Source: Candidatus Saccharimonadota bacterium (GTDB taxonomy: Bacteria; Patescibacteriota; Saccharimonadia; Saccharimonadales; Saccharimonadaceae). From it: a DNA stretch of 64,000 nucleotides. The position numbers were made by a program, and so were the translations under genes. The stretch lies in contig JAFWGN010000007.1 in assembly GCA_017515285.1 (NCBI GenBank), positions 48,921 to 112,920 on the forward strand. The letters run 5' to 3'. Positions 1 to 64,000 of the stretch are shown here, one piece after another. Within the stretch, counting starts at the first letter, position 1. Each line of letters opens with the position of its first letter. Below the pieces are notes generated by a model that saw only the letters and a program-made list of their open reading frames with translations, was not told where the DNA came from and searched no databases.

Positions 1-329
1 AAAATGTTATTCAGAATATTGCGAATCATCGTGCAGGTCGTACCCTTACCCTTGGTTCCGGTGACGCCGATGATGGGACAGGGGCAATGGTGGAAGAAAA
101 ATTTGGTGACGCTCGTGACCTTTTTGGGGTCGGCCTCGATGAACTTAGGGGGGATGGACGGGGTGCGGAAAATTAAATCGTATTTGCTAAAATCTTTGAA
201 GAGGAGTTCTTCTTTTTTGAAATTGTCGAGGACTTCGATTGAGGTGTGTTCGAAAAGAACAGGGTCGGATTTGAAATAGTTTTCGACGCTCTTACCCTCG
301 ACGCCGTGGCCTAAAATCAAGATGTTCAT
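1..329 (-). CDS. murD: UDP-N-acetylmuramoylalanine--D-glutamate ligase MurD, N-terminal part (gene continues beyond window start)
   Basis: Reverse-complement translation from ATG (complement of 327-329) gives MNILILGHGVEGKSV...IIGVTGTKGKGTTCTMI. The GxTGTxGKxT motif is the Mur-ligase P-loop. The ORF is absent from the supplied track because it runs off the window edge. Confidence 0.8.
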   Translation of the reverse strand, partial: MNILILGHGVEGKSVENYFKSDPVLFEHTSIEVLDNFKKEELLFKDFSKYDLIFRTPSIPPKFIEADPKKVTSVTKFFFHHCPCPIIGVTGTKGKGTTCTMIRNILNNI

Positions 330-351
330 AATATAAGTATATCATAAATTG

Positions 352-451
352 CTTCCCTCGGCCCTAGGTCTTCTTATTTTGAACATAGAGGACTAAAGAA
401 CTAGATTTATATCTTGGCAATAGATTATTGAAGACCTAGAGCGGAAGGAAG
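352..451. repeat. Palindromic repeat family A, copy 1 (about 100 bp hairpin-forming element: cttccctcggccctaggtc ... gacctagagcggaaggaag)
   Basis: Near-identical copy at 29260-29359 (1 mismatch in about 100 nt) and a short 60 bp variant at 63749-63808. The termini are imperfect inverted repeats. Confidence 0.85.
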
Positions 452-696
452 GTTCGAGCTCGGCTTCTAGGGCTTGCGGTCGAGCTTTTTCGGGGCGGTT
501 CGCAGTTCTATTTTCGTCCTGGTCCTCGTCGCGCGGGATTTCGCGTTCGGATTTTGGGCATGTTCTCGCACATATACAGGGCTATCGCGCCTCATAGTGC
601 TCGAACTTGCAAAACCCTCGCGCAAAATCGCCGGCTCCTGCGGATTCGGACTAAAACAGAACAGCAAACCGCCACCGACGCCAAATTGTTAAATTA

Positions 697-3411
697 CTAG
701 TCGCGGGCGAGACAACGGATTGGCAGACCATTGATTTTGGCAGTGCCAGCCTGCGCGCTAAAGAAACCGCTAAAACTAAAATCGAAAATTCGAACCGATG
801 ACGAGTCGTGCCCAGTAGAAGACCAGAACATTCCGTTATTACCGCGACTTATTAATGCTCCATTGTTCCAATAATAGTATCCAAACATGGCGCTAGAAAT
901 CGGTAGCTGTATCGCTCCGGTAATAGAGGCACCACTGCCATATCCACTGCCAGTTAAAGAATAGGCATCTCGAAACAATTTAAGCCATGAGCCATTACTC
1001 GCGGAATCACCCGCTGGAAGTTTCCAGCCCTTCGGACAGATATCTTGCGATACGGTAGTGTCTGTGTCGTATTTGTATTGGCCAACTCCAGCCGTAGCTG
1101 CATACCAGTTATAGTAATCACCAAAGTACATCGAACCCCGCATGGTAAAGCTGTCGTTGTCGTCATCACCGCCACCGCCGTGGTCGGTAATTAACCCCGG
1201 TTGCCAAGCGCTATCGTGAGTCAAATTATTAGAACCAGAATAGGTTCCTTCCGGAAGCGAAACCATGCCTTTATAATTCATTCTACACTCGCTATGCCCG
1301 CTTCTTTCGTCGGCAGTATACGATATACAGGTTGCAACTGGACCTAGGAGGTTTTGTGTACCGTCCATGTAGGCAGGACCTTTGCCTGAACCGGTAGAGG
1401 TAGCCGTAGCAGAGTCGTTGTTGTAGGAACGGGCGTAAGAAGTATTAGCATTGATAGCGACAGATATAATGTTTGCTCCCGTGCACATCCCCGCGTTTAC
1501 GGCGGTATTAGCTCCGAACGGGCCAGTACCTTCTGCGCAGACCGAACCCCACTTAAGATCGTTGCCGAAGTTGGATTCGGATTGGAATTGATAATTCACA
1601 ACAGAAAGGCCTGCGGTAGCCCCGGTGGTTTCTAGAACGGTGTTTTTGGCTAGCATGACGGCGCTTGGGTCCCAATAATCGCTCGTGATATTTGTATTTT
1701 CCGAGGTTAGATTATGTGTTCCGGCAAAGTCGGCGAGGTTAAGGTCTAGGTTCTGAACCATCCAACAGTTACCATCGGCCAACCTACGGACGAGATAAGT
1801 CTTTTGGTCGCGGTTGTCTTCGAGGAGGAAGGTGCCAGTGCCGACCTTGGCGGATTGGGAGGCTATCGTATAGCCGGATTCGAGAGTAGAGTTAGAGTTT
1901 ACGAGAGCGGTGGAGTCGAAGCCGGAAGCGGTGGAAGTGTTGTTAACGCCGGTAGTGTCGGTCGGGGAGTAGATTCTCGCGTTGGCGCCGATAGTCTTGC
2001 CCCAAGTGTTGGTGTTCTTACAGATGCTTCCCGTCATCTCCTGCATCTCCCTCACCACAAAGTCTTCTCCTTCCGTGTCCGTTGTCGATTGTAGGCCGAC
2101 GTAGGTAAACGAAGCGACCAGGTTGTTACTGCCGTCCTTATAGCGGCTGATGTAGTTATAATTATAGTTGTTAACCTTAATCCAAAAGTCGTATTCTCCC
2201 TTGCCGTCACCTTTCCCGAGTATTCCGTCAATTGTTTCCGGTAGTTCACAGTCAAGACTAGCTCCATTCTCGCCAAAGACTACGTTAGAAATACTTGTGC
2301 ATTCAGCGTAATCATTATTACTAATCGTAAGGCTAGTATTACTGAGGCCTCCATCGATGAGTTTAGCCACACTATGCTTAACGATGGCCACGGTTAAGTT
2401 ATCGGCCGACAAGTCACTGGCGGAAGTTGCGAGGTCAAACTCAAGATGAACCGTGTCTCCTTCCCCACCAAAGGATTTATCACGCTTAACGTTAGTGGAG
2501 ATTCTATCAAGGCTTCTTGCGGAAGCGAGAGCCGTATAGACGATTTGGTTGGAGTATTCTCCGGCAATCGTATCGGTGTCGACCATGGTGGCAAAGTAGA
2601 TGTCGAAGTGGTTGTTTTCTGTATCTCCCGTGATGGTTTCTTCATTACTGCCCGTATATGTGCCGAACCCTTTAGTGTTATTAGTTTCTTGTTTCCAAAT
2701 CATTTGAGAAAGAGAGGTATTATTAACTACTGGGATAGCTGCCCATTTGGTCGTATTATAAACGTTACTATTACTAGCCGTTAGGTCGGAGGTGATATAG
2801 CCAGAAGAGGAACTAATCGGATAGGCAGAGTAAGCAGAGGCATTGTCAAAGCCATTCGTTACCGGGCTTCCCGGCACCGCATATCCCCAAGCCGAACCGG
2901 AGAAGACAGAAGGCGAGGTCCAGGTCCCGGAAGTTGAGCCGTCCCCTACGGACGGTATCGGGATGTTAGTGGTTCCGTCAAGTAGAAGGTCGTTAACGGC
3001 TGTACCGGAAGTTGGGTTTGCCATGGAGATATAGACGGCATAGTACTTTCCGGAAGTGTTAATCCCGATAGTCTTCTTCGCTACCCGCATAGTGCCTTTA
3101 TTACTATCGCTATTACTAGTAGGAGTAATCGTTCCAAAATTGATGTCGCCATGTCCAACATTACTCGTTGACCCGCCGGCTTGAGTTGCCGCATAGTCCG
3201 GGTCAAGCTCAAGGCTAATCCCGCTCCAAAGGACAGAAGCAGAAAGGTTGGTGGTGGCGGAAGCCTCGGAGATTAGAGTTGGAACTAGCGCGAAGAAAAC
3301 TAGAAAAAGCAAGAACGACGCGGTTGATCCAATAAGGTATTTGCGGTAGAGTGTGCGAAGTCTTATGTTCGTTTCTGCGTCGGTTAGGGTTGGTGTTTTG
3401 GTTGGGTGCAT
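697..3411 (-). CDS. Large secreted/surface protein, Ser/Thr/Asn-rich, N-terminal membrane anchor, C-terminal domain resembling the Fibrobacter succinogenes major paralogous domain (paralog of 29731-31707)
   Basis: 904 aa with a hydrophobic N-terminus followed by the conserved LVPTLISEASAT. The C-terminal region has MQEMTGSIC, DGNCWMVQNL, YYNWYAA and CPKGWKLP, ending RCLARD; its paralog ends RCVARD. A strong RBS (aaaggaggactATG) precedes the start. The domain assignment is from memory of TIGR02145-type motifs. Confidence 0.6.
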   Translation of the reverse strand: MHPTKTPTLTDAETNIRLRTLYRKYLIGSTASFLLFLVFFALVPTLISEASATTNLSASVLWSGISLELDPDYAATQAGGSTSNVGHGDINFGTITPTSNSDSNKGTMRVAKKTIGINTSGKYYAVYISMANPTSGTAVNDLLLDGTTNIPIPSVGDGSTSGTWTSPSVFSGSAWGYAVPGSPVTNGFDNASAYSAYPISSSSGYITSDLTASNSNVYNTTKWAAIPVVNNTSLSQMIWKQETNNTKGFGTYTGSNEETITGDTENNHFDIYFATMVDTDTIAGEYSNQIVYTALASARSLDRISTNVKRDKSFGGEGDTVHLEFDLATSASDLSADNLTVAIVKHSVAKLIDGGLSNTSLTISNNDYAECTSISNVVFGENGASLDCELPETIDGILGKGDGKGEYDFWIKVNNYNYNYISRYKDGSNNLVASFTYVGLQSTTDTEGEDFVVREMQEMTGSICKNTNTWGKTIGANARIYSPTDTTGVNNTSTASGFDSTALVNSNSTLESGYTIASQSAKVGTGTFLLEDNRDQKTYLVRRLADGNCWMVQNLDLNLADFAGTHNLTSENTNITSDYWDPSAVMLAKNTVLETTGATAGLSVVNYQFQSESNFGNDLKWGSVCAEGTGPFGANTAVNAGMCTGANIISVAINANTSYARSYNNDSATATSTGSGKGPAYMDGTQNLLGPVATCISYTADERSGHSECRMNYKGMVSLPEGTYSGSNNLTHDSAWQPGLITDHGGGGDDDNDSFTMRGSMYFGDYYNWYAATAGVGQYKYDTDTTVSQDICPKGWKLPAGDSASNGSWLKLFRDAYSLTGSGYGSGASITGAIQLPISSAMFGYYYWNNGALISRGNNGMFWSSTGHDSSSVRIFDFSFSGFFSAQAGTAKINGLPIRCLARD

Positions 3412-3662
3412 AGTCCTCCTTTTGGTTGTTAAACCCCGAGGGCTGATACAAAAATGGCACCACGAGGGTGCAACCCATCCAAATTATCCGCTTTCGCCAA
3501 ATAAATACAGAATGGTCCCTTATGGTGCCATTTTTTGTATTTATGTGGCGCTAACAGTTTCTCTGTTGGTCTTTTAAAAAGGTGCGGTTCTAGTTTATTC
3601 AACTAGTACTGGATGGGTTGCATTTATGGTTTTATTTTAGCACAAGAAAAGTCGCCTTGCAA
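3412..3662 (-). promoter_or_regulatory. Promoter plus long structured 5' leader of the surface-protein gene
   Basis: On the minus strand, TTGCAA (complement of 3657-3662), a 17 nt spacer and TAAAAT (complement of 3634-3639). The leader contains interleaved inverted repeats (caacccatcc/ggatgggttg; aaaaatggcacc/ggtgccattttt) and a motif shared with the paralog leader (aaatggcRccacgag). Confidence 0.4.
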
Positions 3663-3722
3663 CATTGAAATTTTAACTAAATTATGTTATGCGACCTCTG
3701 TTTAACGGTCCGAGATTCTGAT

Positions 3723-4997
3723 TTAGAGCTTGAGGCGGGAGGAGAGGGCGGTGACGAGGGATTTGTCGCAGGCGCCGACGATGACGAGGGAGGAGATTTC
3801 GGAGGAAATGAGTTCGCGGGCGAGTTCGATGATTTCGGTTTTATCGACGGTGCGGACGATGTCGGGAACGAGGGTGTAATCTTCGATTTCGTCGGCTTTG
3901 AAGTATTCTTCGGCGTAGAAATCGGCGAGTTGGCCGACGGTTTGGGCCGCCATTTGGAAACGGCCGAGGCAATAACTTTTTGCGGCTTCGAGTTCATTGT
4001 CGTCGATTTCGCCATTTAGGACGCGAGAGAGTTCGGCGCGGATTAAATCGAAAAGCGGGATTGCGTTTTCTTCGTCAACTTCGCCGTCGAAATCCCAGGA
4101 CGATTTTGACTCGTCGAGGTTTAGGCTCGACCCCATGCCATAAACGAGACCGCGGCGACGGGCTTCGCCGAAAATTCGGCTTGACATCGTTCCGGTTAAG
4201 ATGTGGTTTAGGCAGCTCATGGCGATGGTGCAGGCGGAGTCAAAACGTCGCGGGGTGACAAAGGAAAAGCCGAAGGTTAAGTTAGAGGCGTCCTTTCTGC
4301 GGATGAGGACCGGGTCGGAGCCGTGAAGGTCGTCTAGGGGGACGTCGAGGCGCTCGCCGGGTTTTAGATTCCAGGAGTTAAGGTGTTTTAGGAGTTTATG
4401 ACGACGGCGGAAACCGAGACTTCCGGAGATGACGAAGCGCATATTCTCGGCGGTGTGGGTACGACGGTAATGTTCGCGGATGTCTTTTAACTCGATATTC
4501 GGAAGGGTGCGGACGCGCTCCTTTAGGTTTTGGACGTTTTCGCCGATGGACTGTTGGAGTCGGGGCCAGAGAAGGCGATTGTAATCGTTCATGTAGCCGG
4601 TGAGTTCGGATTTGACGTTTCCCTTTTCACTTTGGAGCTCCGCTTCGTTGAAACGTGGTTCGGTGATGGCGAGGCGTTTTAAGTCGAGAATTCGGTCCCA
4701 CTCGAAATCGGCGCACTCGGTTTCGTAGCAAATTGAAAAGTCGGAAGTCCAGGCGTTATGGTAAGCGCCGTTTTTGGTGAATTCAGATTCGTAGGCGGCT
4801 TCGGACTTGAATTTGCTGTTGGCGCCGAAACTTAAATGTTCGACGACATGGGCGATTTCGTAGAGTTCGGGCTTTTTGGAGTAGCGTAAGCCCCCGCGGA
4901 AACTGACACGGGTGGCCATCACGCTGGCGCCAGGGACGTTAATGAAGAGCCCCTTGGCGCCGTTTTTAAGTTTTACTTCCTCCACATAATGTCGCAT
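3723..4997 (-). CDS. M16 family (pitrilysin/insulinase-like) zinc peptidase
   Basis: 424 aa with the inverted zinc-binding motif HxxEH (HVVEHLSF) near the N-terminus, typical of M16 peptidases. Confidence 0.8.
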   Translation of the reverse strand: MRHYVEEVKLKNGAKGLFINVPGASVMATRVSFRGGLRYSKKPELYEIAHVVEHLSFGANSKFKSEAAYESEFTKNGAYHNAWTSDFSICYETECADFEWDRILDLKRLAITEPRFNEAELQSEKGNVKSELTGYMNDYNRLLWPRLQQSIGENVQNLKERVRTLPNIELKDIREHYRRTHTAENMRFVISGSLGFRRRHKLLKHLNSWNLKPGERLDVPLDDLHGSDPVLIRRKDASNLTFGFSFVTPRRFDSACTIAMSCLNHILTGTMSSRIFGEARRRGLVYGMGSSLNLDESKSSWDFDGEVDEENAIPLFDLIRAELSRVLNGEIDDNELEAAKSYCLGRFQMAAQTVGQLADFYAEEYFKADEIEDYTLVPDIVRTVDKTEIIELARELISSEISSLVIVGACDKSLVTALSSRLKL

Positions 4998-5011
4998 CTA
5001 CGCTCCGCTAT

Positions 5012-5037
5012 GGGGCTTTCTTTGCAAAGAAAGCCCC
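5012..5037. other. Perfect 26-bp palindrome (GGGGCTTTCTTTGCAAAGAAAGCCCC) immediately downstream of secA; possible hairpin terminator/processing site
   Basis: Seen directly. No adjacent T-run on either strand, so an intrinsic terminator is uncertain. Confidence 0.3.
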
Positions 5038-5106
5038 AACGAAAGAAACTTAGTTTATTCGCAAAAACAGGCAGATGTCCTGATTTTTGCGAAGGATTAT
5101 CAATTT

Positions 5107-7824
5107 TCATCTTTTCCTTTTATTTTTGTGTTGCTGTTTCCTTTTTTTGCGATTTTTGTTTCGAATTGTGTTGGAATTGGTATTTGGACCAGTTTTTTTC
5201 TTATTTTCTTCTTTGAATTCGCTGTCGAGGTTTTTGTCGCCCTTGGAGATTTCGTTAACGCCTTTTTCGGTGACGGTTTCCGCCATCTTGGTTAGTTCAG
5301 AATCGTATTCTTCGTCGTTGTTTTCGGGAAGGTTAGCTTCTTGGCGCGACAAGGTTAGAAGGATTTTTAAGACTTCTTCGCGGAGGTTTCTTTCGAGATT
5401 ATCGAAGAGTTTTTGGGACTCGGAGCGGTATTCGACGAGCGGATCACGTTGGCCGACGGAGCGCCAGTGAATTCCCTCGCGGAGATGTTGCATATTTTCC
5501 AGATGTTGCATCCAGAGTGCGTCGAGCACCTTGAGGTAAACTTCGCGCTCGACTTTACGCATGACGTCGCTACCGATTTCGGCTTCTTTTAGCGCGTAGG
5601 CTTCTTCGATGACGATGCGAGCGAGGTGGGCGCGGTCTTTTTCTTTCCGTAATTTTCCGATTTCGTCCACCAAATCTTCGTCAATCATCGGGAAGAGGCC
5701 GTGGAACTCTTCGTTGAACTTTTTGTTGATGCGGGAAGAGTCGCGGGTCAGGAAGTCGGCTTCGTCTTTGACTAGGCGCATAATTTCCGGGCGAATGTCG
5801 GCGCCTTCCAAGATTTGGCGGCGCATGGAATAGACGACTTTGCGGTGGCGGTTGATGACGTTGTCGTATTGGACGACGTTTTTGCGCGAGTCGAAGTTGA
5901 AACCTTCGATTTTCTTTTGGGCGTTTTCGAGGGTTTTGGAAATCGACTTGGTTTGGATTGGGGTGTCTTCATCGACGCCGAAACGGGTCATCAGTTGGGC
6001 GACGCGGTCGCCTTGGAAAATGCGCATCAAATCGTCTTCGCAAGAGACGAAGAATTGGGTGGTTCCGGGGTCGCCTTGGCGACCGCCACGACCACGGAGC
6101 TGGTTGTCGACGCGACGGGAATCGTGGCGAGCAGAGCCGATGACGACAAGGCCGCCGAGTTCCTTTACGCCTTCACCTAGTTTAATGTCGGTGCCGCGGC
6201 CGGCCATGTTGGTTGCGAGAGTGATAGCGCCTTTTTCGCCGGCGCGTTCGACGATGGCGGCTTCGCGCTCGTTGTTCTTGGCGTTCAAAATTTCGTAGTT
6301 AATGCCGCGTTCGTCAAGATAACGGGCAATTTCTTCGTTGTTTGCGATAGAGTCGGAGCCGACGAGAACGGGTTGACCCTTCGCGTGGTATTTTTCGATT
6401 TCGTTCGCGATGGCGCGGAGTTTACCGGCCTTGGTGCGGAAGATTAAGTCGTCTTTATCTACGCGGATGATGGGCTTGTTGGGTGGGATTTGAATGACGT
6501 CTAGGGCGTAGATTTGTTGGAACTCTTCGGCTTCAGTGAAGGCGGTTCCGGTCATCCCGGATAACTTATTGTAGAGGCGGAAGAAGTTTTGGAAAGAGAT
6601 GGTCGCGAGGGTCATGGACTCTTGCTTGACGGCGACGCCTTCTTTGGCTTCGATGGCCTGGTGCAAGCCTTCATTGTAGCGGCGGCCTTGCATGAGGCGG
6701 CCGGTGTGCTCATCGACGATGATGACTTCGCCCGAATTGGTTACGACATAGTCGCGGTCGCGCTTAAAAAGAGTTTCGGCACGAAGGGCTTGCTCCATGT
6801 GGTAAACGAAGTTGGTGTGTTTGGTGGAATAGAGCTCGTCGATACCGAGGAGTTCCTCGACTTTTTCGACGCCTTTATCGGTCAAGGTGACGGAGCGGTG
6901 CTTTTCGTCCAAAACGTAGTCGTCTTTGTTGAGTTGGGCAGCAATGCGGGCGAAAGCGTAGTAGGCGTCAGGATTGTCGCCGGCGGGAGCGGAGATGATG
7001 AGCGGGGTGCGGGCTTCGTCGATTAAGATAGAGTCAACTTCATCGACGATGGCGAAGTTGAGTTCGCGTTGACGGAGGAATTTGACTTCGCTGGTCATGT
7101 TGTCGCGGAGATAGTCGAAGCCGAATTCGTTGTTGGTACCGTAAGTAATGTCAGCGTTGTAGGCGTCTTTACGGGTTGCGGGCTTTAAGTGACGGAAGCG
7201 CTCGTCGGCGTGTTCCTCGTTGATATAGTCTTTATCGTAAACGAAGGAAGCGTTGTTGATAATGACGCCGACTTTGAGGCCGAGAAAATCATAAACGGGA
7301 CCGTTCCAACCGGCGTCGCGCTGAGCGAGGTAGTCGTTTACCGTAACGACGTGGACTCCTTTTCCGGGGAGAGCGTTCAAGACGGCGGGAAGGAGGGCGA
7401 CGAGGGTTTTGCCTTCGCCGGTTTTCATTTCGGCGACGTTGCCTTCGTGGAGCGCCATGCCGCCGATAAGTTGGACGTCGTAGGGGCGCATTCCAAGGAT
7501 GCGTTTCGTTGCTTCGCGACAGAGAGCGAAGACACTCGGGAGGAGATCGTCTAGGGATTTCTTCTTGGACGCTTCTCTAAATTCGGCGGCTTTTTCTTTT
7601 AGCTCGTCGTCGGACATTTTCTCGAACTTTGGTTCGAGCTTACCGATTTCTTGCGCCTTTTTGTAGTAGCGCTTCAAAATCTTTTTCTGAGCGTCGCCAA
7701 AAATACCTTGCAGGAATTTGTCGAGCGCGGTTTTGTCGGCGAGCTTGTCGGTCGGTTTCTTTTCTTTGGTCTTTTTCGGTTTAACGGGTTTTGCGGTTTT
7801 GGCCGCCCCTTGGTCTTTAGTCAT
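5107..7824 (-). CDS. secA: Preprotein translocase ATPase SecA
   Basis: 905 aa; LGMRPYDVQLIGGMALHEGNVAEMKTGEGKTLVA... matches the SecA DEAD-like motor. It has a Lys-rich N-terminal extension and a K/R-rich C-terminus. Confidence 0.95.
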   Translation of the reverse strand: MTKDQGAAKTAKPVKPKKTKEKKPTDKLADKTALDKFLQGIFGDAQKKILKRYYKKAQEIGKLEPKFEKMSDDELKEKAAEFREASKKKSLDDLLPSVFALCREATKRILGMRPYDVQLIGGMALHEGNVAEMKTGEGKTLVALLPAVLNALPGKGVHVVTVNDYLAQRDAGWNGPVYDFLGLKVGVIINNASFVYDKDYINEEHADERFRHLKPATRKDAYNADITYGTNNEFGFDYLRDNMTSEVKFLRQRELNFAIVDEVDSILIDEARTPLIISAPAGDNPDAYYAFARIAAQLNKDDYVLDEKHRSVTLTDKGVEKVEELLGIDELYSTKHTNFVYHMEQALRAETLFKRDRDYVVTNSGEVIIVDEHTGRLMQGRRYNEGLHQAIEAKEGVAVKQESMTLATISFQNFFRLYNKLSGMTGTAFTEAEEFQQIYALDVIQIPPNKPIIRVDKDDLIFRTKAGKLRAIANEIEKYHAKGQPVLVGSDSIANNEEIARYLDERGINYEILNAKNNEREAAIVERAGEKGAITLATNMAGRGTDIKLGEGVKELGGLVVIGSARHDSRRVDNQLRGRGGRQGDPGTTQFFVSCEDDLMRIFQGDRVAQLMTRFGVDEDTPIQTKSISKTLENAQKKIEGFNFDSRKNVVQYDNVINRHRKVVYSMRRQILEGADIRPEIMRLVKDEADFLTRDSSRINKKFNEEFHGLFPMIDEDLVDEIGKLRKEKDRAHLARIVIEEAYALKEAEIGSDVMRKVEREVYLKVLDALWMQHLENMQHLREGIHWRSVGQRDPLVEYRSESQKLFDNLERNLREEVLKILLTLSRQEANLPENNDEEYDSELTKMAETVTEKGVNEISKGDKNLDSEFKEENKKKTGPNTNSNTIRNKNRKKRKQQHKNKRKR

Positions 7825-7867
7825 TACTTACTCCACGGGAAATTAATATCGGTATTATTTTATCACA

Positions 7868-8233
7868 CTATCCACGTTTGAACAAACCACGGAGCCCTCT
7901 TTTTTCTTTCTTCAAGTGAGGGTTTTGCTCGAGTTTGAAACGGCGGATTTGACCGGTTAGTTTTGCTTCCAAGATGTCGATGCCGGCGTAGAGGTTAGAA
8001 CATTCGTCCTTTGCGGAGATGACTTTGCCACCAGGAATTTCCATCGCGCAAGAAATTTCGAATTTATTGCCGTGGTCGCGGCTCGATTCGGTGATGACAA
8101 CTTTGGCGACGACGTCTTTTTTGTTGGCGCGCGGAAGATAGCGGTCGAGTTTACCGATTTTTTTAGTGATGTATTTTCTGAGATTATCTTCGACTTTATA
8201 GTTTGAGCCGGAAATATCGACTTTGCTAATCAT
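7868..8233 (-). CDS. hpf: Ribosome hibernation promoting factor (HPF/RaiA family)
   Basis: 121 aa; N-terminal ...ISGSNYKVEDNLRKYITKKIGKLDRY matches the HPF/YfiA fold signature. RBS aaggagg. The position upstream of secA is a common arrangement. Confidence 0.85.
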   Translation of the reverse strand: MISKVDISGSNYKVEDNLRKYITKKIGKLDRYLPRANKKDVVAKVVITESSRDHGNKFEISCAMEIPGGKVISAKDECSNLYAGIDILEAKLTGQIRRFKLEQNPHLKKEKRGLRGLFKRG

Positions 8234-9490
8234 TTATAATACCTCCTTATTGTTTAGATAGGGTTTCAAAACATCCGGAACGATTAAGGTCCCGTCACTG
8301 TTAGCGTAGTTTTCTAAAACGGCGACTATGGCGCGGGCGAGAGAGATGGCGGTGCCGTTTAAAGTGTGGACAAATTCGATAGAGCCGTTTTTTCTGCGGA
8401 CGCGACAGTTGACGGCGCGAGCTTGGAAGTCGGTGCAGTTGGAGCAGCTCGTTAGTTCTTGGTATTTTTGATTCACGGGGGACCAATATTCCAAATCGTA
8501 TTTTTTAGCGGCGGGGGCGCCTAGATCGCCAGCGGCGATGTTGATAATGTGGTAGGGGATTTTGAGGGATTGCCAGATGTCTTCTTCGATTTTCAGAATC
8601 TTCTCATGGATTTCTTTGCTTTGTTCGGAGAGACAGAAAGCGTACATTTCGAGTTTGTTGAATTGGTGGACGCGGAAGAGGCCACGGGTGTATTTTCCGT
8701 AGGCGCCGGCTTCTTTGCGGAAGCAGGCGGAGTAGCCGGCGTAGAAGAGGGGTAACTTTTCTTCGTCGAGGATTTCGTCCATGTGGTAGCCGGTGAGGGG
8801 CATCTCGGCGGTGGCGATGAGAGCCAGGTCTTCGCCTTCGATGTAGTATTCGTCGGATTGGTCGGAAGTGCGTGGGTTAAAGCCACAGCCTTCGAGAACT
8901 TTGCTCGAGACGAGGTCCGGGACGGTCATGAAGGTAAAGCCGTGCTCTAAAACTTTTTTCAGGCCAAATTGGAGAAGGGCGTTCTCAAGAAGGGCGAGGC
9001 CATCTTTCAAGTAATAGAACTTGGCTCCGGCGACTTTGGCGCCGCGTTCGAAGTCAACCCAGTCGCGGCTGATGGCGAAGTCGAGGTGGTCGACGGCATC
9101 TTCGCCTTTACGAGGTTCGCCCCATTTTTTAACTTCGACGGAACACTCTTCGCCGCCAAGGGGGACGTCGTCAAAGATGATGTTCGGGACGCGCTTTAAG
9201 AAGGTTTTTAGCTCTGACTCTTTTTCAGTGAGTTCTTTTTCGAGCGTTTGAAGTTCTTCTTTGATTTTTCGACCTTCGTCGATTAAACTTTGGTCGGGCT
9301 TACCCTTGACGCCCTTCAATTTGGCGGCGTTATCGTTCTTGGATTTTCTTAATTCTTCGACCTTTTTCAGGGTTTCTTTACGAGAGTCGTCGAGAGAGAG
9401 AAGATTGTCGAAGTCTAGTTTGTAGCCTTTTTCTTTGGCTGATTCTTCAACGAGGGAAAGGTTATTGCGGATGAAGTTGATGTCTAACAT
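8234..9490 (-). CDS. serS: Seryl-tRNA synthetase
   Basis: Class II aaRS SerS sequence begins MLDINFIRNN. The track ORF extends 35 codons upstream, but the internal ATG (complement of 9488-9490) is preceded by TATAAT 6 nt upstream, so the start was reassigned. Confidence 0.9.
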   Translation of the reverse strand: MLDINFIRNNLSLVEESAKEKGYKLDFDNLLSLDDSRKETLKKVEELRKSKNDNAAKLKGVKGKPDQSLIDEGRKIKEELQTLEKELTEKESELKTFLKRVPNIIFDDVPLGGEECSVEVKKWGEPRKGEDAVDHLDFAISRDWVDFERGAKVAGAKFYYLKDGLALLENALLQFGLKKVLEHGFTFMTVPDLVSSKVLEGCGFNPRTSDQSDEYYIEGEDLALIATAEMPLTGYHMDEILDEEKLPLFYAGYSACFRKEAGAYGKYTRGLFRVHQFNKLEMYAFCLSEQSKEIHEKILKIEEDIWQSLKIPYHIINIAAGDLGAPAAKKYDLEYWSPVNQKYQELTSCSNCTDFQARAVNCRVRRKNGSIEFVHTLNGTAISLARAIVAVLENYANSDGTLIVPDVLKPYLNNKEVL

Positions 9491-9536
9491 GATTAGATTA
9501 TAGCATATTGAGCAGAAAGTCGGTAGGGTTCTTTTT

Positions 9537-11417
9537 TTACCACCCCCCGCCTCCGCCACCTCCCCCGCCTCCGCCGGAGAAACCGCCACCACCACCGCCT
9601 GAGAATCCGGAGGAAGAGCCGGAAGAACTGGTCATCGTCGAGCTTGAGATGGTTGAGGAGACGTAGGAGTTGAAGACGCGGAAGTCCCTCGATGAGAGGA
9701 TGACGCCGTGGTTAATCCAGGTTGGGTCGGAGACGTCGGCCATTTGGTAGTATTTGTTGAGTTCGTTCATCCAAGAATCTTCAATGCCGAAGAGAACGGC
9801 GTAAGGGAGGAGGCGTTCATACAGCTTGACGATACCATTGCTGGTAGTGTCGGCGCCTTTGACGGATTGAAGAAACTTTAGACGGTCGGCTTCGGCGAGT
9901 TGCATATATTCCTTGAGGCCGTCGAGGTATTTACTCGCCTTGATACCCTCGAGGGTGCGCTGTTTGTATTTATAGGTGCTAGCGGCGATGGCGATGATGC
10001 TAATAAAGAAAACAATGGTGGCGACTACGGAATAGATGATGGCGGGGGCTTGACCAACATAGAGGGTGTTTGGGTGGCTCAAAACGGAGGTAAAGAAGCT
10101 GCTTGAGAAGAACTCGAGGATTAGTGACGGGAAAGCAAAACCGAAGATTAGAATAAAAATGACGATGGCGATAACGACGGTTGAGGATTTGCTGCTTGTG
10201 GATTTTTCGCGGAGACCTTTTTTCTCGAGACTATCCTCGATTTTTTCGGTGTAGGACTTTGCGAGAAGTTGGAGCGTGGCGGTGGCGGTATGTTTTTTGA
10301 CTTCGATGACGTCGCCGGCGGAGACGCTGGAACCGCCGTTCAGAATCTTTAGGACTATTTCTTGCTCGTCGGCAACGTCGGTTAAATCTTTAACGTGAAC
10401 TTTCCATTTGTAACCGCCGAACGTTTTTTTCTCGCCACGTTCGAGTTCGATTTTGTGGCTCGTGGCGAGTTCGATGAGAGAGGCGACATTGAGCGAGCCT
10501 TGGACGGATTTTAAGTAGTTCGTACCCATTTCGGCGACGGTGAAGCCGCGGAGGGGGATGTATTGGACGGGGACGGTTTTATCTTTTGCGAGTTTTATCT
10601 TGTCGCTTTGTTTGGAGCGGCGTTTCATGAGGAGGAAAATAATGACGGCGAAGATGGCGGTCAAAACGACGGCGATAATGATGTAGAGATAACTCTTTTT
10701 TTGGACGGCGGCAGCAAAAGTGCCGTGCTCGAAAGTTGCGTTCATGGTAAGGTTTTCACCGGGGGCGAGGTTTTTGGTTTGAAAAGTAATAAGCGTTTCA
10801 GTTGAGGTCTTTTCAATTGAAGTTGCGCAACGGCCATCTTCGGATTCACCATAGGAGCCGACGTAACAACTGATGGGGTCGGTGGTCATTCTTTCTGCGA
10901 CGGCGTTCGGGAGATGGAGACGGGAGGTTAGGGCTCCGAAGGGTTGGTCCCAGGAGGTTCCGTTTGTGTCCCAGTAGAGTTCTTGATAATCAACGTCGGC
11001 GTATTGCATAATGACGTCGGTGTAGGTGTAGGCGATGTCGTATTTGACGTCGCCATAGACATATTTATTGGCGTCGCCGATACGGAGACAGACGAAGCCG
11101 TCGGAAGTTGCGATTTTTGAAAAGTTTGCCGGAGAATCATTTTGCTTAACCGTGATTGAATCGAGGTCAATACCGCCACCGGTGCGGTAGTAGTGAGGGA
11201 TACAGCGTTCGATACCGTGATTCTGGTTTTGAACGGTAAAAGAGGCGATGAGAGATTCTTTGATGTCGAGACTGGCGTGTTTTTCTTCGTCGGTTCTTAA
11301 ATAATAGTCGCCTTCGAAGGACTTGAAAGAGAAGTTGTTGGCAGAGGCGAAAGCGGTCGGTGCACTAAAAAGTGTTAAAGTTATTACTGGGAGTAGGGTT
11401 AAAAATAACTTTTTCAT
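9537..11417 (-). CDS. DUF2207-family membrane protein with Gly-rich C-terminal tail
   Basis: Signal peptide MKKLFLTLLPVITLTLFSAPTAFA, an extracellular domain, a TM segment, a cytoplasmic middle domain, a further TM cluster, and a C-terminal SGGGGGGFSGGGGGGGGGGGW tail. The start was moved to the internal ATG preceded by TATAAT. Confidence 0.65.
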   Translation of the reverse strand: MKKLFLTLLPVITLTLFSAPTAFASANNFSFKSFEGDYYLRTDEEKHASLDIKESLIASFTVQNQNHGIERCIPHYYRTGGGIDLDSITVKQNDSPANFSKIATSDGFVCLRIGDANKYVYGDVKYDIAYTYTDVIMQYADVDYQELYWDTNGTSWDQPFGALTSRLHLPNAVAERMTTDPISCYVGSYGESEDGRCATSIEKTSTETLITFQTKNLAPGENLTMNATFEHGTFAAAVQKKSYLYIIIAVVLTAIFAVIIFLLMKRRSKQSDKIKLAKDKTVPVQYIPLRGFTVAEMGTNYLKSVQGSLNVASLIELATSHKIELERGEKKTFGGYKWKVHVKDLTDVADEQEIVLKILNGGSSVSAGDVIEVKKHTATATLQLLAKSYTEKIEDSLEKKGLREKSTSSKSSTVVIAIVIFILIFGFAFPSLILEFFSSSFFTSVLSHPNTLYVGQAPAIIYSVVATIVFFISIIAIAASTYKYKQRTLEGIKASKYLDGLKEYMQLAEADRLKFLQSVKGADTTSNGIVKLYERLLPYAVLFGIEDSWMNELNKYYQMADVSDPTWINHGVILSSRDFRVFNSYVSSTISSSTMTSSSGSSSGFSGGGGGGFSGGGGGGGGGGGW

Positions 11418-11505
11418 AATACTATTATAGCACATACTTGCTTGTGGTTGATGGCTCGTTTGCGGCTTCGAATAGTTCTTTAATATTTCGAAAACTATTT
11501 GAGTT

Positions 11506-12423
11506 TTAACTTCGAACTCGGAGTTCTTTAATGGCGGCTTTCAGAGTGTTGGCGGATTTTTGGTATTTAATTCCCTCTTCTTCAGACATTTTGACGTCGA
11601 GGCGTTTGATTACGCCGCGGCGACCAATGATGGTTGGGAAGCCGATGAAGAGACCTTGGTAGTCGTCGAAACTCGAGACGGGGAGGACGCGACGCTCGTC
11701 GTTTAAGATGCTTCCTAAAATGTGCGTCGCGCAGACGCCGATGCCGTAGTGAGTGGCGCCTTTTTTATTAATGATTTCGTAGGCTTCGTTGCGAGCGCGG
11801 TCTTCGAGCTCGTCAAGGGCGGGTTTTTTCAACATGGTGGCTATGGGTTGGCCGGAGATGTTGGCGGTTGACCAGAGGGCAAATTCGGTGTCGCCGTGTT
11901 CGCCGACTTGGTAGGCGGAGATTGATTTTGGGTTGATGTTTAGGCGCTCGGAAAGGTGGAGGCGAAGACGGGCGGAGTCGAGGACGGTACCACTTCCGAT
12001 AATGTGGTCGGAAGGTAAGCCGGAATATTTCCAGGTCAAAAAAGTCATGACGTCCATGGGGTTTGTAACGACGAGGAAGATGCCACGGAAGCCGTTTTGC
12101 ATGATTTCTTTAACCATTGGGTGGAAGATGCTGGCGTTTTTCTTGAGTAAGTCGAGGCGGGTTTCGCCGGGTTTTTGGTTGGCGCCGGCGGTGATGATGA
12201 TGACGTCGCAACTTCTGGCGTCTTTATAAGTTCCGGATTTTATTTTTAGGTAGCTTGGAGCAACGGCGAGCGCGTCGCGAAGATCCATGGCTTCGCCTTC
12301 GGCGTCGGCGGTGTTAATATCGACAAGAACGAGTTCGTTGACGGCGGTGCGTTGGTTAACTAAAGAGTAAGCAATCGAAGCGCCGACGTTACCGGTTCCG
12401 ATAATCATGACTTTGTTGGACAT
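11506..12423 (-). CDS. ldh: L-lactate dehydrogenase (LDH/MDH family)
   Basis: MSNKVMIIGTGNVGASIAYSL (Rossmann GxGxxG); DVIIITAGANQKPGETRLDLL is the LDH catalytic loop region. The start was reassigned to the internal ATG (complement of 12421-12423) preceded by TATAAT. Confidence 0.85.
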   Translation of the reverse strand: MSNKVMIIGTGNVGASIAYSLVNQRTAVNELVLVDINTADAEGEAMDLRDALAVAPSYLKIKSGTYKDARSCDVIIITAGANQKPGETRLDLLKKNASIFHPMVKEIMQNGFRGIFLVVTNPMDVMTFLTWKYSGLPSDHIIGSGTVLDSARLRLHLSERLNINPKSISAYQVGEHGDTEFALWSTANISGQPIATMLKKPALDELEDRARNEAYEIINKKGATHYGIGVCATHILGSILNDERRVLPVSSFDDYQGLFIGFPTIIGRRGVIKRLDVKMSEEEGIKYQKSANTLKAAIKELRVRS

Positions 12424-12454
12424 ATATATATTATAACATAAGCGTGATGAAAAT

Positions 12455-12482
12455 GGGGGATTTTGAAACAAAAAAATCTCCC
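12455..12482 (-). terminator. Hairpin with downstream U-run after the 12518-13966 gene
   Basis: Minus strand gggagatttttttgtttcaaaatccccc followed by attttc. Confidence 0.35.
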
Positions 12483-12517
12483 GCAACGAGGCGAGAGATT
12501 GAGCGTAGGAAGTGGGT

Positions 12518-13966
12518 TTAGTTTAGGGACGAACATTCGTCGGCGAGTGCCGCCTTGGCGCTGTCGAATTTCAGGTAGAATTTTACAAGATAGTCCATGG
12601 TTTTCTTGAGGTTTTCTACGAAATCGACATGGTTTTCGCCGCGAATGATGATACTATCGCCTCCGTGACATACCCGGAAACATTTGGCAATGCTCGGGCT
12701 GGGGAGGAGATAGTGTCTGCTGGTCTTGAGGCTAACCTCGACGACGATTTCATTTTTGCCGGTGCCGGTGTACATTCTGTAGGTTCGGGTCTGGGTATAA
12801 ATACCGTGTTCCACGAGGATTTCTCGCGCGTCGGTGTAATGGTTGGACGAGAGATAATCTTTTATGGCGCTCTCGACGCGGTTAAAAGCGGACGTAGTCT
12901 CAATGTCCTGGCGGAGTCGTTCGATTTTCTCCATGAAGGCATTGGTTTCTGAAAGTAAATCCAGATCGTAATTATAGGCGCGATACTGAAAAACGAACGT
13001 CGTGTCGGAGAATTTGAAATAATCTTTAATGTCGGGAAAACGTTCGTTAACAAGACGAATGAACTGTTCACGGTTTTTCGCATAAGACATTGCGAGATTG
13101 ACTTTTTCGTGTTTCTCGCGCTCTTCATCGCCTCTCTGCTCGAGGCAAGAATAAGTCTCGTAGAAGATAATCTTATCGTAGATGGCCTGGTAGATTCCGC
13201 GGTCCGTTTCGGGCTGTGGGACGAGGGAGACGCGATATTCGCGAGTCTTGGTGTAGTTTACGGCATCAAATACCGGTAAACTAGTGATAGGAAAAATCAT
13301 GAAGAACCCGTCGTGTCCCGCAAAGTCGGCACCCGTACCGTGTATCAAATTCGAATCGTTGAACTGGAGAGTGACGAGGCCGTCGTTGCGGAAGCCGTAC
13401 TCGCCGTCGCTACAATAATCGTATTCGACAAGGATTTCCGAGGCGTCTTCCGGTCGGAGTGTTTCTTCGAAAACGATGGCATCGTAGGATGCCTTTGCGC
13501 GGTGTTTGCCGAAATGGATGCCCTTGAGGCGAATCCCGTAACCGTCATGATATGAAAAGGCTTCTTTGGTGAAGTTTTCTTCAAAATAGTAGTTGCAGCT
13601 GCGAATCATTCTGATCCAAGCTGGCGACGAGAGAAGATAGCCTCCGAAATCGTAGCAATCAGAAGACAGCGATCCGCGTTCTTCTAATGGGTGTGAGCCA
13701 ATAGAGGCGTAGGGAGCGGGTTTTCTGAAAGCGACGATAAGTGAAGGGGTATCGACGTTCTGGTAGCCGGTTTTGAAGACGAAGTTTGCATTTTCGCCGT
13801 GGCAAGAGTGGGCTTTCGAGTCCGAAGCGGGTAAAGCGCTTCTTGTGAAGTGAAAGCCGCCACTTTTAACGGCGACAGAGGCCACGTCGGCGTATTCCAG
13901 GAGAAGGTCTTTCATGTCGGGAACGTAGGGATAATCAGCAATTTTAAGAGGGGTTCTGAAGTCCAT
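12518..13966 (-). CDS. Hypothetical cytoplasmic protein (482 aa), no recognisable domain
   Basis: Long ORF with a good RBS (gagaaaggaagtactactATG) at the second in-frame ATG. No TM segments and no motif I can assign. Confidence 0.5.
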   Translation of the reverse strand: MDFRTPLKIADYPYVPDMKDLLLEYADVASVAVKSGGFHFTRSALPASDSKAHSCHGENANFVFKTGYQNVDTPSLIVAFRKPAPYASIGSHPLEERGSLSSDCYDFGGYLLSSPAWIRMIRSCNYYFEENFTKEAFSYHDGYGIRLKGIHFGKHRAKASYDAIVFEETLRPEDASEILVEYDYCSDGEYGFRNDGLVTLQFNDSNLIHGTGADFAGHDGFFMIFPITSLPVFDAVNYTKTREYRVSLVPQPETDRGIYQAIYDKIIFYETYSCLEQRGDEEREKHEKVNLAMSYAKNREQFIRLVNERFPDIKDYFKFSDTTFVFQYRAYNYDLDLLSETNAFMEKIERLRQDIETTSAFNRVESAIKDYLSSNHYTDAREILVEHGIYTQTRTYRMYTGTGKNEIVVEVSLKTSRHYLLPSPSIAKCFRVCHGGDSIIIRGENHVDFVENLKKTMDYLVKFYLKFDSAKAALADECSSLN

Positions 13967-14108
13967 AGTAGTACTTCCTTTCTCGAAAAATAAATGTGCG
14001 TCCATCAGGTCAGTCGACAGACCGAACTATTATAACACATTTTTGGCGATTTGAAAAGCCTTTTTTGGAAGCCCGCTGGTTAAGCGGGCGGGCAGAGTGG
14101 CGGGGGGA

Positions 14109-15707
14109 CTAAGCGGATTTTGATTTGATGATTGGGAAAGGGACGGCTTCGCGGCCAGAGACACCCTCGAGAAGCCAGAAGTTTCGCTCACTGTTCCCCC
14201 AACCGCAGGCGGGAGGCATGCCGTATTCGAGCATCTCCACGAAGTCCATGTCGAGCATCTGCGCTTCGGAGTCGCCGGCGTCGCGGGCGGCTTGTTGTTC
14301 CTTGAAACGTTCGAGTTGGTCGAGTGGGTCGTTTAACTCGCTAAAACCGTTCCCCATTTCGGTTCCGGCGATGACGGGGTGGAAGCGTTCGGTGACGCGG
14401 GGGTTTTCGGGGTTTTTCTTGGCGAGAGGAGAGAGTTCAAGTGGTTCTTCGACGAGCCAGAACGGGCCGGCGGAGCGCTTTCTGATTAGTTTCCAGACGT
14501 GGTCGATGAGGTGAGGGGTGGTCGCGGTCTCTAAAGTGTGCTCGAGAGATTTTTTGGCGGCGCTATCGTTCTTGTCTTCGGATTTTTTGAATTCGTCGCG
14601 GAGGATTTGTTTTAGTTGTTCCCTTTCGGGGTTAAAAACATCGACTCCGTATTCTTGTTTTAAAAGGTCGGCGTATTTGACGCGAGGCCAAGGTTTCCCG
14701 CCGTTTTCGAGGTCGATGTCGAAATCTTGGACGTGGAACTTCAAAGTCCCCCAAGTTTCACTCGCGACGTATTTAATCATTTCTTCATAAAGGGTCATGC
14801 CGTCTTCGTAATCTTCGAAAGCGGCGTACGACTCAAAGGCGATGTGTTCCGGGAGGTGTTCGTCGTCGATGCCTTCGTTTCTAAAGCGCGGGCCGATGTC
14901 GAAGACTTTTTCGAAGCCGCCACCAAGGAGACGCTTTAAGGGGAGTTCGTGGGAAATTCGGAGGTAGAAGTCTTCATCCAAGGCGTCCATGTGGGTCGTG
15001 AAAGGGGTAGCGTCGGCGCCGCCGGTTGTGTGTTCTAAAACGGGGATGTTGATTTCGATAAAGCCGTGGTCGAGCATAAATTTGCGGGTGGCTTGCCAGA
15101 ATTTGCTTCTTCTAATGAGGCGTTCGCGAACTTCGGGGTTGACGTTCATGTCAACGTAGCGGCGGCGGTAGCGTTCTTCCTTGTTGGTGAAGCCATCGCG
15201 GCCGGGGAGCGGGCGGAGGGTCTTTCCGAGGAGCCGTAATTCATTTGAGAAAACGGAGATTTCGCCGGTTGAGCTCTTTCCAACTTTTCCGGTCGCCTCG
15301 ACGAAGTCGCCGGAGTCGAGAAGCTTCAAAGAACGAACGCCGAAACGCCCGTCCTTCAACCCTGTTCGCTCGCGCCCGTCGTTACGGGGCTCGCTCACTT
15401 CGAAATTCTCGTAAGAATTTCGGGACACGGTTTCAGTACGGACTTTTTCGGCGTCTTTTACCTGCATGAAAATCTGGATTTCGCCGGAATCGTCGCGGAT
15501 TTTAACGAAGGCGAGTTTACCGAAAGAGCGAATAGCGGTGATACGACCGGCGACGGTGACGGTTTTTTCGTTCTTCTCGTCGAAGTTACCAAGGATTTCG
15601 CCGATTTTGGTGTCGCGGAAGGATTTTGCCGGATACGGGTCGATATGTAGCGCTTTGATTTCTTCGAGCTTGCGGAGACGCTCGTTTCTGTAATCTTCTA
15701 TTGTCAT
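14109..15707 (-). CDS. lysS: Lysyl-tRNA synthetase (class II) carrying an in-frame inserted peptide in the anticodon-binding domain
   Basis: Class II core motifs (FYLRISHELPLKRLLGGGFEKVFDIGPRFRNEG; GGADATPF). There are about 30 extra residues (..VSEPRNDGRERTGLKDGRF..) in the N-terminal OB domain, encoded by the repeat at 15369-15393. Confidence 0.95.
   Translation of the reverse strand: MTIEDYRNERLRKLEEIKALHIDPYPAKSFRDTKIGEILGNFDEKNEKTVTVAGRITAIRSFGKLAFVKIRDDSGEIQIFMQVKDAEKVRTETVSRNSYENFEVSEPRNDGRERTGLKDGRFGVRSLKLLDSGDFVEATGKVGKSSTGEISVFSNELRLLGKTLRPLPGRDGFTNKEERYRRRYVDMNVNPEVRERLIRRSKFWQATRKFMLDHGFIEINIPVLEHTTGGADATPFTTHMDALDEDFYLRISHELPLKRLLGGGFEKVFDIGPRFRNEGIDDEHLPEHIAFESYAAFEDYEDGMTLYEEMIKYVASETWGTLKFHVQDFDIDLENGGKPWPRVKYADLLKQEYGVDVFNPEREQLKQILRDEFKKSEDKNDSAAKKSLEHTLETATTPHLIDHVWKLIRKRSAGPFWLVEEPLELSPLAKKNPENPRVTERFHPVIAGTEMGNGFSELNDPLDQLERFKEQQAARDAGDSEAQMLDMDFVEMLEYGMPPACGWGNSERNFWLLEGVSGREAVPFPIIKSKSA
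15360..15420. repeat. GC-rich hairpin repeat (RPE-like) copy inside lysS coding sequence
   Basis: A 25-nt core ctcgcgcccgtcgttacggggctcg (15369-15393) is identical to 49063-49087 in dnaX. It is followed by a perfect 9-bp-stem hairpin cgaaattct cgta agaatttcg. Confidence 0.6.
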
Positions 15708-15729
15708 AATTACGATAATTATATCATAA

Positions 15730-16449
15730 TTATATGAAACCGACCAGATAGACGAGGACGAAGGCGATGGTGTTTTTTAGCATGTGTAGCAAAATGCCGG
15801 AATAGGTAGTTCCGGTGATTTCGCGGAGGGTGCAGAGGACGAGACTCATCGCGAAGACATTGACACCAACATTCCATTGACCGTGCATTAAACCAAAGAG
15901 GATCGAGACCAGGAGTGAGCTTAAAACTATCGAGAGTTTTTTGCCGGGGATGAGTTTGCGGAGCTTATCGTAGAGCCAACCGCGGAAGGTGAGTTCTTCG
16001 GCGATGGGGGCGATGATACAGAGGGCGAAATAAGCAACGAGGCGGTCGAAGCCGGTGATGAGGTTGTAACCGAGTTCTTGGGTTTGGCTTGCGTCGAAGA
16101 AGGAGAAATTTGAAAAAAGGTTCATGAGAATCATAGCGAGAATTAAGTAGGCGATAAAACCGGCGACAACGAGTCCAAGGTCGGTCCAGGTTAAAAGACC
16201 TTCAAGCCCGAGGTCTTTTCGGGTCGGGGGGCGCATTTTTTTGAATTTGACGGGGAGAAAAACGGTTAGGAAAAAGGCGGTCGCGTAGATTAAGGCGTTT
16301 ACGACAGTGGTCCAGACGGGGGTTTGGAGCGTTTCGCGACCGAGGAGGAAATAGAAAAGGTAGGCGAGAATGATTTCGGTCAAGAGCATGACGCCACCGG
16401 TCCAGAGGAGAAGTCCGAAAATCTTAGCGATTGTTTTGAGGTGTTTCAT
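15730..16449 (-). CDS. CPBP family intramembrane metalloprotease (CAAX protease/Abi family)
   Basis: A polytopic membrane protein with EELTFRG (the EExxxR motif) and a downstream conserved His (GLMHGQWN). Confidence 0.75.
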   Translation of the reverse strand: MKHLKTIAKIFGLLLWTGGVMLLTEIILAYLFYFLLGRETLQTPVWTTVVNALIYATAFFLTVFLPVKFKKMRPPTRKDLGLEGLLTWTDLGLVVAGFIAYLILAMILMNLFSNFSFFDASQTQELGYNLITGFDRLVAYFALCIIAPIAEELTFRGWLYDKLRKLIPGKKLSIVLSSLLVSILFGLMHGQWNVGVNVFAMSLVLCTLREITGTTYSGILLHMLKNTIAFVLVYLVGFI

Positions 16450-16451
16450 CG

Positions 16452-17732
16452 TTAGAAGAGTTTAATGATGTCCATGATGGTAATGATTATCATTAGGATA
16501 ATGAGGAAAACGAAGGCTTTGGAGATGATTCGTTGTTCGGTTTCTTGGGAAAGTTTTTTGCGGCGCAGGCGGCAGAGGAAAATCATAAACCAACGGCCAC
16601 CGTCGAGGGCGGGAATGGGGAGGACATTCATGCAAGCGAGAGAAATGGAGATGATGGCGGTGAAGAGGAAGATGTAGGTTGGTCCGGAGGAGAGGAGACT
16701 CGGGAAGTAATTTCCGACGATGCCGACGACGCCAGAGACGCTGTTGCCGGCGCTTTCGAGTTGCGCTTTGCCTTCTTCGCGGACAGATTCTCTCGAGGAG
16801 ATTTGGCGGGCGGTGCCGGTGACGAGGTTGACGACGAGATTGCCGAGGCCTTCGAAAGTTTCGCCGGTGAGTTGGACGGTAAGTCCGGCGGCGACGAGGG
16901 GAGCGGACCAGGTGTAATTATAGGTTGCGTAGGGGCTCGACATGGTAACGCCGAGGAGATATTCTGCGCCGGATTCGTTGAGGGTAACGGTGAGGGTTTG
17001 TTTGTTGTGGTAAGTAATTGGTTCGCAGGGGGCTTTAATACAGTTGGGCTGCTCTTCTACTTGGCGCGAGACGGCGTATTCGACGGTTTCGCCGGCGTTT
17101 TTGTTGTTAAACTCGACGACGTCATTTGAGGTTTTGACTTCGGTGCGGACCCCAGAAGAATCAATTAGTGCGAGGATTTTATCACCAACTTCGAAGCCGG
17201 CTTTGGCGGCGGGGGAATTTTCGAGGACTTTTTCGACGACAACGGAGCCGTCGGCAGTAATGCGCTCATCGGATTTGACGGTGAATTGGTTGGTGGTGAT
17301 TTCGGGGAGGCCAGTCCAACAAAGGACGGTCAAGATTATGAAGGCGACGAGCCAGTTCATTGCGACGCCACCGAAGAGGATCTTGGTTTTCTTCCAGAAG
17401 GAGACGGAGCCGAAAGTGCCGGGACGGGTTTCGTCGTCGGACTCGCCGTCCATGGCGCAGAAGCCGCCGATGGGGAGCCAGTTGAGGCTGAAGATGAGGG
17501 AGTTTTGCTCCTTTTGCCAGTCTTCGCGTTTAATCCTGGTCCACTTTCCCTTTTTCTTCCCTTTTTCGGGCTTGCTCCTAACCCAAGCGATAGCGCGGGG
17601 TGGAAAACCGATTCCGAATTCCTTAACGCGGACGCCGGACCTTCTCGCCATGAGGAAATGGCCGAATTCGTGCGCTGTGATTAGAGCGGTTAAAACCAAT
17701 AACCCGAGGATAACACCTAAAAATATATTCAT
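16452..17732 (-). CDS. rseP: RIP metalloprotease RseP (M50 site-2 protease with PDZ domain)
   Basis: HEFGH zinc motif in the first TM region, a central PDZ-like segment, and a C-terminal LDGG motif (IPALDGGRW). Confidence 0.85.
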   Translation of the reverse strand: MNIFLGVILGLLVLTALITAHEFGHFLMARRSGVRVKEFGIGFPPRAIAWVRSKPEKGKKKGKWTRIKREDWQKEQNSLIFSLNWLPIGGFCAMDGESDDETRPGTFGSVSFWKKTKILFGGVAMNWLVAFIILTVLCWTGLPEITTNQFTVKSDERITADGSVVVEKVLENSPAAKAGFEVGDKILALIDSSGVRTEVKTSNDVVEFNNKNAGETVEYAVSRQVEEQPNCIKAPCEPITYHNKQTLTVTLNESGAEYLLGVTMSSPYATYNYTWSAPLVAAGLTVQLTGETFEGLGNLVVNLVTGTARQISSRESVREEGKAQLESAGNSVSGVVGIVGNYFPSLLSSGPTYIFLFTAIISISLACMNVLPIPALDGGRWFMIFLCRLRRKKLSQETEQRIISKAFVFLIILMIIITIMDIIKLF

Positions 17733-17754
17733 TCTTCTATTTTAGCACAAGCGG

Positions 17755-18297
17755 CTAGATTTGCATAATCTCTTTTTCTTTTTCCTTGAAGACGGTGTCG
17801 ATTTGGTCGTTGAAGTTTTTGGTTAAATCGTCGATTTCTTTCTCGGCGCGTTTCTTGGCGTCTTCAGGGAGTTCGAGGGTTTTTAGGTCTTTTCTGGCGT
17901 CTTCGCGAGTGTTTCGGATTTTGACTTTGGCTTCCTCGACGGATTTGGAGGCGGTTTTGACGATTTCTTTTCTTCGCTCTTCGGTCAAAGGAGGAATCGG
18001 GACGCGGACGACGCGGCCGTCATCGGAAGGATTGAGGCCGAGGGAGGAGTCGGAGCGAATGGCGTTTGAGATGCCAGGGATGGTCGAGGGGTCGTAAGGG
18101 GTGACGAGGAGCATAGTTCCGCCGGAGACGGTGACGTTCGCAACTTGGTTTAGAGGCATCCATTGGCCGTAGGCTTCGACTTTGACACCCATGAGCATGT
18201 CGGGGTGGGCGCGGCCGGTGCGGACCTTTCTCAAATCGTCTTTGAAACGGTCTAGGGACGCGGACATTTCTTTTTGGTATTTTGCGGTGTCGAACAT
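17755..18297 (-). CDS. frr: Ribosome recycling factor
   Basis: 180 aa; ...RTGRAHPDMLMGVKVEAYG...LNPSDDGRVVRVPIPPLTEERRKE matches Frr. An RBS is present. Confidence 0.9.
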   Translation of the reverse strand: MFDTAKYQKEMSASLDRFKDDLRKVRTGRAHPDMLMGVKVEAYGQWMPLNQVANVTVSGGTMLLVTPYDPSTIPGISNAIRSDSSLGLNPSDDGRVVRVPIPPLTEERRKEIVKTASKSVEEAKVKIRNTREDARKDLKTLELPEDAKKRAEKEIDDLTKNFNDQIDTVFKEKEKEIMQI

Positions 18298-18335
18298 AAA
18301 AACTCCTTGTTAATGATTATATTATAACGTATTTA

Positions 18336-18364
18336 TTGCTGAAATGCGAGTTTTTTGATATAAT
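18336..18364 (+). promoter_or_regulatory. Sigma70-type promoter for sortase gene (TTGCTG-17 nt-TATAAT), -10 ends 6 nt before the ATG (leaderless transcript predicted)
   Basis: ttgctg at 18336-18341 and tataat at 18359-18364, with the ATG at 18371. Confidence 0.45.
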
Positions 18365-18370
18365 CTTGTC

Positions 18371-19570
18371 ATGGATTCTAAAACTGGTGGGCTCTCTTCT
18401 GATGACAAAAGGCGACTGGCGGCAGAAAATTTGGCCCGGCAGAAAGTTTTGATGGCTTATGAACGAAAAGAGGTGGACGTGGCGGCGAATTTTATCAAGA
18501 AGCAGGAAGGCGCGGCCGACTCCGGGCGAGAGCAATCCGTCAAGGCGGCGGGGCTTGGGGCTTCGGCGACGCCGGTGCTGAAAAACGTTTCGAATGAGGA
18601 CTGGAAAAAATATCATACCGCGTGGCAGAATTATTACCAGAAATATTATAGTCAATATTATATGAATGCGGCGAAAGAATACGTCGCGAAACAACAGGTT
18701 TCTTCGCCCGTGCGGACGGCGATTTTGAGCGAAAATGACGAAAAAAAGTCGCAAATTTCACACGCGCTCGAATCAGACAAAAAACAGGGGTCAGTGAGTT
18801 TTAAGGACAAAATTCGGGCGAGGGCGGAAGAGCGAAAAAAGACCGCCTCGAGGCGACGGAAAATGATGCCGATTTTGGCCGGGTTGGTAGTCATGCTGAC
18901 AGTGCTGTTTTTGCAATATAACCGGTTGGTTTTTGCGCCGATTGCGGCGTATGTAAGCCCTGGTGAATCGCCGGCGGAGGAGATTTCTGCGATGGACCCG
19001 ACGGTGACGCTAACGAAAGTCTCCGCGGACCCGAAGTTGATTATCCCGAAACTTAATATCGACGTGCCGCTGAACTTTGGAGTGGCGATTGACGACGTTA
19101 TGGACGCGATGAACCGAGGGGTGGCGCACTATCGAATTAACGGTGCGAGTGCATATCCGGGGGAGGTGGGGAACTTCGTGGTCATGGGTCATTCGGCGGG
19201 GGATGTTTATTCCGCGAACCAGTATAAGTTTATTTTCTCCGGGCTTGAACGGCTTGAGGCCGGCGATTTGATTTATGTGCATTATAATTCTGTGCGCTAT
19301 ACTTATCGAATGACGGGGAGCGAGATCATTCTTCCGACGGAAGTGTCGAAACTCGTGATTGAGACTGATAAGCCGATTATGACGTTAGTGACTTGTTGGC
19401 CGCTTGGGACGAGTCAAAAGAGGCTTCTAATCTATGCCGAGCAGATTGCTCCGTCTAATAATGAGGCGAAACAGCAAGAGGAGATTGAGGAGAAAGTCGA
19501 GGAAGGTTCGCCGTTGCCGGAGAACGAGGAAACGCTGTTTGACAGAATTCGAAAGTGGCTAAATTTGTGA
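18371..19570 (+). CDS. Sortase-family transpeptidase with N-terminal cytoplasmic extension and TM anchor
   Basis: Catalytic His (VMGHSAGD), the TLVTC active-site Cys motif (IMTLVTCWPLG) and a conserved Arg (SQKRLLIYA). Confidence 0.8.
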   Translation: MDSKTGGLSSDDKRRLAAENLARQKVLMAYERKEVDVAANFIKKQEGAADSGREQSVKAAGLGASATPVLKNVSNEDWKKYHTAWQNYYQKYYSQYYMNAAKEYVAKQQVSSPVRTAILSENDEKKSQISHALESDKKQGSVSFKDKIRARAEERKKTASRRRKMMPILAGLVVMLTVLFLQYNRLVFAPIAAYVSPGESPAEEISAMDPTVTLTKVSADPKLIIPKLNIDVPLNFGVAIDDVMDAMNRGVAHYRINGASAYPGEVGNFVVMGHSAGDVYSANQYKFIFSGLERLEAGDLIYVHYNSVRYTYRMTGSEIILPTEVSKLVIETDKPIMTLVTCWPLGTSQKRLLIYAEQIAPSNNEAKQQEEIEEKVEEGSPLPENEETLFDRIRKWLNL

Positions 19571-19593
19571 TTTTATGATATACTAGAAGCGTT

Positions 19594-19680
19594 GGGCGAA
19601 TGGCGGAATTGGTAGACGCGCCAGACTCAAAATCTAGTTCTCGTAAGAGAGTGTGGGTTCGATTCCCACTTCGCCCACCA
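19594..19680 (+). tRNA. tRNA-Leu (anticodon CAA), class II with long variable arm, CCA encoded
   Basis: Acceptor GGGCGAA/UUCGCCC; D-arm GCGGAAUUGGUAGACGC; anticodon loop CUCAAAA; long variable arm; T-arm GGGUUCGAUUCCC; discriminator A plus CCA. Confidence 0.85.
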
Positions 19681-19695
19681 GTGATGGAATTAAAA

Positions 19696-19716
19696 GGCGC
19701 CAAGGTGGCGTTTTTT
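19696..19716. terminator. Bidirectional hairpin terminator between tRNA-Leu (+) and the 218-aa gene (-)
   Basis: aaaaGGCGCCaaggtGGCGtttttt: a GC stem flanked by an A-run on one side and a T-run on the other. Confidence 0.5.
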
Positions 19717-19728
19717 GTTGATACTATA

Positions 19729-20385
19729 TTATAGTTCGAGCTCGGCGGAGGGTTGAAGGAGTGCGTGGAGAGGGGTGTCGGTGCGGGAGTCGGGTTCAAG
19801 CTCGAAATCGAGGAAGGCGAGGTGAGATAGGCCGAGTTTTCCGGCGAGGAGCGATTCGGCGTCGGGGACGGTGAGGACTTTGTCGCCGAACTCGAGCTTG
19901 TGCCAGGCGAGGCGCTGGAGGCTTTCGATGGTGGTTTTTAGGGAGGCCGATTCGGAGCGGGTAAAGTTCTTCAAAATCACGGTCTGGGACGGGGTTAAGA
20001 CGAGCGCGGCGGAATCGGACGGTTCGAAATAATTAAGATAAGGGCGAAGTTCGCGGGCGAGTTTTAGGACCGATTCGGAAAAAGCCTCGTTATCGTCCTT
20101 TTCCCAAGCGACGAGAATCTCGGCGAGGAGGTGGAGAACGGTCGATTTTTGTTCGTGTTCGTAGTAATTGAGGCGAGAAAGGTCTTCGCTGGTTAGATTG
20201 AGATTGCCGAGAGAGCGCCCTGTGCTCTGCCAGGAGGCTTGCCAAGAAGTGAAAAAGGTGGTTAAAATATCAACTACTTCGCCTCGCTGAATCTCCCAAA
20301 AGGGCGGTTCGGACGCTTGTTCGTTTGCGATTTCTTCGAAGTTTACGGAGAAGGATTTTCGGTTCTTGTATAAAAAATGAGGCAT
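19729..20385 (-). CDS. Hypothetical protein (218 aa)
   Basis: ORF only; no motif recognised. Confidence 0.45.
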   Translation of the reverse strand: MPHFLYKNRKSFSVNFEEIANEQASEPPFWEIQRGEVVDILTTFFTSWQASWQSTGRSLGNLNLTSEDLSRLNYYEHEQKSTVLHLLAEILVAWEKDDNEAFSESVLKLARELRPYLNYFEPSDSAALVLTPSQTVILKNFTRSESASLKTTIESLQRLAWHKLEFGDKVLTVPDAESLLAGKLGLSHLAFLDFELEPDSRTDTPLHALLQPSAELEL

Positions 20386-20466
20386 ATCGCGCCTCCACAG
20401 TAAGTTATATATGATACTATTATAACAATTTCTGTAAGAAAATCAATATGTAGACAATAAAAAGTA

Positions 20467-20496
20467 CCCCTTTCAACCAGGTTTCGAGGGGTTCTT
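20467..20496 (-). terminator. Hairpin plus U-run downstream of rpsI
   Basis: Minus strand ccccucgaaacc ugg uugaaagggg, then uacuuuuua. Confidence 0.4.
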
Positions 20497-20514
20497 TTTG
20501 TTGTTCTCTTCTTC

Positions 20515-20913
20515 CTAACGCTTGCTGAACTGTTCTTTCTTGCGGGCGGAGCGAAGGCCGTATTTCTTGCGCTCTTTCTCGCGCGGATCGCGTTTGACGA
20601 ATCCGGCTTTCTTGAGAATCGGGCGAAGGTCCGGGGCTTCGGTTTGAAGTGCCTTGGAAATTGCGAGTTTGATTGCGTCAACTTGGCCGGCGAGTCCACC
20701 ACCAGTAACACGAATCGAGATGTCGTATTCCTTTTGCTTTTGAGCAAGGGCGAGCGGGTCGGTGATTTCGGCGAGCATACTCTTGTCGCCAGAGAAGTAC
20801 TCTAAAGCGGGCTTACCGTTAATCGTGATTTCTCCCTTGCCTTTGTAGAGGCGGGCGCGAGCGGAAGCGGCTTTTCTGCGGCCGAGGCCGTAAATGTATT
20901 TTTCTTCAGCCAT
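20515..20913 (-). CDS. rpsI: 30S ribosomal protein S9
   Basis: 132 aa with C-terminal ...GLRSARKKEQFSKR; the sequence is S9 throughout. Confidence 0.95.
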   Translation of the reverse strand: MAEEKYIYGLGRRKAASARARLYKGKGEITINGKPALEYFSGDKSMLAEITDPLALAQKQKEYDISIRVTGGGLAGQVDAIKLAISKALQTEAPDLRPILKKAGFVKRDPREKERKKYGLRSARKKEQFSKR

Positions 20914-21338
20914 TATTTAATCTCCTTTGGATTTTGAGCGGCATGAGCGTGTTCGGAGCCTTCGAAAACGCGAAGGCGAGCGAGACGGTCGGCGGCTAAT
21001 TTGTTCTTCGGGAGCATTCCCTTGACGGCTTCGCGAATCGCAAGCGAAGGGTCTTTTTCGAGGACTTCTTCGAGCTTGAGTTCGGTTAGACCACCGGGGA
21101 AGCCAGAGTGGCGGTAGTATTTTTTGTCGGTCATTTTAGTACCGGTGACTTTGAGGTCTTTGGAATTGATGACGACAACGTAATCGCCATTGTCAATGTG
21201 GGGGGTGAAAGTGACTTTGCTCTTCCCCATTAATTTGTCAGCAATTACGACGGCGAGTTTCCCGAGGGGCATGGTCGAGGCATCGACGAGCCACCATTCG
21301 CGGGAGATTTCCGAGGCTTTTTGAGAATAGGTTTTCAT
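20913..21338 (-). CDS. rplM: 50S ribosomal protein L13
   Basis: MKTYSQKASEISREWWLVDA... L13 signature. It overlaps the rpsI start by 1 nt. Confidence 0.95.
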   Translation of the reverse strand: MKTYSQKASEISREWWLVDASTMPLGKLAVVIADKLMGKSKVTFTPHIDNGDYVVVINSKDLKVTGTKMTDKKYYRHSGFPGGLTELKLEEVLEKDPSLAIREAVKGMLPKNKLAADRLARLRVFEGSEHAHAAQNPKEIK

Positions 21339-21340
21339 GG

Positions 21341-21736
21341 TTACTTATCCCCTTTCTTCTTGGCGCCAAGTTCTAGGTCGATGTCGTCGACGAAGGAGAT
21401 GGTGGCCATTTCCGAGTGGTCGCCCTTGCGGAAGCCGGCACGCTCAATTTTGAGATAGCCGGAGTTGCGAGTGATTTGCGGGGCGATAACGTCGATAAGA
21501 AGGTCGGCGATCTCGATGTCGTCTAAACGAGCGATGACGAGACGACGAGAAGCGAGGTCGCCTTTTTTGGCAAGGGTGATGAGCTTCTCGGTCGAGCGAC
21601 GCATTTCTTTAGCGCGGGCGAGAGTGGTGGTTATGGATTGATATTTAATCAGGGAGCACATCAGCCCACGAAGAAGTGCGGTAGCCTGATCGGTCTTGCG
21701 GCCGAACTTGCGGCCTTTGTATCCGTGGCGGTGCAT
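21341..21736 (-). CDS. rplQ: 50S ribosomal protein L17
   Basis: MHRHGYKGRKFGRKTDQATALLRGL... L17. Confidence 0.95.
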   Translation of the reverse strand: MHRHGYKGRKFGRKTDQATALLRGLMCSLIKYQSITTTLARAKEMRRSTEKLITLAKKGDLASRRLVIARLDDIEIADLLIDVIAPQITRNSGYLKIERAGFRKGDHSEMATISFVDDIDLELGAKKKGDK

Positions 21737-22686
21737 TATTTTCTAAACTCCGTAATTTTATCTTGAACTTCCTCGAGTGCTTTAGTTCCGAAACCTTTGA
21801 GGTCTTTCAACTGGGCATCGGTGAGGCCGACGAGTTGGGAAAGATTTTTAATTCCGTTGTTGACTAAAGCGTTGGCGGTGCGAGCGGAGAGACCGAGCTC
21901 CTCGATAGGAAGGAGGAGGCCGGAATTATCTTCTTCGGCGTCGACGCCAGGAACCGGGGCAGATTCGACAGTAGTGCCACCGGCGAGGGCTTGGTATTGG
22001 TTGACGAGAATTGCAGCGGCTTCTTCGAACGCTTCGCGCGGGGTAATCGTCCCGTCGGTGTCGATAGTAAGCGTGAGCTGTTGGAGGCTAGTATCGCGAC
22101 CAACGCGGGTGTTCTCGACTTTGTAACGGACGCGGAGAACCGGGGTAAAGACGGCGTCAAGAGCGATCATGTCGCTGTGGAGACGGTCTTTGGTCGATTC
22201 GTCAATGGTCAAGTAACCGCGGCCGGATTCGATGACGAAGCGCATCTTCAAGGTGAAGTTCGGGTCGTCAATGTGGCAGATGACTTGGTTCGGGTTTCCG
22301 AGTTCGACATCGGAAGGAAGTTTCATGTCGGCGGCGGTAACGCGTTTGTCGCCATCTTTTTCGGTTTGTTTGCTGCCTTTAATTTCCAAGGTGGCTTCGA
22401 CTGGCGTATCGACGTGGCTCTTGAAGCGAATGTTCTTCAAGTTTAGCATAATATCGACGACGTCTTCGCGAATTCCTTCGATGGCGGTAAACTCGTGCGT
22501 CGTGCCTTCAATGGAGAAGGAAGTGATCGCAGCGCCCTTAATGCTGGACAGGAGAACGCGGCGAAGGGAGTTGCCGAGCGTGTTACCGTAGCCGTAGTAT
22601 AACGGGCGGATGACGAATTCGGCACTGTTTTCACCAAGTTCGTGAACCTCAGCGAGTGTAGCGTCATTGATTGCTTTTGTTATCAT
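21736..22686 (-). CDS. rpoA: DNA-directed RNA polymerase alpha subunit
   Basis: RpoA N-terminal domain plus the alpha-CTD (DLSARTANALVNNGIKNLSQLV). The start was moved to the internal ATG (complement of 22684-22686) with RBS aaggag, removing a 20-nt overlap with rpsD. Confidence 0.9.
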   Translation of the reverse strand: MITKAINDATLAEVHELGENSAEFVIRPLYYGYGNTLGNSLRRVLLSSIKGAAITSFSIEGTTHEFTAIEGIREDVVDIMLNLKNIRFKSHVDTPVEATLEIKGSKQTEKDGDKRVTAADMKLPSDVELGNPNQVICHIDDPNFTLKMRFVIESGRGYLTIDESTKDRLHSDMIALDAVFTPVLRVRYKVENTRVGRDTSLQQLTLTIDTDGTITPREAFEEAAAILVNQYQALAGGTTVESAPVPGVDAEEDNSGLLLPIEELGLSARTANALVNNGIKNLSQLVGLTDAQLKDLKGFGTKALEEVQDKITEFRK

Positions 22687-22702
22687 TTTACTCTCCTTGT
22701 CC

Positions 22703-23305
22703 TTAGCGTGAGTAGAACTCAACGATTAATTGTTCATTAATGCCCACCTCGGCTTCTTCGCGCTTCGGTAAACCGGTGATTTCAATCTTCATCTTTTTGG
22801 AATCTGCCTTCATCCAGGAAAGCGGAGAAGTCATTCCTTCGACGGATTTGAAATAATCGGATTTTTGAGACTTGGGGCGAACCTCAAGTACATCGCCAGG
22901 ATTCAAGCGAATCGAAGGGATGTCAATTCGTTTGCCATTTAAGAGGAAGTGGCCGTGAGAGACGAGTTGGCGAGCTTGGCGACGAGTGGTCGCAAAACCG
23001 GCGCGATAAACGGCGTTATCGGCGCGGCGCTCCAAGAATTGAAGCAAGTTTTCGCCAGTAAGACCTTCGGCGCGGGTCGCTTCTTTCATGAGTTTGGCAA
23101 ACTGTTTTTCGAGAAGACCGTACATGCGACGGACCTTCTGTTTCTCGCGGAGCTGGACCAAGTATAGGCTTTGTGAGCGAGAACGCATTCCGGAATGTTC
23201 ACCGGGGATGCCGTTCTTTTTGGCCATAACTTTGGCGGCCTTGGGCGCGAGGGCATAACCTTCGCGGCGAGATTGTTTAACAATAGGGGATTTATCGCGG
23301 GCCAT
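22703..23305 (-). CDS. rpsD: 30S ribosomal protein S4
   Basis: MARDKSPIVKQSRREGYAL...S4 sequence. Confidence 0.95.
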   Translation of the reverse strand: MARDKSPIVKQSRREGYALAPKAAKVMAKKNGIPGEHSGMRSRSQSLYLVQLREKQKVRRMYGLLEKQFAKLMKEATRAEGLTGENLLQFLERRADNAVYRAGFATTRRQARQLVSHGHFLLNGKRIDIPSIRLNPGDVLEVRPKSQKSDYFKSVEGMTSPLSWMKADSKKMKIEITGLPKREEAEVGINEQLIVEFYSR

Positions 23306-23739
23306 TACGGTTTCCTTTCTCCCTTCGGCCGCACGCCACCGTGGGCGATCGGGGTTGTGTCAGTGATGCTGTTGATTTTAATGCCGAGGGAGGAGACGGC
23401 GCGAATGGCGCTGTCGCGGCCGAGGCCAATTCCCTTGACGAAAACGTCGACGGAGGAAAGCCCGTGATCGCGCTTGGCGATTTCGAGAGCTTTTTCGGCG
23501 GCGATTTGCGCGGCGTAGGCAGTTCCTTTTTTAGAACCACGGAAGCCGTTGGCGCCGGCGGAAGAACTGGTTAGGACTTCGCCCTTGCCATCGCTGACAC
23601 TGATAATGGTATTGTTGAAGGTCGCTTGGATGTGGACTTGTCCGGATTGAGCAACTCTTTTACCTTTTTTAGCGGACTTCTTGGTAGTGGCTTGAGCTTC
23701 TGCCACAGGAGCTTGATTTTGGTTAACTTCTTCAGACAT
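23305..23739 (-). CDS. rpsK: 30S ribosomal protein S11
   Basis: ...QVHIQATFNNTIISVSDGKGEVL...GFRGSKKGTAYAAQ... S11. Confidence 0.95.
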   Translation of the reverse strand: MSEEVNQNQAPVAEAQATTKKSAKKGKRVAQSGQVHIQATFNNTIISVSDGKGEVLTSSSAGANGFRGSKKGTAYAAQIAAEKALEIAKRDHGLSSVDVFVKGIGLGRDSAIRAVSSLGIKINSITDTTPIAHGGVRPKGERKP

Positions 23740-23751
23740 TTCAGTTTACTC

Positions 23752-24138
23752 CTAGGTTTTACTCGCTGCTTTAGGTTGAGCGCCGCCGACGGCAATAGCC
23801 TTACCCTTACGAGTACGCGCGTTCGTGCGGGTGCGCTGGCCGTTGACCGGAAGTTTGGCCTTGTGGCGTAAACCTTTGTAGGAGTTAATGTCTTTAAGAC
23901 GTTTGATATTGTTGGTCACGAGGCGTTTCAAATCACCTTCAACGGAATATTTCGAGGAAATAATGTCGTTGAGTTTTTGTTCTTCAGCCTCGGTGAGATC
24001 TTTCACCCGAGTGGTAGGCTCAATTTTGGCCTCCGCAAGGATGGCTTTGGAGGTCGTTTTTCCGATTCCGTAGATGTAAGTCAGAGCGGTTTCGACTTGT
24101 TTCTCGGAAGGGATGACGACGCTAGCAATTCGTGCCAT
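23752..24138 (-). CDS. rpsM: 30S ribosomal protein S13
   Basis: [26 protein letters not shown]... S13. Confidence 0.95.
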
Positions 24139-24140
24139 GC

Positions 24141-24257
24141 TTAACCCTGCCTTTGCTTGTTTTTAGGTTTTTTCTTGTTGATGACCCGGAGAACGCCTTT
24201 TCGGCGGACGAAGATGTCATCGGGGGAGATTTTTTTAACACTGGCGCGTACCTTCAT
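24141..24257 (-). CDS. rpmJ: 50S ribosomal protein L36 (38 aa; not in supplied ORF track)
   Basis: Reverse-complement translation gives [38 protein letters not shown], the canonical L36, lying between infA and rpsM. Confidence 0.85.
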
Positions 24258-24316
24258 AGTGTAAAAAATTCCTTGTTTAAGGTTTATATATGTAATTCCT
24301 AGCCTCGTAAGCTAAG

Positions 24317-24535
24317 TTAGCGGCGGAAGCTGATTCTACCCTTTGTAAGATCGTAAGGGGTTAACTCAACATCTACCGTATCACCGGGCACGAGACGGAT
24401 AAAGTTTTTGCGCATTTTTCCGCTCATGTGCGCAATGATAATATGGCCATTCTCGAGTTCAACCCGAAATTGGGCATTAGGCAGAGCCTCAACGACTTTG
24501 CCTGTGAGTTTGATCACTTCCTTTTGACTAGCCAT
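24317..24535 (-). CDS. infA: Translation initiation factor IF-1
   Basis: 72 aa with the S1-like OB fold: ...[42 protein letters not shown]... Confidence 0.95.
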
Positions 24536-24579
24536 AAATTACTGAAATATTATATCAAAAATATTTTCGTTTTACAATA

Positions 24580-25380
24580 CTATTTTTCTAAAATTGCTCG
24601 AACGAATTGGCGGCTTAAGTAGGTTTGTTGGACTTGGGACCATTCGCCGATGCAGGAGATTAGAGTTAGGGCTTCAGTGCCGAGGACTGGGGAGGTGAAA
24701 GCGGTTTTCATATATCCGTCGGCTTCGGAAAGTGGGACTTCGACGTTTTCGACGACTTTGTAGGTGAACTTTTCGCCGTCGCCACGTTCGATGGTGATGA
24801 GGTCGCCGGCGTAAAGTTGGTTGATGTGCTTAAAGACGCCTTCAACGTTCGGGCCGCCGTTATGTCCGTCCATAACGAGGACGCCGCCGGAGCCGGGTTT
24901 TGACGATTGGGAATACCAACCGACGTCGAAGATGTTATAAGGAGTGTCAAGTTCGCCGGAGGTGTTGATGCCCATTGAATAGACGCGGGCGTTTATGATT
25001 CCGAGTTTTTCAATGGAAAGATAACGCGGGGCGGTAGGTTCGACGTTATGCTCGCGACGCTGCTCGGTAGTTACTTCGGTTTCGTCAACTTCGGTGGCAG
25101 TGGCGTCTTCGACGGTTTCGGCGGTGGCGCGGGCGCGACCTTCTTGCTCGTTGTAGTATTTATATTCCCAGAAGGCGGTGCGCGCAAAGAAGAAGGTAAG
25201 ACAGAAGAGGACGATTCCAAGGAAGACTTTGCTGATTAGTGAACGGGAGCCGTCTAGGTTCATGCTACGAGCGTTTTTATTGAGGTCTTTAGGTTTAGTC
25301 TCGAAAGGATCGAGTGTTTTTTTATTTGGCGATTTCTTTGCCGCGGTTTTGGTTGTTTTTGATGTAGATTCGTTTTTCAT
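24580..25380 (-). CDS. Sortase-like transpeptidase (membrane-anchored), located inside the secY-infA operon
   Basis: A TM anchor, then a catalytic-domain pattern: His (VLVMDGHNGGP), Cys in LTLISCIGEW, and Arg (RQFVRA). Confidence 0.6.
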   Translation of the reverse strand: MKNESTSKTTKTAAKKSPNKKTLDPFETKPKDLNKNARSMNLDGSRSLISKVFLGIVLFCLTFFFARTAFWEYKYYNEQEGRARATAETVEDATATEVDETEVTTEQRREHNVEPTAPRYLSIEKLGIINARVYSMGINTSGELDTPYNIFDVGWYSQSSKPGSGGVLVMDGHNGGPNVEGVFKHINQLYAGDLITIERGDGEKFTYKVVENVEVPLSEADGYMKTAFTSPVLGTEALTLISCIGEWSQVQQTYLSRQFVRAILEK

Positions 25381-25395
25381 GCCACCCTTTCGAGA

Positions 25396-26856
25396 TTATT
25401 TTGTTGCTTTGGCTTTTGACTTTTTTGGTTTGGACTCTTTTCCATAGTCGTCATAAGTCACCATGAGAGCGCGAGAATCGATGGCGCGGAGGTTTTCGAT
25501 GGAGATTGTTACGATGAGGAGAAGCCCGGTGCCGGAGAGGGAGAGACCTTGAGGGGAGCCGGTCGTGATGATGAAAATGTAGTCGGTGATGAACGGAAGC
25601 ATGGCGATTAGGCCGAGGCTCAATGCGCCGAAGAGGTTAAGGCGATTGACGATTTTCTCGAGGTAATCGGCGGTTTTGTAGCCAGGGCGAACACCCTCGA
25701 TGAAGCCGCCTTGTTTTTGGAGATTGTCGGCGATTTCTTTAGTGTTGAAATTGATGCTGGTATAGAAGTAGGTGAACATGACGATAAGGACGAAAAGACA
25801 AGCAGGATAAACAAACCATTTCCAAGTGAGACCTAGGGGGTAGAGGCTTGCGTAGGTTTGGTAGTTGGGGGCGGTAAAGAGGCTGACGAGGTTTTGAGCG
25901 AGGACGGAGTCGGAGTTACTCGCGAGGATGATTTGGCCGATGAGAGCCGGGATACTCAGGAAGGCGGTGGCGAAAATGACAGGGATGACGCCGGCGGAGA
26001 TGACCTTGAGGGGGAGAATCGAGCGGATATCGCCATAGGCGGAGTTACCATGGACGCGCTTGGCGTAGTTGATGGTTAGGATGCGTTGGCCTTCGTTGAG
26101 TTTGGTGAGGAAATAGACGACGATAATGACGGAAGCTGCGAAGGCGAGGACGATCCAGAAGACGGTTGGGTTGACGGGGAGGTTGAGCCAACCGAAGAGG
26201 CTTAAAGTGCCGGCGCTAGTGTCGGTTAAATTGGCCCAGAGATTCGCGAAAGTAGCGGGGAAACTGGAGACGATTGAGGCGAAAATGAGCAAGGACATTC
26301 CGTTGCCGATTCCCTGTTCGGTCATGAGTTCGCCGAGCCACATGAGGAGGATGGAGCCGGCGACCATGGCGGTCAAGGCGATGGTCCATTCCATTGAAGT
26401 CAGTTCCGGGGTGACGGCGGTGGCGGAAGCGATGACGCTTTGGTTTAGCATGTAAATATAGGCGATGGATTGGACGATGGCGAGAGGGACAGCGAGAACA
26501 CGGGTCCACTGGCTAATTTTGCGGCGACCGACTTCGCCATCTTCGGAGATTTCTTCGAGGCGCGGGACGGCCTTGGTTAGGAGTTGCATGACGATAGAGG
26601 CGGTAATGTAAGGGGAGATGCCGACGAGAAGAATCGAGAAGTTGGTTAGCCCGCCGCCGGAGATCATATTGAGGAAGGAGCCGAAGTTGGAAGAGTTGAT
26701 TAGGCTATGAACCGCGTCGCGGAAGGTGGTCGTGTCGCCGAGGGGGACGGGGACGTGCGCAAGGAGGCGGTAAACGAACAAAAGACCGACGATAATCAAA
26801 ATCTTCTTTAACATGTCTTTGTTCTTTAGGGATTTGAAAATGGTTTTGAAATGCAT
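25396..26856 (-). CDS. secY: Protein translocase subunit SecY
   Basis: 486 aa, 10-TM SecY; ...GGGLTNFSILLVGISPYITASIVMQLL... is the SecY signature. Confidence 0.95.
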   Translation of the reverse strand: MHFKTIFKSLKNKDMLKKILIIVGLLFVYRLLAHVPVPLGDTTTFRDAVHSLINSSNFGSFLNMISGGGLTNFSILLVGISPYITASIVMQLLTKAVPRLEEISEDGEVGRRKISQWTRVLAVPLAIVQSIAYIYMLNQSVIASATAVTPELTSMEWTIALTAMVAGSILLMWLGELMTEQGIGNGMSLLIFASIVSSFPATFANLWANLTDTSAGTLSLFGWLNLPVNPTVFWIVLAFAASVIIVVYFLTKLNEGQRILTINYAKRVHGNSAYGDIRSILPLKVISAGVIPVIFATAFLSIPALIGQIILASNSDSVLAQNLVSLFTAPNYQTYASLYPLGLTWKWFVYPACLFVLIVMFTYFYTSINFNTKEIADNLQKQGGFIEGVRPGYKTADYLEKIVNRLNLFGALSLGLIAMLPFITDYIFIITTGSPQGLSLSGTGLLLIVTISIENLRAIDSRALMVTYDDYGKESKPKKSKAKATK

Positions 26857-26910
26857 GGGAACCTCAACTAGATTTACTTCCTCTATAATATCACAAAAAT
26901 AGACATAAAA

Positions 26911-27077
26911 AAAGTAGTTTACGTTTCTTTCTCAACGTGAGCCTCATCGCAATCGTAAAAATAACCTTAACAGGCTGTTTCTCCGTGCGGAGACAAGCTC
27001 GTGCTCGAAACAGTGTCAAGGTTATTTTTACTGTTGGTTTCGGCTCTTTGTTGTTTCGAAAGAAAGTAAACTACTTT
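26911..27077. repeat. Long imperfect palindromic repeat family B, copy c (between secY and rplO)
   Basis: A 70-nt core (about 26957-27029) is near-identical to 63882-63953. The outer arms (aaagtagtttac / gtaaactacttt) form a perfect inverted repeat. Confidence 0.7.
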
Positions 27078-27535
27078 TCTTCTTTCTTTGCCCTCATCGG
27101 GACGGGAACCTTTTTGAAGTCGCCACCGGCCTTTTTGACGGCTTCGATAGCGGACTTGCTGGCGAATTGGGTTTCGAGATTGATTTTCGATTTTAGTTCG
27201 CCGCGGGAGATAACTTTGACCTTGACGAAGGGGCTAGAAATGTAGCTTTTTTCGGCGAGGAGGAAGTTATCGACGTTGCCTTTAAGGTCGTTTAAGACGT
27301 CGGTATAGACGACTTCGGCCTTAGCGTGCAAGGTTTTGAAGCCTTTGAGCTTCGGGATGGCTTGCATGATGGCGCGTTGGCCACCCATGAAACCGGTTGG
27401 CATCTTTCTGTGGCCGGTGCGGGCTTTTTGACCCTTGGTGCCACGGCCGGCGGTTTTACCTTGGCCGGCGGAGATGCCGCGGCCCTTGCGGATCGGACGG
27501 GTGTTTTTATAAACTTCGAGTTCGTTGTACTTCAT
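27071..27535 (-). CDS. rplO: 50S ribosomal protein L15
   Basis: ...GRGISAGQGKTAGRGTKGQKARTGH... L15. Confidence 0.95.
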   Translation of the reverse strand: MKYNELEVYKNTRPIRKGRGISAGQGKTAGRGTKGQKARTGHRKMPTGFMGGQRAIMQAIPKLKGFKTLHAKAEVVYTDVLNDLKGNVDNFLLAEKSYISSPFVKVKVISRGELKSKINLETQFASKSAIEAVKKAGGDFKKVPVPMRAKKEEK

Positions 27536-27537
27536 GG

Positions 27538-28293
27538 TTATTTCTCCTTCTTTGCCGCGGATTTTTTCGTAGCGGTCTTTTTAGGAGCGGATTTAGCGGT
27601 AACCTTTTTTGTCGCAGGTTTCTTAACCTCGGCTTTTTTCTCGGTCTTTTCGACTTTGGCGGCCTTGGGTTCAGAGGCTTTGAGTGCGGTCGTGGTCCAT
27701 TCTTTTCGCGGAGTTTGTTGGCGTAAACCTTCGAGAACGGCATAGGCGATGTTGACTTTGTTTGTCGAGCCGAGGCTCTTGGAAATCAAGTTCTTGACGC
27801 CGGTAAGACCGATAATCGAGCGGACGACACCGCCGGCGATAATCCCGGTACCAGGGGCGGCCGGCTTCATGAGGACGTCAGCGCCGGTAATCTTGGTTTC
27901 GACTTCGTGGCAGAGAGTTTCTCCGTCCATTTGGAAGGTAATCATGTTTTTCTTGGCTTTGGTCGTGGCCTTTTGGACGGCGGAGGTAACGTCGTTACCT
28001 TTTGCGACGGCGACGCCAATTTTGTTTTTGTGGTTTCCGACGGCGACGAGGGCTTTGAAGCGCATGCGGCGACCACCGGCGACGGTTCTAGAAACGCGAT
28101 CGATTTGAATCGTGGTTTCGTCGAACTCTTTGGGGGCGTCGTTAATGCGGCCGTTGCGGTCGCGGCGACCACGGCGATCCATACGACGGCCGGAGATGTC
28201 GCGAGTTTCTTTTCTCGCGGCGGTGGCGTCGGACATCTTTAAGGTTCCGGATTTGTTGATAACTTTGGCTTTGTTGTCTTTAGATTCGGGCAT
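27538..28293 (-). CDS. rpsE: 30S ribosomal protein S5 with Lys/Ala-rich C-terminal extension; abuts rplO with no rpmD (L30) between
   Basis: S5 core (RVSRTVAGGRRMRFKALVAVGN...GTGIIAGGVVRSI) plus a roughly 70-aa KKxxxK repeat tail. Confidence 0.9.
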   Translation of the reverse strand: MPESKDNKAKVINKSGTLKMSDATAARKETRDISGRRMDRRGRRDRNGRINDAPKEFDETTIQIDRVSRTVAGGRRMRFKALVAVGNHKNKIGVAVAKGNDVTSAVQKATTKAKKNMITFQMDGETLCHEVETKITGADVLMKPAAPGTGIIAGGVVRSIIGLTGVKNLISKSLGSTNKVNIAYAVLEGLRQQTPRKEWTTTALKASEPKAAKVEKTEKKAEVKKPATKKVTAKSAPKKTATKKSAAKKEK

Positions 28294-28295
28294 AA

Positions 28296-28625
28296 TTAGA
28301 ACTCCAATCCTTCTTTTCTGGCGGCGTCGGCAAGGGCAGACATTCGACCGGCGTAAAGTTTAGAACCGCGGTCGAAGACGGCTTTCTTGATGCCGGCCTT
28401 CTTGGCCTTTTTACCGAGGTCTTCACCGATTTTGGCGGCGAGTTCGGTTTTGGTGCCTTTAAGTTTCGAGCCAACAGTCGTAGCGTAAACGAGGGTCGAA
28501 CCCTTGTCGTCGTCGATAAGTTGGGCGGAAACGTGTTTATTGGAAATGTTAACGCTGAGGCGCGGACGTTCACTGGTTCCGTGAAGGTTGGCGCGAGTGC
28601 GATTTGCGCGGAAGATAGCTTTCAT
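28296..28625 (-). CDS. rplR: 50S ribosomal protein L18
   Basis: MKAIFRANRTRANLHGTSERPRLSVNISNKHVSAQLIDD... L18. The start was reassigned to the internal ATG to avoid overlap with rplF. Confidence 0.9.
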   Translation of the reverse strand: MKAIFRANRTRANLHGTSERPRLSVNISNKHVSAQLIDDDKGSTLVYATTVGSKLKGTKTELAAKIGEDLGKKAKKAGIKKAVFDRGSKLYAGRMSALADAARKEGLEF

Positions 28626-28626
28626 A

Positions 28627-29163
28627 TTATTTCTTTCCTGCCTTTCCGGCCTTGCGGAGAATGACTTCGTCCACATATTTAATGCCTTTGCCCTTGTAAG
28701 GCTCAGGTTTCTTCAGTGCGCGGATTTCCGCGGCGACCTGTCCGACCTTTTGCTTGTCGATGCCGGTGACGATAATGTTCATTTTATCGACTTTGAGCTC
28801 GACGCCTTCGGGGGCGGTGTATTTAACGGGGTGAGAAAAGCCGAGGGCCATCTCAATTTGTTTCCCTCCGCCTTGGAGACGGAAGCCGACACCGTTGATT
28901 TCAAGTTCTTTCTTGAAACCTTGGGTGACGCCAATCACGGCGTTGTTTAAAAGAGCGCGCTGAAGACCGTGCCAAGCACGAGATTCGGGCTCGTCATCGC
29001 TTCTCGTGATGACGATTTTGCCGTCTTCAACCGCGGTTTTCGTATTTTGTTGAACCGGAACAAGGAGCTGACCTTTAGGGCCTGCGACAGTAATTTCTTT
29101 GTCGCCGACCGTGATTGTCACTCCCGCCGGAACTACGATGGGTTGTTTTCCGATACGACTCAT
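28627..29163 (-). CDS. rplF: 50S ribosomal protein L6
   Basis: MSRIGKQPIVVPAGVTITV... L6 duplicated-domain protein. Confidence 0.95.
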   Translation of the reverse strand: MSRIGKQPIVVPAGVTITVGDKEITVAGPKGQLLVPVQQNTKTAVEDGKIVITRSDDEPESRAWHGLQRALLNNAVIGVTQGFKKELEINGVGFRLQGGGKQIEMALGFSHPVKYTAPEGVELKVDKMNIIVTGIDKQKVGQVAAEIRALKKPEPYKGKGIKYVDEVILRKAGKAGKK

Positions 29164-29259
29164 TTGTTTCCTTTAGTTTAATAATATCCCCGGTATTTTA
29201 TCACAGAACGGGGAATTTTTCAAGGGCGAAATGGAAACCGCTTCAAGAATTATCTTCCG

Positions 29260-29359
29260 CTTCCCTCGGCCCTAGGTCTTCTTATTTTGAACATAGAGAA
29301 CTAAAGAACTAGATTTATATCTTGGCAATAGATTATTGAAGACCTAGAGCGGAAGGAAG
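29260..29359. repeat. Palindromic repeat family A, copy 2
   Basis: See the copy at 352-451. It is followed at 29401-29436 by a tail motif (gagctcggcttctagggcttgcggttgagc) that also follows copy 1. Confidence 0.85.
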
Positions 29360-29730
29360 CTTAAATGCGGGGCGAGCTTCAGTTCTGTTTTTGTCCAGGT
29401 GCCGAGCTCGGCTTCTAGGGCTTGCGGTTGAGCGCTCTGCGGTCGTGCGACTCCTAGTCCGGTTTTCGTCTGGTGCTCCGCGAACCCTATAATTTTGACA
29501 CATGTTCTCGGTCTTCGACCTCGACCCGCTCGTCGTTTCGGAAAGCACAGAGCGAGCTCTGGCTTTCTCTCAACTCCTCGGGGTTTCACTCAATCCTCGC
29601 AAATGCGCCTCGGGTAACACCGGCCGTCGATTTGCTCGGATGAGGAAAATGTCGTCAAAATTATCGGGTCTTGTGCGCAATCGACTAAAACCGAACTAGT
29701 CGTCGCCTCAAACAGTTAGTTGTTAAAATG

Positions 29731-31707
29731 CTAGTCGCGGGCGACGCACCGAACATATTGGGCACAAGCACGCTGCGGATAGCCGGCGTCTCTGCCTAAA
29801 ACTGATCCCACCCATTGGATGTTTTCCGAACCGCCAGGCGTGTACGCGGATTTTCTATTGGGCGTTGATGTTTTCCAATAGGCGTTTCCCTTAGCGTTCA
29901 GGCTCGTAGTAGAACCGCTTGGGTCATAAGAACCGCCGGCAACTGGCAGAAAAGCTAGCTGGAACGGATACATACTTTCCGCCTGGCTCGCGGAGGGCAA
30001 TTTCCAGTTTGCTGGACATAGGCTATGCTCGGCCTCGGTCCATGCGGTATCTATTGATACCGCTACAGTCATAGCTGTTGCGACGGCATAATTATACCAA
30101 ACTGTTGGATCGCCATTCGGGTCAAGGCCTTCGTGTAGCTTTGCCTCCGTAAAAGACCACGAAACAGCAGCGTCTTCGTAATTGATGTTCGTCGCGACCG
30201 CCACGTCGCTCGTCTCGGGGTCGAGAGTGGTGCCGACAAAGCGAAGGTTGTCAACCATCCAACAATCGTCTCCGAGTTTTCTGATTCTGTAGGAGATATC
30301 GTCACGAACATCCTTGAGGGAGAAGGTGGTGGCGGCGGAACTAGCCGAATCAAAGGCGGTGGTATTTTGGCAAATACTCCCCGTCATCTCCTGCATGGTC
30401 TTGACGTATGCTTCGGCGTTATCAGGGTCGCCGTCAGCGGTATGGATGGTTTGGAGGCCGATGCCGGTGGAATAGGTAATGGAAGCGATGTCGGAAGTGG
30501 TGCCGGTAGTGTCGTCCGTAGCGCGGCAATGGCTTAAGTAGCTAATCGTGCTTTGTCCATTCGGAGTGTTAATGATAACCCAAAAGTCGTATTCTCCGGC
30601 TTGGGCTATGGCATGGGAACTACTAGTGGTTCCCGTAGTGCCGATTGGTGGGAGCTTACAAGTAATGGTAGCACTGATGCTGTTTGAAGAAGCGCCGGTA
30701 GTGTCTATACTGTTAGTAGCGCACTTGGGATAATCGGTAGCGGTAAGGCTAGAAACATCATAATTATTGGTCGCGATAATGCTATGCGGAACTAGGTAGA
30801 TATTTATATCACTGATCGTTAGAGTCGAGTCTGTAGCGACAAGGTCAACCTCCAAAGTTTCTAGTTCGTTCATCATGCTTAACGCTGTGTCTTTATCGCG
30901 CATAATGTTCTCACTTAAGGTATCGAGGCTAGAAGTGGAAGCAATAGCAGTATAGAGGACTTGGTTCTCATAAGTCCCGGAAAGAACATCATTATCGACC
31001 ATAATGGAATAATAAATATAGAAGCTATCTCCCGAATCGAATCCAGAAACGACGTTTGTGGAGTTTCTTTGGATTTGGACAGCATTACCAAGGCTAGGAA
31101 CGCTAGACCATTTACCAGTATTATAGACCTGACTGCCGGTACCGGTTTTGGTCAGGTTATTGGCGGCAGTATCGATACCAGAAGCATTAGCAAGAAACGA
31201 GTCATAGGCCGAGAGAGTAGCGGAAGTCTCCGTGGTTGGAACAGCATAGCCCCAAGAGGATTGAGCGAAGCCGGAGACGATAGAGTCGGAAGTGGCGGGA
31301 ATGGAACGGGCGGAATCTTCGGACACGGTGAGTGAGTTATCGGCATCAGTCGTAGAAAGATAGACGGCATAATATTGGCCTTCGGTCGTAACGTCAATTT
31401 GCTTTTTAACGACCTTTTGAGTACCATAAGCACCGCTAGCGGTATCACGTCCAGAAGGAATGATGTCATAGAAGTTAATGTCGCCATGAGGGTCGAGAGT
31501 TAGCGAGATTGCTTGCCAGGTAACCGAGGCGGAGACTTCTTGGGTGGCGGAAGCCTCGGAAATTAAAGTTGGGACTAGACAGAAGCCGAGAATGAAAATA
31601 GCCAGTGCTCCGACGGAAGCGCCGAGTAGCTGGCGGATTAAGTTTCTTGATTTGATATTTCCGAGGGTTTCTTCGGGTGATTGTTCCCTTGGTTGGTTGG
31701 GTTGCAT
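29731..31707 (-). CDS. Large secreted/surface protein, paralog of 697-3411 (N-terminal anchor plus LVPTLISEASAT, C-terminal Fibrobacter-type domain)
   Basis: 658 aa. It shares the N-terminal motif, MQEMTGSIC, DDCWMVDNL, WYNYA, CPANWKLP and the ...RCVARD C-terminus with the 904-aa paralog, and has the same RBS/start context. Confidence 0.6.
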   Translation of the reverse strand: MQPNQPREQSPEETLGNIKSRNLIRQLLGASVGALAIFILGFCLVPTLISEASATQEVSASVTWQAISLTLDPHGDINFYDIIPSGRDTASGAYGTQKVVKKQIDVTTEGQYYAVYLSTTDADNSLTVSEDSARSIPATSDSIVSGFAQSSWGYAVPTTETSATLSAYDSFLANASGIDTAANNLTKTGTGSQVYNTGKWSSVPSLGNAVQIQRNSTNVVSGFDSGDSFYIYYSIMVDNDVLSGTYENQVLYTAIASTSSLDTLSENIMRDKDTALSMMNELETLEVDLVATDSTLTISDINIYLVPHSIIATNNYDVSSLTATDYPKCATNSIDTTGASSNSISATITCKLPPIGTTGTTSSSHAIAQAGEYDFWVIINTPNGQSTISYLSHCRATDDTTGTTSDIASITYSTGIGLQTIHTADGDPDNAEAYVKTMQEMTGSICQNTTAFDSASSAATTFSLKDVRDDISYRIRKLGDDCWMVDNLRFVGTTLDPETSDVAVATNINYEDAAVSWSFTEAKLHEGLDPNGDPTVWYNYAVATAMTVAVSIDTAWTEAEHSLCPANWKLPSASQAESMYPFQLAFLPVAGGSYDPSGSTTSLNAKGNAYWKTSTPNRKSAYTPGGSENIQWVGSVLGRDAGYPQRACAQYVRCVARD

Positions 31708-31980
31708 AGTCCTCCTTTTAGTTTTTTAACTGTGGGAGCCATGACTTTGGAACAGAAATGGCGCCACGAGACTTGCAAAGCCCAACACATTGATTGTATT
31801 TTTACAACAAACTCAATAATGGGGTTCTCATGACGCCATTAATATAAGGTTGTTGTAAAAATAATACTTTTAATAAACAATCTTTAATAATGTTGAGCTT
31901 TGCATATCTATGATAGCACGAATAAAAAACGATGGGTAGACTATTTTTTCGCGCGTAATATGTTCTAATATTTCTTAAAC
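31708..31980 (-). promoter_or_regulatory. Structured 5' leader of surface-protein paralog 2 (homologous motif to 3412-3662)
   Basis: Shares ctcgtggYgccattt and aaatggcgcc/aatggcgtca partners with leader 1. Confidence 0.4.
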
Positions 31981-32006
31981 AAAAATCCCCGCGAGATGAC
32001 GGGGAT
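31981..32006 (-). terminator. Rho-independent terminator downstream of tsf
   Basis: Minus strand aucccc gucaucucg cggggau, then uuuuu. Confidence 0.6.
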
Positions 32007-32027
32007 TTTCGGTATATATAATATATA

Positions 32028-32627
32028 TTATATATACTGTTCCGTGACGCCGAGTTCGATGCGCTTGAATTGGCGGACGGTGATGTTTTCGCCGGTCTTG
32101 GCAATGGCCTCCTTGATGAAGGCTTCGACGGTTTTCGAATCGTCGAGGATGTAAGGCTGCAAGAGGAGAACCTTGTCGGCGAAGGACTTCTTCATTTGGC
32201 CGCCGAGGATTTGCTCCTTCATCTTTTCCGGGCCTTTGAAATTTTCTTCGAGCTCTTTCATTTTCGTGGCCTTGACGTCTTCGGGGATGTCGTCTTCGGA
32301 GACGTAGAGCGGGCTCATTGAGGCGACTTGCATCGCGAGCTTATGGGCGAGATCCTTGAATTCGTCGGTCTTGGCGACGAAAGAGGTTTCACAGTTGACT
32401 TCGACGATGGCGGCGATGCGACCATCGTGGACGTAGGAGTCGACGAGGCCTTCGCGGGTTTCGCGGTCGCCACGTTTTTCGGCTTTGGTGAGGCCTTTTT
32501 TGCGCATAGCTTCTAGGGCCTTGTCGAAATCGCCGTTCGCTTCAACGAGGGCGTTTTTCGCGTCGGTTAAGCCGACACCGGAAAGTTCTTTGAGCTTTTT
32601 AATATCTTCAATGGAAATGTTTGCCAT
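32028..32627 (-). CDS. tsf: Elongation factor Ts (short form)
   Basis: MANISIEDIKKLKELSGVGLTDAKNAL (UBA-like N-terminus), then an EF-Ts core. Confidence 0.9.
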   Translation of the reverse strand: MANISIEDIKKLKELSGVGLTDAKNALVEANGDFDKALEAMRKKGLTKAEKRGDRETREGLVDSYVHDGRIAAIVEVNCETSFVAKTDEFKDLAHKLAMQVASMSPLYVSEDDIPEDVKATKMKELEENFKGPEKMKEQILGGQMKKSFADKVLLLQPYILDDSKTVEAFIKEAIAKTGENITVRQFKRIELGVTEQYI

Positions 32628-32636
32628 TTTTTCTCC

Positions 32637-33323
32637 TTATTTTTTAGCGGATTTGATAGCGGTCTCAAAATAACCGAGGACGAGCTCTTCGGCCTTGATA
32701 GCGTCGTCGTTCATCGGAATGACATAGTTGATTCCGGTCGGATCGACGTTGGTGTCGCAAATGGCGATGACGGGGATTTTGAGAGCCTTCGCTTCTTTGA
32801 CGGCGTTTTTGTCTTCCATCGCGTCGGTAACGAGGATGGCGGCGGGTTGTTCAGTCATTTCTTTAATTCCGCCGTAGCGTTCGTTTAACGTGTCGATTTC
32901 TTCTTGGAAGCGTTGAACTTCGAGTTTCGAGTAGCGAGATTCGAGTTCGCCGGAGGCCATCTTCTTTTCTAAATCCTTGAGTTTTCGGATTTGCCTATTG
33001 ACGGTTTCGACGTTGGTTAATGTGCCACCGACCCAACGGTTTGTAACGTAAGGCATTTCGGCATTCTCGGCGGAAGTTTTCACGAGGTCTTTGAGTTGTT
33101 TCTTGGTGCCGACGAAGAGGATTTTCTTCCCGTTTTTTACAAGGTCTTCCGCAAAGGCGAGCGCCTTCTCGAGACCTTCGACAGTTTTGTCGAGGTTGAT
33201 AATATGGGACTCACCGCGTTTGCTGTGAATATAGGGGGCCATTTTCGGGTGCCAGCGGCTAGTCTTGTGCCCAAAATGAGCGCCAGCTTCGAAAAGGGCT
33301 TGCATATCGACATTGATTGCCAT
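32637..33323 (-). CDS. rpsB: 30S ribosomal protein S2
   Basis: ...LFEAGAHFGHKTSRWHPKM...VTNRWVGGTLTN... S2. Confidence 0.95.
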   Translation of the reverse strand: MAINVDMQALFEAGAHFGHKTSRWHPKMAPYIHSKRGESHIINLDKTVEGLEKALAFAEDLVKNGKKILFVGTKKQLKDLVKTSAENAEMPYVTNRWVGGTLTNVETVNRQIRKLKDLEKKMASGELESRYSKLEVQRFQEEIDTLNERYGGIKEMTEQPAAILVTDAMEDKNAVKEAKALKIPVIAICDTNVDPTGINYVIPMNDDAIKAEELVLGYFETAIKSAKK

Positions 33324-33636
33324 GATATGATTTCCTTTCTCTTTCTTGGGAGGATTTTAATCAGGAAACCTTCTCCCAAGTGTTTCGTTAAAATTATTAC
33401 TTCGTTATTTTACCACGGAATGCGAGATTAGGCAAGGGCGGGGTTTTACTTTTTGCCCCAGGGCTTGCGGGGAAACTTGGTTTTATGGAATGTGTCGTTT
33501 CTTCATTGAGGAGGTTTCGGGAGTTTCGAGGTGGCCGAGGGCGGCGAAGGGGGAGAATTGTTTGGCGCGAAGGATTAAATCCATTTTTGAGTGTTTTGAA
33601 GTGGGGCGAGGGAGGTTAATAATGTCCGAATAATCC

Positions 33637-34998
33637 TTATTCATGATGGCCTCCGATTTGGTGGTTGCGGGTGCAGAGGTTGGCGCCGTCTTCAAGGCTA
33701 GTGGCGTTTAAGATTGCATTTTTACCAAAGCGGTTTCTGATTTTAAGAATAGCGTGCGAGAGATCTTCGTCGCGGGCTTCGGTGTTCTCCGGAACGGTGG
33801 GCGTGAATAAGTCGAGCTGGACAGGGCGGGAGTCGGCGACGGTTTTTGAAAGGACGTTGCCGAAGGAGATGTAGAGGCGCTTAACATTCTTGTCTGACTT
33901 GATGATTTTGTCAAAGAGTTCTAATGTGCGCTTGCGAAGAATTTTTGGCGAAGCGGTGTAGATGGGGGAGCCGGCGGAATCTTCGGGATGAATCGAGCCG
34001 TGAGAAGGGGCGGTGGAAGTGTCCTTGCTGTAGAAAAGGTCGAGAGTGATAAGGTTGGTTTTGAGGGATTTTTGGACGAGGTCGAGTGAGAGTTCATCGA
34101 CCATTTCGGCGAGGAGAAGGCGCGCGGTTTTGGCGTTGACGGCGGCACCGAGGACTTGGCCGTTTGAGAGCGAATTGACTTTGGGTCTGTAACGCTTGAC
34201 GTCTTGCATCGTGACGGGTTCGATACCCCAAAGATGGTCGATAAAAATTTCGGCGTCGATGCCAAATAATTTGTAAAAGAAATCTTCGTCCTTTAGGGCG
34301 ACGCGGGCGAGGTCGCCGAAAGTTCTTAAATTGTATTGTCCTAATTTCTTTGCGGTTTGGTGGCCGATGCTCCAAAAGTCGGTTAAGGGTTCGTGCCCCC
34401 AGAGTTTTTCTTTGAAACTCCTCTCGTCGAGAGAGGCGAGCCGAGCGCCGGTCGCGTCGGGCTCGGCGTGCTTAGCGAGGATATCCATGGCGATTTTGGC
34501 GAGGTAGAGATTGGTGCCGACGCCGGCGGTAGCGATCAGCCCGGTTGTCTCGAAAATTTTGCGAACGATGGCGCGAGTGAAATCTTCGGGAGACTTTTTG
34601 GAGAATTTTAGGTAGCTCGTGATGTCTAGGAAAACTTCGTCAATGGAGTAGCGAAAAATATCGTCTCCTGCGACGAAGTTCAAGAAGACGTCGCGATAGA
34701 GGCGATTGGAATAGTCGAGATATTTTTTCATTCGGGGCGGGGCGACGATATATTCGAGGTCGCGACCGGTTTCAGCCTTGAAAAGTTTTGCTCGTTCTTT
34801 GACTTGAAAAAGTCTGGCACGGCCGGAAAGTCCGAGTTTCTTGAGGCTCGGAGAGACGGCGAGGCAAATTGTCCCGTCGGTTCGGGATTGGTCGGCAACG
34901 ACGAGGTTGGTCGTCATCGGGTCGAGTCCGCGGTTAACACATTCGACGGAGGCGTAGAAGGATTTTAGGTCGATGGCGGCGTAGAAAGATTTTCGCAT
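33637..34998 (-). CDS. Y-family DNA polymerase (DinB/UmuC-like)
   Basis: MRKSFYAAIDLKSFYASVE (compare the DCNSFYASCE motif) with palm and little-finger regions. The start was set at the internal ATG (complement of 34996-34998). Confidence 0.8.
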   Translation of the reverse strand: MRKSFYAAIDLKSFYASVECVNRGLDPMTTNLVVADQSRTDGTICLAVSPSLKKLGLSGRARLFQVKERAKLFKAETGRDLEYIVAPPRMKKYLDYSNRLYRDVFLNFVAGDDIFRYSIDEVFLDITSYLKFSKKSPEDFTRAIVRKIFETTGLIATAGVGTNLYLAKIAMDILAKHAEPDATGARLASLDERSFKEKLWGHEPLTDFWSIGHQTAKKLGQYNLRTFGDLARVALKDEDFFYKLFGIDAEIFIDHLWGIEPVTMQDVKRYRPKVNSLSNGQVLGAAVNAKTARLLLAEMVDELSLDLVQKSLKTNLITLDLFYSKDTSTAPSHGSIHPEDSAGSPIYTASPKILRKRTLELFDKIIKSDKNVKRLYISFGNVLSKTVADSRPVQLDLFTPTVPENTEARDEDLSHAILKIRNRFGKNAILNATSLEDGANLCTRNHQIGGHHE

Positions 34999-35045
34999 AT
35001 TATTCCTTAAAATAAGCGCCAAAGAGACGCTTATTTTTCCTCCCG

Positions 35046-35297
35046 CTAGACCGTCTCCAGGTGCCAGCTCAGATCCGTTGAGTTGAACTCCAACATATAT
35101 CGAGTTGACCCGGCGACGATGTCGAAGATGTGGTGAGCCGTGATGCCGACGAACTTGATGTGGCTGCGGAGAAGCTCCGTCACTTCCACTTCGGGTTCGC
35201 CACGCCTCTTGAAGGAGAGAGGTTGGCACGGCGTCATTTCATAGCCGAAAAGGGCCATGACTTCGACGCGTTCGGATTTAGTTTGATTATTTTTCAT
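35046..35297 (-). CDS. Small hypothetical protein (83 aa) immediately upstream of the Y-family polymerase
   Basis: Good RBS (ttaaggagttacttATG). Function unknown. Its position is analogous to the small accessory genes that accompany Y-family polymerases. Confidence 0.45.
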   Translation of the reverse strand: MKNNQTKSERVEVMALFGYEMTPCQPLSFKRRGEPEVEVTELLRSHIKFVGITAHHIFDIVAGSTRYMLEFNSTDLSWHLETV

Positions 35298-35447
35298 AAG
35301 TAACTCCTTAATTTAGTTAAAGAGTCATTTATGCGAGCCCAAACTTAAAAGGCTCTTGGCAGCAGGTCAAAATGACTTAATAACCCACTGCTTTGCGGTT
35401 TTTGTCTAACCAGTGACCGAGGTATAGCTAGACAATACTATTATATA

Positions 35448-35687
35448 TTATGCGGCAAGTTTCTTCAAAGCCTTTTTCAGGGCGGGGCGGTCGAAGCCGA
35501 CGATGTTTGCGACTTCTTTACCGTCGGCGTCGATGATGATGGTGACGGGGACGGCGGAGATGCCGCGCTCGATTGCCTCGTCGCTTGACGAGGCGTCGAT
35601 TTCTTCATATTTAATATTTTGTCCGTCGAGCCAGTCCATTAGGGCGTGGCAATAGACACAAGTGGGGGTAGTGAAAACTTTAATCAT
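35448..35687 (-). CDS. Glutaredoxin-like (NrdH/thioredoxin-fold) protein
   Basis: 79 aa with the CVYC (CxxC) motif after a beta1 strand (MIKVFTTPTCVYCH). Confidence 0.7.
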   Translation of the reverse strand: MIKVFTTPTCVYCHALMDWLDGQNIKYEEIDASSSDEAIERGISAVPVTIIIDADGKEVANIVGFDRPALKKALKKLAA

Positions 35688-35688
35688 A

Positions 35689-36633
35689 TTAATATTTTAA
35701 CTCAAAGACAGTTTCTTTGCTAGTCGAGCCGGCGGTTAATTCCCAATGGTTGCGACTCGCAAGGGATTTGGCGATGGCGAGACCGAGGCCGGAGCCGGTG
35801 CTTGATTTATCGACTTGGTAGAATCTGTCAAAAACGTGTTCGATTTTATCTTTCGGGATGGTTTTGCCATCGTTTTTGATGGTTAATTTTTTGTTGGTGA
35901 GTTCGATGGCGATGTTTTTATCGCAATATTTGATGGCGTTGTCGAGGAGGATTTCGAAAATTTCTTTGAAGTCGGCGCGGTTTAACTTGACCTTTTTGTC
36001 TTGGACGGATTTTTCTAGGTTAATTCCCTTCTTTTTAATGCGGGAGGAGAAGGAGTTAACGACGGAGCCGGCGGTGCGCTTCAAATCGACATCTTCGATA
36101 GTGACGGCCTCCTTGATGGCGTCGGTTTTGGCGAGGTGAAGGAGTGCGAGGTTTAGGGTTTCGATTTTATCGGCTTCGAGTTCGATGTTTTTAATCCAAT
36201 GGTTTTCTTCGCTCAAATCGGCAGCTTCGAGATTGGCCTTGATGGCGGCGACGGGGGTCTTGATTTCGTGTGAAGCGTTGGCGATGAAGATTTTTTGGGT
36301 TTCGTAGGCGTCCTTGACGGGTTTGATGGCTTCGCTCGCGAAATAATAGGAAAAAACTGCGACGACGATTTCGACGGCAACGCCGGTGATGACGAGGGTG
36401 ATGAGGAGCGAGTTCAAAGCCGCTTCGCGGTCGGCAAAAATCCGTTCCTCGAGGACTTGGCGGAAGCCGGTTTCGTTTTCGGAAAAGGAGATATTAAATT
36501 CAGTTGGGACGGGGCGACGCGATTCGCTGGAGTTCTTGGCGACGATATAAATGCTCGTGAAGGCGGAGACGAGGATGAAGCTCGTCGTGAGAAGATTGAT
36601 TAAAATGAAATGGTTGCGCAGTTTCTTGAACAT
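35689..36633 (-). CDS. Sensor histidine kinase
   Basis: N-terminal TM helices, an H-box (IANASHEIKTPVAAI), and HATPase N/G boxes (LLDNAIKY; GSGLGLAI). Confidence 0.8.
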   Translation of the reverse strand: MFKKLRNHFILINLLTTSFILVSAFTSIYIVAKNSSESRRPVPTEFNISFSENETGFRQVLEERIFADREAALNSLLITLVITGVAVEIVVAVFSYYFASEAIKPVKDAYETQKIFIANASHEIKTPVAAIKANLEAADLSEENHWIKNIELEADKIETLNLALLHLAKTDAIKEAVTIEDVDLKRTAGSVVNSFSSRIKKKGINLEKSVQDKKVKLNRADFKEIFEILLDNAIKYCDKNIAIELTNKKLTIKNDGKTIPKDKIEHVFDRFYQVDKSSTGSGLGLAIAKSLASRNHWELTAGSTSKETVFELKY

Positions 36634-36637
36634 AAAT

Positions 36638-37297
36638 TTATTTTACCATAAGTTTGTAACCAAGTCCGCGAACGGTTTTGATTTCGACTTTGGATTTGAG
36701 AGATTTGAGTTTTTTGCGGAGGTAGGACATATAGACTTCGACGTAATTGTCCTCCGCCATCATGTCGGCGCCCCAGACGTGCGCTAAAATGTAGTCTTTT
36801 TGGACGGTTTTGTCGCCGGATTTGATGAGCATTTCGAGAATTTCGGCTTCTTTTTCGGTGAGGGCGACGCCGTTAATCGTCCGATTGTTAAGGTCGAGGA
36901 CTAAATCTTCGAATTTGAGGGTTTTGGTTTCGCGGAGAGCGGGGCGACGAGTGAGGGCGTTCAAGCGGGCGATGAGTTCCTTGGTTTTGAAAGGCTTGGC
37001 GAGATAGTCGTCGGCGCCGATTTCAAGACCCTTAACCTTGTCTTCGACTTCGGAGAGGGCGGAGAGCATAATGACGGGAGTTTTAATTCCCTGCTTGCGG
37101 ATAATCTCAAGGATTTCGAGGCCGGACATTTTGGGGAGCATGATGTCGAGGACGATGCAATCATAGACCGGCTTTTTCGCGAGTCGTAAACCGTCCTCGC
37201 CGTTGTCGGCCCAATCGACGTTGATGCCGGATTTTTCCAAAAGGTGCGTTACGGCGTCGGCTAGTAATTTTTCATCTTCTACATAAAGTATTCTCAT
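36638..37297 (-). CDS. OmpR-family response regulator
   Basis: REC domain (D in DCIVLDIMLP) plus a winged-helix C-terminal domain. Confidence 0.9.
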   Translation of the reverse strand: MRILYVEDEKLLADAVTHLLEKSGINVDWADNGEDGLRLAKKPVYDCIVLDIMLPKMSGLEILEIIRKQGIKTPVIMLSALSEVEDKVKGLEIGADDYLAKPFKTKELIARLNALTRRPALRETKTLKFEDLVLDLNNRTINGVALTEKEAEILEMLIKSGDKTVQKDYILAHVWGADMMAEDNYVEVYMSYLRKKLKSLKSKVEIKTVRGLGYKLMVK

Positions 37298-37334
37298 ATT
37301 TTATTTCCTTGTTTATAATATATATTATATATAG

Positions 37335-37379
37335 AAACCTTAAAATGAACCTTAAAATTTCGCGTAGATTTTAAGGTTT
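37335..37379. promoter_or_regulatory. Candidate operator: direct repeats AACCTTAAAAT x2 embedded in a 12-bp perfect inverted repeat (AAACCTTAAAAT / ATTTTAAGGTTT)
   Basis: Seen in the divergent intergenic region between the response-regulator operon and the 37397 gene. Confidence 0.4.
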
Positions 37380-37396
37380 GGAAGAATGGAGAAAAA

Positions 37397-37732
37397 ATGG
37401 AAAATTCGGAAATTGTCGATGCGTTGTCGGGGGTTTGGTATCTGGCGACGGTCGAAGACGACCAGCCGCACGTGCGACCGTTTGACAAAGCAACGGAAAT
37501 TAACGGTGAGATTTATGTCGGGACGAACCGCATAAAGAAAGTATTTGCGCAGATGGTAGAAAATCCGAAAGTGGAGGTTTATGCGCTTAATGAATTTGGC
37601 TCGTGTCGGTTTACGGCGGAGGCTTATGGGGAGACGGATGCGAAGATTACGAGAGAGGCGTTTTCCAAAATGGGAAAGCCGATGGACGAGAACTCGGTGG
37701 CGATAAAATTTGAGAAAATTCGTAAAGCCTAG
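37397..37732 (+). CDS. Pyridoxamine 5'-phosphate oxidase-like FMN-binding split-barrel protein
   Basis: 111 aa; the size and pattern (…LATVEDDQPHVRPF…EIYVGTN…) fit the PNPOx-like family. The assignment is from memory and moderate. Confidence 0.5.
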   Translation: MENSEIVDALSGVWYLATVEDDQPHVRPFDKATEINGEIYVGTNRIKKVFAQMVENPKVEVYALNEFGSCRFTAEAYGETDAKITREAFSKMGKPMDENSVAIKFEKIRKA

Positions 37733-38850
37733 CTGCGGATTCGGCGGAGGTTCGGGAGTTCTTCGACGAGGACTTTAATGCAGCCGGCGATGGGGATGGC
37801 GATGATGGCGCCGAAGAGACCGAACATATAAGTCCCGATAGTGATGGCGATAAGGATGATGATGGGGCGAAGTTTGAGAGCGTTGCCCTGGATTTTGGGG
37901 GCGAAAATGTTGACTTCGATGAAACCGTAAACGATGTAGAAAGCGAGCCAGGTGATAGCCATGAGCGGGCTAGTGAAGAGAAGGATTAGGGTTACGAGGG
38001 TGGCGCCGATGACTTGGCCGAACATGGGGATTAGGTAGAAGGTCATGGTGATTAGGCCGGCGGGGATGGCGAGGCGGGCTTCGACGCCGAAAATCATGGA
38101 GATAATGAAGACGGAGATAGCGGTGGCACAACCGTCGGCTAGGGCGATGACGACTTGGTGGGAGACGAAGGTGGAGACGACGTGCGACATTTTGGTTACG
38201 ATGACGCGACCTTCGGTGACGGCCTTGACTTCGGGATCCTTGACGTTTTCGGCGTCTTTAAGAGATTCTCTTGCGCCGATTTTGGTCCAGAGGGTATTGA
38301 CGATTCCGGGGCCGTCGAGGAGGAAGAAGAGGGTCATAATGAGGACGACGGCGGCCTTGCCGAGGAGGGTGCTGACGGTGGAAATTCCGGAGACGACACC
38401 GGTGCCGAGGGAGCTTAAGAGGTTTTTGGAGAGATCTTCGATTGAGCGGACGATTTCGGTAGAAAGGCTTTCGATGCCGAAGGTCTTTCCGAGGCCGTTT
38501 AAGCCGGAGAGGTCGGCGTTTTCGACCATGGCGGGGAAGTTGGTGACGAATTTGGAAAATTCGGAGATGATGACGGGGCCGACGACGGCGAGAACGGCGA
38601 CAATGGCGAGGAGAACGATGAGGTAGGCTAGGACGGAGGCGAGGTTGCTCTTTTTGGTTTTTTGGCCGATGAGGTTGTTGACGTTAAGGGCGAGCGGGCG
38701 AATGGCGATAGCGAGAAGGGCGGCGACGGCGATTAAAGCGAGCGCTTCGGCGGCGCTAATTAGCAAAAAGCCGACCAGGCCGAACCCGAGGATAACGAGC
38801 CAAAAACGGATGAATGTTTTAGTTTCTACTTCGACGATTTGCCTGGGCAT
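37729..38850 (-). CDS. AI-2E family (PerM/UPF0118) transporter
   Basis: Eight predicted TM segments; size and topology are typical. RBS aaggagg. Confidence 0.75.
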   Translation of the reverse strand: MPRQIVEVETKTFIRFWLVILGFGLVGFLLISAAEALALIAVAALLAIAIRPLALNVNNLIGQKTKKSNLASVLAYLIVLLAIVAVLAVVGPVIISEFSKFVTNFPAMVENADLSGLNGLGKTFGIESLSTEIVRSIEDLSKNLLSSLGTGVVSGISTVSTLLGKAAVVLIMTLFFLLDGPGIVNTLWTKIGARESLKDAENVKDPEVKAVTEGRVIVTKMSHVVSTFVSHQVVIALADGCATAISVFIISMIFGVEARLAIPAGLITMTFYLIPMFGQVIGATLVTLILLFTSPLMAITWLAFYIVYGFIEVNIFAPKIQGNALKLRPIIILIAITIGTYMFGLFGAIIAIPIAGCIKVLVEELPNLRRIRS

Positions 38851-38923
38851 AGACCTCCTTATTTATATATATTATAATAGCATATGTTTTCAATTTTTGG
38901 GGAAAAATGGTAAAATAATTTTA

Positions 38924-40018
38924 ATGTTAGTTTCGGATTTTAATTATGAACTTCCGGAAGAGCGGATTGCGAAGTTCCCGCCAGAGAGGCGCGGGACGAC
39001 TCGGCTCTGTGTTTTGAATCGGCGGACGGGGGAAATTGCCGATTCTTATTATGCGGAGCTAACGCAGTTTTTGAAGAGGGGCGATGTTTTAGTGCTTAAC
39101 GATACGAAAGTACAACGGTCGCGACTATTTACGGAGCTTCCGGACGGGCGAGCGAGAGAACTCGTTGTGCTTGAAAAACACGGAAACGAACCGCAACACG
39201 TCATGTACCGCGGGAAACTGCATGACGGGGACGTGCTTCGGGTACTTAAAGCGGATTTTTCGGGGCGGGAAAATTCGAGCGCAAAACGAAGCGAGGAAAT
39301 TTCGAAACTCGAGAAGACGGAAAATTATGTCCGAGTGCTTCAGATTTTAGATGGCGGGTTTGCAGAGGTGGAGGCATTTTCTTCTCTTGGCGGGTTTAAG
39401 CCGGTTGAACTGACTAAACTTGCGGAGGAATTTGGATCGGTGCCCTTGCCGCCATACCTTCACCGCGACGCGAGCGAGGCGGACAAGGAACGCTACCAGA
39501 CGGTTTGGGCGAAGAATATGGGGAGTGCGGCAGCGCCGACGGCGTCTCTAAATATGACTGGGGAGTTGATTGAGAGGCTTAAACTTAAAGGTGTAAGAAT
39601 TTGTTATTTGACGCTTCACGTTGGACTCGGGACGTTCTTGCCAATTCGGACGGATGAGGTCGAAAAACACAAAATGCATTCGGAATGGTTTGACATTCCG
39701 GAAGAGACTATTAAGGCGATTCTGGCTGCGAAGCGGGACGGGCGGAGAGTGGTCGCGGTGGGGACGACGGTCGCGAGGACGCTAGAGTATTATGCGAAAA
39801 CCGGCGAGACGGAGGGGGAGGACGATATTTTTATCTATCCGGGATTTAAGTTTGAGATGATTGACGCGCTTTTGACGAATTTCCACGCGCCGAAGTCAAC
39901 GGTCTTGATGCTTGCGTCGGCGTTTGCGGGATGGCCGTTTTTGAAGGCGGCCTATGAACATTGTATCGAAGAGAAATATAATTTCTTGAGTTACGGGGAT
40001 TCGATGTTGATATGTTGA
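38924..40018 (+). CDS. queA: S-adenosylmethionine:tRNA ribosyltransferase-isomerase
   Basis: MLVSDFNYELPEERIAKFPPERRGTTRL... QueA. The start was moved to an ATG with TAAAAT 7 nt upstream; the track ORF start lies inside the upstream gene. Confidence 0.9.
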   Translation: MLVSDFNYELPEERIAKFPPERRGTTRLCVLNRRTGEIADSYYAELTQFLKRGDVLVLNDTKVQRSRLFTELPDGRARELVVLEKHGNEPQHVMYRGKLHDGDVLRVLKADFSGRENSSAKRSEEISKLEKTENYVRVLQILDGGFAEVEAFSSLGGFKPVELTKLAEEFGSVPLPPYLHRDASEADKERYQTVWAKNMGSAAAPTASLNMTGELIERLKLKGVRICYLTLHVGLGTFLPIRTDEVEKHKMHSEWFDIPEETIKAILAAKRDGRRVVAVGTTVARTLEYYAKTGETEGEDDIFIYPGFKFEMIDALLTNFHAPKSTVLMLASAFAGWPFLKAAYEHCIEEKYNFLSYGDSMLIC

Positions 40019-41136
40019 AATTCGACATAACAAAACGCGAAGGGCTGGCGCGAGTTGGGGTGATTCATACTCCGCACGGCGAGATTAAAACGCCGGCATT
40101 CGTCGGGGCGGCGACGCGGGCGACAGTGAAGGCACTGACGTTTTCGCAGATGAGGGAACTCGGAAGCCAAGCGGTGCTCGCGAATACATATCACTTATTT
40201 TTGAGACCGGGGGCGGCTTTAATTCGGGAAGGGGGAGGGCTTGCGGAGTTTATGAGTTGGAACGGTCCGACGTTTACGGATTCGGGTGGATTCCAGATTT
40301 TTTCGTTGCCCGAGGTTAAACTTTCCGAGGAGGGGGCGACTTTTCGGAGCCATATTGACGGGTCGAAGTTTTTGATGACGCCGGAACTTTCGATGCAGAC
40401 GCAATGGGAAATTGGGGCGGACATTCACATGGCGTTCGACCAGCTCGCGAAGTCGGAGTCTTTTTCCGACATGAAACGGGCGATGGAGCGGACGCACCGG
40501 TGGCTTGAGCGGTGCGTGGCTGAAAACTCGAAGTTACGCGAAGAGCATTTGGCAAAAGGTCTCCCGGAGCAATACCTTTACGCGGTGGTGCAGGGCGGTG
40601 ATTTTTTGGACCTTCGGAAAGAGTCGGCGGAGTTTGTCGCTGGGCAGGAGGTTGACGGATTCGGGATTGGCGGGGTGTTTACGGCGGAAGGAATGGACAA
40701 GATGCTCTCCACGGTTTGTTCAATTTTGCCGGAAGAGAAACCGCGACACTTGCTCGGGATGGGGCAGGAGCCGAGGGATTTATTTATCGGGGCGGAGTTT
40801 GGGGTGGATACGTTCGATTGCGTTGGTCCGACGCGGATGGCGAGGAACGGGTCGCTTTATACGCTTGATGGGCGCATGAATATCAAAAATGCTCGGTTTA
40901 AACATGATTTTTCGCCCGTGATGGAAGGGTGCGATTGCGAATGTTGCAAAAATTACAACAAGGCGTATTTGCACCATCTGTTTAAGGTGGACGAGATTAC
41001 AGCGAAAGTACTAGCGTCGATTCATAATGAACACTTCGTCGTCTCGGTGGTGGACAAAATTCGCAATTCCCTGCTTTCTGGGGGTTTTACGGATTACAAA
41101 AACACGTTTCTTCGGCGGTATTATTCTAGTCGGTAA
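40012..41136 (+). CDS. tgt: Queuine tRNA-ribosyltransferase
   Basis: ...TPAFVGAATRATVKAL...DSGGFQIFSL... plus the zinc site CxCxxC (CDCECC). Confidence 0.95.
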   Translation: MLKFDITKREGLARVGVIHTPHGEIKTPAFVGAATRATVKALTFSQMRELGSQAVLANTYHLFLRPGAALIREGGGLAEFMSWNGPTFTDSGGFQIFSLPEVKLSEEGATFRSHIDGSKFLMTPELSMQTQWEIGADIHMAFDQLAKSESFSDMKRAMERTHRWLERCVAENSKLREEHLAKGLPEQYLYAVVQGGDFLDLRKESAEFVAGQEVDGFGIGGVFTAEGMDKMLSTVCSILPEEKPRHLLGMGQEPRDLFIGAEFGVDTFDCVGPTRMARNGSLYTLDGRMNIKNARFKHDFSPVMEGCDCECCKNYNKAYLHHLFKVDEITAKVLASIHNEHFVVSVVDKIRNSLLSGGFTDYKNTFLRRYYSSR

Positions 41137-42538
41137 ATTGCCAAAGCGTACCTTCTTCGGTGTCGAGAAGGGTGAGATTTTGCGCTTTTAGTTCGTCGCG
41201 GATTTTATCGGCGGTCTCGTAGTCCTTATTTTCGCGGGCTTCGTTTCGCTTCTTAATGAGCGGTTGGAGCCGGTTGTCGAGCTTTTCGTATTCGGCGTCC
41301 TTATCGATGTTCGAGATGTTGAGAGCGAAGAGGGCTTCAACAACGCTCCAGTCGAGAAGCTGTAGGTTGTTCAAGTTTTCGTCGATGAGGGCGAAGGCGG
41401 CGGCGGAGTTTAAATCGTCGTTTACGGCGCTTATGATTTGTTGTTTGAAAGTGGCAAACTTTTCACCGTCGCTGGAAAGCATTTGGCCCCGTAAAGAGCG
41501 ATTTTCTTTACTCGTTTGTTGGAAACGGGCGACATAGGCGTTTTGCCATTTGAGTCTTCTATTTTTGGCGGCGGCTAAATCTTCCCAAGTGAAGTTGCGC
41601 TCGCTGCGGTAGTGGCCCTGGTAGAGCCAGAGCTTAAAGTCGGAGGCGGAGAAGCCTTTTTGTTCTAAATCTTCAAGTGTGACGATGTTACCGAGGGATT
41701 TGCTGATTTTTTCGCCGTTTATGGTTAGAAAATTACAGTGAAGCCAGAAGTTCGCGAGTTTTTCGTGGAAGGCGCCGAACGATTGAGCGATTTCGTTGGT
41801 GTGGTGGACGGGGATGTGGTCGATGCCGCCGGCGTGAAGGTCGATAGGCTCACCGAGCTCTTCATGGATGATGGTGGAACATTCGAGGTGCCAACCAGGG
41901 TAGCCGGGGCGTCCGAGGAAATCCCAACGCATGGCGTGGAGCTCGCCGGGTTTGATGAACTTCCAGACGGCGAAGTCGGAGGCGTTTCGCTTTTCGCTGC
42001 TAAAAGCGACGCGGGCGCCGGCTTTTTGATGGTCGAGGTCGAGGCGGGCAAAATCTTTGTATTCGGGGAATTTAGAAGTGTCGAAGTAGACGCCGTCAGA
42101 AGTTTCATATGTGAAGTCGTTTTTGATGAGCTTTTCGACGAGAGCTTCGGATTCTTTAATATAGTCGGTCGCGCGCGCCCATTTGACGGGTTCTAGGAGG
42201 TTTAATTTTTCGAAGCCGGTTTTGAAGACGTCGATGTAGTGGTCCGCGATTTCCCAGACGGTTTTGCCTTCCCTTTTCGCGCCTTTTTCGAGCTTATCTT
42301 CGCCGTCGTCGCCGTCACTGGTGAGGTGACCGACGTCGGTGAGGTTAATGATGCGGTAGGGCTTTAGGCCGTTTGCCATCATGGTGCGCTCGAGGAGGTC
42401 CCAATAGACGTAGGCGGCATAGTTGCCGATATGGGGCGTGGAATAGACGGTTGGGCCGCAGGAATAGAAGGTGACCTTGTTCGGGTTCTGGGGTTTGAAG
42501 GTTTCAAGTTTTTTGGTGGCGGTGTTAAAAAGTTTCAT
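41126..42538 (-). CDS. cysS: Cysteinyl-tRNA synthetase
   Basis: HIGN (HIGH-class motif) and KISKSLGN (KMSKS). Confidence 0.95.
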   Translation of the reverse strand: MKLFNTATKKLETFKPQNPNKVTFYSCGPTVYSTPHIGNYAAYVYWDLLERTMMANGLKPYRIINLTDVGHLTSDGDDGEDKLEKGAKREGKTVWEIADHYIDVFKTGFEKLNLLEPVKWARATDYIKESEALVEKLIKNDFTYETSDGVYFDTSKFPEYKDFARLDLDHQKAGARVAFSSEKRNASDFAVWKFIKPGELHAMRWDFLGRPGYPGWHLECSTIIHEELGEPIDLHAGGIDHIPVHHTNEIAQSFGAFHEKLANFWLHCNFLTINGEKISKSLGNIVTLEDLEQKGFSASDFKLWLYQGHYRSERNFTWEDLAAAKNRRLKWQNAYVARFQQTSKENRSLRGQMLSSDGEKFATFKQQIISAVNDDLNSAAAFALIDENLNNLQLLDWSVVEALFALNISNIDKDAEYEKLDNRLQPLIKKRNEARENKDYETADKIRDELKAQNLTLLDTEEGTLWQFTD

Positions 42539-43529
42539 TTTCGGCCTCCTTTAATAAACCCGGGACGATGGAGACGAGGTCTTTCAAACAGTCTTCGTAA
42601 GAGAGGTCGTAGGTGCGGAAGCCGGCGGCGTAAGGGTGACCACCGCCACCGTAGTAGCCGGCGATTTGTTCGGCGACGGGGACGCTGGTGCGGATTTTGC
42701 CGGTTATTTTACCGTCTGGATAGGTTTTTACGGCGACGGCGACCTTGACGCCCTCAACGAGGCGAAGTTCTTCGAGAATGAGGACGTTGGGGTTGTATTC
42801 GTCGGAGTATGCTTCGATGTCTTCCCAGGGGATGTGGACAGTGGCGAGTGTGCCGTCCAAAGAATAATCGACGCGTTTGATGAGGTCGGCCTTGTAGTCG
42901 AGGATGCGGGGGGATTTTTTCATAAACTCGCGGCGAGCTTCTTCGAGGTCGGCGATGTTGAGGCTTCCGGCTTCGAGAAGGGTAGCGATGTGGCGGAAAG
43001 TGTCGGGGGAGGTGGAGGTGGAGGTGAGGCCGAGAGTGTCAGAAAGAATACCGTAGATGAGATTTTTGGCGATGTCTTTTGTGATTTTTAGGTTTTGGTC
43101 TTCTATGATTTTGTAGATTAAATCGCAGCAAGCCGGGAGAGGTTCGATAATTGACTTGTGCGGGAAGACGAGGTCGTCTTCGGTTTCGTGGTGGTCGAGG
43201 ACAAGGACGGGTTTTTCGAAGAGTTTGTTTTTGATGGCGGGGTCGTCGAGGAGTTTGGAAAGGAGGACGGTGGAGGCGGTGTCGACGATAATGTAGCCGT
43301 CAGCGCGCCAGTCAAATTCGTCCGTAACTCGAGACCAGTCGGGAAAGTAGCGGAGGTATTTCGGGATGTCAATGGGGCAGTAAAGAGAGACGTCTTTTCC
43401 TTCGAAGTTTTCGGAAATGAGGTAGTCGAGAGCAATGCTAGAGCCTAAAGAGTCGCCATCGGGATTTTCGGCTTGGATAATGCAAAGTTTGGATTTGTCA
43501 GAGAGGAAGTCGATGAAAGATTTGTACAT
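42525..43529 (-). CDS. DHH/DHHA1 phosphoesterase (NrnA-like nanoRNase/pAp phosphatase)
   Basis: DHH motifs (NPDGDSLGSS; VLDHHETE) and DHHA1 GGGHPYAAG. Confidence 0.8.
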   Translation of the reverse strand: MYKSFIDFLSDKSKLCIIQAENPDGDSLGSSIALDYLISENFEGKDVSLYCPIDIPKYLRYFPDWSRVTDEFDWRADGYIIVDTASTVLLSKLLDDPAIKNKLFEKPVLVLDHHETEDDLVFPHKSIIEPLPACCDLIYKIIEDQNLKITKDIAKNLIYGILSDTLGLTSTSTSPDTFRHIATLLEAGSLNIADLEEARREFMKKSPRILDYKADLIKRVDYSLDGTLATVHIPWEDIEAYSDEYNPNVLILEELRLVEGVKVAVAVKTYPDGKITGKIRTSVPVAEQIAGYYGGGGHPYAAGFRTYDLSYEDCLKDLVSIVPGLLKEAENETF

Positions 43530-43568
43530 ATAATATATTATAACATGAGGTATGATATAATGGGAGAT

Positions 43569-44774
43569 ATGGAAATATTGTTGGTAATACTTATAGTGAT
43601 AAATGTGATTTTAACAGGGGTGGTGCTGTTGATTGGAGCGCGGAGTAAAAATGCGACAAAAAATGATGATGAGACCGCGAAAAACGTTGAAAAATTGGTT
43701 GAGGAGAATGTGAAACTTGCAGAAAAGTTGGTAAAGGCAGACACGAAGATTGAGGTTTTGAGTAAGAAGGTGGATGAGCTGACGCCGAAGATTTCGAGCG
43801 AGTTTAGAGAAAACCGGAAGGAGATTTCGGAGAATTTGAGTGGGATTTCCAAGGCGGTTGATACACGGGTGAAGGAGCTTCAGGCGTCGAATGAGAAGAA
43901 GTTGGAGCAGATGAGAGAGACGGTGGATGAGAAGTTGCAGGCGAGCGTCGAGAAGCGATTTAATGAGAGCTTTAAGCAGATTTCGGGGCAGCTCAGTCAG
44001 GTTTATCAAGGGCTTGGGGAGATGAAAAATCTTGCGACGGGAGTGGGTGATTTGAAAAAGGTGATGGAGGGAGTGAAGACGCGAGGGATTTATGGCGAGG
44101 TACAATTGGGAGCGATTATTGAAGATATTTTGACGCCGGCGCAGTATCTTACGAATACTTTAATTAAAAAAGGCAGTTCTGACCGCGTGGAGTTTGCGGT
44201 GCGGATGCCGGGGAAAGAGGCGGAAGTGTTGCTTCCGATTGACTCGAAGTTCCCGGTCGAGAATTATCAGCGGCTTCTAAAAGCGTATGATGAGGGGTCG
44301 AAGGCGGAGATTGAGACGTACCGGAAAGCTTTACGCAAAGATGTTGTAGAGCAGGCGAAGAAGATTCATGATAAATATATCGAAGTGCCAAAGACGACGG
44401 AGTTCGCGATGATGTTTGTGCCGACGGAATCGCTTTATGCTGAGATTTTACGGATTCCGGGGGTGGACGAGGAGATTCGGCAGAAGTATAGTATTTCCCT
44501 GTCAAGCCCGGCGACGCTGCCCGTGATGCTTAATGGGCTTCTTATGGGGTATCGGAGTGTCGCGATTGAGAAACGAAGCGCAGAAGTTTGGAAGATTCTC
44601 GGGGGAGTTAAGGCGCAGTTTGGGAAGTTTGGCGACCTTCTCGAAGGGGTTGAGAAGAAACTTTCGGAGAGTGCGAAGAAGATTGAAGACGCCAGAAAGC
44701 AGAGCCGAAGAATCGAGAAGACGATGAATGATGTCGAATCGTTGCCGGATGATAAGACAGAATTGCTCAGTTAG
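43569..44774 (+). CDS. rmuC: DNA recombination protein RmuC
   Basis: N-terminal TM, coiled-coil, and an RmuC nuclease-like C-terminal domain (VEFAVRMPG...LPIDSKFPVE). The start was chosen at the ATG with TATAAT 7 nt upstream; the alternative is 43560. Confidence 0.75.
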   Translation: MEILLVILIVINVILTGVVLLIGARSKNATKNDDETAKNVEKLVEENVKLAEKLVKADTKIEVLSKKVDELTPKISSEFRENRKEISENLSGISKAVDTRVKELQASNEKKLEQMRETVDEKLQASVEKRFNESFKQISGQLSQVYQGLGEMKNLATGVGDLKKVMEGVKTRGIYGEVQLGAIIEDILTPAQYLTNTLIKKGSSDRVEFAVRMPGKEAEVLLPIDSKFPVENYQRLLKAYDEGSKAEIETYRKALRKDVVEQAKKIHDKYIEVPKTTEFAMMFVPTESLYAEILRIPGVDEEIRQKYSISLSSPATLPVMLNGLLMGYRSVAIEKRSAEVWKILGGVKAQFGKFGDLLEGVEKKLSESAKKIEDARKQSRRIEKTMNDVESLPDDKTELLS

Positions 44775-44778
44775 AAAT

Positions 44779-44956
44779 TATAAAAGTCCATTTTCTCGAC
44801 GGGGTCGCCACCGTCGCTAGCGCGACTTCGCCGCAGTCGTCAAAAAATACCTTAATAGTCGGATTCTCGACATCGGACTTTCGAGTCTCGAATCCGTATC
44901 AAGGTATTTTTGACTGCTGGGCGTGGCTCTTTAATGTCGAAAAAAAGACTTTTATA
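44779..44956. repeat. Long imperfect palindromic repeat family B, copy a (between convergent rmuC and recR)
   Basis: The arms share about 40 nt on each side with 63848-63998 (ttttctcgacggggtcgccaccgtYgctagcgcgac...; ...tatttttgactgctgggcgtggctc...). The whole element is about a 180-bp imperfect palindrome. Confidence 0.75.
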
Positions 44957-44960
44957 ATTT

Positions 44961-45566
44961 CTATAATTTCGTCCTGTTGTTCAGGGCGGCGGAGAGGGTG
45001 ATTTGGTCGGCGTAGGCGAGGTCCACGCCGAGGGGAAGGCCGCGGGCGAGGCGAGTGATTTTTAGGTCTTTGAATTGCTCTTGAAGGAGTTTTTGGAGGA
45101 GGAGGGCGGTGGACTCACCTTCGACGGAGGGGTTGGTTGCGATGATGACTTCCTTGACGGCGTCTTCCTCGACGCGGGCGAGGAGTTCTTTGATGTGAAG
45201 TTTATCGGCGGTTATTCCGTCGATTGGGGAGAGCCGGCCGCCGAGGACGTGGTATGTGCCACGGTATTGCTTTGTGGATTCGATGGGAAAAATGTCGAGA
45301 GGTTCTTCAACGACGAGGATGCTGGACTTGTCGCGGGAGGGGTCGGCGTAGAACGGAGAGACAGATTCGGTGCTGTCGATGAGGGCGAAGGTCTTGGGGC
45401 AGGACTTGACGCCAGAGTGAAGGTGGCTTAAAGTTCCGGCGATGGAGTCGGAGATTTGGGGGTTTGAGCGAAACAAAAAGTAAGCATAACGTTCCGCCGT
45501 GCGCGGGCCGACGCCAGGGAGGTGTCCTAGCGCCTCAATTACATCCTCGAGAGCTTTGGGGAGCAT
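44961..45566 (-). CDS. recR: Recombination protein RecR
   Basis: HhH (LPGVGPRTAERYAYF), a C4 zinc finger region, and a Toprim domain. Confidence 0.95.
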   Translation of the reverse strand: MLPKALEDVIEALGHLPGVGPRTAERYAYFLFRSNPQISDSIAGTLSHLHSGVKSCPKTFALIDSTESVSPFYADPSRDKSSILVVEEPLDIFPIESTKQYRGTYHVLGGRLSPIDGITADKLHIKELLARVEEDAVKEVIIATNPSVEGESTALLLQKLLQEQFKDLKITRLARGLPLGVDLAYADQITLSAALNNRTKL

Positions 45567-45880
45567 TAGAGACCGAGGCTACCCAAGTGTCCCATGAGGG
45601 GCTTCATTTTTTCGGAAGCGATTTCTTGCGCTTTGGCGTAACCGTCGCGGAGGCAGTTTTCGAGCCATCGCTCGAGTTCGTGAATATTGTCGAGATCGAC
45701 GCGCTCGGGGTCGATGGTGATTTTTTTAATCTTTAGTTCCCCGTTGATTTGGACGACAACGGCCCCATCGCCGGCTTCGACTTCGACGAGCTCGTTCTTT
45801 AAGTCTTTCTGCGCTTTTCTGAGTTGGTTAATCATCTTCATTTGGTCTAATGCTTGACCCATATAAAACTCCTTTTTCAA
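45566..45880 (-). CDS. ybaB: Nucleoid-associated protein YbaB/EbfC
   Basis: 104 aa, YbaB fold signature (...VEVEAGDGAVVVQINGELKIKKITIDPE...). Confidence 0.9.
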   Translation of the reverse strand: MKKEFYMGQALDQMKMINQLRKAQKDLKNELVEVEAGDGAVVVQINGELKIKKITIDPERVDLDNIHELERWLENCLRDGYAKAQEIASEKMKPLMGHLGSLGL

Positions 45881-45882
45881 AA

Positions 45883-47352
45883 CTATTTATAGCTGTATAT
45901 GTATATTCTATCAGAATTGTCGCGATTTGGCGAGGTTACGATGCGGGAAAGGGCGTAGTTTTTTGGGAGAACGAACTCGTCTAGCTTCCCGAGGGTGGCG
46001 ATGTCTTCGCGGAGGTTGGCGGAGGCGAAGAGTTCGTCTTTTGGAGAGTAGATTTGGACGGCGTGGTGGCGGTCTTCAAAGACTTTGTAGAACTTCATGT
46101 CGAGGGAGTCTTCCGGAAGAACGAGAATGGAGTTTTCTTTGAGTTCTGATTTAACGAGAGAGAGGTCGGAGTTGAAATTGTTGGCGACGGCGGGGGTGTA
46201 TTTGTAGCCGTAAATGTAATGAGTGAGGCTCGGGACTATCATGAGGGCGAGAAGAATCGAAAGTGGGAAAATGGCGAAAATGCGAGCGTAAGGGTTCGCG
46301 GGGAAAAGGCCGTACCATTTTTCCAAAACGTAGCGGAGGCCGTGCGCGGTTAGGATCGAGAACGGGAGAATGAGAAGAAGTGCGGAGTCAGGGACAAGAC
46401 CGGAAAGGACGAGGGAGAAGACGATAAAGCAGCTCGCGATGGCGTTTCGGGAGGCGAAGAAGCCGCGGCGGGTGCTAATGAGGCCGACGAGAGCGAGGGC
46501 GAGGTGCGCGAGGCCGATTAGAGGAGAGAGGTGGACGCCTTCTAAAGGATGGTTCCAAGAGAAGAAGGGAGCGAAGCCGGTTTTGATGTTCTCGAAGAAT
46601 TTGGAAACGGATAAATTGTCGCCGAAGAAGATTGCGGAGGCGACGGCGGGGTTTGAGAAGATGTTAGTGAACCACATGACGAGTCCGCCGAGGATAATAA
46701 CGCCGACACAGATAAGGGGGAGTTTCGGGAGGGACTTTATCGTGAAGCGAAGATGAGGGTTCAGAAGCGCGAAGAAGATAATAAAAGCGACGAGGTAGAT
46801 TAGGTGCGGGGTGTAAATGGCGAGGAGAAGTGCAATAGCAAAAGCGAAGCACCAGAGAGGCTTGGGGGCTTTTTCACCTTGAATCTTGCTTCCGAGCCAA
46901 AGGAGAAGGGTTGGCCAGAAAACGAGCATGATTAGAGGAGTGCCGGAGCCGGTGAGGTAGAGGAAGGGGGTGCTTAAAACGGTGATAATTGAGGCAAGAA
47001 GAGCGACGTTGCTCTTAAACCAGCGGTTCAAAAGTAGAATTAAAAGGAGGCCGAGAGCGAGACCGACGAGGATGGAGGGGAGTTTAATGGCGTAGGGGGT
47101 TAGCCCGAAGATAAGGATGCTTATTTTTTGGAGGATATGGTAAGGTAAGTCGACGAGGTCGCCGGAAGTGATGCTTGAGAAATGGAGATTGTAGCTCGTG
47201 ACGACCGATTCACGCTCGAGTTCGGAAAGGCCGGCAGGGCTGATTAAAGGTAAAAGGAAAATTAGCGAGACGAAAGCGAGGCCGAGGGTGATATAGCCGA
47301 TAATGAAGCGGTAGCGGTAGAGAAAAAGTTTTGATATAACAATTCTACTCAT
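45883..47352 (-). CDS. Polytopic membrane protein, GT-C-like glycosyltransferase fold (PMT/ArnT-like) candidate
   Basis: About 12 hydrophobic segments and a C-terminal soluble domain. The start was set at the MSRIV ATG, which has TATAAT 7 nt upstream. The family assignment is tentative. Confidence 0.45.
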   Translation of the reverse strand: MSRIVISKLFLYRYRFIIGYITLGLAFVSLIFLLPLISPAGLSELERESVVTSYNLHFSSITSGDLVDLPYHILQKISILIFGLTPYAIKLPSILVGLALGLLLILLLNRWFKSNVALLASIITVLSTPFLYLTGSGTPLIMLVFWPTLLLWLGSKIQGEKAPKPLWCFAFAIALLLAIYTPHLIYLVAFIIFFALLNPHLRFTIKSLPKLPLICVGVIILGGLVMWFTNIFSNPAVASAIFFGDNLSVSKFFENIKTGFAPFFSWNHPLEGVHLSPLIGLAHLALALVGLISTRRGFFASRNAIASCFIVFSLVLSGLVPDSALLLILPFSILTAHGLRYVLEKWYGLFPANPYARIFAIFPLSILLALMIVPSLTHYIYGYKYTPAVANNFNSDLSLVKSELKENSILVLPEDSLDMKFYKVFEDRHHAVQIYSPKDELFASANLREDIATLGKLDEFVLPKNYALSRIVTSPNRDNSDRIYIYSYK

Positions 47353-47384
47353 TATAAGCATTATACCACAAAATTCGCAGCATT

Positions 47385-48773
47385 TTATTCTTCCGTGCGT
47401 TCTTTGTCGAGGGACATGAAGCGGAGGAGTTCGGGGTGGAAGTAGAGTTCGATTTTTCCGACGGCGCCGTGGCGGTGTTTGGCGATGATGAGTTCGGTGA
47501 TGTTAGTTGGGACGAAATCGTCGTTGTTTTGTTTGTAGTAGTCGGGGCGGTGAAGGAACATGACGAGGTCGGCGTCTTGCTCGATGGAGCCGGACTCGCG
47601 AAGGTCGGAGAGAACGGGGCGCGGGTCGTCGCGACCGGTGACGGAACGGGAGAGCTGGGCGAGGGCGATGACGGGGATTTCGAGTTCGCGGGCGAGTTGT
47701 TTAAGACCGCGGGAGATTTCCGTGACTTCTTGGACACGGTTGCCAGCGTAGCGGTCGGTACCTTGGAGAAGCTGGAGGTAATCGACGATAATCATACCGA
47801 GATCGTGTTCATGGGCGGCGCGACGAGCCTTATTTCGAAGCTCCAAAATAGTCATCGAACTCGAATCGTCGAGATAGAGTGGGACGTTGTCCATTTCTTC
47901 CAAAGCATCGCCGATTTTACCATAATCTTCGTCGGTAACGTTGCCGGTGCGGATTTTCCAGTTATCGACGCCGGAGACGTCGGAAATCATACGATCCACG
48001 ATTTCGTTGTTTGCCATTTCCATAGAGAAGAAGAGGACACCGCGATTGTTGATGGTCGCGGCATTGTAGGCGAGGTTTTCCGCGAAGGTGGTTTTACCCA
48101 TCGCCGGGCGGGCGCCGATGATGATTAAATCGCCTTTTTGGAAGCCGGCGGTTTTTTTGTCGAGGTCGCGGAAGCCGGTTTTGAGCCCACGCAGAGCGCC
48201 CTTGTTTTTATGGAGTTCTTCCATGCGGTCGAACGCGTCGGCGAGGAGGCTATCGAGGGCGACGTAGTCGGTTTTGGTAACTTGGTCGGTGACGGTGTAG
48301 AGTTCTTTCTCGGCGCTGCCTAAAAGTTCGGTTGTATCCCGCGACTCGTCGTAACCTGATTCGGAGATGGCGGTGCCGGCGGCGATAAGGCGGCGGCGAA
48401 TGGCGGTTTGGGAAACGAGATTGGCGTAGGCTTCGGAGTGGGTGGCGGTCGGGACGAAGTTGGTGAGTTCGGTCAGATAGGCGGCGCCACCGACGGCTTT
48501 TAGGTCCTTGTTCTTGCGAAGCTCGGCGGTTAAGGTTAAGAGGTCAATCGGGGAGTGGTGTTGGTAAAGGGTTGTCATCGCGTGAAAAATTTTCGCGTGG
48601 CGTTGGTCGTAGAAATCTTTGAATTTTACGACTTCGAGTAAATCGGGGAAATTAGTGTCGGACAAAAGAATGGCGCCGATTAGGGATTTTTCGGCGTTCA
48701 AATCTTGCGGGGGGATGCGGCCGCCGCTTTTTTCGGTTGGGTTGAAGTCGGAATTAGAAAGGGATTCCTCCAT
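47385..48773 (-). CDS. dnaB: Replicative DNA helicase DnaB
   Basis: Walker A GARPAMGKTTFA, the DnaB N-terminal domain, and H4 motifs. Confidence 0.95.
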   Translation of the reverse strand: MEESLSNSDFNPTEKSGGRIPPQDLNAEKSLIGAILLSDTNFPDLLEVVKFKDFYDQRHAKIFHAMTTLYQHHSPIDLLTLTAELRKNKDLKAVGGAAYLTELTNFVPTATHSEAYANLVSQTAIRRRLIAAGTAISESGYDESRDTTELLGSAEKELYTVTDQVTKTDYVALDSLLADAFDRMEELHKNKGALRGLKTGFRDLDKKTAGFQKGDLIIIGARPAMGKTTFAENLAYNAATINNRGVLFFSMEMANNEIVDRMISDVSGVDNWKIRTGNVTDEDYGKIGDALEEMDNVPLYLDDSSSMTILELRNKARRAAHEHDLGMIIVDYLQLLQGTDRYAGNRVQEVTEISRGLKQLARELEIPVIALAQLSRSVTGRDDPRPVLSDLRESGSIEQDADLVMFLHRPDYYKQNNDDFVPTNITELIIAKHRHGAVGKIELYFHPELLRFMSLDKERTEE

Positions 48774-50178
48774 TGTCGTTATTTACCTCCTGTGCTCCTC
48801 CCATTATATCAGAAATTTGTCGAAGTTCGGGAGATTTTTCGAGCTCGTCGGGGTTGTGAATCACGAAATCCTTGTTAAAATTACTTTTTAATATCTCGCT
48901 GTTGCTGGGGCGTTCGAGGATTGCTTTTGTTATTTTCTTTGGAGGGTAAATATCAATTTGGGTATCTGATTCGATGATTTTGCATTTTGAGAGCTGTTGC
49001 TTCAAAGCCGGGGTGAGAGTTTCTGCCGCCTTGCGCAAACCTTCGCTTGCGTCGCCGGCGTCCTCGCGCCCGTCGTTACGGGGCTCGGCGCCTAATACTC
49101 GGTCGTGACCTCCGTGTTGCGCCGCAATCGAAGGATTTGCTCCGGCGGCTTCGTCGCCTTTTAGGTCGTCTCGGAAGACTTGTGGATTTTCTTTAATGTG
49201 AGAAAAAGGAGTTTTCGATTCACTTTCAACATTCGTCCCGCTCGTTTTTAATCCGTCCAAAAAGGCTAACAATAACTTTGCTTCGGGGTAGGGGGCGGAG
49301 ACGGTGGGGAGGGAGGCGAGGAGGGGGAGAAGTTCCGGAGTGGGGGAGGAGACGATGCGGGAGAGGGCGGAGGAGGCGATGGACTCAGGTTTGAGGCCGG
49401 AGTTTAAGAGGTCTTTTAGGATTTTTGTGATTTCGGGGGAGTTGGCGGAAGTGTAGGCGGAGAGGAGGCTAGAGATGGCGGAGTCGAGCGGGAGGCCGAG
49501 GCAGTTTGCGACGTCTTGCTCGGAGATTTGGGCTTTGTCGTTGTCGAGCGTTGAGATCTGGTCGAGGAGAGAGAGGGAGTCGCGGAAAGAACCGCCGCCT
49601 TTTTCGATAATTAGATTAAGCGCAGAATCTTCGATTTTGATGTGTTCTTTTTCGCAGATTTGCTTTAAGTGAGGGAGCATGACGTCGGGCGGGGCGAGGC
49701 GAAAAGTAAAAACCTGGCTTCGGGACGTTATGGTTATCGGGACTTTTTCGAGGTCGGTGGTCGCGAGAATGAAAACAACGTGCGCCGGTGGTTCTTCGAG
49801 GGTTTTTAAGAGCGCATTAAAGGCGGATTTCGAAAGCATATGCACTTCGTCGATGATATAGACCTTAAACCTCCCCTCCGAGGGCGCAACCATGGCTTTT
49901 TCGCGGAGGTCGCGGATGTTATCGACGCCGGTGTTCGAGGCGGCGTCGATTTCGATGATGTCGAGATAACTGTCTTCAAGTTCATATTTGAAGCCGTTGA
50001 TTTCGTGCGCTAAGATGCGGGCGACGGAAGTTTTCCCGCAACCGCGAGGGCCGGTAAAAAGATAACTATGGGAGACTTTGCCGGATTTTAAGGCGCCGTC
50101 TAGGGGCCTTGTTACTTGGTCTTGCCCGACGACTTCGGCGAGGGTTTTCGGGCGGTATTTGCGATAGAGAGCAAGCAT
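48754..50178 (-). CDS. dnaX: DNA polymerase III subunit gamma/tau
   Basis: GPRGCGKTS Walker A, DEVHML, and an SRC clamp-loader motif region. The C-terminal region carries the inserted peptide ..EPRNDGRE.. Confidence 0.9.
   Translation of the reverse strand: MLALYRKYRPKTLAEVVGQDQVTRPLDGALKSGKVSHSYLFTGPRGCGKTSVARILAHEINGFKYELEDSYLDIIEIDAASNTGVDNIRDLREKAMVAPSEGRFKVYIIDEVHMLSKSAFNALLKTLEEPPAHVVFILATTDLEKVPITITSRSQVFTFRLAPPDVMLPHLKQICEKEHIKIEDSALNLIIEKGGGSFRDSLSLLDQISTLDNDKAQISEQDVANCLGLPLDSAISSLLSAYTSANSPEITKILKDLLNSGLKPESIASSALSRIVSSPTPELLPLLASLPTVSAPYPEAKLLLAFLDGLKTSGTNVESESKTPFSHIKENPQVFRDDLKGDEAAGANPSIAAQHGGHDRVLGAEPRNDGREDAGDASEGLRKAAETLTPALKQQLSKCKIIESDTQIDIYPPKKITKAILERPSNSEILKSNFNKDFVIHNPDELEKSPELRQISDIMGGAQEVNNDNGGIPF
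49040..49125. repeat. GC-rich hairpin repeat (RPE-like) copy inside dnaX coding sequence
   Basis: 49063-49087 is identical to 15369-15393 in lysS. 49046-49120 aligns with the intergenic copy at 58800-58890 (tcgcttgcg...gcgcc(c)taatactcggYcgtRRcctccgtgttg). Confidence 0.6.
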
Positions 50179-50699
50179 TATAGCGCGGCTTCGACGGCGG
50201 CCCAGGCGGCGTCTTCGTTGTTTGCCGGGATGACGACGGAGACTTGGGAACCTTCGCGGAGATGGAAGTAGGTGACGGAAGCGTAGAGGATTTCGTATTC
50301 GCGGCCGGCGACTTCGACGTAGTATTTGTCGTCGTGGTGCGTGAGCGTTCCGATGACGCTCTTTCTTTCGACGGGGCCAATTTGCTTGTAGAGGAAACGG
50401 CCGTCGGGAGTGATAGTGAGTTTCATGAGGTCGCCCTCGACGAGCTTGGACTTTGAAGCGTAGTTAGCGGGGACAGGGTAGTTCTTTCCGTCGGGACCGA
50501 TCATGATTTGGCCGTCGAAGACGCCTTCGATAACCTTGCCGTCCGGGTCGGAGACTACGGTCTCGCGAGGGGCGGTAATTATATCGCCATCGCCTAAAAC
50601 GGAGTTCAGAAGCTCCTTAGCGGCGGCTAGATTAGTTTCGGCATCCTGCAAGAGGCTGCGCAATCGTTTTATTTGTTTTTCTGGTAGTTCAGACATCAC
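50178..50699 (-). CDS. Hypothetical protein (173 aa), translationally coupled upstream of dnaX
   Basis: Its stop codon overlaps the dnaX start by 1 nt. No domain recognised. Confidence 0.45.
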   Translation of the reverse strand: MMSELPEKQIKRLRSLLQDAETNLAAAKELLNSVLGDGDIITAPRETVVSDPDGKVIEGVFDGQIMIGPDGKNYPVPANYASKSKLVEGDLMKLTITPDGRFLYKQIGPVERKSVIGTLTHHDDKYYVEVAGREYEILYASVTYFHLREGSQVSVVIPANNEDAAWAAVEAAL

Positions 50700-50826
50700 C
50701 TCGCGTCCTGTCTATTTTGATATAGTACTATTATTATATTATATGACTTTGGGGGCGATGTCAAGACGGAAGTTTTCCACTAAATTTTAAGATAAAGTCG
50801 TCAAAATGTTGTAAAAAATAAGTTGG

Positions 50827-51258
50827 CTATTCGTGGTGGTAATGAGAGCCGCGAGAGATTTCGTAGGCACGGTAGAGTTGCTCGGAGACGATGAGGCGGG
50901 CGAGCATATGTGGGAAGACGAGTTTGCCGAAGCTCCAGACAAAATGGGCGCGTTCTCTGGCTTCTTCGGTGACGCCGAAAGGGCCGCCGATGACGATATA
51001 GACTTCGCGAGAGTAAGTAAACTCTTCTTGGAGAAGTTGGGAGAGTTCGGGGGAAGTGATTTCTTTGCCGCGCTCGTCGGCAATAATAACGAACGCATCC
51101 TCCGGGAACTTCCATTTTGAGAGAAGAACGTCGAGCTCTTCCGCCTCGTAAAAAGTAAAGTCGAAGTCGAAGGGCTTTCGGACCTTTTTCATGTAGTCGT
51201 CGATAAGCCAGAAATATTCTCCTTTGTGTTTCTTGCCACCTGCTATAATATGAACCAT
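50827..51258 (-). CDS. rlmH: 23S rRNA (pseudouridine1915-N3)-methyltransferase RlmH (SPOUT)
   Basis: 143 aa, SPOUT knot motifs (...VYIVIGGPFG...). Confidence 0.8.
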   Translation of the reverse strand: MVHIIAGGKKHKGEYFWLIDDYMKKVRKPFDFDFTFYEAEELDVLLSKWKFPEDAFVIIADERGKEITSPELSQLLQEEFTYSREVYIVIGGPFGVTEEARERAHFVWSFGKLVFPHMLARLIVSEQLYRAYEISRGSHYHHE

Positions 51259-51261
51259 ATA

Positions 51262-51290
51262 TTTACAATTTTAACACTTTTTGGTATAAT
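51262..51290 (+). promoter_or_regulatory. Sigma70-type promoter of rplJL (TTTACA-17 nt-TATAAT) followed by an L10-leader-like 5' UTR of about 110 nt
   Basis: tttaca at 51262-51267, a 17-nt spacer, and tataat at 51285-51290. Confidence 0.5.
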
Positions 51291-51406
51291 ATGACAAGTT
51301 ACCAAAGACAGCGACGGGAGAAATCCTTAATAATGTCGCCGAGGCTATTCTTCATAAAGTTGGTAACGGAATTTAACAATCCGTGAACTTAAACAAGGAA
51401 AACTAA

Positions 51407-51928
51407 ATGGCTATCTCTAAAGATAAAAAATCCACTTTAGTTGCTGATTTGACTAATCTACTTTCGGATGCGAAGGCGACCGTCTTTGCGCGTTATCAAG
51501 GCCTTACCGTGGCGGAGCTCCAAGAGCTACGTGCGCAGGCCCGCGAGAACGGCGTTAAGATTAAGGTCGTTAAAAACCGCTTAGTGAGAGTGGCGATGAA
51601 CGAAATCGCGGTTTATAAGGATACTGATACGACCGGGCTTACCGGACAGCTCCTTTATGCGATTTCCGATTCTGACGAAATCATGCCGGCGAAAGTCCTC
51701 GCGAATTTTGCGAAGACCCACGAGGCGCTTGAACTCCAAGGCGGATTCTCTGATCTTGGCGCGGCGCTTTCTGCCGACGAAGTGAAGACCTTGGCCCAGA
51801 TGCCGACGAAGAACGAGATGATCGCGCAAGTGGTCGCTACGCTTCTTTCGCCGATGGGCGATACCATTTCCGCCACCGCTGGTGGACTTTCTGGTATTAT
51901 TTCCGGTCTTGAAAACCACGCGAAATAG
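51407..51928 (+). CDS. rplJ: 50S ribosomal protein L10
   Basis: MAISKDKKSTLVADLTNLLSDAKATVFARYQGLTVAEL... L10. Confidence 0.95.
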   Translation: MAISKDKKSTLVADLTNLLSDAKATVFARYQGLTVAELQELRAQARENGVKIKVVKNRLVRVAMNEIAVYKDTDTTGLTGQLLYAISDSDEIMPAKVLANFAKTHEALELQGGFSDLGAALSADEVKTLAQMPTKNEMIAQVVATLLSPMGDTISATAGGLSGIISGLENHAK

Positions 51929-51976
51929 TCAAACCACGACTGTTATAAACTATTAATTATTGAAAGGAGTCATTAA

Positions 51977-52354
51977 ATGGCTGCTGATATTAAAAAATTG
52001 GCTGAAGAACTCGTCAATTTGACCGTTCTTGAAGTCAACGAACTCAAAAACACCCTTAAAGATGAATATGGCATCGAGCCGGCCGCGGCCGCCGTTGCTG
52101 TTGCTGCTGCTCCTGCCGAAGGCGGTGCTGCGGCTGAAGAAAAATCTGAATTCGACGTCGTCCTTAAAGACGCCGGCGCTCAGAAGATTGCTGTCATCAA
52201 GGCCGTCAAAGAGGCGACTGGCCTCGGTCTTGGCGAAGCCAAGGCAATCGTTGATGGTGCTCCTGCTACCGTCAAAGAGAAAGTCAAGAAAGACGAAGCT
52301 GAAGCCCTCAAGAAATCTCTTGAGGAAGCTGGCGCGACCGTCGAGCTTGCTTAG
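51977..52354 (+). CDS. rplL: 50S ribosomal protein L7/L12
   Basis: N-terminal dimerisation helix, an Ala/Pro hinge, and a C-terminal domain (...[27 protein letters not shown]...). Confidence 0.95.
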
Positions 52355-52391
52355 TCAAATCGCTATTAAAAATTCACGGATTGTTACGAAA

Positions 52392-52425
52392 AATCCTCTC
52401 GGGCGCTCGCTTGAGGGGATTTTTG
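52392..52425 (+). terminator. Rho-independent terminator after rplL
   Basis: aAUCCUCucgggcgcucgcuuGAGGgGAUuuuug. A second perfect 10-bp hairpin (tccgggtttc...gaaacccgga) lies at 52440-52480. Confidence 0.45.
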
Positions 52426-52685
52426 ATAGCCTTCCTGACTCCGGGTTTCAGCTAGAGGACTTATTTGAAACCCGGAGCTAGAAAAACTATCCGTATTTCC
52501 GTAAGTATATATGTATATAGTATATAATATATACTATATACCCAAAATAGTCCATCCCGGGGAGTGTAAGGGGCTCTTCTTTTTCTCTGTTTTATGGTAT
52601 AATTAAAAAGTATTCTTGGGAATTTATTTATGAGTCATCGATCAAGAATAGGACATTCACATTTTTGGAAAGGAGAGTGATTCTC

Positions 52686-52874
52686 ATGGAGAAGAAGCGC
52701 AAAATCATCACGCTATACGAGGAGGATATTAAAAAAGTCCTCGCCAAGGAATACGGTGTCCACTGCGAGGATGTTCGTATCCAGCATGAAAATTATGAAT
52801 TTTCCGGCCTTAGCGGTCACGCTATTCCCGCTACTCGTTACATGGCTAAGATTTTGGTAAATAAGGAGGAGTAA
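52686..52874 (+). CDS. Small hypothetical protein (62 aa), first gene of a three-gene operon
   Basis: RBS ggaaaggagag 8 nt before the ATG. The track start at 52665 is a TTG in the RBS region. Confidence 0.45.
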   Translation: MEKKRKIITLYEEDIKKVLAKEYGVHCEDVRIQHENYEFSGLSGHAIPATRYMAKILVNKEE

Positions 52875-52878
52875 ACGT

Positions 52879-53649
52879 ATGAAACGTATGATACGTATTG
52901 GCATCATTGGGGGGATGAGCTATGAATCGACCCTCCACTACTACAAGCAAATTAACCAAGAGGTTTACAAGCGAACTCATGGGCTTGCTTTTCCTGATTT
53001 GGCGATTCGAAGCGTAAACTTTCAGGAATATCGCAAGCTGATGAGGAAGGGAGACTGGAAACGCATTGGCGAGTTATTAGGTGGCGAAGCCTGGGAACTT
53101 GCGTATGGTTTTTATTGCGACTATATTGCGATAGCAACAAATACCATGCATAAGGTTGCAGGAGATATTGTGCGGACGGTCGAAGGAACACCAGATTTTC
53201 CTTTTCGTCGCTTTGACGGGTTTTATCCTGAACTCGTCCACATCGGCGATTGTATTGCTGAAAAGTGCAACGAAATTAATGCGAAAAAAGTTCTGCTTCT
53301 CGGCACTGAATTCACGATGACCGAAGATTTCATGAAGGCCCGTTTGAAAACTCATGAAATTGAGGCTATGGACACGAGCAGCTACCCCAAAGAAATTTAT
53401 AAGATTGATCGCATCATCTTCGAGGAGCTGTGTCACGGCATTGTAACTCCCAAGTCAAAGAAGTTTATGATGAATTTCGTGCGCCAATTCCTGTCGGATT
53501 CCGAATTCAAGCCCGACGCAATCGTTCTCGGTTGCACCGAGCTGAACATGATTTTAGAACCAGGCGACGTGGATATTTCGCTTATTGACTCGACCAAAGC
53601 GCATATCGACAAGCTCGTCAATTTGTACTTAGAAAACTCGGAGGTGTAA
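52879..53649 (+). CDS. Asp/Glu/hydantoin racemase superfamily protein with Thr replacing the first catalytic Cys (Thr/Cys type)
   Basis: IGIIGGMS N-terminal motif. The first active-site motif reads IAIATNTMH where the canonical form is a CNTAH-type motif; the second is LGCTELN. RBS aaggagg. Confidence 0.7.
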   Translation: MKRMIRIGIIGGMSYESTLHYYKQINQEVYKRTHGLAFPDLAIRSVNFQEYRKLMRKGDWKRIGELLGGEAWELAYGFYCDYIAIATNTMHKVAGDIVRTVEGTPDFPFRRFDGFYPELVHIGDCIAEKCNEINAKKVLLLGTEFTMTEDFMKARLKTHEIEAMDTSSYPKEIYKIDRIIFEELCHGIVTPKSKKFMMNFVRQFLSDSEFKPDAIVLGCTELNMILEPGDVDISLIDSTKAHIDKLVNLYLENSEV

Positions 53650-53654
53650 ATAAT

Positions 53655-54110
53655 ATGGAAGAACGTATTTACGGACTGGATACCGGAGGGTACGATCCTC
53701 AGAAAGTCGCCGCAATGGCCGACTGGGAGCTGTTTTTAGAGTATTATTCTATTACGCTCGTCGCATGGCGTATGAACCACGATACTGTCAGGGACTATTC
53801 CAGGGGTTATGTTTCAGAAGACGAGTATAAATCGGTAGCAAAAGAACTTGAGAGGTTGCAATACCCCATTGAGTACCTGCTCTATACCATTTCAAAGCGC
53901 AATGATATCGAGGTGAACGAGCCGACTGCCGGTAAGCATATTTCTCCCAATCGCGAGGTATTTATGAGGTGGTATGGCTTTTATGATGACTACTTCATGC
54001 ATAAGATATCCGATGAAGTGTGGCACGATTTTGAACAGAAACGCAAGGACGGCGCTGATATTTCGGAATACTTGCCCGAAGGCGATTGGCGGAATTACGG
54101 CCAGACATAG
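53655..54110 (+). CDS. Hypothetical aromatic-rich protein (151 aa)
   Basis: RBS ggaggtg. It lies 5 nt after the racemase-family gene. No domain recognised. Confidence 0.5.
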   Translation: MEERIYGLDTGGYDPQKVAAMADWELFLEYYSITLVAWRMNHDTVRDYSRGYVSEDEYKSVAKELERLQYPIEYLLYTISKRNDIEVNEPTAGKHISPNREVFMRWYGFYDDYFMHKISDEVWHDFEQKRKDGADISEYLPEGDWRNYGQT

Positions 54111-54340
54111 ACAACTACCTTTCCGAAAACTCAAAAAGCTCGACTCCGGTCGGGCTTTTCTTTTCTTAATTTTATGTTATAACTGATGGGTAGTCGCGTC
54201 TTAAGTGACTAAGTAGTCTTCGATTCTTGACTCAAGGAGGAATTGTCATAACACAATGAATCAGATTTTCGTTATTGACGTAGCTGAAGCCGTTACGAAG
54301 TATTCTGACGAGTATAAGGACAAGATTTATTAATTACTTC

Positions 54341-54366
54341 AAGGGCGCTCTTCGGAGCGTCCTTTT
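54341..54366 (+). terminator. Hairpin terminator (GGGCGCTC ttcg GAGCGTCC + UUUUU) following a 25-codon mini-ORF
   Basis: Seen directly. A TATAAT box follows at 54371-54376. Confidence 0.45.
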
Positions 54367-54385
54367 TCATGGTATAATGTATGGT

Positions 54386-54988
54386 ATGAAGAACGAAATT
54401 GAGGCACAGTTTTTAGATATTGATAAAGAGGATATTCGGGCAAAATTAAAGAAGTTCGGCGCAAAACTAGTAAAGCCGGAAGTTCTAATGAAGCGTGTTG
54501 TTTTTTCTCTTGACGACCATCGTTATGCTCGCGTCCGTGACGAGGGCGACAAAATCGTCATGACCTATAAAAACGTTCTCGACGGAAATTCCATTCTCGG
54601 CACCAAAGAAGTGAACGTCGTCGTCGACGACTATGATAACGCAATTTTGCTTCTCAAGAGTTGTGGCTTAAAGCCAAAATCTCGTGAAGAATCTTATCGT
54701 GAAAAATGGATGCTCGGTAGTGTTGAACTTTGCATCGACACTTGGCCTTGGATTCCGACCTTTTTAGAAATTGAGGGACCAAGCGAAGAGGAAGTCTGGG
54801 AAGTTGCGAAGAAACTAGGGCTAGATAAGTCTAAGGCTAAGTTTGGCTCAGTTGATTCAACCTATCGTCATTATTACGGAATTGACGAGTCAGTTTTTAA
54901 TAATGAAACCCCTCGGGTCGACTTTGAAATGAATCCGCCGAAATGGGCGAAGAAAGCAGAGCTAGGCAGACGACAGGAATCGTCGTGA
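54386..54988 (+). CDS. CYTH-domain protein (CyaB/thiamine-triphosphatase-like triphosphate tunnel metalloenzyme)
   Basis: The N-terminal EIEAQFLDID (EIExKFL signature) and the about 200-aa size fit CYTH. The start is at the ATG with TATAAT 7 nt upstream. Confidence 0.6.
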   Translation: MKNEIEAQFLDIDKEDIRAKLKKFGAKLVKPEVLMKRVVFSLDDHRYARVRDEGDKIVMTYKNVLDGNSILGTKEVNVVVDDYDNAILLLKSCGLKPKSREESYREKWMLGSVELCIDTWPWIPTFLEIEGPSEEEVWEVAKKLGLDKSKAKFGSVDSTYRHYYGIDESVFNNETPRVDFEMNPPKWAKKAELGRRQESS

Positions 54989-55227
54989 GCGGCAGATCTG
55001 AAATTATTTACGATGACCGCCTCATGGAGCGAAACCCAAAAACATCCCTCGACATCTGGTGGGAGTATGTTATAATTATATGGATTTGGCGACTAGTCAA
55101 ATAGATTGCTTAAAATGTGCTTAGAAAAGGAGGGGTATCTATGTTTGTAGTAGAAAATTGAGCGTGACCTCAGTGGACCGTGATCATCTTGTCGCTTATA
55201 ACTTTGCATGAAAAGAGGCGATATTCT

Positions 55228-55416
55228 ATGGTGGAGAAGACATGGTGGCAATGGGTTATTCAGGTTATCGTTCCAGTGATACTGTTCCTATCGTATGGAA
55301 AAGTAAACGAGGAAGAGTTCAAGTCAAAACATCTTATCGCTAACTCAATCCTACGGATAGGAGTATACTACGTCTTTCATATGTACATAGACCTAGTGAG
55401 AAATGGCATTCTGTAA
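55228..55416 (+). CDS. Small membrane protein (62 aa, two predicted TM helices)
   Basis: MVEKTWWQWVIQVIVPVILFLSYG...; RBS aaaagagg. Length and hydropathy only. Confidence 0.4.
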   Translation: MVEKTWWQWVIQVIVPVILFLSYGKVNEEEFKSKHLIANSILRIGVYYVFHMYIDLVRNGIL

Positions 55417-55475
55417 GCACAACAAATTGTACCTTCGAGTAAGCGGATCGTTTTGTTCTGAAGGAGGTAGATATC

Positions 55476-55859
55476 ATGAATATTGTCAGAGTCAACGGTA
55501 AGCGTATCAACATCCCAAATGGTCATTCCGTGAGTATTATCAACGGCGACGTGTTCGTCGATGGTCGGCGCTATACCGACCGAAACGAAAGTCTCAAGCA
55601 GGTCAATATCGTCATCGAAGGCAGTTGCGATTCGCTCCAGGTAGATTCCTGTGATCAGGTTGAAGTCAAAGGCGATGTCCGCGGTGTTCTGAAAGCTGGC
55701 GGCAACGTTATTGTCCACGGCAACGCCCATAATAAGGTAGATGCCGGTGGCAATATCCTCTGCGGAGACGTCGGAGGCGACGTTGATGCGGGCGGAAGTG
55801 TAACCTGCGGAAATGTCTCCGGCTCTGTTGACGCCGGCGGATCTGTTATTCGTAGGTAA
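55476..55859 (+). CDS. Beta-helical repeat protein (bactofilin/DUF4097 LiaG-like repeats)
   Basis: Strong RBS gaaggagg. Tandem short repeats GDVxGxVDAGGSVxCGNVSGSVDAGGSV are typical of right-handed beta-helix stress proteins. Confidence 0.5.
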   Translation: MNIVRVNGKRINIPNGHSVSIINGDVFVDGRRYTDRNESLKQVNIVIEGSCDSLQVDSCDQVEVKGDVRGVLKAGGNVIVHGNAHNKVDAGGNILCGDVGGDVDAGGSVTCGNVSGSVDAGGSVIRR

Positions 55860-55866
55860 TCCTAAA

Positions 55867-55897
55867 CCCCAGTTTCCTTGGAGACTGGGGCGTTTTA
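55867..55897 (+). terminator. Rho-independent terminator after the beta-helical repeat gene
   Basis: CCCCAGU uuccuuggag ACUGGGG c GUUUUAU. Confidence 0.6.
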
Positions 55898-56042
55898 TAG
55901 TATTGACTTTTTAGTAAAGTTATGGCAAAATAATTTAGTTGGGTGGCGTTCTTTAGCATTTTTGTGAGTTTTAATGCATAGATACCACCTTTTCTTGTTT
56001 CCCCGAAACCATTTACTGTCTAGAATTAGGAGGTACGAAACT

Positions 56043-57731
56043 ATGACAATGGCAACTTTTCTCCCTCTTCTCCCTATCATTATTGGTGTAGTAATCATCG
56101 CGGCCGTCATTATCGCTCTCTTTGCGATGATCAAGACCGCCAACGGTAACGAAGCACTGGTCGTTTCCGGTGTTGGCGCTACCGACAAGGATGGCAATCC
56201 CACAATCAAGCGTGCTGGCGGGCGAGTCGTGGTTCCTTTCATCCAGAAAGCGAAGTATTTCGATCTCTGCGTCAGAACTGCAAAGGTTGAGGGTGACGTC
56301 ACGAAGACCCAAACTGGTGTACCGATTCAGATCGACTGGGCGGTGGCCTACAGCCCTGATACTACGTCGAACGAAAGTCTCCAACGTGCAGTCTGTAATT
56401 TCCTTGACAAGAACGATGAAGAATTGAAGCGCGTTATCCTCGATGTCGTTTCCGGCGGCGTGCGTGCCGTTATTGCGAAAATGACTCCCGAGGAAGTTAT
56501 GAATGGAAAGGATAAGCTCGACGATCAGGTCAAAGAGTCTATCGCGGCTCAGATGAAGGATCTCGGTTTCAATACAATCCTTTCTATCCATGAAGTCGAA
56601 GATGCTGACGGCAGTACATATTATCGGGATCTCGCCGCCAAGGATCGCGAAACCAAGCGTCGCGAAGCTGCGAATATTACGGCCGAGAACGACCAGCAGA
56701 TTCGCGAAACCCGCGCGGAAACCGACCGTATTGCTCAGGAAAAGGAGCTGGCGGCGCAGGTTATTGTTGCTGAAAAGCAGCGCGATACCGACGTTCGCAA
56801 GGCTCAGTTCCAGGCAGAAACTGCTCGTGAACAGGCCAAGTCTCAGATGGCTGGCGAACTTGAGAAGCAGGCGATTAACCAGCAGCTCGAGGAGAAGAAG
56901 GGTGCTGTCGCCGTAATGCAGGCTGAACAGGCAAATCTCGCCGCTCAGAAGCAGCAGGAAGTCGAAGTGACGAAGGCGGAGACCGCCAAGCGCACGACGA
57001 TTATCTCTGCGCAGGCTGAGGCCGAACGCAAGAAGGCGGAAGCCGCAGGTGACGCTGAGGCGCAGAAAGTCAGCGCCGCTGGTCAGGCGGAAGCCAAAAA
57101 GCTGACCGCTGCCGGCGAAGCCGAGGCGGCCGCCGTCAAGAAGACCCGCGAGGCTACGGCATCCGCCGAAGCCCGCAAGACCGAAGCTGAAGGTACTGCT
57201 ACCGCTCGTAAGACGGAAGCCGCCGCTGAAGCTGAGGCTGTAAAGGTTCAGGCCGAAGCCGAAGCCACCGCCGTTAAGGCGAAAGGTGAAGCAGAAGCCG
57301 CGGCCATCGCTGCAAAGGGTAAGGCCGAAGCTGAGGCTATCGAGGCCAAAGGTAAGGCGGAAGCCGAAGCGGCGCGTGCGCTCTCTGACGCTCAGGCAGC
57401 CAACGATAAGGTCAACTTCGAGCTGAAGAAGATCGAGATTGAGCAGAATACCCGCGTCCAGGTTGCGACGAACATCGCAACCGTCATGGCTGAAGTTGGT
57501 AAGAACGCCAGGTTCTACGATTTCGGCGGTGGCGCCAAGCAGGAAGGTGGCGGCGATTTGCTGACCAGCATCCTCGGACGCATTCCTCAGATTTTTGCCC
57601 AGGCGGATCTCCAAAATCAGGCGCTCAACGGCGAAGAAGTCACTGAGACTGTCAAGAAACTGGTTGCCGCCGTCGCAGACCCGATTAAGGGGCAGGGTTC
57701 GACTCCTGAAGCTGAAGCTCCGAAGGAATAA
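56043..57731 (+). CDS. Flotillin (SPFH/band-7 domain plus Glu/Ala-rich coiled-coil flotillin domain)
   Basis: N-terminal TM, an SPFH domain, and long EA-repeat coiled coil (AEAEAIEAKGKAEAEA...). RBS aggagg. The start was reassigned within the track ORF. Confidence 0.85.
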   Translation: MTMATFLPLLPIIIGVVIIAAVIIALFAMIKTANGNEALVVSGVGATDKDGNPTIKRAGGRVVVPFIQKAKYFDLCVRTAKVEGDVTKTQTGVPIQIDWAVAYSPDTTSNESLQRAVCNFLDKNDEELKRVILDVVSGGVRAVIAKMTPEEVMNGKDKLDDQVKESIAAQMKDLGFNTILSIHEVEDADGSTYYRDLAAKDRETKRREAANITAENDQQIRETRAETDRIAQEKELAAQVIVAEKQRDTDVRKAQFQAETAREQAKSQMAGELEKQAINQQLEEKKGAVAVMQAEQANLAAQKQQEVEVTKAETAKRTTIISAQAEAERKKAEAAGDAEAQKVSAAGQAEAKKLTAAGEAEAAAVKKTREATASAEARKTEAEGTATARKTEAAAEAEAVKVQAEAEATAVKAKGEAEAAAIAAKGKAEAEAIEAKGKAEAEAARALSDAQAANDKVNFELKKIEIEQNTRVQVATNIATVMAEVGKNARFYDFGGGAKQEGGGDLLTSILGRIPQIFAQADLQNQALNGEEVTETVKKLVAAVADPIKGQGSTPEAEAPKE

Positions 57732-57756
57732 TACGAAGCCCCTTAAAACTCACACC

Positions 57757-57790
57757 GCCCCCTCTTCGGAGGGGGCATTTTCTATTTTTA
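57757..57790 (+). terminator. Rho-independent terminator after flotillin
   Basis: GCCCCCUC uucg GAGGGGGC, then auuuucuauuuuu. Confidence 0.65.
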
Positions 57791-57825
57791 CCCATAGCAA
57801 CTAAAGTGCTTTTGTCAATATATTG

Positions 57826-58770
57826 TTATTGGGTTTTAATGGATTGGAGGACTTGGCGGGCTTCGGAGGTGGAATGACAGTCCATCAGTTTCGCGCGGAG
57901 GTCGGAGGCGCCGTCGTAGCCTTTAACGTAAATTTTGAAGTAGTGTTTTAGCGGTTCGAATGATTTATGTTGGTTCTTTTTATCGAATAAGTCAAGGTGG
58001 AGTTTCAAGAGGTTAAGGAGTTCTTCGTGAGTTGGTTCGTGGTTAGTGAAGCAATAGGGGTTTTCGAAGACGCCGCGGCCGATCATGAAGCCATTGACAC
58101 CGTAGGTGCGACAGAGTTCGGTGCCTTCCGCTGCGGTTTTGATGTCGCCGTTTACTAGGAGTTTGGTTTCGGGGGAGTATAGGTCTCTTAACGCGACGAT
58201 TTCGGGGATGAGTTCGAAGTGGGCGGGGACTTTGGACATTTCTTTTCGAGTTCGCAAATGGACGGTGAGGGCGGCGGGGTGTTCACTCAAGAGAGTCGGG
58301 AGCCAGGTTTTGTATTCTTCGACGAAAGAAAAACCGAGACGGGTTTTAATTGAAACCGGAAGACCGTTTGAGTTTCTGACGGCGTTTCTAAAACACTCGA
58401 CGGCGAGGTCGGGGGTGCGAATCATTTGAGCGCCGCCGCCGGCCTTGTTGACGTGTTTGTCGGGACAACCGAAGTTCAAATCGACGCCGGAAAAACCGAG
58501 GTCTTTTAAGGCCGCGACGGTTTTTCCGAAATGGTCCGGGTTTTTGCCCCAGATTTGGGCGATGATGGGGGAGTCGGTGGGGGCGATTTTTAGGCGCTCC
58601 AAAGCGTTCGCTCTTCCCTTTTCGCTGGCGTAGCTTGAGACGTTGGTGAACTCGGTAAAGAAGAGGTCGGGGCGGCCGGCGGTCGCGATGACTTGGCGAA
58701 AAACAACGTCCGTCACGCCTTCCATTGGTGCTAGAACAGAAATCGGCTTTTTTAACTCGGTCCAAATCAT
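57826..58770 (-). CDS. dus: tRNA-dihydrouridine synthase
   Basis: TIM-barrel Dus motifs (LAPMEGVTD; catalytic Cys in NFGCP). The start was set at the MIWTEL ATG preceded by TATAAT. Confidence 0.85.
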   Translation of the reverse strand: MIWTELKKPISVLAPMEGVTDVVFRQVIATAGRPDLFFTEFTNVSSYASEKGRANALERLKIAPTDSPIIAQIWGKNPDHFGKTVAALKDLGFSGVDLNFGCPDKHVNKAGGGAQMIRTPDLAVECFRNAVRNSNGLPVSIKTRLGFSFVEEYKTWLPTLLSEHPAALTVHLRTRKEMSKVPAHFELIPEIVALRDLYSPETKLLVNGDIKTAAEGTELCRTYGVNGFMIGRGVFENPYCFTNHEPTHEELLNLLKLHLDLFDKKNQHKSFEPLKHYFKIYVKGYDGASDLRAKLMDCHSTSEARQVLQSIKTQ

Positions 58771-58799
58771 TTTTGATATTATAACATAATACTCGCTTG

Positions 58800-58892
58800 C
58801 GGTCGATAGCTCGTTCGCCGACACGGGTCGCGCCCGCCCGCCGTCGCGGGGGTCGCGCCCTAATACTCGGCCGTAGCCTCCGTGTTGTCGGC
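58800..58892. repeat. GC-rich hairpin repeat (RPE-like), intergenic copy
   Basis: Aligns along its length to 49046-49120 (dnaX copy). It contains cccgccgtcgcggggg and shares taatactcggccgtagcctccgtgttg. Confidence 0.55.
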
Positions 58893-58894
58893 GA

Positions 58895-59052
58895 GACGAG
58901 ACTATCGAACCGCTCGCAACTTCCGTCGAGTCCTCTGAAGCCGTGAAAACAAATCAAACCAGACCCTCGATAAGACGAGACTATCGAACCGCTCGCAACT
59001 TCCGTCGAGTCCTCTGAAGCTGTGGAAACAAATCGAGCCCAGAATAAGCCAG
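58895..59052. repeat. Tandem direct repeat, 2 x 79 bp
   Basis: gacgagactatcgaaccgctcgcaacttccgtcgagtcctctgaagcYgtgRaaacaaatc... repeated with 3-4 mismatches. Confidence 0.8.
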
Positions 59053-59058
59053 AGCAGT

Positions 59059-59081
59059 AAAAACCCCGCTGGAGGGCGGGG
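59059..59081 (-). terminator. Rho-independent terminator (minus strand) downstream of the small ORF at 59109-59306
   Basis: Minus strand CCCCGC cctcca GCGGGG, then uuuuu. Confidence 0.5.
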
Positions 59082-59108
59082 TGGAGGTTAGTGGAGGTCA
59101 GTGGGGGG

Positions 59109-59306
59109 TTAGCCGGGAAGAAAACAACCAAGGAGGGATTCGAAGACGCCTTTTTTGGGCTCGTTTTCGATTTTGTTTTTTGCAAAATCGAAGAGGTCGG
59201 AGCTACTGCTTACATATTTTTCTTCGCCGGTGCGGTTGTCTTTGATGGTAAAACCATCGCTTGGAGTGTTTACACCGCAAATACGTTCAATCGCGTCGAT
59301 AAACAA
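59109..59306 (-). CDS. Small hypothetical protein (65 aa) with TTG start
   Basis: RBS AAGGTG 9 nt upstream of the TTG. A terminator lies about 25 nt after the stop. No homology recognised. Confidence 0.35.
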   Translation of the reverse strand: MFIDAIERICGVNTPSDGFTIKDNRTGEEKYVSSSSDLFDFAKNKIENEPKKGVFESLLGCFLPG

Positions 59307-59387
59307 TCATCTCATCACCTTTCTAACCAAAATTGAATGTGCGTTTGTCTCTAGGTTTTCCCCTTAAACCTGAAGAACAACGCTATT

Positions 59388-62300
59388 TTAGCGCTTTTCT
59401 GCAGTTTTTGCAAGCAAAAGCTCGATGAAGGCGCGGATTTGTTTGAGAGTGGCGTCTTTGTTTGGTTCGAGTTTGAGTTCGTCGTCTTCGAGGAAGGCGA
59501 GGGTGGTAGCCTCGAAGTAAACGGCGCGGGCGAGGGCTTTTAGTTCCGCTTCGTCGAAGTCTTTTTCGTAGTCGAAAACTTTGTCGTAAACTTTGCCGTC
59601 TTCGTCGGGGGTGACGAAGAGGATGTGACCCTTTGTTACCTTGTATTTCTTGAAACTTGGGCAGGATTCGAGCATTAACTTATAAAAGCCGAGCTGGAGG
59701 GAGTATTTATAGAGAGAGGAGACGGCGCCCCACTTTTTGGTTTGATATTTGCCGGTTTTGAAATCATAAATCTCGATTTCCTTTTTCTCTTCGTCAATCG
59801 CGATATGGTCGAGGACGCCCGTAACGGGGACGCCGGCGATTTCCGGATTTTCCGGGCGGAGAGAGACTTCGGCGCGGGCGGATTTATCACGGAGAATGTC
59901 CTTAAACGTGCCTAGCGAAATCTTGAGGGAGGCTTCGCCTTTTTCGAGAAGATATTTGATTGCTTTCGGCTCGAGGTTGGCTTTTTCCGCTTCTTCGCGG
60001 TAAAACTTTATCGCATCTTCATCGGAGAGGGGGGTGTCGGAGATAGTGGCGTTGGTGATTTTTTCGAAGACGGAGTGAATTAGAGTTCCGAAGACCATGT
60101 TTTCGGTTTCGGGTTCCCTGGGGGCGCGGAGAACCTTATCGTGGTAGAACGCGAGCGGACCGCCGTAGGAGAGGTCGATAAAGGTGGTCAAGTCGGAGGC
60201 GGTCAGACGGTAGTCTTTCATGCGCTCAAGGAGAAGCGGCTTCAAGGTCGGCGTTAGTTTCGTGTAGGCAGAGCGCCAGGATTTGCGGAGGTCGGTGGTT
60301 TCTTTTAGTTGTTCTAAATCTTCGTAGTGGGTCTTTACGGTGCCGATGAAGGGGGAGAGGATGGTGCCGTTTTCTTCGCGTTCCTCGAGGTAGTCGAGGC
60401 GAGCGGGGGTTTTGCCGGAGAAATCCTTGATGGAGTTGGTGAGAGTTAGATGGGTTTCGGCGCGGGTTAAGGCGACGAAGAAGAGGCGGAGGCGCTCGTC
60501 GTCGGTGGCGCCGGTGTGGCGGATTTGGAGGAGGTTTTTCGGGAGAACGAGCATATTATTGTTGCCCTTGGCGCGACCCCAACTTAAATTGTCGGTCGCG
60601 ACGAGGAAGACGTAACTGTATTCGAGGCCTTTGCTTTTGTGTGCGGTGACGATTTGGACGGCATCGTCGGAGTCGCGGTAGGGGGAGGTGTTGGTTAGCT
60701 CTGCTTTGGCGGCTTCGTAGTCGTCGAGGAGAGTGATTAAATCTTTCAGGCGCGGGTTTTCTTCTTTGGTGTGGCGGGTGATGGCGGATTTTAAGACGGA
60801 GAGGTTTTCGTAGAGTTCGAAGGTTTCGTATTCGCCGAGTTCGGCGTCGTAGTAACTGATATAGGGGGAGCGGAAATCTTGGCTGCTACGGAGGAGAGCG
60901 CCTTCCTTGGAGGTCGTTTCGGGGGTTTTGAGGTCGGCGGGGATTTCGACGGGGGCGGTGCCGACGAGGTAGTCGAGCATTAACTCGAGCGGAGTGTCGA
61001 AACTCAAGACGGCGAGTTGGGCCAAGAAGCGACCGATTTCGCGAAGTTCGCGGGAGTCGGACTTTACCAGAAAATCGATTGGGGCCTTTTTTTCGCGCTT
61101 GGCGGAATAGACGCAAGAGATGGCGGTCGAGGGGTCGAGTTTCCAGAACGGGAAGGAGAGGATTTCGAGGAGGCGGTTCGAGACGTTGCGGCCGCGTGAC
61201 AAGCCATCAACGAAGCGGGCAAGAGTGAGAAGTTGGGACAGGCGCGGGTCACTCAAGAGATTGTCCTTTTTTTCGTAGGCGATGTCGATTTTTTGTTCCT
61301 TCAAAAACGGGAGAATTGGGGCGATGTATTTGTGTTTCGGGGCGATGATGGCGATTTTGTGCGCCGGGATGCCTTTTTCGAGGAGGTGTTTGATTTCGGC
61401 GGCGACAAATTCGTATTCGGAGTCGGAAGTAAGAAATTCGTGACGCTCAATTGTGCCGCCGGGGCCTTTATGGGCCTTGAGATTCTTTTTTACGGATTGT
61501 TTTTTGGCGAAACTGTCTTCGATTTGGTCGGCGATTTTGCGGGAGAGGTCAAGGATTTCTTGGTTTGAGCGGTAGTTTTCTTCGAGGTTGATGACCTTGG
61601 CATTGTAGTAGTTCTTGAAAGTGAGGAGGTTTGAGGCGTCGGCGCCTTGGAACTCGAAAATGGCTTGGTCGTCGTCGCCCACGGCCATGACGTTTGGCGA
61701 TTCGTAATCCGTGAGGAGTTTGACGAGTTCGAATTGGGAGGGGTTGGTGTCTTGAAATTCGTCGAGGAGGATGTATTGGTATTTTTCGGTGAGAGTGAGG
61801 CGGAAGCCCTTGTCGGTTTTGAGGGTTTTGATGGCTTCTTCAATCATGTCGGAGAAGTCGAAAAGACCGTCCTTTTTTAAGCGGGTGTCGTATTCGGCTA
61901 AAATACTGGCGAGGGATTTTAGTTTTAAGTTTTGGATGCGGGTTTTGAGGCGGTAGTGGTTCTCGTCGTCTAGCTCGAAAGTGGCGTCTTTCCAAGAGGT
62001 GAGCGGGCGGATGCTCGGTTTTTCTTTCGCTAATTCGATTTCGAGGAGGCGGTTTAAGTCGCGGGCGAGGGAGTTCGCGAGGGGCTCGATGTCGCCGACG
62101 ATAGGGGTGTCGGAGGTGTGACTAATAAGTGTTTCGAGAAGGGGGCGGTAAACTCCGGCTACGGCGAGCTCGAATTTCATGCGGGGGACTAGGGCTTCGA
62201 GAATTGGGGAGAGTTCGCGGCGCAACTCTTCGGCGTCGCGGATGTTTCTTTCGGCGATTTTTTTAAGGTCGGCGCTCGTGAGGCGGGCGGATTTCGCGCT

Positions 62301-62732
62301 TCCGATTGTGCTGACGATGTCTTTGGTGGCGGCGGAGCGGAGAATATCGAGGGCGGGGAGCGATTCTTGAATTTCTTTGATGATTTTGAATTGAGTTACG
62401 CCGTCGATGGGGGAGTCGAGGTTGCGGTCGAAGGTCGTTGCGTAGTTTTTATAGGCGTTTAAGAGGTCGGAGCCGAAGGAATGGTAAGTGTGGATTTCGA
62501 GCTTTCGGGCAGCTTTGCCGACGGTCGAGAGCAATCTTTCACGCATATTTGAGGCGCCGTTTTCGGTGAAAGTGAGACAGAGGATGTTTTCCGGATTTGT
62601 GTCGGTGTTTTTTAAGATGTATTCGACGCGAGAAGACAAAAGGTGGGTTTTTCCGGTTCCGGGGCCGGCAAGAACGAGGAGCGGACCCTCGATAGTTTCT
62701 ACGGCTTCTTGTTGGCGCTGGTTTAGTGGCAT
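59388..62732 (-). CDS. UvrD/Rep-family helicase fused to C-terminal PD-(D/E)xK (RecB-type) nuclease, AddA-like
   Basis: Walker A LAGPGTGKT, helicase motifs (DEFQDTN; a VGDDDQAIF-type motif), and C-terminal GVLDHIAIDEEKKEIEIYDFKTGK (nuclease motifs). Confidence 0.85.
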   Translation of the reverse strand: MPLNQRQQEAVETIEGPLLVLAGPGTGKTHLLSSRVEYILKNTDTNPENILCLTFTENGASNMRERLLSTVGKAARKLEIHTYHSFGSDLLNAYKNYATTFDRNLDSPIDGVTQFKIIKEIQESLPALDILRSAATKDIVSTIGSAKSARLTSADLKKIAERNIRDAEELRRELSPILEALVPRMKFELAVAGVYRPLLETLISHTSDTPIVGDIEPLANSLARDLNRLLEIELAKEKPSIRPLTSWKDATFELDDENHYRLKTRIQNLKLKSLASILAEYDTRLKKDGLFDFSDMIEEAIKTLKTDKGFRLTLTEKYQYILLDEFQDTNPSQFELVKLLTDYESPNVMAVGDDDQAIFEFQGADASNLLTFKNYYNAKVINLEENYRSNQEILDLSRKIADQIEDSFAKKQSVKKNLKAHKGPGGTIERHEFLTSDSEYEFVAAEIKHLLEKGIPAHKIAIIAPKHKYIAPILPFLKEQKIDIAYEKKDNLLSDPRLSQLLTLARFVDGLSRGRNVSNRLLEILSFPFWKLDPSTAISCVYSAKREKKAPIDFLVKSDSRELREIGRFLAQLAVLSFDTPLELMLDYLVGTAPVEIPADLKTPETTSKEGALLRSSQDFRSPYISYYDAELGEYETFELYENLSVLKSAITRHTKEENPRLKDLITLLDDYEAAKAELTNTSPYRDSDDAVQIVTAHKSKGLEYSYVFLVATDNLSWGRAKGNNNMLVLPKNLLQIRHTGATDDERLRLFFVALTRAETHLTLTNSIKDFSGKTPARLDYLEEREENGTILSPFIGTVKTHYEDLEQLKETTDLRKSWRSAYTKLTPTLKPLLLERMKDYRLTASDLTTFIDLSYGGPLAFYHDKVLRAPREPETENMVFGTLIHSVFEKITNATISDTPLSDEDAIKFYREEAEKANLEPKAIKYLLEKGEASLKISLGTFKDILRDKSARAEVSLRPENPEIAGVPVTGVLDHIAIDEEKKEIEIYDFKTGKYQTKKWGAVSSLYKYSLQLGFYKLMLESCPSFKKYKVTKGHILFVTPDEDGKVYDKVFDYEKDFDEAELKALARAVYFEATTLAFLEDDELKLEPNKDATLKQIRAFIELLLAKTAEKR

Positions 62733-62751
62733 AGATTACCTCCTCTTTTAG

Positions 62752-63603
62752 TTAGTGTTTAGTGACGGATTTGATACGTTTGATGGCGTCTTTTAGGATT
62801 TCGTTCTCGCGGGGAATGAAAAGGTCGCGGCGCTCGAGTTCTTTAACGGCGGCGACACCTTCGACGGTGGTTTCTTTGAGGAAGTTTTTGACGAGGCGTT
62901 TTCTTTCGAGGTTGCCGCGGCGACCGCCGAGAAGAGTGCCGAAGCAGAAGTTGCGGGATTTTTCGCCACCGCAGGTCAAGACAAGGTCGCCAAGACCGGC
63001 GTTTTTACGGACGGTTTCGACAAAGCCGCCGTTTAAGAGTAAAAACCTTTCCGATTCCTTGGCGGCGCGGGCGACGAAATCCTTAAAATCGCGCGACCCG
63101 AAGGCGAGGTTTTGGCGGCCGGATTCGATGGCGTAGATGTTTTTAAGGCCGGAAAGGAGGGCGACGCCGAGCAAATCTTCGGTTTTGTCGAACTTTAGGT
63201 AACTTGTCTCTAATAAATCTTCGGAGAGGGTGGTTCCTTTTTCGGCGCCCCTGGCGGCGACGGTGAGGCGCGTGCGCTTGCGTTTTCTAATGTCGTCGGC
63301 GAAGCCGGGGCCGGAGATGAGCTCGAAATAGTCGAACTTTTCCCAGTATTTTAGGGTCATGATGCCTTTTGTCGCGATGAGCAAGGGTTTTTGGAACGCG
63401 GATTTCGGCATGAGTTTTATCAGAGCGGGGACGGAGGTCGAGGGGACGGCGAGGACGAGGATTTTGGCCCAGCGAGAAGTTTCTTCGAGGCTGATTGCGG
63501 GGTATTTATAGGGGTCAAAAAATTTGACGGTATGGCCGTTGTCGCGAAGAACACCAGCGATAGCGGCGCCGAACGACCCAGCGCCGAGGACTCCGATTTT
63601 CAT
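62752..63603 (-). CDS. gpsA: NAD(P)H-dependent glycerol-3-phosphate dehydrogenase
   Basis: MKIGVLGAGSFGAAIA (Rossmann) and ...ISGPGFA... . The start is at the internal ATG with TATACT 6 nt upstream. Confidence 0.9.
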   Translation of the reverse strand: MKIGVLGAGSFGAAIAGVLRDNGHTVKFFDPYKYPAISLEETSRWAKILVLAVPSTSVPALIKLMPKSAFQKPLLIATKGIMTLKYWEKFDYFELISGPGFADDIRKRKRTRLTVAARGAEKGTTLSEDLLETSYLKFDKTEDLLGVALLSGLKNIYAIESGRQNLAFGSRDFKDFVARAAKESERFLLLNGGFVETVRKNAGLGDLVLTCGGEKSRNFCFGTLLGGRRGNLERKRLVKNFLKETTVEGVAAVKELERRDLFIPRENEILKDAIKRIKSVTKH

Positions 63604-63748
63604 GTCTTTAGTATAGCACATTTCGCGGGAAAAGAAAGCGGAGGCGGGTTGAAGGTAATGACGCTATGGGCTACTTGTTTAAGTTTTTACTTTTATAACG
63701 TAAAAAGTTAGGTTTTGTGCGGAGTTTTTACGGTTATGGAGGTAAAAA

Positions 63749-63808
63749 CTTCCCTCGGCCCTAGGTCTCGCATAGAGGACTTGCATGGAGACCTAGGGCG
63801 GAAGGAAG
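63749..63808. repeat. Palindromic repeat family A, copy 3 (short 60-bp form)
   Basis: Same termini (cttccctcggccctaggtc ... gacctagggcggaaggaag) with an internal deletion relative to copies 1 and 2. Confidence 0.75.
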
Positions 63809-63826
63809 CGTGCGAAAAAAAATCTT

Positions 63827-63998
63827 GATAAGCCTTTTCTCGACGGGGTCGCCACCGTTGCTAGCGCGACATCGCCGCAGTCGTCAAAATAACCTTAACA
63901 GGCTGTTTCTCCGCGCGGAGACAAGCTCGTGCTCGAAACAGTGTCAAGGTTATTTTGACTGCTGGGCGTGGCTCCTTATTGTCTCGAAAAGGCTTATT
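63827..63998. repeat. Long imperfect palindromic repeat family B, copy b (reaches window end)
   Basis: Arms homologous to 44779-44956 and core identical to 26957-27029. Outer arms gataagcctt / aaggcttat pair with each other. Confidence 0.75.
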
Positions 63999-64000
63999 CA

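Follow-up and report, generated by a model that had tools for sequence, protein, structure and literature searches.

The 64,000-nt stretch of DNA analysed here (the window) belongs to a Saccharibacteria (TM7/CPR) genome and includes the genes dnaX and lysS, whose protein products have their closest homologues in Candidatus Saccharibacteria, and a spacer that separates a UvrD-like helicase gene from dus (Table 1). Each of these three places holds one copy of a GC-rich palindromic element. A profile built from copies outside the window recovered exactly these three, all on the minus strand, which corresponds to a density of about one copy per 20-30 kb. The ends of the dnaX copy were set by alignment to copies with the same arms in other genes or genomes (L112, L079, L015 and L001). 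Downstream of the intergenic copy, the dus start codon (ATG) lies at 58770 and the Pfam Dus match begins at residue 13 of the product; the predicted dus −35 hexamer sits within the 3' arm of this copy. On the other side of the copy, the two direct repeats correspond to its 5' arm, duplicated together with upstream sequence; this 79-nt-period duplication was not reported by Tandem Repeats Finder. Neither a transposase, among the 38 window ORFs scanned with Pfam, nor a reverse transcriptase, among the window ORFs scanned, was detected.

Table 1. Coordinates of the element copies, their parts and neighbouring features in the window
Feature	Position	Strand	Evidence or details
lysS (lysine--tRNA ligase), host gene	14109-15707	-	Pfam
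Complete element copy in lysS, subfamily 'F'	15335-15455	-	nhmmer E = 4.8e-14; fold -58.4 kcal/mol
Parts of the lysS copy	P2 15401-15422; core 15370-15392	-	fold
Translation of the lysS copy, interrupting the OB-fold anticodon-binding domain	15335-15455	-	DAEKVRTETVSRNSYENFEVSEPRNDGRERTGLKDGRFG
dnaX (DNA polymerase III gamma/tau), host gene	48754-50178	-	Pfam DNA_pol3_delta2 and lid domain
Complete element copy in dnaX, subfamily 'E'	49026-49146	-	nhmmer E = 9.5e-14; three-way junction, -67.4 kcal/mol
Translation of the dnaX copy	49026-49146	-	AGANPSIAAQHGGHDRVLGAEPRNDGREDAGDASEGLRKA
Invariant tip hairpin P3 of the dnaX copy	49064-49086	-	GAGCCCCGTAACGACGGGCGCGA, stem CCCGT/ACGGG
5' half of a second, unrelated in-frame palindromic family	49153-49206	-	peptide FSHIKENPQVFRDDLKGD; FSHIKENPQVFRDDLKG
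Promoter-like site for dus	58778-58806	-	TCGACC, 17-nt spacer, TATAAT; TG ahead of -10; consensus match only
Intergenic copy, spacer between UvrD-like helicase gene and dus	about 58799-58913	-	nhmmer E = 0.013; -77.5 kcal/mol
Parts of the intergenic copy	arms 58803-58826 and 58880-58909; P3 58827-58858	-	outer stem about 27 bp
Two direct repeats, 67 nt, 94% identical, 79-nt period	58894-59039	-	self-comparison

A first-pass annotation of this DNA had proposed that part of dnaX resembles an intergenic sequence and shares a 25-nt core with lysS. Both relationships are real. Positions 49067-49119 in dnaX show 81% identity over 53 ungapped nt to positions 58835-58887 upstream of dus (E = 4.6e-10 in self-BLASTN), and the block tcgcttgcg is common to the two copies, as had been noted. 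A 27-nt block, TAATACTCGGYCGTRRCCTCCGTGTTG, occurs exactly twice in the window; no occurrence was expected from 100 shuffles. The differences between the dnaX and intergenic copies were of all kinds rather than adenine-specific, and a diversity-generating retroelement was rejected on this ground. Positions 15369-15393 of lysS were 100% identical over 25 nt to positions 49063-49087 of dnaX (E = 2.8e-6), and this core is read in one common frame, yielding ...GAEPRNDGRED... in DnaX and ...SEPRNDGRER... in LysS. The dnaX copy lies in a variable linker past residue about 345. In the suggested comparison with DnaX orthologues, EPRNDG was found in none of the 120 closest homologues. One DnaX homologue, P0004, carries the element in another frame.

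The full element is about 110-130 nt long, and the copies that we folded had energies of -54 to -78 kcal/mol. The similarity first noticed over about 75 nt is genuine, and the element itself is longer, spanning the full intervals given in Table 1. Around the core, conservation reaches from about -45 to +50 nt, beyond which none remains. Every copy folded gave the same three-way junction of stems P1, P2 and P3. The outer stem, P1, is long; semi-conserved sequence makes up its inner part (TTCGAGG / CCGAGAA, with tandem G·A), and its outer 16-25 bp differ between copies. In the hairpin P2, the apical motif (GCGACRACGGGAGC or GGY-TACG-RCC) is conserved, and the stem below it shows numerous compensatory variants, among them TTCGC/GCGAG, TTTGC/GCAAA, ATTTTCC/GGAAAAT and ATTTGGC/GCCAAAT. 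P3 forms a nearly invariant tip, CCCGT-AACG-ACGGG (GAGCCCCGTAACGACGGGCGCGA). In the intergenic copy, the CCCGT/ACGGG pairing of this tip is replaced by CCCGC/GCGGG, a compensatory pair (CCCGC-GACG-GCGGG). The motif ACGACGGG is common to P2 and P3. On the antisense strand, CCCGTCGT is seen in both hairpins.

RNAalifold, applied to a MAFFT alignment of all copies, recovered the tip hairpin only, because the arms could not be aligned by sequence. Pairing was instead judged by comparing self with non-self complementarity and by chimera tests. The mean arm complementarity score was 13.5 within a copy versus 5.1 between copies, and pairing of a copy's own arms exceeded the 99th percentile of non-self pairs in 106 of 118 copies. 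The likeness score between the arms of different copies was 5.2, the same as random, and only a few arm lineages were shared between copies. The orthologous copies L036 and L096 differ by compensatory changes in their arms. No Rfam match overlapped any of the three window copies at E values up to 5. It had been observed that the copies have only subsets of modules in common, and this partial sharing was confirmed; its reason is that the family consists of modular subfamilies with an invariant tip, a covarying hairpin and copy-specific arms. The accompanying view that the family is degenerating is not sustained: the three window copies are complete, belong to different subfamilies and each adopt the full structure, at -58 to -78 kcal/mol.

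We then surveyed other genomes by an exact-match scan for the 23-mer GAGCCCCGTAACGACGGGNGCGA. As every copy in this census was found via the exact 23-mer, estimates of core conservation are biased upward. At least 119 stretches containing the 23-mer were found in a genome collection with one genome per species, and at least 120 further stretches in metagenomes; after removal of duplicates, at least 240 unique copies remained, with several per genome. Among the genome matches listed, all but a few were labelled Saccharibacteria or Nanosyncoccus, and they came from ruminant, human and termite guts. The exceptions among these listed matches were bins without a classification and a single 5-kb contig that had been assigned to Faecalibacterium. 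The viral contigs scanned for the 23-mer contained 0 copies, and phage was rejected as a vector on that basis. A subfamily-specific 30-mer had no match in metagenomes. A peptide search of 1.84 billion cluster representatives returned 2 matches and was uninformative because the representatives mostly lack the insert. The chance-level short matches that the first-pass annotation had considered as an alternative outcome were not what was seen: copies elsewhere number in the hundreds and have extended structure flanking the core.

Among the 199 copies with at least 300 nt of flank on each side, 186 (93%) lay within a long ORF, defined as an open stretch of at least 450 nt. Together with the intergenic copy, this agrees with the proposal that the element tolerates both coding and non-coding contexts. 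The apparent hosts include LysRS, DnaX, IleRS/ValRS/LeuRS-like, MnmA-like, MiaA-like, Der-like and GatA-like proteins, among others; those beyond LysRS and DnaX were named from short conserved motifs in the translated flanks rather than from domain searches. In a full-text search of the Saccharibacteria and CPR literature, with most subscription journals outside its coverage, no such element was described. The family is apparently undescribed.

Filled and empty orthologous sites could be aligned directly. In 542 comparisons, the spacing in orthologues was bimodal, with a filled peak at 165-179 nt and an empty peak at 60-89 nt, indicating a net insertion of about 85-114 nt. The orthologue length differences were multiples of three in 529 of the 542 cases (98%). 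Nearly identical elements were also found at unrelated sites. An element of 111-113 nt with the ends CGCGAGG…CCTCGCG occupies five such sites (L087, L121, L141, L029 and L037), and three more groups of near-identical elements are distributed similarly; the near-identical elements measure 111-121 nt overall. The dnaX copy of the window has both arms in common with L112, which lies in a different gene of a different genome. The number of unique copies, their location mostly within long ORFs of unrelated genes, the filled and empty orthologous sites and the near-identical elements at unrelated loci strongly uphold the earlier proposal of a mobile palindromic family. At L037, removal of 111 nt leaves HYARVE|LPALLRATDENK, equal in length to the empty orthologue HYARIIDNNLARAADENK (read by eye).

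Alignment of the copies defined the ends of the element, as the first-pass annotation had envisaged; the target-site duplications that were to be defined in the same way were not seen. Specifically, no direct duplication was present at 11 independent junctions at which near-identical elements at unrelated sites were compared. Just outside the shared ends, 2-9 bp were often mutually complementary (AAATA|TATTA, GGAG|CTCC, cgaattca|tgaattcg), and a chimera energy test of this complementarity, a weak test, gave p = 0.02. Pre-existing structure at empty sites was not measurably above that of control windows. An automated junction analysis was set aside as unreliable, the alignment ends being out of register. 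LysS had hinted that an arm is an inverted duplication of the host flank. This origin is contradicted by the same-arm elements at unrelated sites, and we keep it for the outermost few base pairs only. In the closest filled/empty pair, the proteins were 94% identical, and no insertion was caught between near-isogenic strains. As there was no near-isogenic filled/empty pair, we infer the exact target and junctions.

Among the 186 copies in long ORFs, five reading frames were in use. In the sense orientation with respect to the host gene, which accounts for 78% of copies, the core is read as EPRNDGRE in 96 and as SPVTTGA in 49. In the antisense orientation, it is read as LAPVVTGL in 17, SRPSLRGS in 16 and RARRYGA in 8. 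The remaining sense frame, which has a TAA in the core, was used in 0 of the 186 copies, an outcome with a probability of about 2e-15 under equal use of the six frames. This absence indicates that ribosomes read through the element and that stop-containing insertions are purged. Moreover, five of the core's six frames are open, and exactly those five are used, which argues that the element is translated rather than removed. In the first set of copies, eight lay outside long ORFs, and none of these was in a gene broken at the TAA.

The lysS copy illustrates the setting in which such inserts occur. The Pfam OB-fold match in the window LysS ends at residue 90, and most of the 120 LysS homologues compared (about 493-506 aa) lack the segment. 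In the alignment of these homologues with the window protein, 26 of 121 sequences have inserts of various kinds in one loop. In an AlphaFold model, residues 88-117 had a pLDDT below 50 and no secondary structure, and were flanked by confident OB-fold elements; the catalytic domain of this model was mediocre and was left unused. The lysS element is thus placed in a loop that is predicted to be disordered. Although the window LysS and its homologues P0121-P0125 are 91-98% identical outside this loop (97.7% for P0123 versus P0124), they contain four different palindromic inserts. A further LysS homologue with an insert in this loop, P0161, carries HHGGHDRVIAAEPRNDGREDSGD, the version found in the window's dnaX, in another gene of another genome; at the DNA level, P0161 and the window dnaX copy are about 92% identical over about 75 nt (read by eye). 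What occupied three orthologous sites that we examined depended on the genome: a different subfamily, an inverted copy that has diverged, or another palindromic family. L006 and L055 have the element in opposite orientations at one and the same site, as do L027 and L113; either repeated insertion or a flip through recombination between the arms would explain this.

We interpret the window copies as members of a Saccharibacteria-restricted family of GC-rich palindromes, selfish mobile DNA that is non-autonomous and has its analogue in the Rickettsia palindromic elements (RPEs), and assign this reading a probability of roughly 0.78. The data fit an element that owes its survival to being translatable and to landing in permissive loops. 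As the centre is conserved, the termini vary and no direct target-site duplication was found, recognition may occur via the folded form, either a single-strand hairpin or a cruciform, rather than via conserved terminal sequences. Recombination between the arms would flip the core in place, and repeated insertion with partial deletion at the same sites could give rise to the site-specific outer stems.

It is improbable that the element is instead a functional cis-acting structure, such as an mRNA or DNA binding or processing site, that selection keeps at each locus and whose spread is secondary. Such a function would account for the preservation of P1 and P2 pairing through compensatory changes; however, quasipalindrome correction, in which template switching between arms maintains pairing, could preserve it without selection by acting within a strand. 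It would also account for the stability of the tip, which had 0-4 changes per 23 nt (by eye) in the few orthologous copies that fell outside the 23-mer selection, with flanks 70-80% identical, so that the tip appears better conserved than the coding DNA beside it, and for the presence of ACGACGGG in both P2 and P3. The 78% sense bias also fits a host-level or RNA-level function, and the predicted −35 box of dus falls within an arm. Against this, the element occurs in either orientation and in five frames, has dozens of unrelated genes as hosts and can lie anywhere along the gene; a large number of orthologues do not have it; its sites are also used by unrelated palindromic families; and no Rfam family was matched.

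Nor do the data favour a useful peptide module, EPRNDGRE with its flanks, spread among proteins by recombination. EPRNDGRE is the commonest frame (96 of 186), is hydrophilic and is located in loops, but the frame census contradicts the idea: the four other frames, on both strands, encode unrelated peptides. The element also occurs between genes, and conservation is seen in the nucleotide sequence and its pairing rather than in the peptide. We consider this explanation very unlikely. Slightly less credible still is a core that serves for DNA uptake or as a genome-wide signal, like DUS/USS. Saccharibacteria are naturally transformable, and an invariant short motif that is found in one taxon, in coding DNA and in preferred frames has the appearance of such a signal. 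Uptake sequences, however, are far denser than the one copy per 20-30 kb of the window, and every occurrence of the motif belongs to a palindromic unit of about 120 nt, which a site has in its entirety or not at all. Finally, a local artefact, in which GC-rich codons resemble each other by chance or three loci of this genome shared a single duplication or gene-conversion event, might be entertained given only three copies in 64 kb and a lysS match of just 25 nt, but is refuted by the 0 matches expected in shuffles and by the hundreds of copies in other genomes, where extended structure flanks the core.

The interpretation as selfish, translated DNA invites comparison with RPE-1 to RPE-10 of Rickettsia (Ogata et al. 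2000, summarised in PMC10969869 and PMC3733652). As RPEs are described there, the two groups are alike in being palindromic repeats of about 100-150 nt in the reduced genome of a host-dependent bacterium. Both lie in-frame within unrelated housekeeping genes, where they are presumed to be translated, and both have intergenic copies (PMC10969869, PMC3733652); for neither do these accounts and our own scan make a transposase known. The element described here forms a hairpin unit of 110-130 nt, within the 100-150 bp or so typical of RPEs, and like them is inserted in-frame in unrelated ORFs, with 93% of copies in long ORFs and 98% of length differences in multiples of three. RPEs are found in Alphaproteobacteria, whereas the present family belongs to CPR/Saccharibacteria. 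Compared with RPEs, it has a conserved centre, the tip hairpin, and a copy-specific outer stem; it uses five frames on both strands, and its loops are re-used by several families in both orientations. We have therefore filed the element as an analogue of RPEs, likened to them by described behaviour rather than by sequence, and not as a member, since its core was found almost only in Saccharibacteria among the genome matches listed. It is an RPE-like family in a new phylum, distinguished by its central junction, site-specific outer stems, five frames, re-use of sites and inversion.

Other classes of short palindromes are less similar. REP and REPIN elements, mobilised by RAYT, which are Y1 transposases of the IS200/IS605 type, include CGTC-tagged REPs (PMC3733652). 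They are likewise small GC-rich stem-loops that are recognised as structures and leave no target-site duplication. REPs are occasionally intragenic, and CGTC REPs, some RPEs included, lack a dedicated transposase (PMC3733652). The element described here has CCCGTCGT on the antisense strand of P2/P3, but this likeness is internal and goes no further. REPs are 20-40 nt long, mostly extragenic and tagged at one end with GTAG or CGTC, and REPIN arms are conserved; by contrast, the present element is about 120 nt long, with a three-way junction and variable arms, and is 93% intragenic. No conserved terminal tetranucleotide, the mark of a tagged REP or REPIN palindrome, is present, and the family falls outside the REP/REPIN definition. 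MITEs (Correia/NEMIS, ERIC, RUP and Nezha) are also short, non-autonomous, structured and multicopy, and sometimes create in-frame fusions (PMC10969869). They differ in having conserved terminal inverted repeats, direct target-site duplications and a parent insertion sequence. Because the present family showed neither conserved termini nor direct duplication, it is not a classical MITE.

Compact genomes offer further precedents. The GC clusters, double-hairpin elements and 'byp' elements of fungal mitochondria are GC-rich mobile hairpins in coding genes. Byp elements are skipped by the ribosome. In the present family, the stop-containing frame is strictly avoided, which points to translation through the element rather than skipping.

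The genomes of Saccharibacteria measure about 1 Mb at most. Despite this small size, they harbour translated inserts of 30-40 residues in LysRS, DnaX, other tRNA synthetases and tRNA-modification and GTPase-like genes. The family would be a second, independent case of 'selfish DNA inside proteins', which at this frequency has been documented mainly in Rickettsia. It is also much better sampled than the Rickettsia case, with hundreds of copies in many species, so that rules of tolerance, turnover and origin become testable. Such inserts may be one source of the hypervariable linkers of CPR proteins and of length variation in them that has had no explanation, and they call for caution when these proteins are annotated, used in phylogenomics or submitted to structure prediction. 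The invariant 23-mer also provides a specific marker of the Saccharibacteria clade. More tentatively, the family might represent a new kind of intragenic mobile element, one that is recognised and moves by way of its folded three-way junction and not of its ends, inserts without target duplication at dyads, either those of short palindromes or those of earlier elements, flips in place by recombination between its arms and has evolved a core open in five frames; at present we regard this as possible but rather doubtful. If it were true, every flip or insertion would remain translatable, and the element would act as a turnover engine, continually rewriting disordered loops in the essential proteins of ultra-small CPR bacteria.

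A last feature of dnaX concerns the second palindromic family listed in Table 1, a half of which lies directly upstream of the dnaX copy. The adjoining positions indicate that the two families are nested or that one has been partly replaced by the other. Full versions of the second family (…SKEKSRVFRDDLKGEQSMAGATRSALRA…EKN.TDFS…) were found in 14 of 120 DnaX homologues, in the LysS homologue P0124 and in a LeuRS-like gene in L115.

Two LysS homologues, P0123 and P0124 (from the compared DNA stretches L126 and L127, respectively), are 97.7% identical outside a single loop. Within that loop, P0123 has a palindromic insert of 70 residues and P0124 one of 67 residues, and the two inserts are unrelated. 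This difference implies that the inserts are replaced very rapidly. Several differing inserts, namely those of stretches L106, L115 and L128 (the last encoding LysS homologue P0122), share the motif TTCGACCGCAAGCGA at their 3′ ends; the motif encodes peptides such as STASE and RPQAS. The same motif occurs in the dus promoter region of the window. TTCGACCGCAAGCGA may represent an outer module common to a wider superfamily.

Two further sites in the window may be related to the GC-rich palindromic element. The queA insert is similar in size to the full copy carried at the same site by L113, a stretch from outside the window. It retains a P2-like hairpin (GATTTTTCGGGGCGGGAAAATTC) and lacks the tip hairpin, and may be a decayed copy of the element. 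The second site is 42 nt long and shares 81% identity with the region spanning the 3′ arm of the spacer copy and the associated promoter region (58777-58818). This stretch lies directly 5′ of the start of a DUF2207 gene and contains TCAACC…TATAAT, with an ATG 6 nt further on. The stretch may represent the remnant of an arm and may provide a promoter for a leaderless mRNA.

The window also harbours two other repeat families. Two copies of the first, a palindromic family, are 98% identical; this family has no sequence relation to the element described here. In the second family, of ∼170-190 nt, the internal blocks are 83-96% identical from copy to copy, and its organization looks like that of an intergenic MITE.

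Repeats and other features located in the window
Feature	Positions	Strand	Characteristics
Palindromic repeat family	351-454, 29259-29362, 63749-63808		arms CTTCCCTCGGCCCTAGGTCTTC / GAAGACCTAGAGCGGAAGGAAG
∼170-190-nt repeat family	26901-27087, 44772-44963, 63828-63997		inverted ends of 17-25 nt, internal hairpin
Arm-like stretch	11423-11463		
queA insert	39250-39330	+	
TTCGACCGCAAGCGA near dus	58791-58803		
Candidate L10 leader (RF00557)	51284-51386	+	5′ of ORF 51407-51928

Outside the window, a 5-kb contig that bears the label 'uncultured Faecalibacterium sp.' (L096, CAZRGP010000062.1) also contains the element. The site that the element occupies there is orthologous to two Saccharibacteria loci, L036 and L043, and the contig is probably mis-binned.

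Separately, the candidate leader of ribosomal protein L10 scored 43.7 bits, narrowly missing the gathering score of 44. The GC skew of the plus strand is positive in every 1-kb bin of the window except one, and 43 of the 55 long ORFs lie on the minus strand. The coding strand is thus C-rich, which is unusual.

Follow-up and report, generated by a model that had tools for sequence, protein, structure and literature searches.

The window, that is the whole 64,000-nucleotide stretch of DNA analysed here, belongs to a gut or rumen Saccharibacteria (TM7) contig and contains one tRNA gene. At about 51.3-57.8 kb it carries a block of plus-strand genes that starts at a divergent pair, rlmH and rplJ, and ends at a convergent pair, the flotillin gene and dus, as the first-pass annotation had described. 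The native left flank rlmH (50827-51258, minus strand; SPOUT methyltransferase, Pfam PF02590) has a host-type composition (plus-strand GC3 skew +0.55), and its position and orientation are unchanged in L174, L093 and L090, three loci of the most closely related Saccharibacteria. A promoter for rplJ is predicted in the divergent spacer (51262-51290, plus strand; TTTACA, 17 nt, TG-TATAAT) from a consensus scan in which 11 of 12 positions match. The native genes rplJ (51407-51928; ribosomal protein L10, Pfam PF00466) and rplL (51977-52354; ribosomal protein L7/L12, Pfam PF00542 and PF16320) follow on the plus strand and are, as had been remarked, detached from their usual neighbours, rplKA being absent upstream and rpoBC downstream. 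Downstream of rplL a putative terminator, a hairpin followed by a T run, was read from the sequence (52396-52425, plus strand; inverted repeat I2). The native right flank dus (57826-58824, minus strand; tRNA-dihydrouridine synthase, Pfam PF01207) is again of host-type composition (plus-strand GC3 skew +0.59).

The ribosomal protein genes and dus are separated by an accessory island of about 5.4 kb (52426-57825), in which every gene lies on the plus strand. Its left junction segment (145 bp, 52426-52570) had no homologue among the fetched loci; the TA-rich tract pointed out earlier lies inside it and holds a perfect palindrome with 14-nt arms and a 1-nt spacer (52513-52541), the sole copy in the window. 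A TGGTATAAT-type promoter-like sequence (~52590-52605) precedes orf69 (52665-52874; 62 amino acids in the source record), which opens the racemase operon; its protein is 81-84% identical to homologues in L170-L173 and gave no match in a Pfam search. The operon continues with an Asp/Glu-type amino acid racemase (52879-53649; Pfam PF01177, TIGR00035), whose top homologues are from Saccharibacteria (57-78% identity; 68-70% to L172 and L170), and with orf151 (53655-54110), which is 93% identical to L172 4025-4480, found no match in family searches and is followed by a terminator (54134-54159). Deletion scars occupy 54248-54378 on the plus strand: at 54248-54333 the 3' tail is left of a gene for a GNAT acetyltransferase, and the sequence starting at 54343 derives from the region downstream of a 166-aa gene. 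L170, L171 and L172 have both genes intact, and by blastn the scars match L171 2034-2119, L171 2656-2742 and L172 5136-5258 at 93-100%. A CYTH-domain protein follows (54377-54988; CyaB/ThTPase-like, Pfam PF01928, TIGR00318 below its cut-off), then orf78 (55180-55416), a small hydrophobic protein called as 62 amino acids and 38-43% identical to the products of 62-aa genes in the same relative position in L088 and L172. The Gly/Asp/Val-repeat protein orf127 (55476-55859; downstream terminator 55867-55890) is 87% identical to L088 5810-6190 and matches phrog_3163 and, weakly, FapA; its repeat pattern alone suggests that it may be bactofilin- or beta-helix-like. In L088 a 122-aa gene, absent in the window, stands between the orf127 homologue and flotillin. 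The flotillin (56043-57731; SPFH/Band 7, FloT- or YqiK-like, Pfam PF01145) has an Ala/Glu/Lys repeat tail, reaches 90% identity with homologues from other Saccharibacteria loci and 84-85% with Clostridiales proteins, and is followed by a terminator (57757-57776) and by 54 bp that are 96% identical to L088.

The annotation had proposed that third codon positions are G-rich on the plus strand in genes of both orientations, and this was borne out: read on the plus strand, the third-position GC skew per ORF was +0.31 to +0.83 in all native genes of either orientation. At four-fold degenerate sites, which remove amino acid effects, the 43 minus-strand genes had C.60 and G.09 (coding-strand skew -0.73, sd.12), while the five native plus-strand genes taken as reference (sortase, PNPOx-like, queA, tgt and rmuC) had G.58 and C.13 (skew +0.63, sd 0.02, range +0.60 to +0.65). 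The codon families that had been named were confirmed by the codon shares of the native plus-strand genes (GCG 75%, CCG 84%, ACG 71%), the minus-strand genes (GCC 61%, ACC 61%, CTC 65%) and rplL (GCT 55%, GCC 28%, GTC 69%, ACC 80%). The C-rich strand carries about 90% of the genes in the genome, which makes codons ending in C or T the majority codons.

Against this strand dependence in the rest of the window, the block at 51.4-57.7 kb deviates. Plus-strand GC3 skew within 51407-57731 was +0.09 for rplJ, -0.33 for rplL, -0.04 for the racemase, +0.04 for orf151, +0.01 for CYTH, -0.60 for orf127 and -0.04 for the flotillin ORF (55974-57731). The four-fold GC skew was -0.32 overall and -0.72 to -0.02 in single genes (rplJ -0.02, rplL -0.72, orf69 -0.64, racemase -0.07, orf151 -0.33, CYTH -0.33, orf127 -0.70, flotillin -0.38), and every gene departs from the native plus-strand expectation (binomial p 1e-5 to 1e-47). 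A wobble bias opposite to that of other plus-strand genes, as claimed before, thus applies fully to rplL, orf69 and orf127, whereas the skew of the other block genes is intermediate or close to zero. The AT-richer core stood up as well, with a GC content of 43.8% in 52426-55900 vs 50.6% in the remaining window, and strand-symmetrised tetranucleotides showed their peak deviation at 52.5-55.5 kb (z = +5.0). The arrangement is not an assembly chimera, because the block sequence is 100% identical in three further assemblies.

For rplJ and rplL, relatives share both the arrangement and the anomaly. L174, L093 and L090 have the order rlmH / rplJ with the same divergent junction and orientation as the window, and L174 and L093 also have a convergent rplL / dus junction as in its flanks. 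L174 (gpsA-addA-dus / rplL-rplJ / rlmH-[625 aa]-hyp172-dnaX-dnaB-PMT2-ybaB-recR-rmuC) is collinear with the window, with protein identities of 67-98%, and is equally asymmetric (dnaX-strand genes -0.61 to -0.98, the opposite-strand 625-aa gene +0.56). The four-fold skew of rplL is -0.76 in L174 and -0.83 in L093, and that of rplJ is +0.11 in L174, 0.00 in L093 and +0.12 in L090. Four-fold identity of flanking genes between the window and L093 is 29-41%, by our estimate about chance and hence saturated, and between the window and L174 55-65%, near saturation at an estimated chance level of ~47%; for rplJ and rplL it is 51% vs L093. The rplJ-rplL bias is a stable, gene-specific state, because the relatives deviate alike despite saturated or near-saturated neutral sites. 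The RplJ protein is 92% identical to those of L174 and L093. In DNA, rplJ identity ranks L174 (84%) above L093 and L090 (~80%) and these above the others, an order that hyp172, rlmH and dus repeat; L174 is clearly on top for rplL too (90%), where L093 is level with several others at ~85%. From these comparisons rplJ and rplL have evidently descended vertically, in an orientation that was in place before this lineage parted from its nearest known relatives. Other Saccharibacteria have secE-nusG-rplK-rplA-rplJ-rplL co-directional with dnaX; judged by gene order, rplJ-rplL evidently was once inverted with respect to dnaX, and since that event predates the split of the window, L174 and L093 it is not the source of the present anomaly.

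In L174 and L093 rplL adjoins dus, with a spacer of 46 bp in the former and 68 bp in the latter, which marks 52426-57825 as an insertion; the terminator at 52396-52425 is the last stretch common to the window and these empty sites. The DNA of the island resembles modules found elsewhere, 52574-54249 being 83% identical to L172 and 55.4-57.8 kb 82% to L088. L172 joins the racemase module to AAA_5-DUF7192-184aa-62aa genes, which in L088 precede orf127-flotillin, and in other Saccharibacteria homologues of island genes adjoin a phage-type integrase (L170) or an rve-family IS transposase (L172). Four-fold sites of the island have C.38, G.18, T.30 and A.13, vs G.58 in host plus-strand genes, and homologues share this composition (racemase -0.10 in L172 and -0.32 in L170; orf127 homologue -0.75 and flotillin -0.50 in L088). 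Polarised synonymous changes in the window lineage gave no drift towards the host bias, with G gained 21 times and lost 27 times in flotillin, and 3 and 4 times in the racemase, counts blurred by multiple hits since polarisation was by parsimony on sequences ~18-22% diverged. A search of the island for an integrase, a transposase, flanking direct repeats or a tRNA gene found none. The horizontally acquired island that had been drawn at 51.3-57.8 kb is thus supported, from empty sites and the contexts and composition of homologues, for 52.4-57.8 kb only (52426-57825), and not for rplJ-rplL.

We consider it probable (about 0.78) that two separate causes adjoin on the minority (plus) strand of a Saccharibacteria chromosome whose G/C asymmetry between strands is extreme, native rplJ-rplL genes held on their codons and a recently inserted island. 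The island would originate in a variable module pool common to gut Saccharibacteria and have entered between the rplL terminator and the dus stop codon, bringing the orf69-racemase-orf151 operon, the CYTH gene, orf78-orf127-flotillin and genes since lost by deletion, and it would keep the composition of that pool (moderately more C than G, T-rich, lower in GC). Both its route of arrival and its recency are our reading of these data, and 'recent' presumes that the host mutational bias still acts today. What most likely sets the rplJ-rplL bias is selection, favouring codons that end in a pyrimidine in highly expressed genes on the minority strand. Four-fold sites of rplL (C.44, T.48, G.07, A.01) end in pyrimidines nearly throughout, and these presumably very heavily expressed ribosomal protein genes may be kept on such codons and so escape the pull of their strand towards G, the hold on majority codons being almost complete in rplL and roughly half in rplJ. 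Ribosomal protein genes on the minus strand are shifted only slightly (T.25 vs.19, A.07 vs.11) and are no test of selection, because mutation and selection pull the same way there. The odd codon bias would then be an ordinary feature, with insertion and preferred codons as its source instead of a recent inversion.

Such an inversion, of the entire 51.3-57.8 kb, had been suggested by the first-pass annotation; former minus-strand genes with C-rich wobble positions would be drifting to the plus-strand pattern. The limits of the anomaly coincide exactly with strand-switch points, the skews of rplL, orf69 and orf127 (-0.64 to -0.72) equal native minus-strand values, the T excess of the block (.32 vs.17-.20) is compatible with decay of C to T, and rplJ-rplL is co-directional with dnaX in other Saccharibacteria. 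It is nevertheless extremely improbable. Orientation and junctions are identical in L174, L093 and L090, where rplL and rplJ have equal skews though neutral sites have largely turned over; the accessory genes are missing from the L174 and L093 site and match homologues in other genomes in composition; the window lineage has no trend towards G. A simple inversion moreover misfits because strand-symmetrised tetranucleotides, which inversion leaves intact, deviate most strongly in the window at 52.5-55.5 kb. That the whole block including rplJ-rplL had a different Saccharibacterium of ordinary codon usage as its donor and replaced the resident rplJ-rplL would agree with the clearly mobile neighbouring genes and with the T-/C-rich wobble positions of rplL, which resemble ribosomal protein genes of relatives that lack a strong strand bias (for example rpsL and rpsG of L087, T.51-.70). 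This is highly improbable, however, as the rplJ identity ranking equals that of hyp172, rlmH and dus, rplL is closest to L174 with its next matches all at ~85%, both junctions are kept in L174 and L093, and these island-less relatives show the same rplJ-rplL codon pattern.

The remaining alternatives each touch one half of the two-cause reading. The island could be ancestral at rplL / dus and have been lost independently in L174 and L093, its composition kept by selection or by frequent recombination with further copies of the island. The region is deletion-prone (three scars relative to L170, L172 and L088), the slot 3' of rplL varies across the family, and the search found neither insertion machinery nor target-site repeats. 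Two independent deletions, each sparing the shared terminator, are however less parsimonious; long residence should have given the host's G-rich wobble, as in the same-strand rmuC and 625-aa genes, and this is absent, as is any gain of G in the window lineage. Ancestral presence is therefore quite unlikely. It also seems unlikely that the rplJ-rplL bias is mutational, very heavy transcription leaving a damage or repair bias of its own between the strands that offsets the replication-linked one, although the anomaly is gene-specific and stable in three lineages and rplL has more T than A at four-fold sites (.48 vs.01), as deamination of the non-transcribed strand would be expected to produce. 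Synonymous identity of rplJ and rplL exceeds chance, as expected under constraint, and the Lys and Glu codons of rplL (35% G-ending) track majority-gene usage (25-32% in minus-strand genes, 59% in native plus-strand genes), which agrees with adaptation to a shared set of tRNAs. Transcription-linked bias in E. coli and other bacteria enriches the coding strand in G and T, and contrary to that pattern the coding strand of rplL has far more C than G (.44 vs.07).

About 90% of the open reading frames (ORFs) in the window are located on the minus strand. These include two ribosomal protein clusters, rpoA, secY, secA, tsf and rpsB, as well as dnaB, dnaX, recR and several aminoacyl-tRNA synthetases. 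With one genome per species considered, the best matches of DnaX are found in gut and rumen Saccharibacteria (Candidatus Nanosyncoccus and MAGs from goat and sheep), at only 50-62% identity. The GC skew of the plus strand is positive in every 1-kb window except 29-30 kb (-0.002); it usually ranges from +0.1 to +0.46 and falls to +0.04 to +0.16 at 51-60 kb. Third-position skew, computed per gene and read on the plus strand, is +0.31 to +0.83 in all native genes of both orientations, and at the wobble position G exceeds C on this strand in 48 of 48 native genes. The strand-dependent GC3 skew described in the first-pass annotation is thus present throughout the native genes, and the codon families named there were correct on recount. 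For the ORFs between 51407 and 57731 the same reading gives -0.60 to +0.09. GC3 skew understated the anomaly because amino acid composition contributes to it, and it was replaced by the coding-strand GC skew at four-fold degenerate sites (four-fold skew); the wrong-frame ORFs 52029-52481, 38045-38626 and 20343-20747 were excluded from the statistics. Minus-strand genes (n=43) show four-fold frequencies of C.60, G.09, T.20 and A.10 and a mean skew of -0.73 (sd.12), and the five native plus-strand genes (sortase, PNPOx-like, queA, tgt and rmuC) show G.58 and C.13, with skews of +0.60 to +0.65. In the plus-strand block that runs from rplJ and rplL through accessory genes to a flotillin gene (51.4-57.7 kb), four-fold skew is -0.02 for rplJ, -0.72 for rplL, -0.64 for orf69, -0.07 for the racemase gene, -0.33 for both orf151 and the CYTH gene, -0.70 for orf127 and -0.38 for flotillin. 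Every gene of the block departs from the plus-strand expectation at these sites (p 1e-5 to 1e-47), which confirms the odd wobble bias first noticed in the block. Its other described features were recovered as well: an AT-richer core (43.8% GC versus 50.6% elsewhere), a TA-rich tract, which is a palindrome at 52513-52541, and edges that are divergent on the left and convergent on the right. The block sequence was found 100% identical in three further assemblies from other samples, and the arrangement is therefore not an assembly artefact.

It had been suggested that the whole block was recently inverted or acquired. Many Saccharibacteria have rplJ and rplL running in the direction of hyp172, dnaX and dnaB, and the Saccharibacteria locus L004 reads secE-nusG-rplK-x-rplA-x-rplJ-rplL-(class-V aminotransferase)-x-hyp172-dnaX. 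Compared to this type of order the rplJ-rplL pair of the window is both inverted and separated from rplKA, which at first made an inversion attractive. Inversion followed by C-to-T decay was favoured for the excess of T in the block and for the co-directional rplJ-rplL and dnaX of GTDB relatives; it was dropped when closer relatives were found to share the orientation as well as the anomaly. These closer relatives were found by scanning metagenomes with hyp172 and by searching with Dus. L174 shares 97-98% identity with the window in rplL, 92% in rplJ, 84% in recR, 80% in Dus and 72% in AddA, and is collinear with it from gpsA to rmuC. L093 shares 92% in rplJ, 94% in rplL and 78% in dnaB, and L090 shares 95% in hyp172 and 94% in rplJ. 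The divergent rlmH/rplJ junction is common to the window and all three relatives, and the convergent rplL/dus junction to the window, L093 and L174. The orientation of rplJ-rplL relative to rlmH, hyp172, dnaX and dus is the same in the three relatives as in the window. Composition also speaks against an inversion. The proposed tetranucleotide outlier check returned a strand-symmetrised distance that peaks at z = +5.0 at 52.5-55.5 kb and is at least +2.1 over 50.5-58.5 kb. An inversion cannot alter strand-symmetrised tetranucleotides, yet 52.5-55.5 kb is the most deviant segment, so its composition is not that of native DNA. Furthermore, the skew is not of opposite sign and full magnitude across the segment: values of -0.64 to -0.72 are confined to rplL, orf69 and orf127, with rplJ and the racemase gene near 0 and the others at -0.33 to -0.38. 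On these comparisons of gene order and composition rplJ-rplL of the window are an old REARRANGEMENT, and a recent inversion is rejected.

The arrangement in the window is older than its split from L174 and L093. Across gut Saccharibacteria (L002-L014, L090-L169) rplJ-rplL and rlmH are placed in at least four ways with respect to hyp172-dnaX, differing in order and orientation, and the locus is therefore prone to rearrangement. L003 has an in-place inversion of just the rplJ-rplL pair. These varied orders point to recurrent small inversions. The DNA identity of rplJ ranks the relatives as the flanking genes do, and for rplL L174 is again clearly the nearest, hence both genes are vertically inherited. 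The idea of an acquired block at 51.3-57.8 kb consequently does not extend to rplJ-rplL, which are native, while it stands for the part from 52.4 to 57.8 kb.

The deviating codon choice of rplJ and rplL is conserved in their orthologues. L174 has 53.7% GC and a strand asymmetry stronger than that of the window: its dnaX-strand genes have four-fold C of.55-.78 and skews of -0.61 to -0.98, and a 625-aa gene on the opposite strand has +0.56. Its rplL, also on the strand opposite to dnaX, has C.41, G.06 and T.51. The asymmetry of L093 is weaker. In the window, L174 and L093, respectively, four-fold skew is -0.72, -0.76 and -0.83 for rplL and -0.02, +0.11 and 0.00 for rplJ; rplJ of L090 has +0.12. 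Between the window and L093 the four-fold sites of flanking genes are 29-41% identical, which is estimated to be about chance level, and those of rplJ and rplL are 51% identical; between the window and L174 the flanking genes reach 55-65%. The compositional memory of an inversion predating the split would have been lost at neutral sites, so the bias of rplJ-rplL must be kept up actively. The four-fold codons of rplL almost all end in a pyrimidine, and its Lys and Glu codons match the usage of the gene majority. In rplL, and less so in rplJ, a restricted codon set is kept among the relatives and synonymous sites are less diverged. L7/L12 and L10 are generally proteins of high expression, and a ribosome requires fewer copies of the rplJ product. 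Judged from this conservation, the bias would most simply be explained by selection acting on the codons of very highly expressed genes; the half-way position of rplJ on the skew scale may then reflect the fewer copies of its product per ribosome. A mutational cause linked to transcription is a minor rival explanation; it predicts G over C on the coding strand, the reverse of what is observed.

Downstream of rplL the evidence is of a different kind. The rplL-dus spacing is 46 bp in L174 and 68 bp in L093 versus 5.47 kb in the window. The spacer of both relatives holds one terminator hairpin, common to the two, and the window retains this hairpin at 52396-52425, followed by 5.4 kb up to the dus stop codon at 57826. 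The intervening segment (52426-57825), carrying orf69, the racemase gene, orf151, the CYTH gene, orf78, orf127 and flotillin, is thus absent from the orthologous site in L174 and L093. Its four-fold G is.18 versus.58 in native plus-strand genes (p = 6e-92), and it is a tetranucleotide outlier as well. Homologues of its parts occur elsewhere, the racemase module in L170-L173 and the orf78-orf127-flotillin module in L088 and L089. Taken as a whole, the suggestion of a recently inverted or acquired block is partly supported by these sequence comparisons: 52.4-57.8 kb is an acquired island, rplJ-rplL are native and there was no recent inversion. Neither the island nor its flanks contain an integrase or transposase gene, a search for direct or inverted repeats bounding it was negative, and no tRNA lies near it, the only tRNA of the window being tRNA-Leu at 19594. 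Rfam at gathering thresholds returned only tRNA in the window, with no L10 leader, and ARAGORN reported no tRNA or tmRNA in L170-L172, L088 and L093. Comparison of the island DNA with 50,697 phage and 72,556 plasmid records gave no match, and PHROGs yielded only families with unknown or non-specific function. A segment of 145 bp at the left junction, which holds the palindrome, had no homologue in any fetched locus when 52420-52580 was compared. The window copy has the appearance of a remnant after decay or of a stretch gained by recombination, and we infer that a fragment of a larger island arrived by recombination.

Homologues of the inserted genes are grouped into the same modules in other Saccharibacteria contigs. 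The orf69-racemase(-orf151) module of L170-L173 encodes proteins with 81-84% (orf69), 68-70% (racemase) and 93% (orf151) identity to those of the window, and window 52574-54249 is 83% identical to L172 at the DNA level. The racemase module adjoins a phage-type integrase (PF00589) and a type I restriction system in L170, and a transposase of an rve-family IS in L172. In L172 the module runs on into AAA_5-DUF7192-184aa-62aa, the same genes that sit ahead of orf127-[122 aa]-flotillin in L088 and L089, to which window 55.4-57.8 kb is 82% identical in DNA. A GNAT acetyltransferase gene and the region following a 166-aa gene are reduced in the window to their tails at 54248-54378, and the 122-aa gene between orf127 and flotillin is absent. 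The island of the window is a cut-down version of these homologous modules. Homologues of the racemase are found nearly all in Saccharibacteria. The composition of the island is that of its module relatives, unlike that of the host: four-fold skew of the racemase gene is -0.10 in L172 and -0.32 in L170 versus -0.07 in the window, that of orf127 is -0.75 in L088 versus -0.70 and that of flotillin is -0.50 in L088 versus -0.38. On the window lineage, polarised synonymous changes revealed no net gain of G, that is, no drift to the host bias, with 21 gains and 27 losses in flotillin and 3 gains and 4 losses in the racemase gene. The empty sites, the kept composition, the lack of G gain and the deviant symmetrised tetranucleotides together indicate that the island arrived recently on the timescale of synonymous change, assuming that the host bias still operates. 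In L170 a fragment resembling the 3' end of tmRNA lies between integrase and racemase module (9343-9414; 15 bits in Rfam, below threshold); ARAGORN found no tmRNA in L170. The fragment hints at integration at ssrA in that genome.

Flotillin genes with 90% identity are present at other Saccharibacteria loci, for example beside rpsL-rpsG in L082 and L087. Flotillins with 84-85% protein identity were also found in Clostridiales-type contigs (L084-L086, L179, L180), where the neighbouring genes are of free-living Firmicutes type (GH43, SpaA pilin, ZnuABC, Fur, AraC, TetR and an ECF sigma factor). These contigs are labelled Clostridiales or Saccharofermentanaceae at NCBI, and some come from the same sample series. 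Their flotillin genes carry the local base composition, and in a neighbour-joining tree the Clostridiales flotillins nest within the Saccharibacteria clade. This indicates that flotillin was transferred between phyla, probably out of Saccharibacteria. It is considered unlikely that the island itself was recently active as part of a gut pool of mobile genes crossing phylum boundaries. If it were so, and if epibiont and host cell were the partners of the exchange, a Firmicutes host would be suggested by the island for this uncultured lineage of Saccharibacteria. With so strong a strand bias in the background, the drift of the island toward it could act as a clock for dating such arrivals.

Several other features of the window were recorded. 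Two large minus-strand ORFs, 697-3411 (904 aa) and 29731-31707 (658 aa), have no firm Pfam match; the 658-aa ORF has a weak match to Fib_succ_major. Their 5' ends are near-identical and a 104-nt 3' flank is 98% identical while the middles differ; the shared flanks are 351-454 / 29259-29362 and 3253-3434 / 31543-31730. Both are compositional outliers (symmetrised tetranucleotide z up to 4.5) with weaker wobble skew, and they resemble a family of variable surface proteins or additional foreign DNA. A repeat of about 60-150 nt is interspersed in intergenic DNA in three copies, 83-96% identical over their shared parts, at 26948-27062, 44791-44945 and 63835-63990; two of the copies separate secY from rplO and rmuC from recR, and another lies upstream of gpsA. 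The dus-addA spacer (58825-59387) is unusually long (563 bp) and contains a 67-bp direct repeat (58894-58960 and 58973-59039, 94% identical); a stretch of 53 nt in it (58835-58887) is 81% identical to 49067-49119 within dnaX. The longest queA ORF (37729-38850) and the 5' end of the divergent AI-2E transporter gene (38645-40018) share about 200 nt. Residue 96 is where the queA Pfam match begins, so the real queA start is probably near 38930. A gene for a Y-family (DinB/IMS-type) DNA polymerase is present at 33637-35229, in a genome with unusual mutational asymmetry. The four-fold GC skew has a magnitude of 0.63-0.73 in the window and reaches 0.98 in L174; A/T disparity is almost nil. Disparity and four-fold GC content both climb within the clade: ~.35-.5 for L093 and L090,.70 for the window and ~.8 for L174.

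In the classical pattern of strand asymmetry the leading strand is rich in G and T and bears most genes. In the window about 90% of the genes, including ribosomal operons, dnaB, dnaX, secA and secY, are on the C-rich strand and A/T asymmetry is weak; the replication origin lies outside the window. Strand-specific mutational codon bias is well known from Borrelia burgdorferi, Chlamydia and Lawsonia intracellularis (PMC2671203, PMC2089121). Third-position composition sorts genes by strand irrespective of their function, and in Lawsonia horizontally acquired genes form a second trend (PMC2671203). As in the Borrelia type, wobble composition in the 48 native genes is set by strand and not by orientation or function; unlike that type, the bias is almost purely one of G versus C. 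The same kind of asymmetry is described for the CPR bacterium Ch65 and its Microgenomates relatives: C is about twice as frequent as G on one strand, and A and T show no disparity. In Ch65 the disparity is chromosome-wide and genes are split about evenly between the strands (PMC7143001). The window resembles Ch65 with a GC skew of about +0.2 and a four-fold skew of 0.63-0.73. It differs in belonging to another phylum, Saccharibacteria, in having its genes strongly on one strand, the C-rich one, and in that the disparity is known here for 64-100 kb only. Moreover, the strength of the asymmetry varies within the clade of the window, increasing from L093 and L090 over the window to L174. This background may merit more attention than the block itself, given its C-rich gene-bearing strand, the growth of asymmetry in the clade and the flotillin shared with Clostridiales.

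Like genomic islands recognised by composition, the segment is absent in sister lineages, is atypical in GC content and oligonucleotides, encodes accessory functions and has homologues beside integrase or IS genes. Unlike classical genomic islands, the window copy has no integrase, tRNA or tmRNA target or flanking direct repeats. Of the features expected of a classical island, absence from sister genomes, atypical composition and homologues elsewhere were found, and mobility genes and target-site repeats were not. Its clearest marker in the window is the missing strand bias, more than GC content alone, and under a strong G/C asymmetry wobble skew is a very sensitive marker of foreign DNA. It further allows selection to be told apart from mutation in the small number of highly expressed genes on the minority strand. 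Indeed, rplL and, less so, rplJ resemble translationally selected ribosomal genes in their restricted, conserved codons, but differ from the usual case in that these codons are the mutationally favoured ones of the opposite, gene-rich strand; the effect is visible only because both genes lie on the minority strand. The striking codon-bias anomaly, which resembles a fresh inversion, consists of a small accessory island beside two ribosomal genes that resist the mutational bias of their strand. No new kind of mechanism is needed for the block, both processes being already well known.
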